Source: Bispira polyomma
Taxonomy: Eukaryota
NCBI GenBank assembly: GCA_965649765.1
Contig: OZ287752.1
Coordinates: 3,596,001-3,660,000, forward strand
Reading direction: 5' to 3'
DNA: 64,000 nucleotides
A model generated the notes under the pieces. That model had not been told where the DNA came from and made no database searches. It saw only the letters and a program-made list of their open reading frames with translations. Positions 1-64,000 of this stretch are shown here, one piece after another; position 1 is the stretch's first letter; each line of letters opens with the position of its first letter. A program made the translations under genes and the position numbers.

Positions 1-124
1 CCTTCCTAATCTGTCAATACATGTATGTTATGATATAGGTGTATTAAAGTGACTTGAGGCCTTAGTGACCTGGGGTGTTATTCACAAAAGGTCTTATTCT
101 TAACTTAGTCTTAGCGTATTTTAC

Positions 125-617
125 CATGGTTTTCTGTAGTTGTTGACTGGTGGAGGCAATCAGGGGAGGATAGTTTGTCATGGTTTTCTGTAGTTGTTCA
201 CTGGTGGATGCAATCAGAGGAGGGTAGTTTGTCATGGTTTTCAGTAGTTGTTCACTGGCGGAGGCAATCAGAGGAGGGTAGTTTGTCATGGTTTTCAGTA
301 GTTGTTCACCAGTGGATGCAATCATAGGAGGGTAGTTTGTCATGGTTTTCTGATGGTTGTTCACCGGTGGAGGCAATCAGAGGAGGGTAGTTTGTCATGG
401 TTTTCTGATGGTTGTTGGCTGGTGGAGGCAATCAGAGGAGGGTATTTTATCATGGTTTTCTGTAGTTGTTGACTGGTGGAGGCAATCAGAGTAGGGTAGT
501 TTGTCATGGTTTTCTGTAGTTGTTGACTGGTGGAGGCAATCAGAGGAGGGTATTTTGTCATGGTTTTCTGTAGCTGTTCACTGTTGAAGGCAATCAGAGG
601 AGGATAGTTTGTCATGG
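125..617. repeat. Minisatellite, 54-bp unit, ~9 copies, ~290 bp downstream of the GPCR stop codon
   Basis: Unit catggttttctgtagttgttgactggtggaggcaatcagaggagggtagtttgt recurs every ~54 bp; this explains the repetitive ORFs 62..376 and 361..636. Confidence 0.95.
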
Positions 618-904
618 TGTTCTGCTTACAAATCACTGTACTTCAACAAGTCTATGGCCAACTTTCCCACATACCAGCCATGGTCTAGATTCAAACCCAT
701 TACTGCAGGCTCTACCCATTTGTGTTTTTTAACAGTCCCACTTTGTCAGACGCTTAAATGTCCACACTATCAGTTTTATTTTATAATACAGCCAATAGAC
801 ATCAAAAAGTCACAAAAATGCCAGGATTATGACTTGACTTGCGGCATTAGAATAGATTAGAAGTACAGTTCAATATTACAGGGAGAAAAACAATGCCCTT
901 GTCC

Positions 905-1566
905 TCAATTGGTAAACAGTTTTAGAACTTTAGCTCTCATCCGATTATGCATCATTACATAGATAATTGGATTGACAGCACAGTTGGCAAGTTTTGATAT
1001 ATGCCAGAGGATGGCGTTTTCCTGATCAGTTCCAACATTCACACCCATAGCAGTTAGTGTAAACATCACCTGACTTGGCACATGACAGAGAATCAGAGTG
1101 AGAACCACAATCATAAATACCTTGATGACTTTCTTCTCCCCTTTGTTCAGTGCACTGTTTGGAGTCACCTTATTGTAGCCTTTGATTTGGTCATCATGTG
1201 GGTCCTGCTTGGCTTGATGTTTTAACTGAGAAACACCTCCAATTCTGGATATCTCACCACTGGAATCAGGTTTTACACAACCAGGTGGGCTTGGTGAAGA
1301 ATCAGTACTCTCAATATTTGAAGGATCATCCACTAGGTCACATGATATATCTACACAGTCTGATTGGCTGGGTGAAGTACTAGTACCCTCCATGTTTGTA
1401 GGACCATCCATTGGGTCACATGATATGTCTACACAATTGGATTGGCTGGGTGAAGTGTTGGTATAGTCCATATTTGTAGGATCATCTACTGGGTCACATG
1501 ATACATAAGAAGTGTTAGACTCTTTCAGATCAGTGTTTGCCGTGCTGCTCCTGTATTCAGCATTAT
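905..1566 (-). CDS. Rhodopsin-class GPCR, last coding exon (long ICL3, TM6, TM7, helix 8, stop)
   Basis: Acceptor tttctattcAG|AT at 1568-1567; phase-1 join G+AT=Asp with previous exon; TM6 LILCHVP, TM7 NCAVNPIIY (NPxxY), short tail RMRAKVLKLFTN*. Confidence 0.9.
1274..1507 (-). repeat. Three in-frame 78-bp (26-aa) repeats within GPCR ICL3
   Basis: YVSCDPVDDPTNMDYTNTSPSQSNCV / DISCDPMDGPTNMEGTSTSPSQSDCV / DISCDLVDDPSNIESTDSSPSPPGCV; gtcacatgat recurs at 78-bp spacing. Confidence 0.9.
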
Positions 1567-2516
1567 CTGAATAGAAATATATGTACACTTATCAGAATAT
1601 TTAATCTACTGCATTTTGCTTCTATGATTTTGGTTTTTTGCAAGTGGACCCTTTCAAAGTGGTTTTGGTTTTACATGTCAATTTTTAATGTCTTGTGGTA
1701 TTGCTACTTGGCCAGTTCTTGGTACCCAGATACCTAGTTGTTTTGGTGTTACTGCACAGCATACGCTATTACATGTAAGTAAATATGGGGGTTACACTTT
1801 GTTAACTTTGTGAAGAAAATATAACCGATTTAGATATTTGTAAATATAATCATAAACTAAACTATATTTTTTGACTGAAATTGACTAAAATCCAAAGATA
1901 TTCTGTCAAATTTTTGTTATTATAGTTGGTAAAAATATTTAGGTTTTAGGGCTATAAATAGGATTCGAGTAGCAGAGTCACAGAGGGTCACCTGGACTCT
2001 GATAGCTTTTCAGATTACTAGTTTTAGCTGTTAAACTGTAAACATTTGGGAATCAGATTATGCATGATCTATTAAGGATTACAGTATATAACAATTAATT
2101 GCTGAGGACTGATGCTGTGGTCTCCAGTGGCCTAGTGCTTAGGCCATTGGTCTGGTGAGGTCTCTAGTTGCTAAAGCTGCTAGTTTCACTGGTGTGACAA
2201 CATCCTTGCGGTAAGATGTAGGCCTACCATTTTGAGAGAATGTGTTCCTTAGAGGATGATAATTCAATAGAGCACTATATAAATGCTTCAATACTTTTGT
2301 ATTTATCTTACATTTTCAACGATATATTTTTCTTTAACCCTTGCTACCCCAAGGGAAAACTGTGGATGTGAACTGAAGAACAGGTTTCTGAAACATGCAC
2401 CACAGACAACCGGCATTTAATAACAGCCTTGCATATAGTTTTTGTAATGGGGGATTCTGCCTTACTGACAAATTGCTATTGCAAAGACAGGGTTAACACT
2501 ACATATACTGACTTAC

Positions 2517-2923
2517 CTTTTTGTGCATATTTGGCCAGATCTTGTTCTCTTTTTCTAAGTCGTAGAATTATTCTGACATAGCAGAAGCACAGAACCACCA
2601 TTGGGATGTAGAATTCAATCAGGAAAACCGCAGGCACTTTTGTCTTTACATAGCTGTTCATTACTATGCGAGACAGACATTGGCCACCAACTAAATCATA
2701 TGCAGTATATAAGAACCCTATGTGGAAGAGAGGCTCGAAGATCCAGGGTATGACCAGCATGGTCTTCATTGCCCTGGAGGTCAAATGCTGCCTGCTCCAG
2801 AATGGGTACAGGATCTTTAGATATCTGTCGATGGTGAGACAGAGCAAGCTGTATGTTGATGCAGTCACCAGGCCCCATATATGACTTTCTGTTGACCAGG
2901 TCTTACAAAGAAGATTGTAGAAC
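2517..2923 (-). CDS. Rhodopsin-class GPCR, middle coding exon (ECL1-TM3-TM4-ECL2-TM5)
   Basis: Acceptor tttttttctcacAG|G at 2925-2924, donor AAAG|GTAAGT at 2516; reads (W)FYNLLCKTWSTESHIWGLVTASTYSLLCLTIDRY...GQC...FYIPMVVLCFCY with DRY motif and conserved TM3/ECL2 cysteines. Confidence 0.92.
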
Positions 2924-3139
2924 CTGTGAGAAAAAAATGAATACTATGCATTTTTACACAATTATATTTATATGATGATATGATAAATTTTTAACGTGCC
3001 TAATTGATCTTCTAAAGTGCAACATCATTGAAAGATCATAGTCGGTTTGCAAAGAAAATTCGTGATCGGGAGGTGGCGTTGAGGAGAAAGATGTCTATGG
3101 AGGGTAAGCTAGGGTGAAGAGATGGGTCTTAAAGTTGTT

Positions 3140-4728
3140 TTTTTGTGGTTTTTTTATTCTTTTTTTTTTTGTTCATACATCATTCACACAGACAATGAGT
3201 TAATGTGTATATACTTTATGATAAGGCGTTTACTAATGTTTACATCTTAACATACTTTACATTTTTCAACAACACTGATTACAAATCTTGCATATACAAT
3301 TCTTTTGTTTTTAAATTAGGATATAAAAAACACGATAAGTTAAAAATTCTAGATGGGTTCTGAGGTTATATTTATCAAATTTAAATAGTTACAATTTGAG
3401 GCACAAGGGAAAAAGTATCTCTTAGTTTTTTATACAAACGGCAAATACTGATCATATGAAATTCATTCTCTACATACTTCAAATTTTGTTGTTCACTAAA
3501 TAAACATAATCTCAGACTCTGAGGAACATTTTTCTGTCTTCCTATTTCAATATTTAGCCTATGATTAGAAGAACAGAATTTTGTTAGGGCAACTCTATAC
3601 TTTCTTATATTAACAAGAGATAGATATTTTTCAATTTGAAACAGACTTTTAAATTTACAATAATGATATAGTTTGTTAAAATTTCTCATACTGCCATGCC
3701 ATTCTTGAATGTAATTATCTTTAAGCCTTTGCTTTAAAACAGATATAAATTGTTTGGTATCACCAACACCTTGGTTTATAAATAAAATACCAAAGTCATA
3801 TCGAAATAATAAATTTTTTAACATGAAAACCCAATTTTTTCTACCTACTTCACACAGATTATAACTCATATTATAAGCACTTTTTGGTAAAGAATTGTCA
3901 TCTATTGTAAGTAACTTTAACCAATGTTTTACACATTTTACATAATATGTTATGAAGAGTGGGAATCGTCCACATTCTCCCAACACCGCAACACTGGGTG
4001 TGTGAGAACCAAGTAAGTAATGACACAATGTCACTTGAACATTTTCAATTTCTTTGTACATCTAATATTCCCACCCCTCTGATGCATGGGTTAAAATTGG
4101 AACAACAGTAGTGTCAAATATGTTAAATATAACAGACAGAGGAACATCGTGACATTTACTGATCTGTTTATGTATCAGTATTAGAGCTCTTTGAGATTGG
4201 TTACTAAGACATTTTGCTCCATATGACAAGTTTAACCTGGATGAGAAAATGAGGCCCAGTTATTTATAGTATGGAACAACTTCTATATGTTTCAAATGGA
4301 AATACCACTTTTCATTATTTCTTTTCATTAATTTTTAAAGTATACCACCATTTCTGAATACCACAATTTGTGTTTTATCCACAATAATTAAATACCCGGT
4401 ATAGAACAAAACCTATTTAAAATGTTTATCAGAAGTCTGAAAACTGAGCTATATCACCAGCATACAACAACATAGATAAATTTGAAAAAAAAATCATCAA
4501 TAAATATGCTTTTACTGTCCTGTTGATAATTCATTTCAATATACATAATTAAGATAAATAAAAAACAACAAGGGGCTTAACATACATCCCTGACGTGTTC
4601 CTGTGAAACAGTTACAAAATTTAGTTAATCCTTCGGGGGTATTAGTTTGCAAATAGTTTGTTATACATTGATTTTACAACTGACAAAAATTAACCATCAA
4701 TACCTGTTTTTATTAGCTTATGAAATGA
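3140..4728 (-). mobile_element. RTE-X-like LINE, 3' part (RT C-half, C-terminal Cys/His domain, 3'UTR, A-rich tail), degenerate
   Basis: Minus strand reads FHKLIKTGIDG..., TGTRQGCMLSPLLF, degenerate LYAGD, then ORF 3381..4061 with NHRLNIEIGR...RLC...ENEFH..IC; AATAAA/A-run at ~3140-3170. Confidence 0.8.
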
Positions 4729-7700
4729 TTTTTTTTTTTTTTTTTTAACATTTTATTGTTTTCGTAGGATTTCAATGACAGTACAACAATGATTATAGTG
4801 ACAAAAATTACTGATCAAAAACATACTTACATAAGTAATTGCATACACAAACATATTTCATAAAGTTCTGTCTAACAAACAAAATATACCCTGTTCCAAG
4901 CTTCAATAATGGCTGTTTTATTATGTTCGGTGTCAGTGAGTTTTATTCTTAAAATTTCGTCATTGATTCTTTTTTTCAAAAGATTACCGAAATGGGAGAG
5001 AGAGACTTTTGTATTCTGTGTTTTTTTAATGTATATGTACCATTTGGCATATAGGATGACAAAAGTTGATGGCACTCATTACTGTTTCTTTGGAACAAGG
5101 GATACCTAATAGAACTTCTAATACAGTTAAGTTTAGCTTTATTTAAAATGGTTTGAATATCAATTCCTTCACCATCAACCAAAGAGGAGTTACCAAATTA
5201 CAGTAATAAAGAAAGTGCTCAATTGTGTCAATAGCTAGGCACTCTTCACAATACTGAGATCCAGTTATATTCCACAGGTAAAGATTATAATTGCAGGATA
5301 CAAATCTGTTCAAAATTTTATATTGAAAGCTTTGGAGTCTAGGTTCCTGACAAATAATTTTAGGTAAATTAAATATACTTGACCAATCTAAAGAATCTAG
5401 GAAAGGATAGTATCCAACCCATTTGTTAACTGCAGGTGGATAACTATCGGAATAAGTTAAATGTTCATATATGTCTTTATTTGTTAAGTTCGTTATGTTC
5501 TTGTGTATGTGTGGGACATCATGGAAGGTAAGTTTTTGCGGTTTGATATTTCTCTTTATGATGTTCTTCTATTCTTTTAGAATTGCACTTATTAAGGAGT
5601 TGTAAAGTAAAGTGGGGACCTGGCAACTGAATTTTTGAACTACTTCTTCTCTTGGAATAATGTCACTATTTTCCACCAAGTGACTGATATTCGTAATTCT
5701 ATGGCGTTGCAACATATTGCATTCTATGGCCAATGGTTTTTTACCAACCAATATAAACTGATTGTATTGTAGCTTTTCTTGTAATATTTCTGAATAGGTT
5801 TGGGGTTTTACAGAATAAAACTGGTACCAGCAAAGGGCAACCTGTTTATAGAAATCATTTAAGGGCAAAAACTGTAAGGAATTTTGAAAATCTACTTGAT
5901 GGAGGAATATATCAGGACTTTTTACACCAAACATCTTCAAAGCAAGATATCGCCATTTATTTAAACCATTTCTATTTGTAGTATCAAGGAGACGTTTGAT
6001 CCAAACAGCCTTTATTGCAGTTATTGTGTTGTTAAAATCGGTCATTTTTAGACCTCCAGACTGTGTATCATTTACAACTCTTTTAATTTTTACCTTTGGT
6101 CTACTATCTTTCCACCAGAGAAAACTGAAAAGCAATTTGTTGATTTCTTCAATAAACGATTCTGGCACATATACCATACTACAGATATTAATAATCTGAC
6201 TCAAAATTAGACTTTTAATTTTTAAAACTTTACCTTTTAAACTTAGAGACTGGGCTGACCAGATATAATGTTCTGGAGACTTCTAAGTTTAGGTTTTAAG
6301 TTTAGTTCATACATCTCAGTCTTACAGGAAGAAATCCAAACTCCTGAGGTTTTGAAAGGACCGGTCCTTAGTTGTTTTCTCAAAGTCTTGTCATCTACTC
6401 TTTTTCCACCAATAGAGATTTATTTCAGTTTTGGTTTTATTGAGTTTTAGGCCTGAACAGTAACCAAATAATTCTAATTTGTGAAATACAAGGTGTAGGG
6501 ATTCTTGGTCTTGAAGAAAGAGAGTCGTATCGTCGGCTAGTTGGTTGATTTTATATTCTATTTTGTCAACTCTTATACCATGTATATCATTATCGGTTCT
6601 CAAATTGATTGCAAATATTTCAACAACAATAAGAAATAGTAATGCACTTAGGCAACAACTTTGCCTTATGCGACGATAAATTTTAAAAATGATGAGGCTT
6701 TACCATTGTTTGTTACGCAACTTTCTATATCTGTATATATGGTTTTCACATGAGACATGAATTTTTTGCCGAAATTGAAGCTCTTAAGGCAGTGTAAAAG
6801 AAAAGACCAACTAATGGAGTCAAATGCAAATGCTTTTTCGAAGTCTACCAGGACTAGCAGCCCAGAGAGATCAAAAGTATTACAGTAATCAATTAAGTCG
6901 CTTATAGTACGCATGTTCTCACCAATGAATCTCCCCTTTATGTAACCGACCTGGTCAAAACTAATAAGTTTGGGCAAGATCTTTTGTAAACGTGAAGCAT
7001 AAATTTTGGTCAAGATCTTATAATCTGTGTTTAATACACTAATAAGTCTCCAGTTTTTCAGATAACATTGATCTTTATCTTTCTTTGGTACAAAGGTAAT
7101 GACACCTCTTTTTGGATCAATCGATAACTGATTTTTTTCCAATGACCATTTAAAGCTGTTAAAGACAAAATTTTTAATTTTAATTTTATGGGAAGACCAT
7201 CACAGCCATGGGATGTATTGTTAAACAAATTTTGCAGGGCTTCCCCACACTCTTCTATTGTTCTATCTTTATCGCAGAATATCTGATCCTCTGCTGAGAG
7301 TTGTGGAATCTTTGAATTAGAGAGGAGTATGTTTTCAATTCTATCTAACTATTCTTTTGGTACTGATGATTGATTTGTATTATAAAGGTTTTGATAGAAA
7401 AGTTAGAGTTATAGTTTTGTTTTTCACGGTTTAAGAAATATTTGGAATTTTTCTCGTTTGCTTCTAGGAATTGAACTCTGGACCTTGCAATGAGACCTTT
7501 AGCTTGTACCTCATAGATATCATTTAAGGATGATTTTATTTCAGAGTGAAGATCTAGTAACTCAGGTGATGGGCTCGCACATAATTTAGTTTCTATATCA
7601 TGTAGTTTAGCCAATAAAATATTTTCAGTTTTTCTTTCCTCTTTTGCCTTAAAAGAAGAATAAGATTTTGTGACACCGCGTATTCTACATTTAACATAAT

Positions 7701-8809
7701 CCCAGAATAACGCTTTATCAGTAAATGTAACACCTTCGTTAGCAAGCTCTTTCAGTTCAGCATTAATTTTCTCAATGTACATTCTGTCTAGTAATAAACT
7801 GACATTAAATTTATAAAAACCTCTACCTCTGACCCAATCTGAGGATTCATTAAAATTTACGTGTATCAGACTGTGATTGGATTTTATGCTCGGATATTTA
7901 AAAGTTTTCATGTTTTGAAATTGTAATTCCTGTGATATGAAAAACATGTCCAAACGTGAATGAACCCAACCACCTTTGCCTTTATTTTGCCAAGCATATC
8001 TGTAAGTATCAGGATGCTGTACACGGTATATGTCGCATAGGTTAAACTCATTCAAGATATTGTTTAATAGATCAAAATATTCTGAGGTTGTTATGAAAGC
8101 ACCACCCTTTTTATCTATCTTTAGATCCATGTAGGTATTAAAGTCTCCTCCTAGAATTATCTTTTTACCCATATACTGCAGTAAGTTATTTCTTATAAAG
8201 GTTAAGAATTGTTTCTGTTCTTGTAAATTGTTCTTCGTTGGGGCATATATATTCACAAGTACTATCTCGGTGTTATTAATTGATATATATAGTAATAAAA
8301 ATCTGCCACTGTCATCAGTAATATGGTCAATAACTTTAGCATTGTAGTTGTTAGGGATTAGGATACATACACCTCTAGCATTACTGGTGCCATGGCTGAA
8401 CCATACATTATAATTTTTTTAAATCTTTTTTCCAGTTAACTTCTTTTCCATTACTGGAGTGGGTTTCTTGGAAAAAAGTTATACCTCTATAATTGTCTTC
8501 TAGCCATTGTATAACTGAGTGCCGTTTACGATAGTTATTCAATCCATTGGTGTTCCAGCTAAATACCTTTAGGTTATTTTTATTAGCCATATTCATTCAA
8601 GAGAGTTTTGAAAAATGAATGTTGGAGAAACATTTTCCTTGACACTGTTGTCAGGTTGCAATTAACAATAATTTCACCATTCGAATGTGTTAAGTGATAG
8701 ACTGGGACAATGTTGGAATGTTTGAGCAATACAAGTGCAGAATCACAATACAATTTTGTCAACAAAATAGTTTTTCGATAAGTTAAGGCATTTGCCATTA
8801 CTTGAAGCA
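4729..8809 (-). mobile_element. Tx1/L1-clade LINE (5'-truncated, ORF2 only, frameshifted) nested in the RTE-X RT
   Basis: APE endonuclease (SWNTNGL, NIYAP, GGDFN, SRLDMF), RT (NWRLISVLNTDYKI, DFEKAF, QLADD), poly(A) as T-run 4729-4746; flanked by ttatgaaat[g/c]at at 4718-4729 and 8810-8821. Confidence 0.92.
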
Positions 8810-11640
8810 TTATGAAATCATATTTGATGAGGTACTCTGTCAAACGCTTTGGAAAAATCTATGAAAATACAATAGAATCTATTCCCTGTTTTACATAAAT
8901 ATTTACTAATGACAGCCTGCAGAACAAATATATGGTCCACTATTCTTTTGTGTTGTCTAAACCCGATTTGTTCCTCGAACAATTCATCATTTTCTTCAAC
9001 CCAATGTTTTAATCTTTCATTTAAAAACCCAGTGAATATTTTACACGCAACTGAAATAAGAGATATACCTCTGTAGTTGTTAGGGTAATTGATATCACCA
9101 ATTTTTAACAATGGTACAATCATTGCTTGACACCATTTTTCAGGGAAATTACCCGAGTCAAGAATACAGTTGAATATATCAACTAACATTGGGACTAGAA
9201 ACGATCCACTAATTTTTATCATTTTATTACATATACCATCTACTTATGCAGCTTTACCATTTGGTAATTTACATATAAATGACTGTATTTCGCTAATTGT
9301 AAACTTTACATTTAAGTCAACAGTGTTATTTCTTTCACACTCATCACAGTTTGTATTGTGACTTGACAGATCGGACTGCCCCATATTTAGGAATTCATCA
9401 TCAATGTTACAATCTGAATTTAATAAACTTTCAAAATGTTCATACCATGTATTACCACCTATATTACTTTTATTGACATTAGCTTTATTGCTACAAACTG
9501 TTTTTATGAAACTCCAAAAAGCGTTTTTATCTTTTCTTACCGCTAACAAGTTATCACATATTGCCTTTGATACAGATTTTCTTTACTACTAAACAAACAT
9601 TTAAACAGGTGTTTGCCTGTAGGTACTATTGCAAGGTATTCAAATCTCTTGTATTTCTAAATGATCTCAGCAGATACACTTTATTGTCTTTTAAAATTTT
9701 TAGTTCCGTATCCCACCAATCTGGTTGACTCTGTGGTTTCCTGTGATGTTTCTTCTGGTGCATATGGCTTGCAGCAGACTGAAGCACTGTAGTGAGCACA
9801 TTGACTGCATTATTCATGTTCTTATTTGCAAGATGGCTGACAATCACCGTGAGTGTAGTAGCAGACTCCTCGCACTGTAGTTTTTCAAGAAATAGTGGAA
9901 CATCTGAGTTTTTCCAGTTGAATTTGATCCTGTCATTGTAGCTTCTTGTATCCACATCAGATTCGACAGCTGCTAACCCACTACCATTGAAAGCTAGTGC
10001 TATAGGCTGGTGCACACTATCAGTAAACTGATCTTGAAGCACTTTAAAGGAGTGTATAAACTGAAATATCTCAGTAGATATAATTCCATGGTCCACAACA
10101 CTCGCTCCTCTCTGGGTTAGGCAAGTGAAATGTCCTTCTTCATCACCACAAGTACGACCATTAGCAACATGTACTCTAAATAACTGACACAATTTTAACA
10201 ACTGACAACCAAAATTGTTCTCTTTTTCAATTGGATCGTAGGATAACCGAGGCTTGTTAAAGGGGTCTTCTTCATACCAATCACCGATGGGCAAATGTTG
10301 AATCATTCATATTGTGATCTAATAAGGATCCTGTCCGAGCATTAAAATCACCAAGTAATATTAGTGATGGGGTTACTTCAATGTCTATTCGAATGTCAGT
10401 CAATTCATTTTCTAGCATAGCAACCTCACTAGCTTCCTCATTGTAGAAGGGTGATCCTTCAGGTGGTAGGTATACGGATACCAGTAAAATTTCTTTATTT
10501 AATCCCATTATGGAGCTTGGTAACAGTATGTAAACATCAATGGCACTATCACTTCTTAGTCTTTTGCATCTGGATGAAATGTTAGTTTTTAGATAAACAT
10601 TAATACCACCATTAAAGTGACCTCTTATTCCATGTCGACGTCCTGAGAGTGCTAAGCATTCATATCCACACAACAACTTGCTGTAATTACATTCCGGGGT
10701 TGTCCAAGTTTCAATCAAAGAAACAATATCATACTTGTCCAATAATGATATAAACACACTGCTTGTGCTGACTGAATTTAAACCTTGTACATTTTAACAA
10801 AGTACTTGCAGTTTTCCGATATTTTGAGTGTGCATCCGGCCCTGGCCACATCACTATTCCCTGCGAACAAGTTCATCGGTCTCCTCATTAAGTTCATATG
10901 TAGATCCGTAGATCTTAATTTGACGGTCTGTAAGAAGCCCCTGAAATTTTCCTTGTACTCTTCTTTCATCTGGTTTAAATGTGGAATGACCTTCCTACGA
11001 GCTACACACACTTTTTCTGTGAAATCTACTGCAAACCTCAAATTGCCAAACTTTTGAGACTCGTCTAGCCATTACACTTCTTACCAGGATTTTATCTCTA
11101 ACGGCTTGGCTTTTAAATTTGCAGATAACAGGCCGACATGGAGAGTGCTTGTCATGTTCGGCAGGCCCTGCATCATTTCATGATGCTGACTGGGAATTAT
11201 TAATGGGATGTCTCCTCTTGTCTATTTGGTAGGCTGAATCTCATTTTTTCAATCGGGATCCGAACAGTTTCAGAAATTTTCTCGGTAATATCAGTTATGA
11301 TTGGCCTATCAGGGTTATCGACTTCATCCATGCCATAAATAATAATGTTATTTTTCTTAGCTTGACCCTCTAGGAAATCCCCTCCAGTTTGAAGAGATTT
11401 GAAATCCTCTTTAAGTTCTTCAGAGTTTTTTTCATCTCTAAGAACTTTTTTCTAAAGTCTGGGTCAACATTAGCAGCAGAAGCAACGGAATTGGATCTGG
11501 TGTTAGCTTTGGGTGGACCAGGATTTGATTCCACTCCCCCAATTATGAGTAACACTGATATAATCAAGAAACACACTTCCAGACTGGTAATGGAAGCTGT
11601 GGCATTGCTGTCTGAATTCGGAACTTCTGAGGGTACCTCC
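8810..11640 (-). mobile_element. RTE-X-like LINE, middle part (most of ORF1 with 2A-like motif, APE endonuclease, RT N-half)
   Basis: ORF1 LLIIGGVESNPGP, KNNIIIYG; EN LIETW, VYLPP, LGDFNARTG, SVVDH, SVHQP; RT PNNYRGISL, DFSKAFDRV. Confidence 0.85.
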
Positions 11641-12187
11641 TGTAAACGGCAGAGAATATCTTGCCTCTGCTGGGATTAGAACCTGTGTCTCTTTAGATGT
11701 TCATGGTTAATAGTCCAGTACACTAACAGTTGAGCTAAAGGGGAAACCCCGGAAGACCGAGTGTTTAATAGGTTAGTGTAGCCTCAAATGAGAGACCACT
11801 CGCCCAGCAACTCAATGAGAGGCGTCCCAGCCATGATTTGTTATTATTATTATAAAACCATTAAAACACATATGATATCATGGCTTCAGTTTTTATTTGT
11901 TCCTTTTTTAAACTTTAATTTTAGTTTCTTTAATCACATCTTTATTATCAGTACATGTACTTTAGTAGTCCATTTTCACTTTTCCGTTTCTTTAATCACA
12001 TCATTATTATTAGTAATTTAGTATTCTATTTTCACTTTTCATTATATAATTGAACACATTTCACCTCCAGGTTTTTTCCCTTCTTCTCTCTCCTTCCACC
12101 TGGAGAGAGCAGCCTAGATTCACGTGCTTCCCCTGCTTTTATAGTTGTTGTTGGTTAGCCTTTCTTTGGCTCCCTTTACCCATGACA
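11641..12187 (-). repeat. Gypsy 3' LTR
   Basis: tgtaaacg...catgaca, direct repeat of 22275-22823 (19 mismatches counted in the first 220 bp, next ~130 bp identical); short purine tract AAGGGGCA adjacent on minus strand. Confidence 0.93.
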
Positions 12188-15099
12188 TGCCCCTTGGTTG
12201 GGCGAGCGCTGTCCTCAGTGCTCAAAATAGAACATCAAACTACATGCGAGTCAAAATTTGAAGATGCAGAACCATTAAAATACAACAAATTCATGGTATT
12301 TGTACATAATATATATGTATAATCTGACATAAACAAGTGCAGAGAAAAATATGATTTGGGCATCCTAGGTCTGTCTAATAAACACTAATTATTTTGTAAA
12401 TACACATCCTAACAATGGAGCAGCTTATGTTACAACCATATAAAAAATTAAAACAGAACCTAGGAGCCGTCCACTTGGACATACCATGTGGTATAAGTCT
12501 GGTGAAAGAAGAGTATGGGACAACGACAAATGAGGGAGGAGAAATGGTAAATGGGGGACATGAGGGATGCTAACAGAGATAGATATGGTTAATTATGAGA
12601 ACAGGCATAAAATGCAAAGCTAAAGACATAAGAAACTAAGCGGATGAATGCACATATTCTAGTGAGGTATAAGTATAGTTGAGTTATGTGTATTGTTGTT
12701 GCTGATGGAAACATGTGTGTTCTGACAGTAGGAACTCAGCAGCTCCTGGAAGTAGGCTGGTCATATTTGAATAGAATAGATATGGCTATACCTCCCTGGG
12801 AAAGAGGATGCATATATAATTGTTCGGCTATAGGATGTAGAATTAACCCAGAGAAATTGATGATCACCGGGTATTGTGGTACTGTATAAGATAACGTACT
12901 TGCAGAAAAAACAAAACTGCTTGGTAGTTCATATACTAGTTCTGGGTATGCAAGCTGTGCCGTCGTGCGAAAGTGTCGACCCAATCGCTGTACTACCAGA
13001 GCACAAGAGGCAACATACTATGCAAGCCCAGAAGTATATCCTTGCATTTATACTTAGTAGTTGAACATGAAACCATGAAGGAGAGACTGTTGAAAGCAAT
13101 AATGAGCTGGTGTGTGTTCCCTGTCTGCCAAAAGAGGCAGTCATCTTGCTCAGACAACCGCGGCCCGGGGCTGCTGGAGCAGGAGATGTATACAATATAA
13201 TTTTTACCATATAATTGAACTTAATACCCTACTTCTGAGGGAATGAAAGGTTGACAATGTTCACCTAAAACTGGCATTACAACATAACTGATGGGTGAGA
13301 TCCATCTTGATATAGAACTAAGAATACCATCCCAAAGTATATATAGAGAGTTCTATTTACACCAATTGGAAAATCAGTCTAATGGTTGACTGGGGTACCG
13401 CGGTACAAGCAATTAAATGGAAAAAACATTTGCTGCAGCAATATATATATATATATATATATACATAGGAGGTGCAAGTAACATTTGGCACCTAGGGTAT
13501 CTATATGTAATAATAGCACCCTTGCACGCAGGTAGGATCAAAATGGATTTACGACTACCTACTGCAATGCATGCAACTTCGGTATGCATCTTTGCCATAG
13601 GGGTATAATATTACCCTAAGGTGTTTTTTTATAATAGGACTGAAGTACCAGATAAGATGAGGTATTTGTTCATCTGGTTGTTCTACGTGGGTCTCAATAT
13701 GTATATGTATATACAAAACATTTGAACAACCTTGTTGGGTTTGTTCAGATTAATTGTAATGGACACATAGGTCTACGAAGTACAAAACATAACATCATCA
13801 CTCCTTAGCTTTTAACTATTACCTCAACATTGGTGGACATATATATATAGCACTACTCAGGCGTTACAAATCCAGCAACACCTATTGCTTTCTACCCATT
13901 TTCTTGTTCCCATTTTTACATAATAATATTGTAAGGAGACCCACATAGTACTGACAGTAAATGAATATACAACAATAAACAATGACTGTACATTCACAAG
14001 ATGTATATACTTTTCACAAGAACCATGGAATACAATGACATTAAAAGTTCAATTGTAAGCCAGTTGGCTAAAATTGTAATGGCACAAATACATATTTGTG
14101 GAAACCTGAACACATACCAGAGATTATAGAGTTATCACCGAACACACACAACGGTGACTAAACAAGGTCACTGATTTTATATACATATATGTGTACAACT
14201 AAAGGTTTAGTTTGTACCCCTCCAACCATACCTCGGGGTCATGTATAGTCTGAAGGAAAGTTACTATATGTTTTACTTACACAACACTTTTGTACATCTT
14301 TAACTAGAGTTCAACTTTAACTATAAATGTCTATAGACGATACTCTGGTCAATAATCCAGATTTGGTTTTAACATTTGAACCTTAGTGCAATAAACTGTC
14401 AGTAAGCACTAATTACACATATGTCCTTTTGTTTTGGTATTATTTTTTAACACTAATATCATGTACTTTCCATTGTAATTCGTTTTGATTTAGACATTTA
14501 ATTCACCAATTGAGTGTACTTTCAATGACTGCCATTGAACAAATATAATCATACTACTTCATGTAGTCTTTTACATACATAGTTTCCCACTTGTATACAC
14601 ATATTGTCCATTATGTTTTTACCATTAACTCCCAAATTGTTTTTTCCAAGGAATATACCAATAAAATATTTTGCCAAACTTTGGCTGACACAACACTTTA
14701 TTGACACAACAAATGAGGCTGGCAGCACTGGCACATATTATGTATATAACTGGGATAATAAATCACATTCTGAATTTCCCAATCAATATAAGCCAACTTC
14801 ACTTTAAGGCTTGTATCTGAACGGGTCAGGTCATGGGCGGGGCGGAGAACTGACACTTGCTATAGCTGACTTGGCCTGGTTATAACATGGAGGCAGGACT
14901 TGCTTTCTAAGTGGCGGTGTCAAAGGATTGAATGTTAAGGAGGGTTTTATTTATTTTAATTAGCCTGAACACACCGAAAAGTAAAATAAACACAATAATG
15001 GCAAAGGTGAGAAGGTGGTGGCCATTCTTAATTTTGTGTGATTACACCCTCAAGGGGAGATGGTGAGGAAGCTATCTAGGGTGGGGTGCTGAAATGAGA

Positions 15100-15310
15100 A
15101 CGCCTTTTGCCGCGTTCCATGGGTAGAAATACTGGCATTTTTAAGCTGATATATGTGTATCCATCATCTAAGCATTAAGTGTAAACTGCTTGATGGCTAA
15201 AAGATCAATCTGAAGTTCAGCCGATTGATTGTTGTTGGATATGTGGTTAAAGAGTTCACCATGGGCACTTTGGTCCATAGTAAAAATAGAACTACTTGTA
15301 CTAACGCCAT
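15100..15310 (-). pseudogene. N-terminal remnant of an env-like third ORF
   Basis: ATG at 15310: MALVQVVLFLLWTKVPMVNSLTTYPTTINRLNFRLIF*PSSSLHLMLR*WIHIYQLK, then after a frameshift MPVFLPMERGKRR; signal-peptide-like start in the ORF3 position. Confidence 0.5.
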
Positions 15311-15858
15311 GACTAGGCTAGGTGATGTACTGCTTTTTACTGTGCTGCAAAATACATATTTCCCTTTATTTATTTATCTATTATAAGTGGATGTATTTAT
15401 ATTTCATTGCTGCTCTTCTTGGACTCCACCTTACTGACTATATGTCTTATGTTTGTATTCACTGACCTAGATCCAGGATTGTGTTATATGTGTTTTAAGT
15501 TTAAAATTTTGACTGCTAAAGTAGTAATAATATTTATCTATTTATTTATTTTTTGATTGTCACTAACAGTTGTTTTTTTTGACACCAGCAAATAGGAAAG
15601 CTGAATCAGTTTGAAATATTTTTCAACTGTATTTTCTTGTTAATGGCTGTGTAACTATTTTCCTTTATCCTTGGCCACACATAGTTACTGGCAAGAATAT
15701 CTTTTAAGCAAATTACCATACATAACACTTTAGTTGTGGATGTTTATCTCCCCTATAAGTTTGCAACCACATTATGTTTTCATGGGTGAGCAAAGTTGGT
15801 GTATTCATTTCCTTAAGCATGTGAGGCCACATGCTAAGGTGATTATGAGTGCCTCTGT

Positions 15859-18800
15859 TTATGTGCGATATACAAGCTTGGCTGTCCGATCTCTTCCTGT
15901 TTCCCATGGTAGCTGGGACAGCTGCCTTTTATCTACTTTTGTTTGTGTCAAAGGAATCCAGATGGGTGTTTGATCAGCAGTCCCTGGATACTTTATGAGC
16001 AAATGGCCCTTATCATATCTTTTGCCAAAGGGATGTTTTGACAAATGGGATCATTACCTCCCATGGTATGTGTTGAGTCATTAATGTTGGAACCATCAAT
16101 TTCTACCTTGTCTTGTGGGTGGGTGGCTGCAGGTGGCTTTTGACTTTATGGACTGTGGAGTGTTTTCTCAGGACCTGTTTCTAGTCTATTCTAATTCTAT
16201 TTTCAGCCTAGGGAGGTCAAGTGGATCTATTTGCTTATTTGTATTGGTGGGGTGATATCTGAAATGTGGCTGTAATATGCTGGTTTAAGCAGGTCTAAGT
16301 GGAACTGAGTGACAAGTGGTTGGTCAGTTAGTGTTTTGGAAAGTAATACTGCCTTACTACCAACAAACTCCCTTATTAAAAATGGACCAATCCATTTATG
16401 GCACAATGCTTTGCTGACACCTGTCTGAGGTGACAGAGCCTTAAGATAGACTGGTTGCAAAAGTGTGTATTTTGGGGACCTGCTGTGCTTGTTATACTGA
16501 TGGGTCAGTTTTTGTGTAAAGATTTTGTGATTCTCCCCAATTATTTGCAGGGCTAAATCCTTTGATTCCACAAGGTGCTTGATGCTGCTTGATGATTTCT
16601 TGAAAAGTTGTGACCACTGATAACTTGATGCATATTCTCAAAGATGTCTGGATATTCCCTTCCAAACATGACAAAGTAGGGAGCAAATTCTGTGGCCAAA
16701 GAAACTGCCGTGTTATGTGCATGGCTGACTATAGGAAGCTGTTCAGGCCATTTGTCAGGGAATTGTGCACAAACTTTATTGACCTGTGCAGTGACCATGC
16801 AGAAGTGGGATTCCACCAGTCCATTTGAGTGGTGAATGTAAGAGTATGCATATCTCAGCTCACAATTGAGTAGCCTTGCTACGGCCCTGAAAGTGTTTGA
16901 CCTGAAGTAAGAGGCTCTATCGCAGCAGAGTGTTTTAGGGGCCCCAAATTTTAGTACCACATATTCATAAACAGCCTTCATTACTGTGTTAGTGGTACTG
17001 TCTGGCAAAGCTACTAATTCCATCCCTCTGGAAACTGATTCCACCATTATCAGAATATATTTCTGTGTGTTATTTGCTGTGGAAATTGGGACCTTTAAGA
17101 GAAAAGGGGGAAGATTAGTTGGGGGAATATGCGCCCTGGCCAGGCGACTAGTGTTTTTAAACTGCTGACAAGATGGACAGGTTTTGACATATTCAGCAAT
17201 TAAGGTTCTCATTCTGGGGAAATAGTATTTGTTTCTGATGGTATGCAGCATTTTAAGCTCTGAAAAATGCCCAGTGCCATGGAATAAGGCTAGAACAGGA
17301 TCAACATATTGCTTTGGTAAAACCAAGCAGTATTGGATGTGGACATTGTTCTTGGCATACTGAGTTAATGCAACCCTGTATAAAACACCTTCATGTCATT
17401 CAAAGAATTCACCTTCTATGATTATATTTCTGGCTAGTTGCTTTTCTTCCAGCATAATCCCTTCCTTTAAATACCTATAGTATTTCCCTGTGTATGAATC
17501 CTGTTTTTTCTTTGGTTCGCAAAGATCATTTTGCCAACTCCCAAAATATCTATGTGTGTTATCTGTACAAGTCTGTGACCCCAGATTGACATTAATACCT
17601 TTTTGGTCATGCTCTCCTTTATCTCCTCTCATAGACAGCCTTTTCTCTCCTCTAGACCTATTAGTCCTGTCCCTCATGTTTTCATGGGCGAGTGTTTTAT
17701 AATGAGGGAGAGTAGATGCAGGTGTTGACTAACAACAAGCTCTCTGTATGAGATGCTGTTTGGCCAGGCTCTCAGGTGGTGGGGGAAGAGCAGGGGGAGT
17801 CTGATAATAACTTGGGTGGTTCCTAGTAATGATACTGTCACACTAAGATATGTTGGTGTATGTCAGCATGAGTTTTACTGTTTACAGTTCTTATTTTGCC
17901 TGGTTCACATGGATGCATTTTATCTGACAGTACTTGACTTAGTTTTTGGTTTTGTTGTCTTTGATGTAGTAGGAGTGGATCTTTGTCCATACTTTGTCAC
18001 ATTTGTCCGCTTCATAGTCCCATACTAAGATATTTTGCTTGTCGGGTTGTAACTTAGGTTTTGTCCACTGGTCAGTCTGCAATATCTCATAGAATTTGGT
18101 CTGAGGATTTTTGTTAGGGCTAATGTCCGGTTCACACCTGTCCGAATTGAGGTTCATGTCAGGGAAACATAAGGATTGGGCTTCTGCTTCTAGCTTTTTA
18201 AGGGATAGAGCTTTAAACTCAACACATTTTGTTCTGGACAAGAAGTCTGCAACAGTGTTTGCTTTACCTGGCTTAAATTCGATCTGCACGTCGTATTTCT
18301 CAAAAATAGCCAACATTCTACTAACTTTGGAATCTGTGTAGGCATTTTTAAATAGGTATATTAACGACCGGTGATCTGTCCTTAATATCACTTTTTGATA
18401 GGCAATATATCTGTGGAAATATTTCAGTGCAGAGACACATGCTAGCAACTCTTGGAAGGTTATACTCTCACGAGCTTCATGTGGACTGAACTTAAATGAG
18501 CCATAGTGTAGAGGGACTAATTTATTCTGTTCATCATGCTGTAGTAAACAAAAACCCTCCTTCGAGGTGTCGCTTTCAATGTAAAAAGTTTGGTCATACT
18601 GGGGCAATCTCAGTCTACTAGCGTTCAGTATTGCACTTTTTAGATTCCTAAAGCTACGTTCACACTCATCCGCCCATTTGTACATTTTTTTTGTCAAAGC
18701 ATACATGTGACTGGCTGTAACACTGAATTTTGCAATGAAACGTCTCATAAATGAGGCATAACCTAACAAGGACTTCATTTCTGTTTTATTATGTGGCTGT

Positions 18801-20408
18801 TGCTAGTTTTTTATGATGTCCTGTTTGTGGGGATCGAGCTTTAGTCCCTTGTCCGATATTTTGAAACCTAAAAACATCAGTTCTTTCACACAGAATTCAG
18901 ACTTTGTTGGACTAATTCTAACGTTACTGTCTTTAAACCTTTGCAGGACATCTTTTACGAGTTTCAGATGCGTAGTGACGTCATGTGACAGCAAAAGGAT
19001 GTCATGCAAGTAGGCGTAAACATTATGCCATGGTAAACCCTTTAACACGATTTGGAGCATGCGCACTAGCGCTGCTGGTGAATTCTTACCGCCCATTGGT
19101 AATCTTGTGAGATTATAGACATCATCACGTGTGCGGAACCCGAGGTACTTCCGGTGACGTGCGTCAACATTCACCTGATAAAATGCTTGACTTAAGTCCA
19201 TTTTTGTTATGTACGTTGGAGAGTAGGGCAGATTGTCTGTGACGTCATGTAATGATATTGGGACTAACTCATCTTTTGCGACATATGTATTAGACAGAAA
19301 CGTGAGTGGCTGTCAGGGCGTCGCACTAAGACAATGGGATTTAAATATTGTGTGTCGCTAGGCTCAGCAATGCCTGCCTGCACAAGCTCTTTTACTTTGT
19401 CCTCAATAGCAGCATATTTGTTTGGGTTATACCTAAAAGGGCAGCATTTCCAAGGGGTAACGGAGGGATCTATTCTTAATTGATGTGTATACATCTTGCA
19501 CTCTGGCAAGTAATCCCCTTTTCTATAGAATACACTGTCATATTCCATTGAAATCTGCTTCAGTTTTTGTTTGTTTTTATCACCTAAAACTATGTAAGTC
19601 ATGCTTAATAGGTTCTGGGTCTCTGTCCTGTTTATTGAACTCTGGCAGAGCTCTTCTTCTAAATCTGCTTTCTTGTTTCCATCTAGTTGGGCTGTCATCA
19701 TCAATCAAGCTTGGCTTGGGGGAGTGAGGGGGGATTTTACCATGTGGGGGGATTTGTAAACCTGTCTGGTTGTGGAAAGTTACCCACATGTACTATGTCA
19801 CTTTTGTTTACATACATTAAAAACCCCACAGGCTGATTTTTGTTAAGTACCAGTGTGTTTTTGCTTACATTTGTCAGAACAACTGGTAACCGAGTATTTT
19901 TGTTTGTTGATTTGCATAAAATACGCCCTCCATTTAGCTTTTTACTGAACTGATGAGGAAAGTGGCCCTGGGTATATATTTCCTTATCAAAGGGTATCCT
20001 GAGTTTTGTCGAAACCACTTGTTCTGTGTAAGGGGGGATTTCTAGCCTTTCTTACAGATGCAACCTGCTGTTAAATGTGACATACATTTCCTTGTCATCA
20101 TAGAACACATGTACCTGAGCTTGTCTGAGAAATGGAGTACCCAGAATTAGATCTCTGCCTAAATGTTTACTTACATACATAGGTACCTCATATTTTCTTC
20201 CCATGACTTCTAGTCTGGGGAAGATTTTGTACTGGAACTTAATAGAATTCTTATTGTCAGCAGTACCTGCTACCTTAACATCTGAGGGTGCCTTAACCAG
20301 GCTACTGAGATACCTATTGTGATCAATAACATTTTGACTGACACAATTAAGTGTGGCTCCAGTATCTAAAAGTTCCTGATAGTGTACTATACCCATTTTA
20401 ACTTTCAC
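15859..20408 (-). pseudogene. pol: Gypsy pol (protease, RT, RNase H, integrase), fragmented
   Basis: LLDTGA; NPIVLV, DLSQAFYQV, RLPMG, YLHD (degenerate YLDD); IESDTS, ELLA, TDHRSL, NTVADFLSR; IN H..H..CPSC, HSNGLVE, KWIGPF. Confidence 0.92.
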
Positions 20409-20812
20409 CTCCCCTCCCTGGGTGGTATATTATACTGGTGTTTTTGTCTGCATTTTTCTCTGCTGCAGTTTATCATGTAATTCTTTCTTATTTTTCTACA
20501 TAGCCTTCCACTTGGCGCAACTATTCAATTCACCATATGGGTATTCACTATTTTCCTCACTTAGTGGGGCCTGAAACCTACATGTTTTGTCTCCCTCATC
20601 TTTATCAAACCTTAAAGGCAAGGCATCATTGACAGGGTTCTTGACAAAAGAATTTGTTATATATCTGTTTGTTAAATCCCTAACTTGGTTGATATATTTT
20701 CCTGTATACATTCTACCATTCTTGTAATACTTTTTACTGGTCCTAGCATCCTGTAAATTTTCTTTGGGTGGGGATGTGTTTGGACATCTTTCAGGGTGAA
20801 AGGACCTATCTG

Positions 20813-22264
20813 CTAAAAAACCTGCCTTCTGTAGGAAGGATTTTGGGATGGGGACTGGTAATTTCTTTGGAAATTGGGTCTGTACTGACCTGAATACCCC
20901 CTATTACCCTGCTGGTATGTAGGTTCATATCCACGAGAATCTTGGGAGGACCTGGGTTCAAACCTCCCATCATTTCTAAAGGATCTACGTTCTGGCTTAT
21001 TGTAATTTTGGTAAGACCTAGGTTCAAATCTATTTGGACTGGGGAACGTCCTGTGGTCATATCGACCATAATCCTGAGAGAGTCTGGGTTCAAACTCTGA
21101 ACTATAACTAGGATGACTCATTTGGGACTGGTTTGGAACATATCTAGCCTGGGGTCTGGCTCTACACTCATTACTGGAGTGACCTTTTCTACCACACTTA
21201 TTATACTCTATTCTATTAGGGGAATAGTACCCTTGATCATTACCTCTACTGCCAGACTCATTTACTTGACAAGTTCGGGCTTTATGCCCCATTTTACCAC
21301 AGTTCCAACATTTAACCTCATTTACATTAAGTACAGCTTGTGTGCTTACCCCCTCGATTGGTTGTGGTGGAGCATGTGTATAACCTGCCTTCAGTTTGAC
21401 CGCTTGTGTGAGTTTGAGCACTGTGTCTAGCAGGGGATCAGGGGAACGCAAGTCTTCCGCTGTCGCGATTTCAGCACTTTGAAGCAAATTGGCCTAGTCT
21501 ACTGCTGCCCTGGGACCTCTGCTCAACACAGTCTTATGGTAAGTCAGGAGAAGGCCCCAGAAAAAAGTCTGGAAAAGGATGAGGTCTTGCTTGCCAAGTT
21601 TGTTGCCAGGTTCAGCGGCCCGGTTCGCATATTGCTCTATGGTTTCTGTATATGTTTGTTTTAGGGCCTCAAAATCCATTTCCTTGGCCCAACTTATTCC
21701 TTGTGGTTAAAACCGTGTTTTGGAGGCTTCAAAGATGTCCCTGCAGGCGATGTTGTCATCTTCTGGGAAGGTCAGCAAATACCACCGCTTTGCTTCCCCT
21801 TTCATGGACAACATGAAAATACCCCTAGTTTGGGCGTTTGTCATATTGTATAGTTTGACATAAGCACTAAAGTCTTGGAGAAATTCCCTTACATTCTCTG
21901 AGGAGCAGCCTGAGAAGGGCTAGATTTTGTAGGAGACTATGTCGGCTGCTAACATAGGTGGCTGAACTGGACGATCTAGTCTGGGCAGTGGTCCTACATG
22001 TCCGGGGAGAATGGGGTGGGCAGGGGGTGCAATGCCTTCTGCATCAGCTGGCAGTCCTTTTGGTGCTCCACCAGGCAGGGGATGAGCGCCTGGGTGGCCA
22101 GGAGCTGGTGGGCCATCCTCTCGTTCCTCAGGCAGAGCCAGTTGTGGTTCCACTTGTCTCAGGTCACCTCCTGGTCCCTCATGGGGCTGGACAAGGTTTG
22201 CCATCTGCCCTGGTTGTGAGAGTGCTACCTGGCACTCCATATATTGCTGGATACCCGCGAGCAT
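20813..22264 (-). pseudogene. gag: Gypsy gag (one frame with in-frame stops): Pro/Gly-rich N-terminus, capsid-like region, CCHC knuckles
   Basis: ORFs 21920..22291, 21494..21679 and 20813..21487 share a frame; PFSG...F...F motif; CWNCGKMGHKARTC plus a second degenerate knuckle. Confidence 0.85.
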
Positions 22265-22274
22265 TACTCCACCA
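22261..22274 (-). promoter_or_regulatory. Primer-binding site, probably tRNA-Ala
   Basis: TGGTGGAGTAATGC abuts the 5' LTR; complementary to a ...CUCCACCA tRNA 3' end as in eukaryotic tRNA-Ala. Confidence 0.7.
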
Positions 22275-22823
22275 TGTAAACGACAGGGCATATTCTGCCT
22301 CTGTTGGGATTAGAACCTGTGGCTCTTTAGATGTTCCTGGTTAAAAGTCCAGTACACTAACAGTTGAGCTAAAGGGGAAACCCCGAAAGCCCGAGTGTTT
22401 AATGGGTTGGTGTAGCCTCAAATGAGAGACCACTCGCCTAGCAACTCAATGAGAGGTGTCCTAGCCAGGATCTATTATTATTATTATAAAACCATTAAAA
22501 CACATATGATATCATGGCTTCAGTTTTTATTTGTTCCTTTTTTAAACTTTAATTTTAGTTTCTTTAATCACATCTTTATTATCAGTACATGTACTTTAGT
22601 AGTCCATTTTCACTTTTCTGTTTCTTTAATCACATCATTACTATTAGTACTTTAGTATTCTATTTTCACTTTTTATTATATAATTGAACACCTTTCACCT
22701 CCAAGTTTTTTCCCTTCTTCTCTCTCCTTCCACCTGGAGAGAAGCCTTGATTCACATGCTTCCCTTGCTTTTATCATTGTTGTTGGTTACCCTTTCTTTG
22801 GTTGCCTAAACCCGTACATGACA
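22275..22823 (-). repeat. Gypsy 5' LTR
   Basis: Direct repeat of 11641-12187, immediately followed on minus strand by the PBS. Confidence 0.93.
22296..22378 (-). other. tRNA-like (Lys-UUU-like) cassette in LTR U5 (second copy 11662-11744)
   Basis: TCCCCTTTAGCTCAACTGTTAGTGTACTGGACTTTTAACCAGGAACATCTAAAGAGCCACAGGTTCTAATCCCAACAGAGGCA: A-box-like TAGCTCAACTG, anticodon arm CTGG-ACTTTTAA-CCAG, B-box-like GGTTCTAATCC. Confidence 0.65.
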
Positions 22824-22874
22824 TTCCCTACAAGCCCCTATCCTTGCTCTCCATGTGGATATATCAACACCCAA
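22824..22874 (-). mobile_element. RTE-X-like LINE, displaced ORF1 N-terminus (element 5' end lies further right, not mapped)
   Basis: Reads LGVDISTWRARIGACRE and joins in frame to VPSEVP...GGVESNPGP left of the Gypsy when one 4-bp TSD copy is removed. Confidence 0.8.
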
Positions 22875-23355
22875 TTCACTAATATGTGTTCTAGAACTTA
22901 TTTCCTTACCACATAACTGCAGGGGTTACCTACAGTTGGCCAATTTGATTCATATACAGTTTATTTTTAAAATAAACGTCCATACGGTTTTACGCTACAC
23001 ACTAACTCCGAATAAATGTACAATGTAGTTGTGAATAGAATATTCTACAAGTGTGAAAATTAGTGAGAGAAAATTAATACTTAGGCATCTAGTTAACTTA
23101 ATCTAGGCATCTAGTTGCTATGTTTATCTGAGCTATGAGGCCATGGCCTTTTAGCTCATACATAACTTGGTGAACCTTTAAGGGACTAAAGTGCTGTGGA
23201 TTACATGGTGAAGCCAAGCAAGTTGTATAGTTGAGCTACAGGTTCAGAAAGAAATCATACAATAATAACCGCCAGTGCACATACATATCAATTTGATAAG
23301 AATGAGGTGAGTTAATTGAAATATTTATATAAATCATATAATAATTGGCGATTAT

Positions 23356-23465
23356 TATAGAAATAAACACCAATTTTATAATACACCAATAAACACCGGG
23401 CTTTTAGGCCCGAGCACCCATTAAGTTTACATAATGTAAATGCCACGAGGTGTTTATCTATTATA
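23356..23465. mobile_element. Degenerate palindromic MITE-like element
   Basis: tatagaaataaacacc ... ggtgtttatctattata inverted ends, inner cgggc-tttta-ggcccg. Confidence 0.45.
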
Positions 23466-24825
23466 AAACCCAACCCAACTAAAACAACATTTTTGAATGA
23501 AAATTGAAATTAAATTAAGAATACTTCTTTAAATATTTACTTTATTAAATGGTAGAAAAACGCTACCACTACATTATTTCTAATGCTACATTATTAGAAA
23601 ATAATGTTGTGTGAGTTCAATGGCAATGCATACCGCTTGGGTTTTATATACACATATGTAAGTTATTTATAGCATACTGCATGTCTTTTTATGGTGCTGT
23701 ACTCGGGATTATACTAGTAAAACGTTTTCTACACTGCATGGAAAAAGAGTAGGAGATATATGTTTGGTCCATCGTACAACCTACACTCTATATACCTACC
23801 TTTGTTGTGTGAAGATTTAGCCATTGATATTCAATTACATAATTGCTGTGATTGGCTCTAACAAAGTAATAAATGTGTACAGTAAATTACTCCAAATGTT
23901 AGTCAGTCTCCTCTTAGTAATAGTTTCATCCTGATTGTATATAAATATATAATTAATAGATACAATGTAAGTTACAACGTTTTCTGTCAATTAAAACATT
24001 TGTCACTTGTTGAGTGAAAATTGTTTGATAAATATTGTAGCATGAGTGACTGTATCCTATTAAGAGATACAAATAATAAATTTACAGGTAATGAGTTATA
24101 TGACATTATTTAATATTTTGGTACTAATTTAATTTCACGTATCATTATATTTGATCACATGGTCAAGATGTTCTAATTGTATATACGTTTTTTGTTGTTC
24201 TTTCTCGATTTTTTCCCCACAAATTGTGTACGATATTGTACGATAAATAAACAAATATATATTTATTGAAAAAGATCTCAAGCTTTCTATTTAGTAATGA
24301 GTTTTTCTCTACTACAAAGACAAACATAAAAAACATGAAACGAAGTACTAAACAATTGGTCTTCCCACACTAAGTGAAGTCAGACATCATTGCCAAAATT
24401 GAGATCAAAGAGTGTCACAATATATTGGTGGCAGTATGCTAATGATGCACATATCCGCCATTAGCATACTAATGATGATTTACCTAAAGGTGAATGGTTA
24501 ATAATTAAGTTAGACTCTTTGACTGAATGGTAATCGAGTTACAATCAGGCAGTGGCTCATTTGTGCAAACATTGGGTTATGGCTGGATCAAGTTACAAGT
24601 ACCCACAACATCAATTAAGCTATAGGTTCCTTGATTTAATATCAAAAGAAGGTAGTTTGTGAGGGAGTCTAATATTCCATAAACACTGCCCCCAATGGAC
24701 AAAGAGTCTTCATAGGTAAACAAATATAAGAGATATAATAAATACATCAAGAAATAAACTAAATATAAGGTTGCAGTTTGTATTATTGGTTTTAATATAA
24801 AGGGTACTAATTGATGGTTATGGAT

Positions 24826-24950
24826 GAGGGCTGGATCTCGAGCTTTCTCAATTGCTGCTCCTATGTTATGGAATAGTCTCCCTGCTGAGCTTAGATAGCT
24901 AGAAACACTTTCTGGTTTTAGGAAAAAGCTTAAAACCTATCTCTTCAAAC
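24826..24950 (+). mobile_element. L2/CR1-type LINE 3' fragment
   Basis: RAGSRAFSIAAPMLWNSLPAELR...FRKKLKTYLF; similar to 45496-45545. Confidence 0.75.
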
Positions 24951-25329
24951 CCAATACCCCTCTTAGTGGTTAGTTTTAAATGGCAGTGGTTCAGATGTTT
25001 GCAAGTCATATAATTATATTCGAAGTCATTATGATTTATTTGATGGTAGATGCAATCCAGTATTGATTTCTCATTGTGTAAGTAAAACTGCAGTATATGA
25101 TAATGTTGATAATGATGATATTTTAGATATTGAGAATATTAAATGTTTACTATATATGAGACATAGATACAGGAGTAAGTTTAATTGTGCATTCACATTT
25201 AGTGACTACAATTCCTTGTTAGAATATTTTTGTATAAAAATTGGTAATTTATATGATAGGGTTGTATTGCTTATTGCAATTCTTTTTTAAAGAATAAATA
25301 AACAAATGAAATACAATAAAATACAAATA

Positions 25330-26120
25330 CTGAAAGGTAACAAGCCTAGAGACCAAATGAAGAATTGAAGACTGATTTCCTTGATTAGTGTGTTTACAAA
25401 TTAGCTTTAAGTGCAATAGCATCATTAATTAAAGAAGTCTTACCAAAATTTATATAAAAAACCCAGGCAGACTGTATCAAAATCATTGTATATATTTATT
25501 GGAAATTTATTTATTTATTGGAAAAGTCATGGAACCTAAGAAAAAGTAAACTATATTTATAAATGTATTAACTTGCCATTATTTGTATCTATATGTGTAT
25601 ATATATATATGCGTGGGTATGTATTCTGAGAATAGTACCTAGTACTGTAAAATATATCATGTATTGTGTATAAAGTATGAATTTAGAACAGATTTTACAT
25701 TGTATTTATATATTTACACACTTGTGTTAGTTAATGTTTAGAGTGACATATAAGCCCAATGGTGGGCTGGAGTGTATTATTTTAATGCTTGTTGTATTTC
25801 TGTAAATTAGACACATGTTAATATAATATAATAAATGAATAAAATAAAAAAAAAATTATCAAAAGCAGATTGCCAGTACAAAATGTCTATGAAATCTTCG
25901 AAAGAATTGTTTTTGAGATGGGAAGCCAGATAAAGTAAAACGTCCATATGACACTCAGGTCTATACCCAGGTTGGTATGAAAATGATTAACATTGAATAC
26001 TTTATTAAATCTCTGAAATGTGCTTGGATTAGAAGGCTCAATATGTCACTAGAGTGTGACTGGGCAAAATTATTTCAGCTAAATTACATGTCTTATAAAG
26101 AAATTACTGGATTTTCCTTT
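25330..26120 (+). mobile_element. Tx1/L1 ORF2 fragments
   Basis: KGNKPRDQMKN*RLISL near 25335 and MKMINIEYFIKSLKCAWIRRL at 25977, similar to 46230. Confidence 0.65.
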
Positions 26121-26703
26121 GTGTACTTGGCTGTAGGCCCGTGGCATAACAATGCCTTCAGAACGGGTTTCTTCCACCATTACATCTAGCCGTCGCTACA
26201 TATGACTTAAGCTGTTGAAAGCGATGTAAAATCCAACTATATTCATCTGAATTGACAGAAAGACAATATTGCCATCAATTGATAGTAATGTTATGTTGAT
26301 GTTTTACTTTTATAGCGCCACAATTGATGACCAGGCATCCTTTGGGGCGCACGTCCCAGTCAATATGCCAACAAATAGTCTGACGGGAGAAAAGGTTTGT
26401 GATCACAAATGCTAAAGTAGAAAAGCTGGTTGATACAGATGTGTTTTGAGTTTTTTTACAGAAGCCTATGATCTTGTCTCACTCTGAAGACTAACAGGGA
26501 GACTATTCCACTTAGCAGGGAGACTATTCCACTTAGCAGGTGCTGCGACTTTAAATTATTTAGAACCTGCTAGTTTCTTCGGTAAGTCAGTGAGTGAGTT
26601 TGCTAAGAGATAACACAGTTGATAAGTAGGTTGGCTGGTACACACAGACGGTCTTAAAAATTAGGATATTTACTTTGAAATTTATGCGGAACCTGGTAGC
26701 CAG

Positions 26704-26745
26704 CATAGTTTTTGAAGCAGAGGCATCTCTGCTTCAAAAACTATG
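26704..26745. repeat. Perfect hairpin, 19-bp stem, 4-nt loop
   Basis: catagtttttgaagcagag-gcat-ctctgcttcaaaaactatg. Confidence 0.9.
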
Positions 26746-27266
26746 TAATAACTGTGTAACTGTAATTTCACATTTATAGATCATTTTACATTTTTATTGA
26801 GTGTTCTAAAGGTGATAATAAATGTGTCTCAACCTGTTGGTTCTTAGAACTAAATGGTAGTAGTTTAAGCCTATGTAATAATATAAATATACTAAGTTAT
26901 AAATATAACCTCAAGAAGGATCAGTTAGGTTTTGTTGATTTAAATTCAGTTATTTAAATTAACTAATTTAAGCTCTCAAATGTTAGAGATTCAAAAAGCA
27001 TTATGTTTACTTTGAGATAAATGAAATGATCTCCTGTTTCCGTACCAAATAATAATAATGTTTAGTCATCAGATGGTTCCTTCTGTTTAAATTGTAATTT
27101 GTTTCTGTAAATTTTTTAAAAATTATTTCTCTACTTCTCTGTTCAAATTGTGAATTGTGTTTATCAATTCTTTTTTTTTCTGTATCATGTTTCATGTATA
27201 CGAGGATAAAGATGATTATTATTATAAATGGTGAATGATGCTGTTTAGCAACCCTGTGGTCCTCAC

Positions 27267-27493
27267 CAGTTCTGTTGGTATGGGATGGTCAGTCCCATTG
27301 CCTCCAGGTTGCTACGGCCCAGCAGGAGGAAGAAGGAGGTCACAGCATCAACCACACTCAGATTGAGTACAAATCTTTGAGATTCGCCCATGATGCCAGG
27401 ATTCTTCAGCATGATTATAATGGACAACAAATTGCCACCAAATCCTATCAGCCCAATGCTTGTGAACAGTGCAAGTTTCCAATAGACTGCCAT
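27267..27493 (-). CDS. Rhodopsin-class GPCR, first visible coding exon (TM1-TM2); spliced CDS 1296 nt = 431 aa, galanin/allatostatin-A-receptor-like
   Basis: TM1 GLIGFGGN, TM2 LNLSVVD; donor AACTG|GTGAGG at 27266; phase-2 TG+G=Trp joins the 2923 exon in frame; subfamily label from general motif resemblance only. Confidence 0.85.
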
Positions 27494-30222
27494 TTTGCAC
27501 AGATGTTTGTTTGCAGTTGTCTGAAATCAATATACAGGTATATACTCTGTGGTATATAATACGATCTTGACAAAGAGAGGGAAACTTCATTTAAAGGTGG
27601 GGGTACCTATATATATTGGGTTTGAGGAACCATTGCCGGGAATGGATGAAAATGTGTTGGGTAATAGATTACAGATAGCTGGAGTAACTAAATACAGCCA
27701 CCGCACACTACTTATGGCATTCAATAACAGCCTCACAAGACAAATTTAAACAAAAGAGTCTGCTGTACTGACAATTTTTTGTAACTAAAGTAACCGACGG
27801 CTGTAACTGATGCCTTGCCGACAGACATAGGTTCCGGCGATAGTTTTCTCTTTGGGTCAAAAGGCTTTAGGAGGAAAAGCCGAAGGGTATCAGTTTACAT
27901 TAGACAATTTCAAATAAACTTAGAAATATTAAATATCTTTAAAGAACTTTTGCTAAGACTTTTTTTTCAATTATTGATGCTATTTTAAAGCTAATTTATA
28001 AACACAATAATTGAGGAAATCGCTCTTCAATTCTTCAGGCTTGTCACCTTTAGGTATTTGCATTGTATTGTATTTTAGATTTTTAATACACCTTATTGAT
28101 GTGAGGCATCTTTTAAAGAGATTAATGTCAGAGCAGGGCAGATTTTTACAACGATTCTATATTCCCAACTACACATTTTTTTCACTAATTTAACGAAAAA
28201 GAGAGAAAATATCTTTCTCTGTCTCCCTATACTCACCCCTACTATTATCATTACCTCAGAAAGTACACTTTTAATAGCATGTTGACAAGGAAACTAGCTA
28301 TAAATATGAGTTGTCTTTAAAAAAATATACAGGCGAACAGTGGGAGAAATATTATTCTGACACCCCCTCAGTTTGGCCAGGTCGATTGCTTCCAATCAAT
28401 TCAGGAAGGCCTTACATATTATTTCCAACATGGCCATGCCTTTTTCAGAATGAAGACAATATCAAGTTGTGTCTGACAAAAATACTTAAAAACAGCTTTG
28501 TGACTGTGACTGATTCATGTAAGGTATGCAATGAATCATTTCTATAGTACCAAATTGATGTCAAATTGATAAGGTGCACCATCTATGGAGTTAACCGTCA
28601 GAACAGTACAGGTACATAATCGGGCTCGAAACGAAGGATGTGGAGTGTGTGCTGTGCAGCTAGCAGCCAATGGCATTTGTTACTCCCAGAGCCTATGGCA
28701 ATTAGTCGACACAACAAAAAATATCATTTTATTATTCTTCAGTTTCTCACAATAGAAACATCGTTAGTAAACAGCATATTTCAACTTCCCAGTTTTAAAA
28801 TATTATATATGACGCTGTTATTGAATGCCGGAAGTATAGTCTGTGTGGTGTTTAGTGACTCCAGCTTTCTGTAACCTATTATTCGAAAGTGACCTTTAGT
28901 TCCCGGCGATAGAATTCTCTTGAGGTCAAAGGGGTAAGGAAGAAAAGGCGACCTTAAAAAAGGTACGACTTTAGGTCTCTTCTGAATGCGCTTTGGCTTC
29001 ACGGATATTAGTAGGAAGCTTGTTTCATTTACTTGTGGCTGTGTTATTTAAGCAAGCACAACCATAAAGGGTCTGCTACTTCAGTTTTCACGAATTAGAA
29101 ATTATTATATAGCTACCTTAACCCCTGGGGGACGAGTCGACCAATACTTCACTCTGTCAATCCACCCATACAGACAATCATTCCCTTTGTGTCGGGGGAA
29201 CAATACTTTCCCACCTTTTTAAGGTACCATATTGAAACGTGCTTCTGAATGAACAACACCACGAAAATTCTCAAACCTATCGTTTTACTATATCTTCATC
29301 ACTTCACACACTACAACACATTTTCCACCAATTCCTTATGCTTAAGTCACATTTGAGAGAACTGTTGAAATAACCTTTTTCAGGCAGGTTTATCCTCCTT
29401 AAAGTTATCTCTCTCAGTAGACACTCCACACTTTCCTTATGAACTCAATCTTGTATATGGACTCTGCTATTGACTAACTCTATGGATTGGTGGTCTGAAC
29501 TGGGATTCCTGGACATCAAATACAATTCTTGTTGGTGCTATATAGACATTGCTCATTACATACCATACAACTAAACACATTTCTACAAAAAGTGATATCA
29601 AGATTATCCAAATATCTATTGTCCAAAAATTCTTAAATATATAAACATTTTTCGTGTTGATCTTTTTGCTATTGATCTTTTTTCCACATGAGGCACTCTA
29701 TAAACATCAATTTTACACTTAATAAGTCAATTCAGCATTTCGAGAGCGCATGTATAAAAAGCTGTGTGTGTGCTTCGGTTCGAGATAAACAGACCACTCA
29801 AAGATAACTGAAACAAATCACAAAATCACATTTTGTCAAATTGATTGTTTTGACGTACAAAAATTATAAAAATGAATTTATAATCAAGAAGCTCTCATCC
29901 AAACCTTTCTGTAGAGATACCAAGATTGCCTATATTATATTATTAAGTAGAATGAAATTGCCGATATTTTGCGCGATTTGGAAATACTCTGTCGTCACCA
30001 CTCACACATGCCATTATTTATCCTGAGTTAGACATGCACACTAAAATGCTAAATAGGCTTATTAAGTTAACAAATATTTGCACAGGAGTTACACAAATAG
30101 TCTGAGCTGGAATATTTCTATTATTGAGAATATATAGGTCAAGAACACCTCTTTTTAGCATATACTGTGACTTTCCTCTTTTTTGTTACTCTATGTTACT
30201 TATTTGTATGGTTTAAACATTA

Positions 30223-30446
30223 GAGTAAGGAATCTAAAATTGGCCACTGTATCTGAAATTGGCCACCTAGAAAATCTTGTGTTTTTGGAATAATTGTGCG
30301 TAATATTTGCTAAAATTGAGATTTTTCTGACTATTTTGCCTTACTTACCCACATTCCAGTTATTGTTTGCCAGTTTTTATTGATTCAGCATTAATTTTAG
30401 GGGTGGCCAATTTCAGATACAGTGGCCAATTTTAGATTCCTTACTC
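30223..30446. mobile_element. Tc1/mariner/pogo-type MITE
   Basis: ~45-bp TIRs gagtaaggaatctaaaattggccactgtatctgaaattggccacc / reverse complement, flanked by TA on both sides. Confidence 0.85.
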
Positions 30447-31929
30447 TACACAATTTCACCTTTCTAATTTTTTACTTTTTACCTATATTTTAACTTACAC
30501 CCTGTAACTAATTTGTAAAGTACTTTAAGCTTTTAAAGAGGTAAAGTGCTGTACAAATATTACATAATAAATAAATACACAAGCAGTATTACAAATGTCA
30601 GTTTACTTACCTATATATCCCCTTGAACATGTACTGATTTACTTCTCACTTCCCTCCCGTAAGATATACACACTGTGACATATTGCGCTCACTCACCCAG
30701 TGAAAAGCTAATAAACAACCAATCATAAATTACCCCCTAAGTAATCAGGTAAAAGAAGTAACAAGAGATATCATACTAACAACTCCTGCCCCCCCCCACC
30801 TGCCCCCCCCCCCCCCCCCACCCACCACCACCACCACACACTCTCAGTCTTCACCAGGTGCCATTTTTACCCTCTGTGACATCACAAATATGGCACGTCA
30901 ATTTGAATGGACGACCTCACATGTTGGGCCAGTTTTGTGGACAATACTCACTCACAGTATCATAAGTATCACTACGATGCAAACATGTACAAAATACAAC
31001 TTTATCATGCTACATAGGACAATATCTCATATGTGAGTTATTAGTCCACTGTGTTATGCCAACTTTTATATATGTATTACTCAATTACCATATATGGTAT
31101 TAAATGAACATTACAACATTGTGCAGTACCTGTACTCACATATTAAAATTACAAACACATAATAATCTATATAATTATGGTCCTGAAAAGTTATTTTACT
31201 GTATCACTTTGTCGAGCAAGAACACTTTAGGGATCTGCTGGGTCCGTTCACCATCCCACAGAAAGAACCTTTTTTATAAAGCCATTCTTGTTCCTGATCT
31301 CCCATTTTCCGCTCTCTTTCATCCAGCCAATCACTAATTAACACCCCTCTTAATTAGCTTGTGGGTCCCCACTTTTGGACACCATATTGAAAATAGTGTT
31401 GGAATGACAAATACTGGAAATACATTTTGGTCCCACCTCCAACCCCTTTTTTCCTCCATTTTAAGGATTTTCTATTACTATATATATATTTTACATACTT
31501 CGTCAGCAGGAACTGGAACCCCGGGCCGTGTGGCGGCAGGTTCGATCTTTCACTCTTCCTCTGAGCCCAACTATAGTGGCCAGGGTGGAATAGGGGATGG
31601 GAGACCGAATGCCCCTCTGTTAGGTGACTAGGTATCGTAGGTCAGGGGTTTTTCACAGTCTTTCTGTTTCAAATGGGAATAAGATGGGAATTACTACAAA
31701 TGCGGTTAGTTAGAACAATGTTGGGGCCGCAGGCCTTGGAAATCTGGCTAGTCCTTGTGAAACCATGTGTTGGGTTCAAGTATTAACAATTTAATGTCAA
31801 CTTGTCCGCTGCTGTGGACTTCCTATTATACACTAATAGTGTATTCTTGGTTATTTTATAACGTAACTTTTAATGTAACGGGCTAGTCCCATAATTTGTT
31901 TTAAACTTGTATCTACATCCATTGGGATT

Positions 31930-32490
31930 GTTTACTATTCTGTACTATGCTTGTATACTATTCTGTACTATGCTTTTATACTATTCTGTACTATGTATTG
32001 TATGCTATTCTGTACTACATTTGTATACTACTCTGTACTATGTTTGTATACTTCTCTGTACTATGTATTGTATACTATTCTGTACTATGCTTGTGTACTA
32101 TTTTGTACTATGTATTGTATACTACTCTGTAATATGTTTGTATACTTCTCTGTACTATGTATTGCATACTATTCTGTACTATGCTTGTATACTATTCTGT
32201 ACTATATTTGTATACTACTCTGTACTATGTTTATATACTATTCTGTACTATGCTTGTATACTATTCTGTACAATGCTTGTATACTATTCTGTACTCTGTA
32301 TTGTATAATATTTTGTACTATGTTTATATACTACTCTGTACTATGTTTGTATACTATTCTGTACTATGTATTGTATACTATTCTGTGCTATGTTTGTATA
32401 CTACTCTGTACTATGTTTGTATACTATTCTGTACTATGTTTGTATACTATTTTGTACTATGTTTGTATACTATTTTGTACTATGTATTGG
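31930..32490. repeat. Minisatellite, 23-24-bp unit, ~24 copies
   Basis: tactattctgtactatgtttgta and variants; generates spurious Tyr/Cys/Leu-rich ORFs. Confidence 0.92.
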
Positions 32491-33491
32491 GTGCATTTAA
32501 AATCTTAGTCATTTCTTACAATTTTAAATATTTTACCTCATTATTGTGATATTGTACATAGATATGATAACCTGTACAAAAATAAACTCCAAAACAGAAT
32601 TCTTATTACTTGTTCTTCACCTCAACGGATTAACTTTACCACATAGGGAACTTGGAGTAAATCAAAGGTAAAAAAAGTAGATTAATTTTCTGTTACCATC
32701 CCCCCCCCACACACACACACGCACATACAATGACACATTAAATTACCAAATGGTTTGAACAGTCTACCTGTGTTAAAGGAGACAAAGAATGAGTTCTATT
32801 ATGAACTTCTACTAAACACAAAACTAAAACCCGGCTGATTCGTTTGTGGGATTGGTAGACGTGTTTGTCTCCGCTCAAATTACAATTCATTATTGTACAA
32901 AGCGCCACAAAAGGTAAAGGAAGACCTCAATGTTGATTGCCCCTTCAATGACCTAATTAAACCAAGTTAATAGATAGCCTATTTTGTGTTATACAACAAA
33001 TGTAATAGGTGTTGCGGAATTAAAGTAGCAAACCGTGTCAGTCTTAGAGAAAGCTTAAAAAACATAAAATTAAACACAAGTGGCCTTGCTATTTTCGTAT
33101 CAATATTAGTTTTTGGGTTTCAATGGTTAAAGTGGAAGGTCACCCCTAGGTTGGCCTGTATGTACTGCACATAACTAGACCACAAGGTGTCTGCAAAGCT
33201 TGAGATATTAAATCACATGGTGGCTGTCTACCCATTTCTTGCATACAGCTAGGCCTTCTGATACTGAGGCTGTGAGTTGTTAAAGCACATGGGGGTTTGC
33301 TGAAATCAATGTGCATAAATACCTCCGCACTTGGGGTTCAAAGTCAGTTGGAAGTTTAGAGGGCTGAGCGCCATATTGGAAAATTGGACTCCTGTCTGCT
33401 AGACTACATAGGAAATTCAATTTTAGTTAGAATTAGAATTACCTTTTTAAATTCCTAACAGTCAAGCCGGCAAAAGTCCTTCCAGAGTCAA

Positions 33492-34502
33492 GTGTTTTAC
33501 AAAATGGGGCCTAAACCGGGAGTTAACAAGAACAGTAAAAGTACGAATAAAAGTACTGTTGAAAGAAGTGAAAATATTGTACCAGACACTGATATTGTTA
33601 CTAATAATATGGAGGGTGAAGAAGCTGAGATAACAAATACGCACAGTAAGTCCATGTCGGACAAATTAACTGAACTGTTAATGGTGGTGAAAGGTATGGG
33701 TGTGCAATTAAATAATCAGGATGAACTGTTGAAAAAACAAGAGGACAGAGTGAGTTTAAATGAAATTTCGGTGCTTCCATCGGCCCAAAGTTCACCAAAG
33801 GCTATGGGTCAGAAAACAGCTGTTCCAGAGAGTGCAATTCCAAAGCTACCCTCTTTTGAAGTCCTCAAAAGTGACTCCCGTATCCAAGCCGAAGTTCAGA
33901 AGAGATTGCGTGATTATGAAGGAGCTTCACGTCTCGACTATAAAGGTAAAAATACTTCCACTTTAAAATCTGGCCAGTATAGAGCGGGTGTACATAAAGT
34001 AAAAGTCCAGGTCACATGGCCCCAAGATTATTACACCGTCGCTCATACCAACAAACAACTGACATATAACGAAATGTCTCCCATACAATGGGCACAGGGG
34101 TTGCTTTGTTGCTCGTTAGAGGAATGTGATCTTGAGAAAAGGCAGGTTATGCTTAATTACCACGTTACCTTAATGCAAGACACTGTCGAGTTGGGATTAG
34201 AAGCAGCTAAGAAAGCGCATGCTGCAGTACTTCAAGAAATAGAAAAAGGCCGGGTCACATGGGACAAAATCGAACTGATAGAAAAAATCAGAGCTAGAAA
34301 TGCCCAAAGGGTCCCCTATAACGGTGGTACAGGTAGTAGTGAAAACAGGAACACAGAAAGTCGTGTCTGCTCCTTTTTTAATAAGGGTACCTGTAAGCTA
34401 GACAAGGACCACGTGCCCAAAGGTTTCAAATATGAGCACTACTGCAAGTATGTGCGAATGAAAAATGATAGTAAGGGACAGAAAACTGAGCAGCGAGTTT
34501 AA
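33492..34502 (+). CDS. Ngaro-type gag-like ORF1 with C-terminal Cys/His finger
   Basis: LKSG.YR..., WPQD, YNEMS..QW..G, CSFFNKGTC....H...HYC; likely ATG at 33504. Confidence 0.75.
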   Translation: MFYKMGPKPGVNKNSKSTNKSTVERSENIVPDTDIVTNNMEGEEAEITNTHSKSMSDKLTELLMVVKGMGVQLNNQDELLKKQEDRVSLNEISVLPSAQSSPKAMGQKTAVPESAIPKLPSFEVLKSDSRIQAEVQKRLRDYEGASRLDYKGKNTSTLKSGQYRAGVHKVKVQVTWPQDYYTVAHTNKQLTYNEMSPIQWAQGLLCCSLEECDLEKRQVMLNYHVTLMQDTVELGLEAAKKAHAAVLQEIEKGRVTWDKIELIEKIRARNAQRVPYNGGTGSSENRNTESRVCSFFNKGTCKLDKDHVPKGFKYEHYCKYVRMKNDSKGQKTEQRV

Positions 34503-36539
34503 CCCTATTAGTTGTAATGTGTCTAAAGTCAACAACGGCGGGAAATATTATAATAACCTTGGCCTAAATTACGACACAATTATTGTAAAGATAAATCATC
34601 ATAAGGAAGGTATTTGTAATAAAACTAAATTAAATCCACGTGCAAAAATTTTTAGACAAGAAATTTGTAATACTGATAGTAAATGGTTACAACATGATAC
34701 TCGTTCTAATAGTATGTATGTTTATACCAAATCATGTAATAATATGCCTAAAAATAGATTGAATGAAGGTGTTAGAAATTATAAAATCACCTTGAACCCG
34801 TTGGCCAGCGAGTTTAGCCCAAAACAAGGTGCTCGTGTTAAAAAACATGACCATGGTATCAGTTATAACAAAGACCCTAATATGGGTAATATGGGAAACC
34901 AATTGAACCCGTTGGCCACTGTGTTTATGTACAAAAGTCTTGATACAGAAAAAACGTCTTCCCGGTGCAAAGTACTAGCTGAAAAAATAGAATATTTTTA
35001 ATAGTCCTAAAACAAATGTTGATAGACTTAGTGACAACTTAGTAATGAATAAAAATGTATCGAGCTCTTATAACAGAGTTTATGGGAGCGATGTTAATTT
35101 ATTAATGTCACAATAATTCTAGCAATAGTGTTTATTGTGTGACTAGTCGCATAGTTAGTACAAGTGACAGAAATAGTTATACTTTTGTTAAAGCTAGTAA
35201 TGTATCTGTCAGTGTAAGTAACAATAACACTAGTATGGCCAATATAACTGTAGATTCTAATGACCTGAACACCCTGTCGTCGTTGGTCCATAGGTCCAGT
35301 TATCTAATTATGTGTATATTAGAACACGTTGCACTAAATTGCTGTCAGGTAAGTTCTAGATACTGCAACAATAATAAGTACCTTGACCCTTGTTCAACAC
35401 TTGAATCGTCTCTTGAAATTACACAAGGGGTAAAGGACTCATGGGGTGGTGGTGAAACTTGTTTTGACAGCAGGTGTTCAGAGAAGAATATAAACAGTGG
35501 TAGATGTAAAACAAAAATGGAACACCATAGTGTACTATCATACTATAATAGCAGTGTAAATAAAATATGGCAGGATGCTATGTGTAAAAACACATGTGAA
35601 CATGTTCACATTCAGAATGGCAGTCACCTTAACAGAAAAGTCCATAATGTACACACGTTGGCTAATCATAACGTGAACATGTATATGGACTGGACTGTAG
35701 ATCAGTATGGTGAAAATCATAATGGACACACGGGTAACACTGGTAGTCATATAAATAAGACACACAGTGATAGTATGGATTCAGTACAAGACGTTAATAA
35801 TACTTCCTTAATGGAGTACTATAATGGCCTCAGCCCTAGTGAACTTTCAACTACTTCACTTTGCAATTACACAGAACTGAATGGTTCTTTTTATATAAAG
35901 TTAGCTCTTAGTGATAGTTTTATGAACAACATAGTAATATTAATGAGACCAGAAGGTCTAATACGGGACATTACAATTCTGATGACTATATTAATAAAGC
36001 CTTTACTAATAACGAGTTAAGGCAGAATGAACTCGTTACTTATGATTTGATTTTATCTGATATTACAAATGATGTATTATACGCTCATTTTAGTCCCAGT
36101 TTCAACACTGGTGATAATTTTAATTGTCAATATGCCAGCTTTTATAAAACTTTCGAATGTTTGGCATATTTTCAATTACAGTCCATGATTCACATGCATG
36201 CTACTTATACAGAAGATAGTAGTATTATTTATGAATTCGGACATACTTCATATATGCATGACAGCATGGCAATGAAGGTTGGTAATAACCACCATTCTAA
36301 TACAGTTGGTTCTTATATAGAAGATACAAGTTATAAATAATTTGATGAAAAATCAAATATGATTAAATTAGTCATACAAAATTATACTTTTAACAATACC
36401 ACTAAAGAAGATAGTTATGATTTTAATAAAGTTAAAGCTACCAGCTGGTTTATTGAAAAAAAAGGGAGATGGTGACTGAACCCTGTGACTTTGTGTTTCT
36501 CTCTCATGCTCCTCTTCCAAAAAGTTTGAATTTACTACT

Positions 36540-38205
36540 ATATTCGAGCCAACAGTAACGTGGTTAAATACAATTCACAATGCAGTTAAAAGTAAGGGTG
36601 TACCCAACTACAGGGGAGCAAGAATTACAGTTCCCTCTGGCCTTAAGATTCCAGCTTGGAGGCAGATGCTAAAGGGCTACCAACTCGAAATATTGGGAGA
36701 ATATATACAATTTGGCTTCCCTTTAAATATTGATTATGATACATTTGTTTTTAATTCTTCTGTGGCTAATCATAAGTCGGCTTTATACAATCCTAAAGGG
36801 GTAAACGAATACTTTGAGGTAGAGGTAAAACATAGGGCTATGATTGGACCCATTAAAGGTAAACCTTTCGAAAATACACACTTTTCTCCACTCATGGCTA
36901 GGCCTAAGCCAGATGGAGGTACCAGGGTAATAGTGGACCTGTCATGGCCTTTAGGCCAGGGTGTAAATAGTTGTGTCCCCATAGATGTATATGATAATAT
37001 ACCTTTCACTTTAAAATATCCTACTATTGACCAAGTGGTTGAAAAAATTCGAATGTATGGTCCTACAGTGTTATTATATAAAATTGATCTCCAGAGAGCT
37101 TTTAGAAATTTAAGAATTGATCCATACGACTATCCTGTATTGGGCCTACAATGGCAAGATAATACTTATATCAATATAGGGTTACCCTTCGGGTTTCGTA
37201 TGGGCGCGGCTGCTTGCCAGTTATGTACTGACGCTGTAACGTCAATGTTGCGTCAACGTAACGTCTGGATAATGAATTATTTAGATGATTTTATTGGGGT
37301 CGCTCCTCCCCACGTAGCTAACTCACAATTCTTATCAGCAAAAAATTTGCTCACGGAATTAGGCCTTCCTATTAATAGTACAAAGCTGGAATCTCCAGCT
37401 CCTGAAATTAATTGGGTATAAATATCAATGCCAGTACAGGTACGTTAACTATTCCTAGTCAGAAAATTAAAGAAGTAAAAGAGTTACAGTAAAAGAGAAA
37501 TTGGCTTAGTAAAACCACTGCTACTAGAAACCAATTGCAGAGGCTGACTGGAAAGCTCCTTTATATACATCGATGTGTGCGACCAGCACGTATCTTCATT
37601 AATCGTATTTTGCAGGTTTTACGTACTGCTCCTATGAGAGGAAGTATTAAACTACCGGAAATGTTTTTTAAGGATATCCAATGGTTTAACCAATTTCTGG
37701 AGATTTTTAATGGGGTAATGGAAATACATACTAAAAATACCATTAATCATGTAGTATATGTAGATGCTTCATTGGAGAAAGTGGGTTGTTATTTTAATGG
37801 ACAAGTGTATAGTGCAGATATCCCCATGTCAGTTAAAAACTATAGATCTATTGTCCACTTTGAGGCAGCTAATACTTTATTGGCTCTCAAGCTATGGCCT
37901 CATGAATGGCAGAATACTAAAGTTACACTGTGGTGTGACAACCTTGCTGTGGTCCAGGTATTTACCTCAAAAAAGGCTAAAGATCCATGGCTTATGGCCT
38001 GCCTTCGTACAACTTGGTATTATGTAGCTGCACACAATATTGAATTGCAGGTGCTACATATACCAGGAGTCGATAATATCTATGCAGACATTTTGTCTAG
38101 GTGGCATGTTTATCAAGATGTCAATATTTAAACAGTTAATTACCTAAAGAATAAATGTACTTGGTTACCTATACATGGCGACATGTTAATGCCAAATTTT
38201 TATAT
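36540..38205 (+). pseudogene. Ngaro-type RT and RNase H (frameshifted)
   Basis: GVPNYRGAR, FGFPL, NHKSA, RVIVDLSWP, KIDLQRAFR, LPFG, NYLDDF; VYVDAS, HFEAAN, WCDN, ADILSRW. Confidence 0.92.
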
Positions 38206-38421
38206 ATAGTGTCATTATAATGAAATAAATTATGTAATAATTGCTCAAAGATCACAGCATAAGTATATGTATATGCATTTATAAATTACAAAGATTCCTC
38301 TAACATAGACCAGAATATGAATGTGGAAGATTTATAGTCTCATTAAAGCCCAAAATACATGTCATATGACATGCTAGAGCATAGTACTGCGTTGCTTTGT
38401 AATATGTTTCTAGGCAAATCA

Positions 38422-39385
38422 ATGGCTGAGAGATTGGAACACCAAGCTATGAAGCGCATACCTACGGCCTTGAGACCTCGTACCAGGAAATCCTATGACG
38501 AGACGTTTAACTTATTCCTGGCCTTCATGACATTCTTACAGCTGACAGTTCCCCACTGCCCACGAACTCTCGTCTGCTATGTAGAGTACCTCATTCAACA
38601 AGGACTCAGAGCTGCGTCTATCAGCAACCACATGTCGACTCTCTCCCATTATTTTGGGCTTTTTGATTGGCCTAAAAATGGTCTTACTTCTAGAAAAGTG
38701 CAAATGTTAATAAAATCAGTTAAGATCAATGCCCCGATCTGACCTAAGGTAAAGGGTGTCCTAACCGTAAACCAACTGAAAAAATTGATTAAAGCAATAC
38801 AAGGTTTATTAAATGCAGAAACATATGTAGCTCTCTTTCTAAGTGCTTATTTTGGCTTTTTTAGGCTTGTTTCCTTAGTACCAAATTCAGTAAAGGAATT
38901 TGATAGGACACGATTTCCCACTAGTACCATATCTCATATGGGGTAATCCGGGTATACATATTGTAATGACGTGTGCAAAAAATATGCACGTATCAGGTCA
39001 ATACCATGTAGTACAATTGTCTTTATTATCCGACAAATTGATATGCCCGATAAAAGCAATTCGACAAATGTGTAAAAAATTTCCTGCTCACGAAGAGTCT
39101 CCTCTATTTTTAATTAAAACTAAAGCTGGTATAGTACCTCTTACAGCCTTTAAAGCTAGATCTTTTCTTAAACTGGCTATTACTAAAATTGGACTTTCTC
39201 CCAAAGCTTTTGGATTTCATGCATTTCGTAGAAGCGGTGCTTCTCTTGCTTTTGACAGCAATGTTAATTTGCAAAATATTAAAACCCATGGAAATTGGAA
39301 GAGTGATGCAGTGTGAACATACCTAAATTCAACTCCAAAAGCTTCCAGTGTAGTACCCACTACCTTTCAAAAATTACTGTCTTAA
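38422..39385 (+). pseudogene. Tyrosine recombinase (integrase) of element #1
   Basis: FFRL (catalytic R), FHAFRRSGAS (HxxR), HGNWKSDAV*TY (H/W and Y); premature stops. Confidence 0.9.
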
Positions 39386-39994
39386 AATTCCTACAACTTA
39401 TTTGGGGTTTGGCCCTTTACAATTGTTTAAAATTTCGATACTTAAGTTTTAGTATCCCCAGACATCCCTCAACTATGGTTAACGATAGCTTAACACTGTA
39501 GGTAAACGGCATGCCTGATTAGTAACTATAAAAGATGTAAGCTAAAATGCTCCATGAGCTAAACCCTTCCCAGCTATATTGTATTATAGGTGTCAGTAGT
39601 AGAGTTTTATTTAACATGTAGATTAATATTAATGTCATAACAAAAGCTGTTAATAATCCTAACAAAAGTGATGTGTCAAAGTAGTTGTGTTAACAGACAG
39701 TGGTGTATAGTAATGCTAACATGTTGTTAATGTTGTAACAAAAAAGGTAACAAATCAATGTTTTAAAATAAACTCCAAATATGTTTTATATACTGCTTTT
39801 CACTTATTGGCTTCTTTCCCATAGGACTGCCAATATTTCAGAAGGTAGGACTAGTACACTAATATGGTATTGTAGATCCCTACATCTCTCTTTTTGGAAC
39901 AGTTTTAAAAATGTTAAACATAAGTGACTTGTACTGAATAATTGTAAGATAATCATGTTGATTAATCATACTGAATAAGTGTATAATAATCATT

Positions 39995-40140
39995 ACCCAT
40001 TTATACACCTGGGTAGAGATGGACAACTTCTGTGTGAAGCTCCTTGTCCAATTGAAGAATCACCAGGCCAACATCAAGGATTAAACCTGGACTCTTTGAT
40101 CCCGAGCCCGAAACTCCCCCCTTCAACTGACGCCGGCCTA
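39995..40140 (-). mobile_element. tRNA-headed SINE fragment
   Basis: Minus-strand B-box-like GGTTTAATCC followed by a SINE-like body (plus strand acccatttatacacctgggt...). Confidence 0.45.
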
Positions 40141-40217
40141 TTTGGGTAATAAATTGTCTTCTCACTAGGATCAGACTTTTTTACTTGAACTTAGTTTTTG
40201 TCCTTTGCTAGGTTCAT

Positions 40218-40294
40218 GGCCCAATTGTGGACCTTTGGCCCAATTGTGGACCTTTGGCCCAATTGTGGACCTTTGGCCCAATTGTGGACCTTTG
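40218..40294. repeat. 19-bp unit x4, perfect
   Basis: ggcccaattgtggaccttt repeated four times. Confidence 0.95.
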
Positions 40295-42619
40295 CTGGCT
40301 CGACTATGATAAATTCAAATGATGTGTGTGTGTTAGATGGAAATATATGAAATCACTTTGTTCCATTTTAGCCTAGCCGACAGAAATCTTTCAACAATTT
40401 ATAGCACCCTGTAGCATGAACCTCCACAACTGGTTAATTAATCAAAAGGGAACCCGGTGGGAGGGGGGGGGGGGCATAGACGGTATATACCACCACCAGA
40501 AAACAATGTGCTTGATTAAATATTACTCACACCCAGAGCACAGCATATTTGCCTGAGGCCTTGTTCTTAGAGTTTATTAGAAAGCTCCTGCAATTTGTGT
40601 GTTCTTTAGATCTTTGGGGGTGGTATTTACTAAAAGGGCTAAGTAATAGTAATGGAGTGTATTTCATAGACATCAAACCTCATGTGGAAATGTATCAGTG
40701 TTATATTAGTTGCCTAAGCAGATTGTTAAATACAATTTCACACTTCTTTAATTGAAGAAACTAAATCATACCGTTGAGCTCTGTCATAGCCATATTAAAA
40801 TATGTATTACTGCACTACTTTTGGCCTAAAATGAATGGTCACTGTTTCTCATAATGTTGATGACAAAGCAAACATATGTCAGTGAATTGAATATATGGGC
40901 TTCTCTCCGATCAAAGTGAACAATTCAAAAAACAAAAAATAACTGTGTAAATCTTTGTAATGCCAACATGCTACATAACATTTCAACTCGGCTTGAAATA
41001 ATTAATAACGTTAAATAACACATTGTTATATTCATCACATAGGCACTGGCTGTGTATGCGGGAAAGTTGAAAGTAGACTTGCTGAAGGTTGGTGGTTTGC
41101 CAATGCCAATTGTTATCATTTTAGTTTAATGATATGATATTGGAGATTTTTAACATGTACAATTGATTCTAATAAAGCACAACGTCATTGACAAACTTGG
41201 AAAAATCATAGCCCATTTGCAATGTGAAGTGCTGGTTGCTTCCCCAGGTTTGGAACACATTGCAATAGATTTTCTGAGAAACCAGCCTCTGTATAGCACA
41301 AATCTCCACTCAGACTATTAAGTCTTTGCTCGAACTCAATATCATTAAAAAAACCTTCTTCCTCAAATTCAGTATTTCCATTTTAAAGTTGATTGTTCTG
41401 AAATATTAACAACAAAGAAATGGTTTATTTTGTTTACATTTTAAGGCTGACTTTTATCTTTGATATATAAATGTATAGTGTACAGACAGAACATTCCCAT
41501 GTCAAAATGGGGCGGGGTGAAGTAATATTGGCGGGAGGGTTGTTTAAATGGTCAAATACGGTAATTTGTAACTGTATTAAATCATGTAAGAATAACTACA
41601 TAGAAACAATGTGAAAATTGGCCAAACTAAGACATCCTTATACCTCAAATAGTTGGCAGATTGTAAGTGGATCTTCTCTTAATGTGTGTTGCACCTTAAT
41701 GGTTATTATAAGGAATTTACTACTTTGTGGCAATACACCTGTATTCCCTTCCATTAAATGCATTTTTAACCAGTGGATAATCGTTGGGTTTGTTTCCATA
41801 CACACGTAAAAGCCATCCATACACACGTCATGCGTACACGGCAAAATATTCAGCTCTTCTTGAGAGTGTTTTTATTCAGTGTTCGTCATGTGTAAACGTC
41901 AAAAATGCCTTTGGTGTAGCGCCAGATTTTTACTTTCCTTTTTTCGTCATGGGTGGGGGGGGGGAGGGGGATTTGGCAAGTGGAGTGCCATATTTATACC
42001 CCCCTTGCCAAATTTTTACTTCCCAAATTATAATGGCTATATGGGCATAAGACAAACTATTAATAGCAGGTAGTATGTGGGTTTTCATTTATATATGAAG
42101 GCAAATTCATCTAGGTAGTGACCCTATTATTGTAATTTTTAACAGGTTTGAGAGTTATTGTAATGTAATGAGTTTGTTTATTACATTAACAAAAAACACT
42201 ACTTTTATTGAACTATAAATATTTTTTTTAATTGATTTTTATATTGCCCATTTCTGTACATACAAATTGAAATTTACATGTATTGTTACATTACAAATAA
42301 CATATATATATTTACATAGGAAATCCAAATTTTTAAATAATTGAAGATGTAGAATATAGATATGAATTGTGAATTTTACCATTTCTGTAAAATAGTACAG
42401 TTGTACACCTATTTTTATACACACATTGAATTGGAATATTCTATTAAACTGACTTATAAGCCTTAAGGCTGGGTTTCAGTACATTTAATAAGACATGTTA
42501 AACTTTTTATATCTGTATACGTAAAACATAATGTCGGTATAATTAAGTAATTTATCTATCTATTTATATATATAATACACATTCATAAATCTTTGAAGTT
42601 AACTAGGTTACTAGATAAT

Positions 42620-43060
42620 TGGCTTCTCATTGTGGTATACACCACAAAGCTGGCTTCATTACTTAATAACTGATTGTGGCTTATCATAGCAAAAGTCATC
42701 AGTACCTTGATTACTTAATTGTTTGATTAACTGGATTACGAGATGATTGAATGTGGCTTCTCATTGTAGTATATACTCCCTACCACAAAGCTGGCTTGAT
42801 TACTTAATAACTGAATGTGGCTTGTCATAGTAAAAGTCATCAGAACCTTGATTACTTGATTGTTTTATTAACTGGTTTCCTAGATGATTGAATGTTGCTT
42901 ATTGTATAGACTACCACAAAGCTGGCTCGATTACTTAATAACTAAATGTGGCTTGTTATAGTGTGAAAGTCTTACCTTGATTACTTGATTGCAAGTGGCT
43001 TCACATAATATAGTTTACCAGCATTAAGCTTACTTGATTACTTAACTAAATGTGGTTTCA
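42620..43060. repeat. Diverged ~130-145-bp tandem repeat, ~3 copies
   Basis: accacaaagctggct...ttacttaataact...tgtggctt...accttgattactt recurs at ~42641, ~42782, ~42914. Confidence 0.8.
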
Positions 43061-43499
43061 CGTAGTGTGGTAAACAATTTTGGATGGTAACTCCATAAAT
43101 ACCCTTTGAAATTATCTTGATAAGGGCTTCTTACTTTTAAATAGTAATATTAGACACATGGCTTTTCTTAAAAAATGGACAACTTTAAGTGTATATAAAG
43201 AGGTGCCGTAAAAGTTAATTTCATTATATTTCATGTGTTGTTAGTTAATGAAAGAGTTGTATGAAATGTTTTTTTATTTAATTTAAGTAACACTATCTGA
43301 ATTGTTCATGCGATAATTATAAAAAGACAGACTCTTATCAGTACCAGCCACACCTCCTAAGTTATTAGCCTTATCCAAGTCATCCCATGCCATATCAACA
43401 ATTAACCAGTATTTTTACAATCATACTTTGTTTTACAAACAATATTTTAATCATTGTTTTATTTTTTTTACCACTACTTCACAACATAAATACTGCCTT

Positions 43500-45545
43500 T
43501 CTTTGTTTTAAAATCCACCTCTTTCTATGGATTCCCTTACTTACCTCTCTCTGTGGCGATGTTCAAATAAACCCTTTTCCGATCAAATCTAAACATTGGT
43601 GCCTTCAATGCCAGATCCATCCGCAATAAGATGCCTTCAGTCATGCTCCTTGGGTTTCTAAGGTCCTACCACTTTCTGACCCCCTTGAATGGACCAACGC
43701 AAACATCAAGGAAGCTAAAAGGCATAAACGTCAACTTGAGAGGCTATGGCGACACTTAATAAACACTTGACAGGAAGCGCTACAGAATCACCACAAACCA
43801 CTTCAATGCATTAATGACCAAAGCCAAAAAAGAGCACTATGATTCAATCATCAATGAGAATTCAAACTCACCAAAAAGGTTATGGAGCTCCATAGATAAA
43901 ATACTCCACCGCACAGCTGAACAAGTTCTGCCTGAAAATCATTGCTTCACATTTCTTACAGAAAAAGGAAATGTTTTCATTGAAAAAATAACTAAAATTC
44001 ATGAAGGTTTTTCAACAATGCTACAGTTTTCTTCATCATCCCCTGGCTACATAGTTTCAAATCCATTACATTTTAACCCACTTTCTGAGAACAAACTCAT
44101 ACACAAACAAACTCATAAAATCCAACTCTATCAAATCCTGTTAACTGGATCCTATCCCTGCCGCTGTTCGCACGGAATGTCTAGACATTCTCATAACTCC
44201 TATTACAAACATCATCAATTTTTTGCTTAGAGATCGTATATTTCCCTCTTGTTTCAAAACCGCATATGTCCCCCCCTTGCTGAAAAACAGGCCTTGACAA
44301 AAATGGGCTAAAAAACTATAGACCAGTCTCTAACCTCAGCTTTGTATCTAAACTTATTGAGAAAGCTGTTGCTAAAGAAATCCATGACCACCTTAATAAA
44401 CAAAATCTAGCTAACTCCTACTAATCTGCCTACAGAAAATTTCACTCCACAGAGAGAGTGCCCTCCTTTCAATTATTGATGACATTAACCTTGCCTTGGA
44501 TTGAGATGACACTGTAGCCCCCACACTTCTTGATCTCTCTGCGGCTTTTGATACCATCAACCATGGCTTACTCTTTGACACCCTTAGACAGTGGTTTGGT
44601 CTTAATGCCACTGTCCTTGATTTGCTTAAGTCTTACCTCGCTCTTAGAACCCAAAAAATCGAATTGGGCGACCACTTTCATCCTCTTTTAACCTACCTTT
44701 GGGAGTACCCCAGGGGTCAGTCCTCGGTCCTCTACTTCTTACCCTCTACACTCGTCCTCTCAGTGCAGTCATCAATAATCACAATGTTAAACATCACATG
44801 TATGCTGATGACATGACACACAACTATCTCTCTCTTAATCTTCATAATGCCGGAAACAACATTGACTTACTTGCCGACTGTCTTGCCTCAGTTCAGGCGT
44901 GGATGAACTACTCCAAACTGAAATTAAACCCAGATAAAACTGAATTCATCCTAATTGGCAACAAGAAACACAGTGAATAATTAAGATCACATTTCCCAAT
45001 CACACTAGTGGGCAATGATATTCAACCTTCAGACCAGGTCAAAAACCTAGGTGTCACTATCAACCCTGCTTTTTTTTCATTCCTTTCTCACATTAACAAC
45101 ATTCGCCCTTCCTGTCACTATCACATTCGGGACATCAAAAGAATCAGAAATTATCTGTCACTTAATACTGCTTTCACTATGGCCAACGCTCTTGTAAGTG
45201 GCTGCCTTGACTACTGTAATTCTCTTCTGTGTGGAGCTTATAAGTCCCACATAAACAAGTTACAGTCCATTTAAAACTATCTATGTAGAGTCATCTTTCA
45301 TTTAGGAATCCATACTGATGTCACTCCATACCTCAAAAAACTCCACTGGCTTCCTATTCTCTACCGAATCCTGTTTAAAATGCACATAACCACCTTTAAA
45401 GCTGTTGTCTCTCAAGAGCCTTGCTACCTTGCTAATAAACTCTCCTTCAGCAACCTTAAAAGGGGAAACAGACTATCCTCTAAAAGACCCACTAAGAGGG
45501 CTGGATCTAGAGCTTTCTCGGTCGCCACCCTTATGTTATGAAATG
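43500..45545 (+). mobile_element. L2-clade LINE relic (ORF2 with internal deletions)
   Basis: LCGDVQINP, NIGAFNARSIRNK (EN start), [57 protein letters not shown]. Confidence 0.88.
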
Positions 45546-45959
45546 GAATATCCAAGGATATAACTATGTGTAACTTCACAAACAGTACAGTAGATAGTAA
45601 GCACAATATGTAGTTCAATGGTAACATAAACAAGAAGTAAATGTTACTTTTTCCATTAGTATTAATTCATAAAAGGGAAGAACAATATAATAATATATAT
45701 CTGTGTCAGTGAAAAGCAAAGCTTCAACTGGCTACACACAGGTTTTTCAACACTTCAACCCCAGCTGGTAAATATCAGTGATGGACTAAGCCTCACATAC
45801 AAAGTTAGCCTTTCTTTGGCGATATTAATGTGATTATGTATTTGATATAATCGTTATATGTAGAGCTGTCTATAGGACAGGTTTAAAGATTTTCACTGTT
45901 TGACAAATCGATGGGTGTAAAAATGTGTAAATATATCAAGGACAAAAGGCATAATGTTA

Positions 45960-47700
45960 GCTTTTGAGTGGAATTGTAAAACGTTTTCATTGCTTGGACT
46001 AAAGTTTGACATCAGCCTGGAATAAACGGACACTAACACCTCTTGGAAGAGTAACAGTTATAAAAACAGTGATTTTATCAAAATTGAATCATTTATTTAT
46101 GGCTATCCCTCTACCAAATATGGATTTCTATAAACACATAAATGCACTCCTTTATAACTTCCTGTGGGAAGGAAAACCAGGAAAAATATCTGTAAGTATG
46201 AATTAAAAATATGTTGACGGTGGACTAAAATGATCAACATTGAACATTTTGTAAAGGCCCTAAAGAGTACATGGATTAGAAGACTGATTATATCACAAAA
46301 TTCACAGTGGTCCAAACTTTTTGAGTTGATACATTCGACCATTGCAAAGATTACCCATTTTGGTCAATATTGTTTTTTTTTGGCAGGGAATTTTCCAAAT
46401 TATTTCTTCTCATTCTCTGAACAGTACAAAGTGCACAGCATATTTTGCGAACTCCAATATGGTACAATGAGATTATTAGTAAAACAAATCTCTTTAAGTT
46501 GAGATGGTATCAAAAAGGAATTACAGTTGAAGGAGACCTTGTACAGAATGGCAATATGTTAAGTAAAGAGATATTGGAGTCACTATATAACCTTCCTAAC
46601 ATTAATTTTATTGAAAACTACCAAGTAAAAGCTGATCTGCTTCAGTTTATAAAGAAAACAAATGTGAATTTATCTTCTGATCTTGAAAGACCCTTTATTC
46701 CAGTACATTTATCAATACTGCTTTAGAGTAAAAAGGGTTGCAAAAGATATATATAACGTTATGAATAAATCTTACGTAGAAAGCAAAGACAAATTAAAAT
46801 GGAATAAAGATGTAAACATGAATATTGATACTACTACTGGAAAAAGAATATTTTATATATGTTTTAACACTGTAAAAGATAATAAACTCATTTGGTTTCA
46901 ATATAAAATTCTGCATCGTGTACTTGGAACAAGAGAACTTTTATTCAAAATGTCTATTTCTGAATCAGAGTCTTGCAGATTGTGCAACTCTAACACTGAA
47001 ACCCTGCCTCAGTTGTTAACGCAATGCCAGCATGTAAAACAAATATGGAAAGACATGCAACTATGGATGAAATTGTCATTAAACATTGATTTGAATATTA
47101 CCTCGGAAGAAATATTATTCGGTTACTTATTAAAAGATGCAATGTTCCTTCCAATTAATATCATCTTCATTGTAACCAAATATTATATCTACTCCTGTAC
47201 CAGAAATAGTACCTCTTTAAACTTTGATATCTTAAGAAAAAACTTACATATGTGTATGAATGTGAATATTATGTATATATAATGAAGAAAATTTGTTTAA
47301 TGAGGTATGGTCCCGATTTTCTAATATGTTTGACTACAAACCAGTAAGTGATTAACAGGTATGCAATGCAGAATTGACAGTTAAGATATATGTAAGTTAA
47401 CCATTATTGATAAGATAAATCATTCCATTTACATGTGTAGCAAATTACCTTGTTAACTATTGTGTTATTGGTAATGTATTTAAATATCAGTGTACTTGTT
47501 TGAGTTGTTGTATATAGAATACAGTGAAGTAAATATGAATTACAGAATTTACTGAAAGAGTATATCAAAGTCTATTGCTGTGTCTTCATGTATAATAATT
47601 GTATTTCCATGTTATTTAATAATGTATATACTGGTATATTGTAACTACCTTTGTACCTTCATAATGGAGAATAAAGTTTTTGAATATTTAAAATAAAAAA
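45960..47700 (+). mobile_element. Tx1/L1 LINE 3' portion with 3'UTR and A-rich end
   Basis: LTPLGRVTVIKT, FLWEGK, WIRRL, WFQYKILHR, CRLC...ETLPQL..QC; aataaa...aaataaaaaa at ~47670-47700. Confidence 0.85.
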
Positions 47701-47979
47701 TGTTAGCTATAGTGAAGCATTGAAAAGCACAAGTAGTAGTAGTAATTCTATGTTTGCACACAGTAACACAGTATTAAATGTACAAATAATGGGGTGACCA
47801 TGTGCGGCAAGAGAAAAAAAAGCTAAAACAAAATGTCAAAAAGGGTAACTTTCAAGCACAAAAGAGTGTGAAAGGCCAAATTAATATTAATTCAAATGTT
47901 GGCAACTTGACTGTCACTTCTGTGGGCTTTGAAACAAAAGCGGAATAAACGTGAGCTATTACAAAAGGCGGCTTCGAAT

Positions 47980-50590
47980 GACACTCATAAACAATGGCAG
48001 GAACAAAGTGGCTTTGCATATGGGTTCACACCTCTTCAACCTTGGGCAACAAGATTGTAGACCAAGGGGGGAGGAAACAAACTTATCATATTAGAAATGC
48101 ATGAAAAATTGTGTGCTGATGGTATATTTAACCACAGCGGGTTGAAAATTCCTGTACATTCTCAACTTACACCAGATAACTGTGGGAAATATTTAAAAAC
48201 ATATTGGGATTGGCAATTGCCTCTACTTATTAAATATGGATTTCCCCTGGACGCATGTCAGACAATTCACACTAAGTCTGATGGAAATAATCATAAATGA
48301 GGCTCTTGAACATGTTGACACATACATGAAGAAAGAATGCGAATTCAGTGCAAAGCTGGGCCCTTACGACACACCACCAATTCGAAATTTGCAGTGTTCT
48401 CCACTTATGACCAGGCATAAGCCAAATTTGGTTAACAGGTGGGTCATTGTGGACTTAAGTTGGCCACAAGGTGGTTCAGTAATGCAGGGGCATCGCCCAC
48501 CTCATATCTGGGTGTCGAGTTCTTACTGTTATATTCATCTATTAACAGCCTGACTACTGAAGTTTCAAATTGGGAAAGGGTTGTCATATATTCAAGTTGG
48601 ACCTAAGCAGGGCATTCAAGCACGTCCCTATCGACCCGGTGACATTGACCTTCTATGCCTAAATTAAAAATCTTACTTTGTAGATAAGTCATTGCCATTT
48701 GGTTATCAGAATGGCTTAACTATAATTCACAGAATGTTGGATGCAGTGCTTTCATAATGAAGTCAGTAGCTCATAACGTCCACAATTATATCGACAATTT
48801 TCTATGTGTCTCACTACCCAGTAAAATTTTAAAAACCTTTAATAGGCTGCAAGAATTGCTTCCCGAGCTTGGTTTGACAGTGACTCAACAGCAACTGGTA
48901 AACCCGAGCACGAAGGTGATTTGTTTAAGTATTGTGATTAACACAATCGAATGCACCACAGCAATGCAGTTTGAAAAGCTGGAAGAAATTATAAGTAGAT
49001 GTAATGAATGGACGTAAAAAAACTACTGTACCAATCGAGACCTACAGTCTCTGTTAGGGCTTTTGCTGTATGTATCAAAATGTATCAAGAATGCGTGAAT
49101 ATTCTTGAATACAATGTTGAGCTGCTACATGATAATCACAGCCAAAAAAAACAATTAAGGTTACTGTATCAAGGTTACTGATGAATTCAAACGCGATCTG
49201 GATTGGTTTTGCACATTTACAGACCAATTTAATGGAGTGTCATTTTTCCTACACAAGCCTGTAACAGAGGAAATATAACTAGATGCCTACCTTACAGGCA
49301 TAGCGGCACATATGCAAACCAAATTTAACAAATATACTTCCCTGGGCATATGACAAATATGAATTTACAAATTTTATACATTTTGGTAGCTATCAAAATA
49401 TGGGCTGAAAAATGGAAGGGGAAGAATATTCTAGTTAAGTGTGATAATCAGGCAGTGGTCAGTGTGCTGCAGACAGGGCATACCAGAGACCCCACCTTGG
49501 CCGCTTATACTAGAAATATATACATGCTAGCAAGTAAATTTGACATAGAAATTGTAGTAATACATATTTTAGGTAGAAAAAATTAAATACCTGACCTGCT
49601 GTCCAGATGGAGTGAAACTGAAAGCAATCACCACTTGCTTTATAAATTAATTGGTCCAGTTCAATGGCTACCTGCTTGTGAAAACTTACTTAATGTGAAT
49701 ACACTTATGTAGCAAATTTTAGATATATTGCAGAAACTCATCCTGTGGGCTTGGCCTTGATGAAAAATGCTTGTGAGAGGCTCAACACAGATTTTACACC
49801 AGTCACAAATAAGGCCTATGATAGAATTTTCAGGGAAGTCCTAGCTTTTGGAGCCTTTATTGTTGGCCTCCCCATAAGGTGACTATGTGGCAATTATTAG
49901 CTTATTTAGAGTTTCTGAATTTCAATGGTGTGTCAGCCACTCAAGTGGCTAATCAAATTTCTGCTATTAAGGCACAACATATTTTACTAAATATCAATGT
50001 GGAAGCTTTCTCAGACCAGAGAATCAGCTATTATACCAAAGCTTTAGTTATGCGTATACCAAAAATGTGACAGCACAAACATGGGGCAAATATTTAAAAC
50101 TGTACACTTGACTAGCTTCATTACTTTCTTGCCCCTATCTAATCTGTGTCAGCATTCGATTGGGTCATTTTCACCTCTGAAGCAGTTAGCCAGAGCTGAC
50201 GTTTTGTTCAAACCATGGTATGCTGTACTAATGATCAAATGGTTGAAAAATATGCAGACTAACGATGCAGTCAGATTGCTTACCAACCCGAGCATACCAA
50301 ATTTGATACTTTGCCCTGTGTAGGCTTTGAAAACTGTACTCACTGATTCACAGACATCTCAAGAATATTCTGCTTCTACTCGGGTCACAACACTCTGGTT
50401 TGATGTTTAACGCTTTCCGACGTTCCGGAGCTACCTTTGCGTTCAATAACAATGTAAAAATTCAAAGATATTCAAATGCAGGGCATCTGGACGTCGGACT
50501 GCGTTAGGCACTTCATCTCAGATTCTGCACACGCTGGTACTCAGGTGGCAGATTCTTTCGGAACGATCCTACAAAATACCTACTAAAAAT
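47980..50590 (+). mobile_element. Ngaro/DIRS-type retrotransposon #2, heavily degenerate RT-RH-YR
   Basis: YGFPL, SPLMTR, VIVDLSWP, DLSRAF, NYIDNF, KCDN, DLLSRW, AFRRSGATFAF, GIWTSD. Confidence 0.88.
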
Positions 50591-50597
50591 TGGCGTT

Positions 50598-52633
50598 TGG
50601 TAGTCTGACAAAGATTTAGTCAGTTTAACATCTTAAAAATGATAAATAATATATAATTTTAATTCAAATAGTTTACCTTTTGGGGCATAAAGTTCCCCTT
50701 CACCAATAAGTACATAATGTACCCCTGCATATAAAGTTAAATTTAAAATTTGTTCACCTTAAACTATCAACTCTTCATGTTTGAACGTAAACTCAAATTT
50801 CTATAAACTTTTCAAACTTAAACTCTTAAACTAACTTATGTTAAGGTGACCTTATGCCCAGAATATTTTACCTTGTTATTGAACTGTATATAAACATTGC
50901 TAGTATTAGATTTTATATATAATAAAATATTTAACCGCATTCCTTGTCCTGTCTTCAAAGTTTGTTGGTTAAATGTATTCTGATCTGACCACACACCCAA
51001 GAACTGTGTAAGGGAATGCACCAAGCGTTCTCGGCCTCAGTTCTGAGGTACCAGGCTGATCACTATTATGGGATGGATGGGCGAGTATATAAGCCATCCC
51101 CCGTTCAAATTCTCCCGCCTTTTTACCGTTTCGTCAACAGAAGAACTAGTATTTAAAAAACCCACCCTCCACTTCCCTGTTTTAAAAGTTTACTTGTAGT
51201 TTCAGATGTTAATGGACGAGTGTGACTGTGCTTATCAATATATATGGACACCATTTGTGGGGTTGCATTCTCTTCCCATTGACGAGACGTGTGCGCGCTT
51301 TGGTGTCTATATTATACCACAAGTCTGGGACCTGGCTGGTTTGTCTGTGCCTCTTCTTTGCTTGTTTCGAGCTGGTTGTTTATGAACAGTGATGGCAAAC
51401 GATCGTGCCTGGGCTTGGTCCCTGAATATATCTTGGTGGTTGGAAGTTTCAATTGTGGAGCGTCAGTATTTCTTGGAGCCTCAGTATTTCTGGATCCTGG
51501 ATGATGTTTTCTTCTGGAAAAGACCAATTTCCTATTGTTATTGTTATTAATTGACCTTATGTTAAAGAGACTATGCTTATTTAAAATTTTAATATCTAAG
51601 GTTAAGGGGTCGTATTGCTCGACCATGTAAGGTATCTTTAAAATTTAGCTTGCAGGGAAATTTAGAAACAAAAACTCTGGGCTTCAAGATGGCTGTCATA
51701 GTTAAATATGATTGAATAATATCTGGGCTGAAGGCTGAACGAGATAAAAATGATGTACATAGAAAGGTTTCTTTTAACTATGGTACATTATAGGCTTATA
51801 TCTAAACTTGTTTGAATATCATAATATACATGATTTCATTTACAAAGCTCAGTGTTGATGATGTTGTTCATATAAATATTATACAGGACCTATTAGGTCT
51901 GAGGGAGGAAGGAAATAGTTTTTAACCCATCAGGTAATAAATGGGATATTAAAATATTTATGTACAGTATAATATAACATGTAGTATTCTTTCTTGTGTA
52001 CATATTATGTGTTGTTAATTATGTTTGTTTGTTCCTATCATGTTTGTAAATTATAAGAAAAGTACTTTGAGTACGAATAAACTATATATATATTTTACTT
52101 GTAGAATGGTTCATTCTAGCAAAGAAAACAGCAATTAATGATATATTGTTACAATTTTACATTATTTTATGAATTTTCTTTTAACCTTTTCTAATTTACA
52201 ATCAAACACACTTATAAGTTATTATGTATGTACCATGGTTATTATATGAATCTTGTGTTAAAATTTATATACATATGTGAATGGTGGTCTCACTAAAAGA
52301 TTTAGTCAGTTTAACATCTTAAAAATGAGAAATAATATGTAATTTAATTTGACAGTAAACATAATAGTTCACCTTTTTGGGCATAAGGTCCCCCTTCACC
52401 ACAACGTTACATAATGTACTCCTGCATTTAAAGTTAGACTTAAACCCTAGTCAAACTTTAAATTTGTTAACCTTAAACTATCAACACTTTAAGTTTGAAC
52501 GTAAAATCAAATTTCTATAAAGATTGCTAATATAAGATATTATACATATTAAAAAATTTAACCGCATTCCTTGTCCTGTCTTCAAAGTTTGTTGGTTAAA
52601 TGTATTCTGATCTGATCACACACCGAGGAACTG
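50598..52633. repeat. Direct repeat pair 50598-51006 / 52282-52633 at the 3' end of element #2
   Basis: aagatttagtcagtttaacatcttaaaaatga ... accgcattccttgtcctgtcttcaaagtttgttggttaaatgtattctgatctga present in both. Confidence 0.88.
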
Positions 52634-52928
52634 GGAGACTATTCCACAACATGGGGGGCAGTAATAGAGAGAGAGCTCTAAATTCAGCTCTACATCCAGC
52701 CCTCTTAAAGAATGGGAAGTCAATGTAGTTTTTTCTAGGTATGGAGACATATATACTTGTGATGTCACATGATTGTGTAAAGTATAGATTTTATTTAATG
52801 AATAATTATTGCAAGGCACACTTCAGAATGAAATTTGCCACAAAAACAAGATTTTCAACATTTCAAAAGAACTAAACTGAACTTATATATTTTCCTTGAT
52901 TAATATCATAATTTTTGTCTATATTTTT

Positions 52929-52971
<43 letters not shown>

Positions 52972-52992
52972 TTAATCTTGCAGACCTTAGAC

Positions 52993-53470
52993 TAAGCTTA
53001 GGGTTCCTTTCAGCCGATCCTGACGTCGGTCAATTTATTAAAAATCGAGCCGAGCCGACATCAGCCGATATTAATGGTGGAACAGATGTCTGCCGACACA
53101 GATGTGCTCTTCCGTCAGATCCGATCAGATGTCGGCAGACAGTTCATAAATAAATATATATCAGCATATGTATTCCATACTCACCTTTTCAGGTTTTAAC
53201 CCCATCGTCACTCCAATTAATTAACTGTATATTTTATCTGTACAACAGATATTTATCTGTTAATAGCATTTTACCTCTATTTGTAAAGATGTACCTATAA
53301 CATTGATTGGAGTGACAATGGGGTTGAAACCTGAAAAGGTGAGTATGGAATACATATGCTGATATATATTTATTTATGAACTGTCTGCCGACATCTGATC
53401 GGATCTGACGAAAATACGTTGAAAGAAAGCCCTTCCTAACATATATCGGCTGAAAGGAAGCCTAGGCTTA
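52993..53470. mobile_element. Foldback/MITE-like element with nested inverted repeats (possibly Harbinger-type)
   Basis: Outer IR taagcttagggttcctttcagccgat / atcggctgaaaggaagcctaggctta; inner near-perfect ~105-bp IR 53113-53217 / 53307-53410. Confidence 0.75.
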
Positions 53471-54064
53471 CTGAACTATGAAGTGTATATGATATATCAT
53501 ATATTTATATTTATAGATATACAATTACAAGTCCTAACTACCAAGGTCAGTAGATTCATTGGTTGTATATTAACAGCATTTGACCTCTATTTGTAAAGAT
53601 GTACCTATAACATTAAACAGTTTTAAAAGCTTTAATATAAGTTTTTGTACAGTATATAGTAAAATAGTAACAATCCCCATGTGAGACTCTGTGGAAGGCT
53701 CCTTCTGAGGGGAAACAAAACAAATGTTGGCAAGAATATAGACACCATATGTAATGATTTTAAATGTTCCAGAAACGAATTGTGTATGTCCCCGTTTGGG
53801 GTTATTCTCATATTAATGTGTGTAATATGTATTCGTCAACAATACTTGTTTTTAACCTACATAATAGTGACTTGTTTAATTAAGTACTTGAAGATGGGAA
53901 ACGTCAGCTTAACATTAGCCAAACCAAATTTAAGGTTACCTCAAGTTATTTTACCTTAACTTAATAAGATGGCTTCCACTCTGGTGTGTATATATTTGTA
54001 GACAGTAATATAGAATATAACTTTTTGATGAGTGGCCATCAATGAGGCATTTAGAGGTCAAAAA

Positions 54065-57000
54065 TGTCAAATATTTAGTCAGTCATAGGTCAGTGTGTTT
54101 GGTAATAATAGTAGAATGCCCATTATTTAGTCATTCAGAGGTCAGTGTGTTTGGTAATAACAGCATAATGTCCATTATTTAGTCAGTCATAGGTCAGTGT
54201 GTTTAGTAATAATAGTATAATGTCCATTATTTAGTCAGTCAGGTCAGTGTGTTTGGTAATAACAGTATAATGTCCATTATATAGTCAGTCAGTCATAGGT
54301 CAGTGTGTTTAGTAATAATAGTATAATGTCAAATATTTAATCACTCATAGGTCAGTGTGTTTGGTAATAACAGTAGAATGCCCATTATTTAGTCATTCAG
54401 AGGTCAGTAATAACAGTATAATGTCCATTATTTAGTCTGTCATAGGTCAGTGTGTTTAGTAATAACAGTATAATGTCCATTATTTAGTCATTCAGAGGTC
54501 AGTGTGTTTGGTAATAACAGTAGAATGCCCATTATTTAGTCATTCAGAGGTCAGTAATAACAGTATAATGTCCATTATTTAGTCAGTCAGGTCAGTGTGT
54601 TTGGTAATAACAGTATAATGTCCATTATTTAATCAGTCAGGTCAGTGTGTTTGGTAATAACAGTATAATGTCCATAATTTAGTCAGTCATAGGTCAGTGT
54701 GTTTGGTAATAATAGTATAATGTCCATTATTTAGTCTGTCACAGGTCAGTGTTTTTGGTAATAACAGTATAATGTCCATAATTTAGTCAGTCATAGGTCA
54801 GTGTGTTTAGTAATAATAGTATAATGTCAAATATTTAGTCAGTCATAGGTCAGTGTGTTTGGTAATATCACTTGAATGCCCATTATTTAGTCAATCAGAT
54901 GTCAGTGTGTTTGGTAATAATATTATAATGCCCATTATTTAGTCATTCAGAGGTCAGTGTGTTTGGTAATAACAGTAGAATGCCCATTATTTAGTCATTC
55001 TGAGGTCAGTAATAACAGTATAATGTCCATTATTTAGTCTGTCATAGGTCAGTGTGTTTAGTAATAACAGTATAATGTCCATTATTTAGTCATTCAGAGG
55101 TCAGTGTGTTTGGTAATAATAGTATAATGTCCATTATTTAGTCTGTCATAGGTCAGTGTGTTTGGTAATAATAGTATAGTGTCCATTATTTGGTCTGTCA
55201 TAGGTCAGTGTGTTTAGTACTAACAGTATAATGTCCATTATTTAGTCGTTCAGAGGTAAGTGTGTTTGGTAATAATAGTATAATGTCCATTATTTTGTCT
55301 GTCATAGGTCAGTGTGTTTGGTAATAACAGTATAATGTCCATTATTTAGTCTGTCACAGGTCAGTGTGTTTGGTAATAATAGTATAATGTCCATTGTTTA
55401 GTCTGTCATAAGTCAGTGTGTTTGGTAATAATAGTATAATGTCCATTATTTAGTCATTTATAGGTCAGTGTGTTTGATAATACCAGTATAATGTCCATTA
55501 TTTAGTCTGTCACAGGTCAGTGTGTTTGGTAATATTAGTAGAATGTCCATTATTTAGTCAGTCATAGGTCAGTGTGTTTAGTAATAACAGTATAATGTCC
55601 ATTATTTAGTCTGTCATAGGTCAGTGTGTTTGGTAATAACAGTAGAATGTCCAATATTTAGTGTGTCATAGGTCAGTGTGTTTAGTAATAACAGTAGAAT
55701 GTCCAATATTTAGTCTGTCATAGGTCAGTGTGTTTGTTAATAACAGTAGAATGTCCAATATTTTGCCTGTCATAGGTCAGTGTGTTTGGTAATAACAGTA
55801 GAATGTCCAATATTTTGTCTGTCATAGGTCAGTGTGTTTAGTAATTATAGTAGAATGTCCATTATTTAGTCTGTCATAGGTCAGTGTGTTTAGTAATAAC
55901 AGTATAATGTCCATTATTTAGTCAGTCAAAGGTCAGTGTGTTTGGTAATAACAGTATAATGTTCATTATTTAGTCTGTCATAGGTCAGTGTTTTTGGTAA
56001 TAACAGTAGAATGTCCATTATTTAATCTGTCATAGGTCAGTGTGTTTAGTAATAATAGTATAATGTCCATTATTTAGTCAGTCATAGGTCAGTGTGTTTG
56101 GTAATAACAGTATAATGTTCATTATTTAGTCTGTCATAGGTCAGTGTTTTTGGTAATAACAGTAGAATGTCCATTATTTAATCTGTCATAGGTCAGTGTG
56201 TTTAGTAATAATAGTATAATGTCCATTATTTAGTCATTAGGAGGTCAGTGTGTTTGGTAATAATAGTATAATGTCCATTATTTAGTCTGTCATAGGTCAG
56301 TGTGTTTGGTAATAATAGTATAATGTTCATTATTTAGTCTGTCATAGGTCAGTGTGTTTGGTAATAACAGTATAATGTCCATTATTTAGTCAGTCAAAGG
56401 TCAGTGTGTTTGGTAATAATAGTATAATGTCCATTATTTAGTCTGTCATAGGTCAGTGTGTTTGGTAATAATAGTATAATGTCCATTATTTAGTCAGTCA
56501 TAGGTCAGTGTGTTTAGTAATAATAGTATAATGTCCATTGTTTAGTCTGTCATAGGTCAGTGTGTTTAGTAATAATAGTATAATGTCCATTATTTAGTCT
56601 GTCATAGGTCAGTGTGTTTGGTAATAATAGTATAATGTTCATTATTTAGTCTGTCATAGGTCAGTGTGTTTGGTAATAATAGTATAATGTCCATTATTTA
56701 GTCTGTCACAGGTCAGTGTTTTTGGTAATAACAGTATAATGTCCATTATTTAGTCAGTCATAGGTCAGTGTGTTTAGTAATAACAGTAGAATGTCCATTA
56801 TTTAGTCTGTCATAGGTCAGTGTGTTTGGTAATAACAGTAGAATATCCAATATTTAGTCAGTCATAGGTCAGTGTGTTTAGTAATAACAGTATAATGTCC
56901 ATTATTTAGTCTGTCATAGGTCAGTGTGTTTGGTAATAACAGTAGAATGTCCAATATTTTGTCTGTCATAGGTCAGTGTGTTTAGTAATTATAGTAGAAT

Positions 57001-57892
57001 GTCCATTATTTAGTCTGTCATAGGTCAGTGTGTTTGGTAATAATAGTATAATGTCCATTATTTAGTCTGTCATAGGTCAGCGTGTTTGGTAATAACAGTA
57101 GAATGTCCATTATTTAGTCTGTCATAGGTCAGTGTGTTTAGTAATACTAGTATAATGTCCATTATTTAGTCATTCATAGGTCAGTGTGTTTGGTAATAAT
57201 AGTATAATGTCCATTATTTAGTTTGTCATAGGTCAGTGTGTTTGGTAATAATAGTATAATGTCCATTATTTAGTCTGTCATAGGTCAGTGTGTTTGGTAA
57301 TAATAGTATAACGTTCATTATTTAGTCTGTCATAGGTCAGTGTGTTTGGTAATAACAGTATAATATCCATTATTTAGTCAGTCAAAGGTCAGTGTGTTTG
57401 GTAATAATAGTATAATGTCCATTATTTAGTCTGTCATAGGTCAGTGTGTTTGGTAATAATAGTATAATGTCCATCATTTAGTCATTCACAGGTCAGTGTG
57501 TTTGGTAATAATAGTATAATGTCCATTATTTAGTCTGTCATAAGTCAGTGTGTTTGGTAATAATAGTATAATGTCCATTATTTAGTCATTTATAGGTCAG
57601 TGTGTTTGGTAATAATAGTATAATGTTCATTATTTAGTCTGTCATAGGTCAGTGTGTTTGGTAATAATAGTATAATGTCCATTATTTAGTCTGTCACAGG
57701 TCAGTGTTTTTGGTAATAATAGTATAATGTCCATTATTTAGTCAGTCATAGGTCAGTGTGTTTAGTAATAACAGTAGAATGTCCATTATTTAATCTGTCA
57801 TAGGTCAGTGTGTTTAGTAATAATAGTATAATGTCCATTATTTAGTCTGTCATAGGTCAGTGTGTTTAGTAATAATAGTAGAATGTCCGTTA
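54065..57892. repeat. Satellite, 52-bp unit, ~73 copies
   Basis: tccattatttagtctgtcataggtcagtgtgtttggtaataatagtataatg head to tail, no unique spacers. Confidence 0.98.
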
Positions 57893-59324
57893 TCTGCAGC
57901 AAAACTTAGAAATCTGAGACGGCACCTACAACATAAAAAGTTGATCTTGAGGTCTTGAGGTTGCTTCTGAAGGTTTATAGAGCGAGCATTTAATATCTTG
58001 TGGTAGGTTGTTTTATAACTTGGGTGCAGCATATTAGAAACTATGATTGAAATGGACTTTTGATCTGTTTATGCGGGAAATCGTGCCCAAGGTCGTTATA
58101 TGACGCCCCCAGTGACAAACTATAACATTATATGTCACCAGATGTGGGTTCCTTCTTGATGGGAATTGACTTACACCTTCTATGAGTTGGCAAGAGCTGT
58201 GCATAGAATGTTGTACACAGTAGAGGGATGTATTTGGTTTGTTTATCAGACACAGACATTAATCGAAGCATATACAGTTCATACAGTAATTTTTTTTTAA
58301 ACAGAGTTTAAAATAAATTATAGCACATAAACTCACTACATACGTTACGTAAATCACTTTGCGTTGCGTAGAAATCAAACACCTGTGTAGCGTAGTAAAG
58401 GTACAGGGAGGCTTTTGTTACACATACGTAGTGCAGATCTGCACACTCAATTAAGGGTCTGATATGGTATCCCCTATACTTAATCTAGTTATTAAGTGTT
58501 GAAAGCTAAAATGTGACTAGTTTTACAATTGGATTACTGATTTTGCTGTTGCGCTTTAGAAGATGGCTAGCATCAATAAAGCGCGTTAAAAATGCATACT
58601 AAAAAAAAAAAAAAAATAGAAATATGGTTAAATAGAAATGACGAAAGAAAGCTAGCGTCTAAATTGCCCACATAATCCCACATAAAAATAATAATGAAAC
58701 AACTTTTAGTAAACAAACAGCACACTTGTCTTTCCACTTTGAAGCCCCATCAAACATAGGATCGTTGCCGCTAACAGTCGCACATCAATAAAAGCATGGC
58801 AGTTTTAGCGACAAATAACTCTAACAGCACTCGTGTAGTGGGTAAAGACACTTGCTCAGGAAACAGATGACCTGGATTTTTCTCCCAACACTCACAGGCT
58901 AAAGAACCTCGGGGGAATATGATGAACTCTCTGTCTTCAGCTAGATAGATGAGTATTCTCGAACACAGCGTTTCGTCACATCCGGGGGAAAACCCAGTCA
59001 ACTCGGTGACAAGAGACGTAAGGGAATGAAATTTTAAATTTTGCTGAATTAACTAAATGCGTTTGTTTATATGTTTTAAAATTCTATCAAAAACGAAGCA
59101 TATTATTCTTATTATATGTCACCAATTTTATTATATGACATATTATAAAGACCGGAAGTGCGCATACAACACAAAAGCCGTCAGTGCGCAATTCGTAACC
59201 GTACTTTATCTGGGAGAATAGATCACGGATAAATAGTTCCGTCAGTAGCTACAAAAATAGTTCACAGTAAGTTGGAAAATATCTTAGTATTTGCTCAAAA
59301 ATATACTGTTGCCAGTCTTTATAA

Positions 59325-59477
59325 TAGAAATAAAGTACATGGGCTTGTACTTTATTGGCGAATCAAGGACAGCCTTCCGGCATAATGGACTCAGGCCTAC
59401 CGGCCCTCGTCCATTATTCCGCCGTAAGTCAGTCCTTGATTCGCCAATAAAGTACTCGCCCTTGAACTTTATTTCTA
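59325..59477. mobile_element. Long palindromic (hairpin) element
   Basis: tagaaataaagt...tactttattggcgaatcaaggac...taatggac-ggcc tacc ggcc-gtccatta...gtccttgattcgccaataaagta...actttatttcta. Confidence 0.8.
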
Positions 59478-59986
59478 CAATATTTAACAGCAGATTTGAG
59501 AATGCATCCTCTATTTTCGCCCACTCCAAACAAGCCAGGATGCCTGTATTAAAACTTAAATATCTCAGCCATTTCTTAACGGATTTTGATGCAACGTAAA
59601 GCACAGTAATGGCAATAAAATAAGCTATTGCAACATATTTTTAGAAATTTTTGGTATTCAATATTATTAATACATAATCAGTGTTGTTTTTACAAACCCA
59701 GCAACTCCCCAAGTATACATTTGGGTGATAGTCTCAAACAAGTGAAAATTCATTGCTTACTTAGATTTAAAGTGTTTTCTTGAAAAAGGCACGGTTTCTT
59801 TGGAAGTGGGACAGAGATTGCATTTTAGTGGACCAAGTTTGTTATTTTGAGGCTGAGTTTGCACATATAGAAAACGGCCTATAGTTTGTAAACAGAGGAA
59901 AAGGGGCGAGTTGTCCAAATAGTCTACATATGTATGTCTACAGTGTGACAGTAAACTTGATATTGTACACATGTGACCTTTGCTTC

Positions 59987-60185
59987 TTCGGCCTACCCTT
60001 GGCCTCTGCCATCTCGAAATTTACATGGACTTTGTACTGATTTTACTGGGTGACCGAGGCCAAGGGTAGGCCGAACTCAGCTCTACCGTAGACCAGAAGC
60101 TGCATAAATCATCTGATGATAAGGCCAAAGGTAGGCCGAACCCAGCACCATCATGTACCAGAAGCTGTACAAATCCTCTGATGAT
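59987..60185. repeat. 20-bp inverted repeat plus 65-bp tandem duplication
   Basis: ttcggcctacccttggcctc (59987-60006) vs gaggccaagggtaggccgaa (60056-60075), repeated at 60122-60140. Confidence 0.75.
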
Positions 60186-61139
60186 ATGACAGGAGTTCAG
60201 CTGATAGGAGTCGAATTTTCTTCCTAGAATATGCTTATAGTTGATTCACAACCTGGCTCAAGAAATGGCTCTTTTAGAGCCACCTATATTTACCAAAACA
60301 ATTACTAAGCTGTTGTGTTGTAATGTATTAATTTCATTTATCGACCTTTATCTGGTATTCAAAGTGCTATTTATAACATTTTTGTGAAAGCTCAAGTACA
60401 TCAAACCAGTAACTGTCTCTCCTCTACCTAAAAAGAAAAGCTTGAGGATGACCATTGATAAAAGCCCAAGGTTCTTTAACCTGCCCTGGGGATAGGACAC
60501 AATGACAGAGGATCACCATTATAAGTTGTCATCCTGTGTATCACCACCGTACCAGTCGGTATCTGGTCCTCTGCATTTCTGAGCAGGTGTTCCAGGTATA
60601 TGGAAAAGTTGGCGGTACACTTGCTAATGGTCAATAGTTGGTATAGCAGAAAACCAGACTAAGTACCCTGTTCTGATTCCTTCCACTAGTATACTGCTTG
60701 CAATATACCATGCAAACTGTGTTAAAACTTGAAAGCAGTCAAACCCCCAAAAATTATGTTAAGCTTAAGAGTCTAGTTGATAAATGCCAATAATTTAGAA
60801 TGAAAACTACAAGGTGATGAAAGGCCATGATGGTGAAAAAACCTCATGCCAAGAACAACAAGAAGTGAATTTAAATTCATAAAATTTGTTTATACCTATA
60901 GAGATATGGGGAAATAATGAAATCCCATTCACAATATTGTATGTGTATACATATAAAATATATATTAATAGCTCTATAATATAATGTTAACATAATATAA
61001 ATGTTATGTTCATATATAATACCAGTAATACATAAGTTTAGGTTGTTGACAGAACAAACAGCTAATATTCTAGCAGAGGACTCTCCTTTGAAACAGCCCA
61101 TTTCAAGATACGCTGTGGTTATATACATGTACTCGCATA

Positions 61140-61313
61140 CATTCAAACCCCTCTAAGTAGAACTCTGATAAGTGGAATTACTTGTTAAGTAGAAGTTATT
61201 TTAAGGTCCCATTGCTGTATTTCTAATTAAAAGTTTGCCTGTTAAGTAGAAGTTCTGTTAAGTAGAACACATTTTTATGGTCCCTCCAGATTCGACTTAA
61301 CAGGGTTCCACTG
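61140..61313. mobile_element. Tigger/pogo-like MITE
   Basis: TA-cattcaaacccctctaagtagaa ... ttcgacttaacagggttccactg-TA with internal ttaagtagaa repeats. Confidence 0.75.
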
Positions 61314-62179
61314 TATTCAAACTACAATATATTTCATCATTTAAGGGTCCAAAGACGTATTTTTTATTTATAGCTTTTTATACTGGCCTAAATAAGTAAA
61401 CCGACTTCATTTACTTTATAGCCATATTAGGGGCAGTTCCCTGATTGGCCGATTAAAATATTTTGTCTTTGAAACGGCCCATTTCAATACATCTAAACAA
61501 TATTAGGAAAGCAAGAGTTATGAATAGCCCATATAAAACAATCAAATCAATTAAAAAATCAAACAGACTTGTATACTAAACTCCTATAATAATTGTTTTA
61601 TAACATTTTATAAATTAGGAACCCAAACCATTTCTATTTTGCCTAAAATACTCCAATAATAATAGTTTGATAACATTTTTAAATTATTCTTTTTACCTAC
61701 GAATAGAGATATATGGACATACGATATCAATGGTTGTAGTGTGCCGACCTCTAGTAGTGTCATGCAAACCAGACGTTTCCACCTGAAAAGAAGATAAATT
61801 CTACCAATGACTGCCAGTACTGGTATATATTTAATTATTCCTGAAGTTCCATCGATTTCTAGCATACATACAGCCACTTAATGCAGTGAAAAAAATATTC
61901 TGTGATGGTCAAATTTTTTATAAACCATTACAGTAATTTTTGTTACATCTTTGTTCCTAGTGCACGCGTTAGATAGAGCATGTTTGTTGTATGCTGGCTT
62001 TTATCAATGACACGTAGTACTCTCGTTAAAATGATGAATGGAAGCTGGCAGTGCTTGTGTGTCACGTGACACAATATATTCTTTTCATCTTTAATTGTAT
62101 CCACCGAAGTAATCTTCGGTGGATACTATGGATTACTCATCGTTACGCCGCCTCTGCCAATTTTGGCCAAACTTTCCCT

Positions 62180-62356
62180 AGTGCCTATATCTCGCTTAAT
62201 ATTGGTCCTAGAGGTTTGGGATCTCAAACAAACCTATAGGAAATCACGGACTGGAAATCTTTTCATGTGGTCCAATTTGCCCTTAGGCCCCTCGTTCAAG
62301 GTCAAATGCGGATGGCCTAACTTAAAAGTGCCTATATCTCGCTTATTATTGGTCCG
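62180..62356. repeat. ~147-bp-period repeat remnant, probably internal repeat of a non-autonomous DNA element
   Basis: agtgcctatatctcgctta[a/t]tattggtcc at ~62180 and ~62327. Confidence 0.55.
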
Positions 62357-64000
62357 ACGCTGTCCACCACAAATCGCTGTAACCCCCAACCCCACCCCCT
62401 GTAAAATAACGAAGATAATATTTTTATAAAATTATGGCCAGAAAGCTTACTTCATTGCGATTACTGTGTTTTTTGTTGCATTAAAATATGTCCAGAATCA
62501 GCGAAGATATTATAGTTGAAATAAGGGTACCCCTCTCCGACAACTTGCATGTTTTGAATAATTTTGGAGATGCATTTTAGATTCAACTAACAGTAACTTC
62601 ATTAACATTTAATAAAATTTAAATTGGTAACAAATTTTCAAAAGCACACCGGGAGAGCTTTCCAGTGATACTAAAACGGAAATTTTACCTCAAGTATACT
62701 AATAGTTGCCGATTTTTGATTAATTTAATTTTTGGGGGGAATAACCCAACTTGGACCAAACCCAAAATCTTGTATTATCGCCCATATTAGAATCAAAATA
62801 CTACTGGATTATCATGTAAAATGTCCTGTTTTTTTATTATACTTGTTAAACAAGTGTACATACAACATTATATCATTATTTCAGAATAAGAATACATGGC
62901 TGGTGTGGTAATTCTTAATATTATTCACTGCATCGGCTGAACACTAAAAATCCATTGTATTACGAGTGAGATTTTCTACTGCAAAACCGGAAGTAGCGGT
63001 TTGTTTGAGAATACATTTCAATTAATGAACTCTCTTTCTTCAGCTACATAAATTAGTATACATTTCAATATGATGAACGGTTGTAACATCTAGGGTGGTC
63101 TGGAAAGAATGGGTGTTCATTTGCATATGTTCAAAGTGTTCATTTGCATATAAATGACCAGATCATGCCCAGGGGTTGCTTAGTTTATATGATAGTTTAT
63201 GAAGGATATTATATGCCCATTTTTTTACCAGACCTCACAAGGTTATGACCAGATTATGCTACACATATACTAGATATTGTCCAGGCCATACCAAATCTCA
63301 GCAGATCATCACACGTTTATGCAATATTTTGCTCCAGATTACACCAGATTACACCAGTCCTGTCCAGATCACTTAAGTGGTGATATGATGATATCCATAT
63401 TATGAGCTAACCTATCCAGTTGTCTCTAGGTGTGACATTTAGAGCCGACCATCCACGGAAGTTTAGAACATGTTCAAAATTTCAGACTCTGACTCTTGCT
63501 GATCTTTCCAGTTTGCGTCCAGTTTATGCCCAGATGTAAGAAGTTTTCTCCAGATCACACAAGGTCTTCAAATCGGCAGTAAACGGCTTTTATAGATTGT
63601 GAACACTACATGTACAAACATTACGTTAAGGTAACATTAACTTAAATACAAGGTAATGTTAGGCAGTCTAAATTGCCTAAACATTTTGCAGAAACCAGTA
63701 CATACAATATCTAATTTATTTTCCAGAGATTTACCAGAAAACCTCATGTTCCAGTCCGGTACTATATTCCTGAGAACGTCCTTTATTTTTGGCTACCACT
63801 TCAGCGCAATGAATCTAATCAGTCCGGTAAGTATTCAGTTTGGAACAACAGTGCAGAAGTGAAATCATTCTACTACAGGGAATTAGTTGGTTTAACTATT
63901 TTTTTTTACTGAAGAGCTAGGTGGTAAACTACTTAATTCATTATTGTGACATTAACATTTAAACAAATGAGAAAATATGTTGATATATTTTTGAACATAA

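What the first reader, a model, noticed from the sequence alone, without database searches (positions are those of the whole stretch)
22296..22378. Coding-type Gypsy element whose LTRs carry a tRNA-like Pol III cassette
Seen: both LTRs (22296-22378 and 11662-11744) contain, in element-sense orientation ~20 bp from the U5 end, an 83-nt tRNA-like stretch. It has an A-box-like TAGCTCAACTG, an anticodon arm CTGG-ACTTTTAA-CCAG resembling tRNA-Lys(UUU) (CTATTAA in the 3' LTR), a long variable region, a B-box-like GGTTCTAATCC and a partial acceptor stem. The PBS 21 bp downstream points to a different tRNA (Ala), so this is not the primer site. Known: small-RNA-derived LTR segments are described mainly in small non-autonomous elements (e.g. 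5S in Cassandra TRIMs). Inference: a gag-pol(-env) Gypsy with such an LTR could be an autonomous partner or ancestor of tRNA-bearing TRIMs. It may use an internal Pol III promoter or TFIIIC-bound insulator, or a tRNA mimic for RNase P/Z processing just upstream of the PBS.
Basis: partly seen in the sequence, partly recalled or inferred. Interest (0 to 1): 0.72.

Follow-up and report, generated by a model that had tools for sequence, protein, structure and literature searches.

The report
Gypsy retrotransposon with captured Helenus end
A protein-coding jumping-gene family carries in both end repeats a worn tRNA look-alike that it shares with a far more abundant gene-less mini-element of the same genome; it likely took the piece from that mini-element by repeated recombination, which would mark it as the mini-element's helper.

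Summary
The tRNA-derived stretch is real. Models built from this genome's own tRNA genes rank 22296-22378 and 11662-11744 first in the window (sequence-only E about 1e-5). It does not fold as a tRNA (14 bits with structure, real tRNAs 81-89; no covariation). It resembles tRNA-Thr/Phe; the Lys-like arm is private to the 5' LTR, and the extra 10 nt lie in the anticodon loop, not a variable arm. The cassette is part of a 129-nt LTR end shared with a high-copy 400-470-bp Helenus-type TRIM of the same genome: same Ala primer type, 4-bp target duplications. It is family-wide in the Gypsy (26 of 30 LTR loci). Direction is most likely TRIM to Gypsy: a divergent sister TRIM roots the tree, Gypsy cassettes nest inside TRIM diversity in three places, and some Gypsy LTRs are mosaics of TRIM subfamilies. 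So it is a probable helper, not the ancestor. Kojima 2024 called such LTR sharing unlikely. No function of the cassette in the Gypsy is shown. The scan noted Helenus-Copia hybrids in a fungus before (unchecked note).

The parts
22275..22823 (-). 5' LTR, 549 nt, TG...CA
11641..12187 (-). 3' LTR, 547 nt, 93.6% identical to the 5' LTR
22404..22823 (-). Gypsy-specific part of the 5' LTR (420 nt); TATA-like word at LTR position 142, poly(A)-signal-like words at 147, 244, 293, so the cassette is inferred to lie in U5
   Evidence: no match to the TRIM interior
22275..22403 (-). 129-nt LTR end homologous to the Helenus-type TRIM LTR from its position 25 to its end
11641..11769 (-). same TRIM-homologous end in the 3' LTR; 85-87% identical to the nearest TRIM copies
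22371..22403 (-). 33-nt block (includes tRNA positions 1-8), 85-88% identical to TRIM copies; absent from 22 of 25 exact junction matches in the genome
22296..22378 (-). tRNA-derived cassette, Thr/Phe-like, 10 extra nt in the anticodon loop, pairing decayed
11662..11744 (-). same cassette in the 3' LTR
22361..22371 (-). A-box-like motif; intact in 2 of 21 Gypsy LTRs (both in this window) and 39 of 53 TRIM LTRs
22307..22317 (-). B-box-like motif with T at tRNA position 57, the state of TRIM subfamilies A/B; 14 of 21 Gypsy LTRs match the strict (recalled) consensus instead
22253..22274 (-). PBS for tRNA-Ala: 8 contiguous matches, then bulged
   Evidence: uninterrupted form in Gypsy copy L165 (by eye)
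12188..12200 (-). polypurine tract before the 3' LTR
22824..22827 (-). target-site duplication, 5' side; 3 of 4 letters match 11637-11640
20813..22309 (-). gag, broken by stops and frameshifts; zinc knuckle in 20813-21493
20052..20429 (-). aspartyl protease fragment
17939..19704 (-). reverse transcriptase and RNase H fragments
16227..17395 (-). integrase fragments
12201..16224 (-). 4-kb region after integrase, shared with other copies; no Pfam family, no open frame of 130 aa or more in the window copy

Best explanation
The coding Gypsy family shares the last 129 nt of its LTR, tRNA-derived cassette included, with a Helenus-type TRIM of the same genome, and it likely captured this end from the TRIM by template switching when the two RNAs were packaged together. 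Shown: the shared end, the same primer type, 4-bp duplications in both, family-wide presence, mosaic LTRs. Inferred: a founding capture from the TRIM A/B/C lineage; an early 33-nt loss that removed the start of the A box in most Gypsy copies; later re-imports of TRIM pieces, guided by homology on both sides (window element: block and T-loop/acceptor from TRIM-A; L008: middle from TRIM-C; L033: block in front of a short-type junction). Repeated exchange implies co-packaging, so this Gypsy is likely a helper that mobilised the TRIM. In the TRIM the cassette likely served as a Pol III promoter (Kojima's inference, untested); in the Gypsy it is likely a passenger within a U5 that supplies the integrase end and the PBS context, while the 11-kb RNA would come from the Pol II-type U3.
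For: TRIM anatomy: 13 full elements of 401-467 bp, LTRs about 150 nt, exact 4-bp duplication in 6 of 13 full and 6 of 17 solo copies (shuffled mean 0.6); PBS 17 of 18 matches to the genome's tRNA-Ala(AGC) in L058. 255 exact genome matches to a 30-nt cassette word; of the first 30, 0 have Gypsy U3 and 23 have the TRIM start. Gypsy: 26 of the 30 loci picked by whole-LTR similarity carry the cassette; 10 of 11 solo LTRs have an exact 4-bp duplication, so the chimeric LTR transposed. Direction: a divergent sister TRIM family (26 distinct loci, 22 with the TRIM start, 0 with Gypsy U3) has normal tRNA spacing (43 nt against 53-54), so the loop expansion is a derived trait shared by TRIM A/B/C and the Gypsy. 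Rooted on that family (100/100), 20 Gypsy cassettes fall inside TRIM A/B/C in three places and form one group in 0 of 200 bootstrap trees. The 11-nt word at the cassette start occurs 10 times in Kojima's Helenus set, in oysters, scallops, ribbon worms and coelacanth (wider likeness judged by eye). Mosaics: L008 middle differs from the nearest TRIM by 2 of 25 and from the nearest Gypsy by 11, while its end is Gypsy-like; the window 3' LTR T-loop/acceptor differs from TRIM-A by 2 of 22 and from other Gypsy by 5 or more. A single long/short split is rejected on the U3 tree of 30 LTRs (p-AU 0.0017).
Against: The cassette tree has 95 columns for 97 rows, recombinant rows and an unsettled bootstrap. 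An earlier U3 tree of 22 LTRs did not reject one long/short split (p-AU 0.217). The window's TRIM-like pieces could be retained ancestral states shuffled among Gypsy copies; only L008 strictly needs a second TRIM-Gypsy exchange, and as a solo LTR it could be DNA-level gene conversion. No family member with a pre-capture U5 was found; sister lineages (47-71% aa identity, 5 loci) are decayed with no recognisable LTRs. TRIM LTR pairs are older-looking (median 87%, 13 pairs, some mixing subfamilies) than Gypsy pairs (93%, 2 pairs), and the sister TRIM family shows no exchange with this Gypsy, so other helpers may have existed; other elements with the same primer were not surveyed. TRIM interior and Gypsy interior share no sequence beyond PBS and PPT.
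Confidence: 0.7

Rival explanations
1. The Gypsy lineage acquired the tRNA piece first and the TRIM arose from it by deleting U3 and the interior.
For: The long-form LTRs include the most divergent U3 sequences; most Gypsy copies keep a more tRNA-like B box than TRIM-A/B (14 of 21 against 3 of 38); TRIMs commonly derive from coding elements (established; PMC13570524 passages).
Against: Sister TRIM family with the ancestral loop length and the same TRIM start and interior; nesting of Gypsy inside TRIMs; no interior homology; cross-phylum Helenus word; Kojima's search of Helenus against Repbase reported only one Copia interior match.
Confidence: 0.1
2. Capture happened at the DNA level: a TRIM inserted into or converted a Gypsy LTR, the copy then transposed, and the Gypsy was never the TRIM's helper.
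For: TRIM copies are abundant (3121 first-look candidates), so ectopic conversion is plausible; L008 is a solo LTR.
Against: The first 24 nt of the TRIM LTR are missing at the junction and there is no duplication around the segment; both families use an Ala primer and 4-bp duplications; the mosaic is in both LTRs of the window element.
Confidence: 0.12
3. The captured cassette works in the Gypsy as a TFIIIC-bound site (insulator or short Pol III transcript) and was kept by selection. This concerns function and is compatible with the best explanation of origin.
For: Strict B box in 14 of 21 Gypsy LTRs although the A-box start is lost in 19 of 21; B-box-only TFIIIC sites are known (recalled).
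Against: The window's own B box departs from consensus; copies decay neutrally, so retention may be inheritance; several copies lack parts of the cassette (L006, L016, L174).
Confidence: 0.2
4. An ordinary SINE insertion in an LTR, or a folded tRNA mimic for RNase P/Z.
For: tRNA-derived sequence; other tRNA-like heads occur in the loci.
Against: The shared segment runs to the LTR terminus with no tail or duplication; 8 cassette hits lacking a clear TRIM end share no downstream sequence; cloverleaf 50.6% paired, covariation 0.083 against shuffled 0.082; RNAalifold predicts no pair on 47 TRIM ends; median folding z -0.09 for 58 TRIM ends.
Confidence: 0.04

Closest known systems
Helenus (TRIMp3), Kojima 2024, PMC10886601 (whole main text; supplement passages)
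   Same: tRNA-like sequence in each LTR, A/B-box-like motifs, no working tRNA fold, 4-bp duplications in animals, tandem arrays; bivalve families read as tRNA-Thr. The TRIM here fits and shares the cassette-start word with 10 listed families.
   Different: Helenus is defined as short and non-coding; the paper kept only elements under 1000 bp, noted that other Repbase LTRs also hold tRNA-like pieces, and called long LTR sharing with the autonomous partner unlikely. Here an 11.2-kb gag-pol family carries 129 nt of the TRIM LTR. An Ala primer is not among those listed for animal Helenus, and four motifs of this family were absent from the supplement.
Cassandra and Ajax (5S-bearing TRIMs), as described in PMC10886601
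   Same: Small-RNA-gene-derived segment inside LTRs.
   Different: 5S rather than tRNA; non-autonomous; the paper states no helper is known for Cassandra.
Hybrid LTR retrotransposons from template switching (PMC13570524, passages; PMC1950507, search listing only)
   Same: Exchange of LTR modules between families.
   Different: The passages seen describe plant elements and mostly TRIM-TRIM chimeras; here a coding animal family became fixed for a TRIM-derived, tRNA-bearing end.

Membership tests
Gypsy/Ty3 LTR retrotransposon (window element) | gag, then protease-RT-RNase H-integrase order | tested here: met
Gypsy/Ty3 LTR retrotransposon (window element) | TG...CA LTRs, PBS, PPT, short target duplication | tested here: met
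   window duplication 3 of 4, solo copies 10 of 11 exact
Gypsy/Ty3 LTR retrotransposon (window element) | intact reading frames (currently autonomous) | tested here: not met
   window copy and the two other long copies examined are broken
env-bearing Gypsy | envelope-like third ORF | tested here: inconclusive
   0 Pfam families; periodicity test had no power
Helenus/TRIMp3 (window element) | short, non-coding | tested here: not met
   11.2 kb with gag-pol remains
Helenus/TRIMp3 (window element) | tRNA-derived sequence in both LTRs | tested here: met
Helenus/TRIMp3 (the TRIM of this genome) | under 1 kb, two LTRs with PBS and PPT between, no coding capacity | tested here: met
   401-467 bp, interior 75-110 nt
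Helenus/TRIMp3 (the TRIM of this genome) | tRNA-derived sequence with A- and B-box-like motifs in the LTR | tested here: met
   strict B box only 13 of 53
Helenus/TRIMp3 (the TRIM of this genome) | 4-bp duplication (animal families) | tested here: met
Helenus/TRIMp3 (the TRIM of this genome) | transcription by RNA polymerase III | not testable with these tools
   needs RNA ends or ChIP; T-run strand test uninformative
functional tRNA or tRNA-like structure | cloverleaf with conserved or covarying stems | tested here: not met
tRNA-derived SINE insertion | own target duplication, body and tail, free copies with the same head | tested here: not met
   sample of 30 of 255 hits

The most novel reading that the evidence does not exclude
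A coding Gypsy family took over its parasite's Pol III control region and kept the B box as a working TFIIIC site, making it a self-sufficient LTR retrotransposon with a functional tRNA-gene element in its LTR; and such repeated LTR-end swaps are the route by which Helenus lineages change helpers and primer tRNAs.
Probability: 0.2. Interest if true: 0.75.

Novelty: new variant of a known kind. Interest (0 to 1): 0.5.

Why it matters
Helpers of animal Helenus were guessed only from primer type, and the describing paper expected no LTR sharing. Here a named candidate helper is tied to its TRIM by recombination tracts, and sequence flows from parasite to helper, the reverse of the usual origin of TRIMs. 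It gives a general, testable way to find helpers of TRIMp3 elements: search coding LTR families for the TRIM's LTR end. It also shows that a coding LTR family can spread with a tRNA-derived U5. Limits: old, broken copies, one genome, no functional data.

Tried and rejected
ARAGORN on the window and on 37 element loci: no tRNA. Rfam at E<=10: no tRNA hit. The 5' LTR end folds well (z -3.0) but the 3' LTR (-0.6) and family do not: chance of one copy. Homology between the Gypsy U3 tail and the TRIM interior, suspected by eye: rejected, 69 of 300 shuffles score as high. Sister Gypsy lineages as outgroup for the LTR: decayed. Protein search gave 4 hits, best 56% identity, no context. Sequencing runs: no RNA holder listed. 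Pol III terminator avoidance in TRIMs: 12 of 20 with a T4 run, 10 of 20 with an A4 run, uninformative. In one search the printed T-run offsets are 447 too small through a script slip; the first run of six T lies about 0.8 kb after the cassette start, and notebook entry 3 has the uncorrected figure. One search used a wrong ARAGORN option and was redone. A first tRNA-Lys pattern found nothing. Rows dropped: duplicated loci merged by flanks; LTR ends set by motif, some mis-set, which lowers the TRIM duplication counts; L034, L013, L016 and up to 11 TRIM rows left out of some alignments; 3 of 26 sister-TRIM rows left out of the tree. A genome-wide survey of other elements with the same primer site was not run, so whether this Gypsy is the only or main helper is open. 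Literature searches for a coding LTR element with a Helenus-type LTR returned none; Repbase and subscription journals were not searchable.

Full report
The element. The window holds an 11.2-kb Gypsy element on the minus strand, with LTRs at 22275-22823 and 11641-12187, 93.6% identical. Fragments of gag, protease, RT, RNase H and integrase lie in Gypsy order; all frames are broken. The flanking 4-mers match at 3 of 4 letters. The 4 kb after integrase is shared with other copies but has no Pfam match, so env is not shown. The genome is 1.035 Gb in 75 contigs; an earlier unchecked note calls the organism an invertebrate.

Is the cassette real? As sequence, yes. A profile of 22 tRNA genes fetched from this genome ranks both cassettes first in 64 kb, with envelopes exactly 22296-22378 and 11662-11744 (E 4e-5). 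A sequence-only model gives 21.5-22.1 bits. As structure, no. The same model with a cloverleaf gives 13.6-14.6 bits against 81-89 for real genes; ARAGORN and Rfam find nothing. Among 15 isoacceptor types the best match is Thr(TGT); over all copies Thr wins in 10 of 21 Gypsy and 27 of 54 TRIM LTRs, Phe in 9 and 15. The Lys-like loop and arm are private changes of the 5' LTR. The 10 extra nt sit in the anticodon loop.

The TRIM. Searching the genome with the LTR end returned mostly a different repeat: a 400-470-bp element with two LTRs of about 150 nt, a PBS, a polypurine tract, solo LTRs, tandem arrays and 4-bp duplications. Its PBS matches the genome's tRNA-Ala(AGC) at 17 of 18 letters in L058. 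A 30-nt cassette word has 255 exact matches; none of the first 30 has Gypsy U3. This fits Helenus, described by Kojima 2024 (PMC10886601; whole text read). An 11-nt word at the cassette start occurs in 10 Helenus families from oysters, scallops, ribbon worms and coelacanth in that paper's supplement; the wider likeness, including the block upstream of the tRNA part, was judged by eye only.

What the two share. The Gypsy LTR is 420 nt of its own sequence followed by the TRIM LTR from position 25 to the end. This is family-wide: 26 of 30 loci picked by whole-LTR similarity carry the cassette; two are cut earlier and two (one duplicated locus) diverge at the junction. Ten of 11 solo LTRs have exact 4-bp duplications, so the chimeric LTR transposed. 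Most copies lack 33 nt, including tRNA positions 1-8: 22 of 25 exact junction matches, 32 of 36 in the pooled set. The window element is one of three long-form insertions. The Gypsy PBS is a bulged Ala site; copy L165 has the uninterrupted form.

Direction. A second, divergent TRIM family turned up beside L004. It has the same LTR start, block and A box, an Ala-type PBS, no Gypsy U3 in 26 loci, and normal tRNA spacing (43 nt against 53-54). The loop expansion is therefore a derived trait that joins the Gypsy to the main TRIM lineage. Rooted on the sister family, Gypsy cassettes nest inside the main TRIM in three places (95 columns, rough supports). The TRIM and Gypsy interiors share nothing beyond PBS and PPT. 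Capture from the TRIM is the simplest reading. Against it: no pre-capture LTR was found, and sister Gypsy lineages are too decayed to help.

Repeated exchange. L008 has a Gypsy U3 and end but a middle that differs from a TRIM-C copy by 2 of 25 letters and from any Gypsy by 11. The window LTRs have a Gypsy-type middle and a TRIM-A-type T-loop and acceptor strand. L033 carries the block in front of a short-type junction. Long and short forms lie on both sides of the deepest U3 split, and one split is rejected with 30 LTRs (p-AU 0.0017), though not with 22. At least one TRIM-Gypsy exchange after the founding one is needed, perhaps three. Template switching between co-packaged RNAs is the established route (seen in plants, PMC13570524 passages); DNA-level conversion is the rival.

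How it likely works. The Gypsy proteins would package and copy the TRIM RNA, primed by the same tRNA-Ala; switches near the LTR end would move TRIM sequence into the Gypsy LTR. In the TRIM the cassette is likely a Pol III promoter (inferred, as in Kojima 2024). In the Gypsy it cannot plausibly make the genomic RNA: 54 runs of four or more T follow it and the A-box start is intact in only 2 of 21 LTRs. It lies downstream of TATA-like and poly(A)-signal-like words, so in U5 by inference. The strict B box in 14 of 21 Gypsy LTRs leaves a TFIIIC role open.

Novelty. Helenus is known, and hybrids between LTR families are known. Kojima kept only elements under 1000 bp, noted other tRNA-bearing LTRs in Repbase without describing them, and wrote that a long shared LTR stretch between TRIMp3 and its partner is unlikely. 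Seven searches found no coding family with a Helenus-type LTR end. An unchecked note of this scan reports Helenus-Copia hybrids in a fungus; no look-alike of this sequence was on file. Verdict: new variant of a known kind, interest 0.5.

Noticed in passing
L223-L252 (e.g. L004:2950-3275, minus strand): Second Helenus-type TRIM family with a normal-length, Thr(CGT)-like anticodon loop (16 of 23 rows), Ala-type PBS, 391 first-look candidates.
   Followed up: yes
L200, L208, L215, L053: TRIM subfamily whose LTR ends in a 29-nt duplication joining the A-type and B-type ends; its T loop resembles that of the genome's tRNA-Ala(AGC), the primer tRNA (by eye).
   Followed up: partly
L142, L143, L153, L157 (G000 C14) and L041: Tandem arrays of the TRIM with three or more LTRs.
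   Followed up: no
window 21920-22309 (-): A gag-frame ORF is open from inside the LTR through the PBS, with an ATG inside the bulged part of the PBS; the leader may be very short.
   Followed up: no
window about 11505-11545 (-): The 3' flank reads as a 2A-like peptide motif ending in NPGP (motif recalled, read by eye), upstream of LINE endonuclease/RT fragments at 5569-10793; the Gypsy seems to have inserted into or next to a LINE 5' end.
   Followed up: no
window 905-2943 (-): Two frames match the rhodopsin-family GPCR model.
   Followed up: no
window 53946 onward: Long array of a 52-bp repeat.
   Followed up: no
L016, L018-L020, L024-L026; L017, L022: Gypsy 3' LTRs with identical flanks on several chromosomes, so carried inside another duplicated or mobile unit; L017/L022 break off exactly at the U3-cassette junction.
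   Followed up: partly
L145:1232-1304, L229:851-922, L008:2783-2856, window 7464-7489: Other tRNA-like stretches, probably SINE heads, unrelated to the cassette.
   Followed up: partly
L010/L003 and L059/L180: Internally deleted members of the Gypsy family (about 5.4 kb and 2.2 kb), the first with a 4-bp duplication.
   Followed up: partly
window 31879-38131 (+), 46668-47282 (+): Further RT-bearing fragments of non-LTR type.
   Followed up: no
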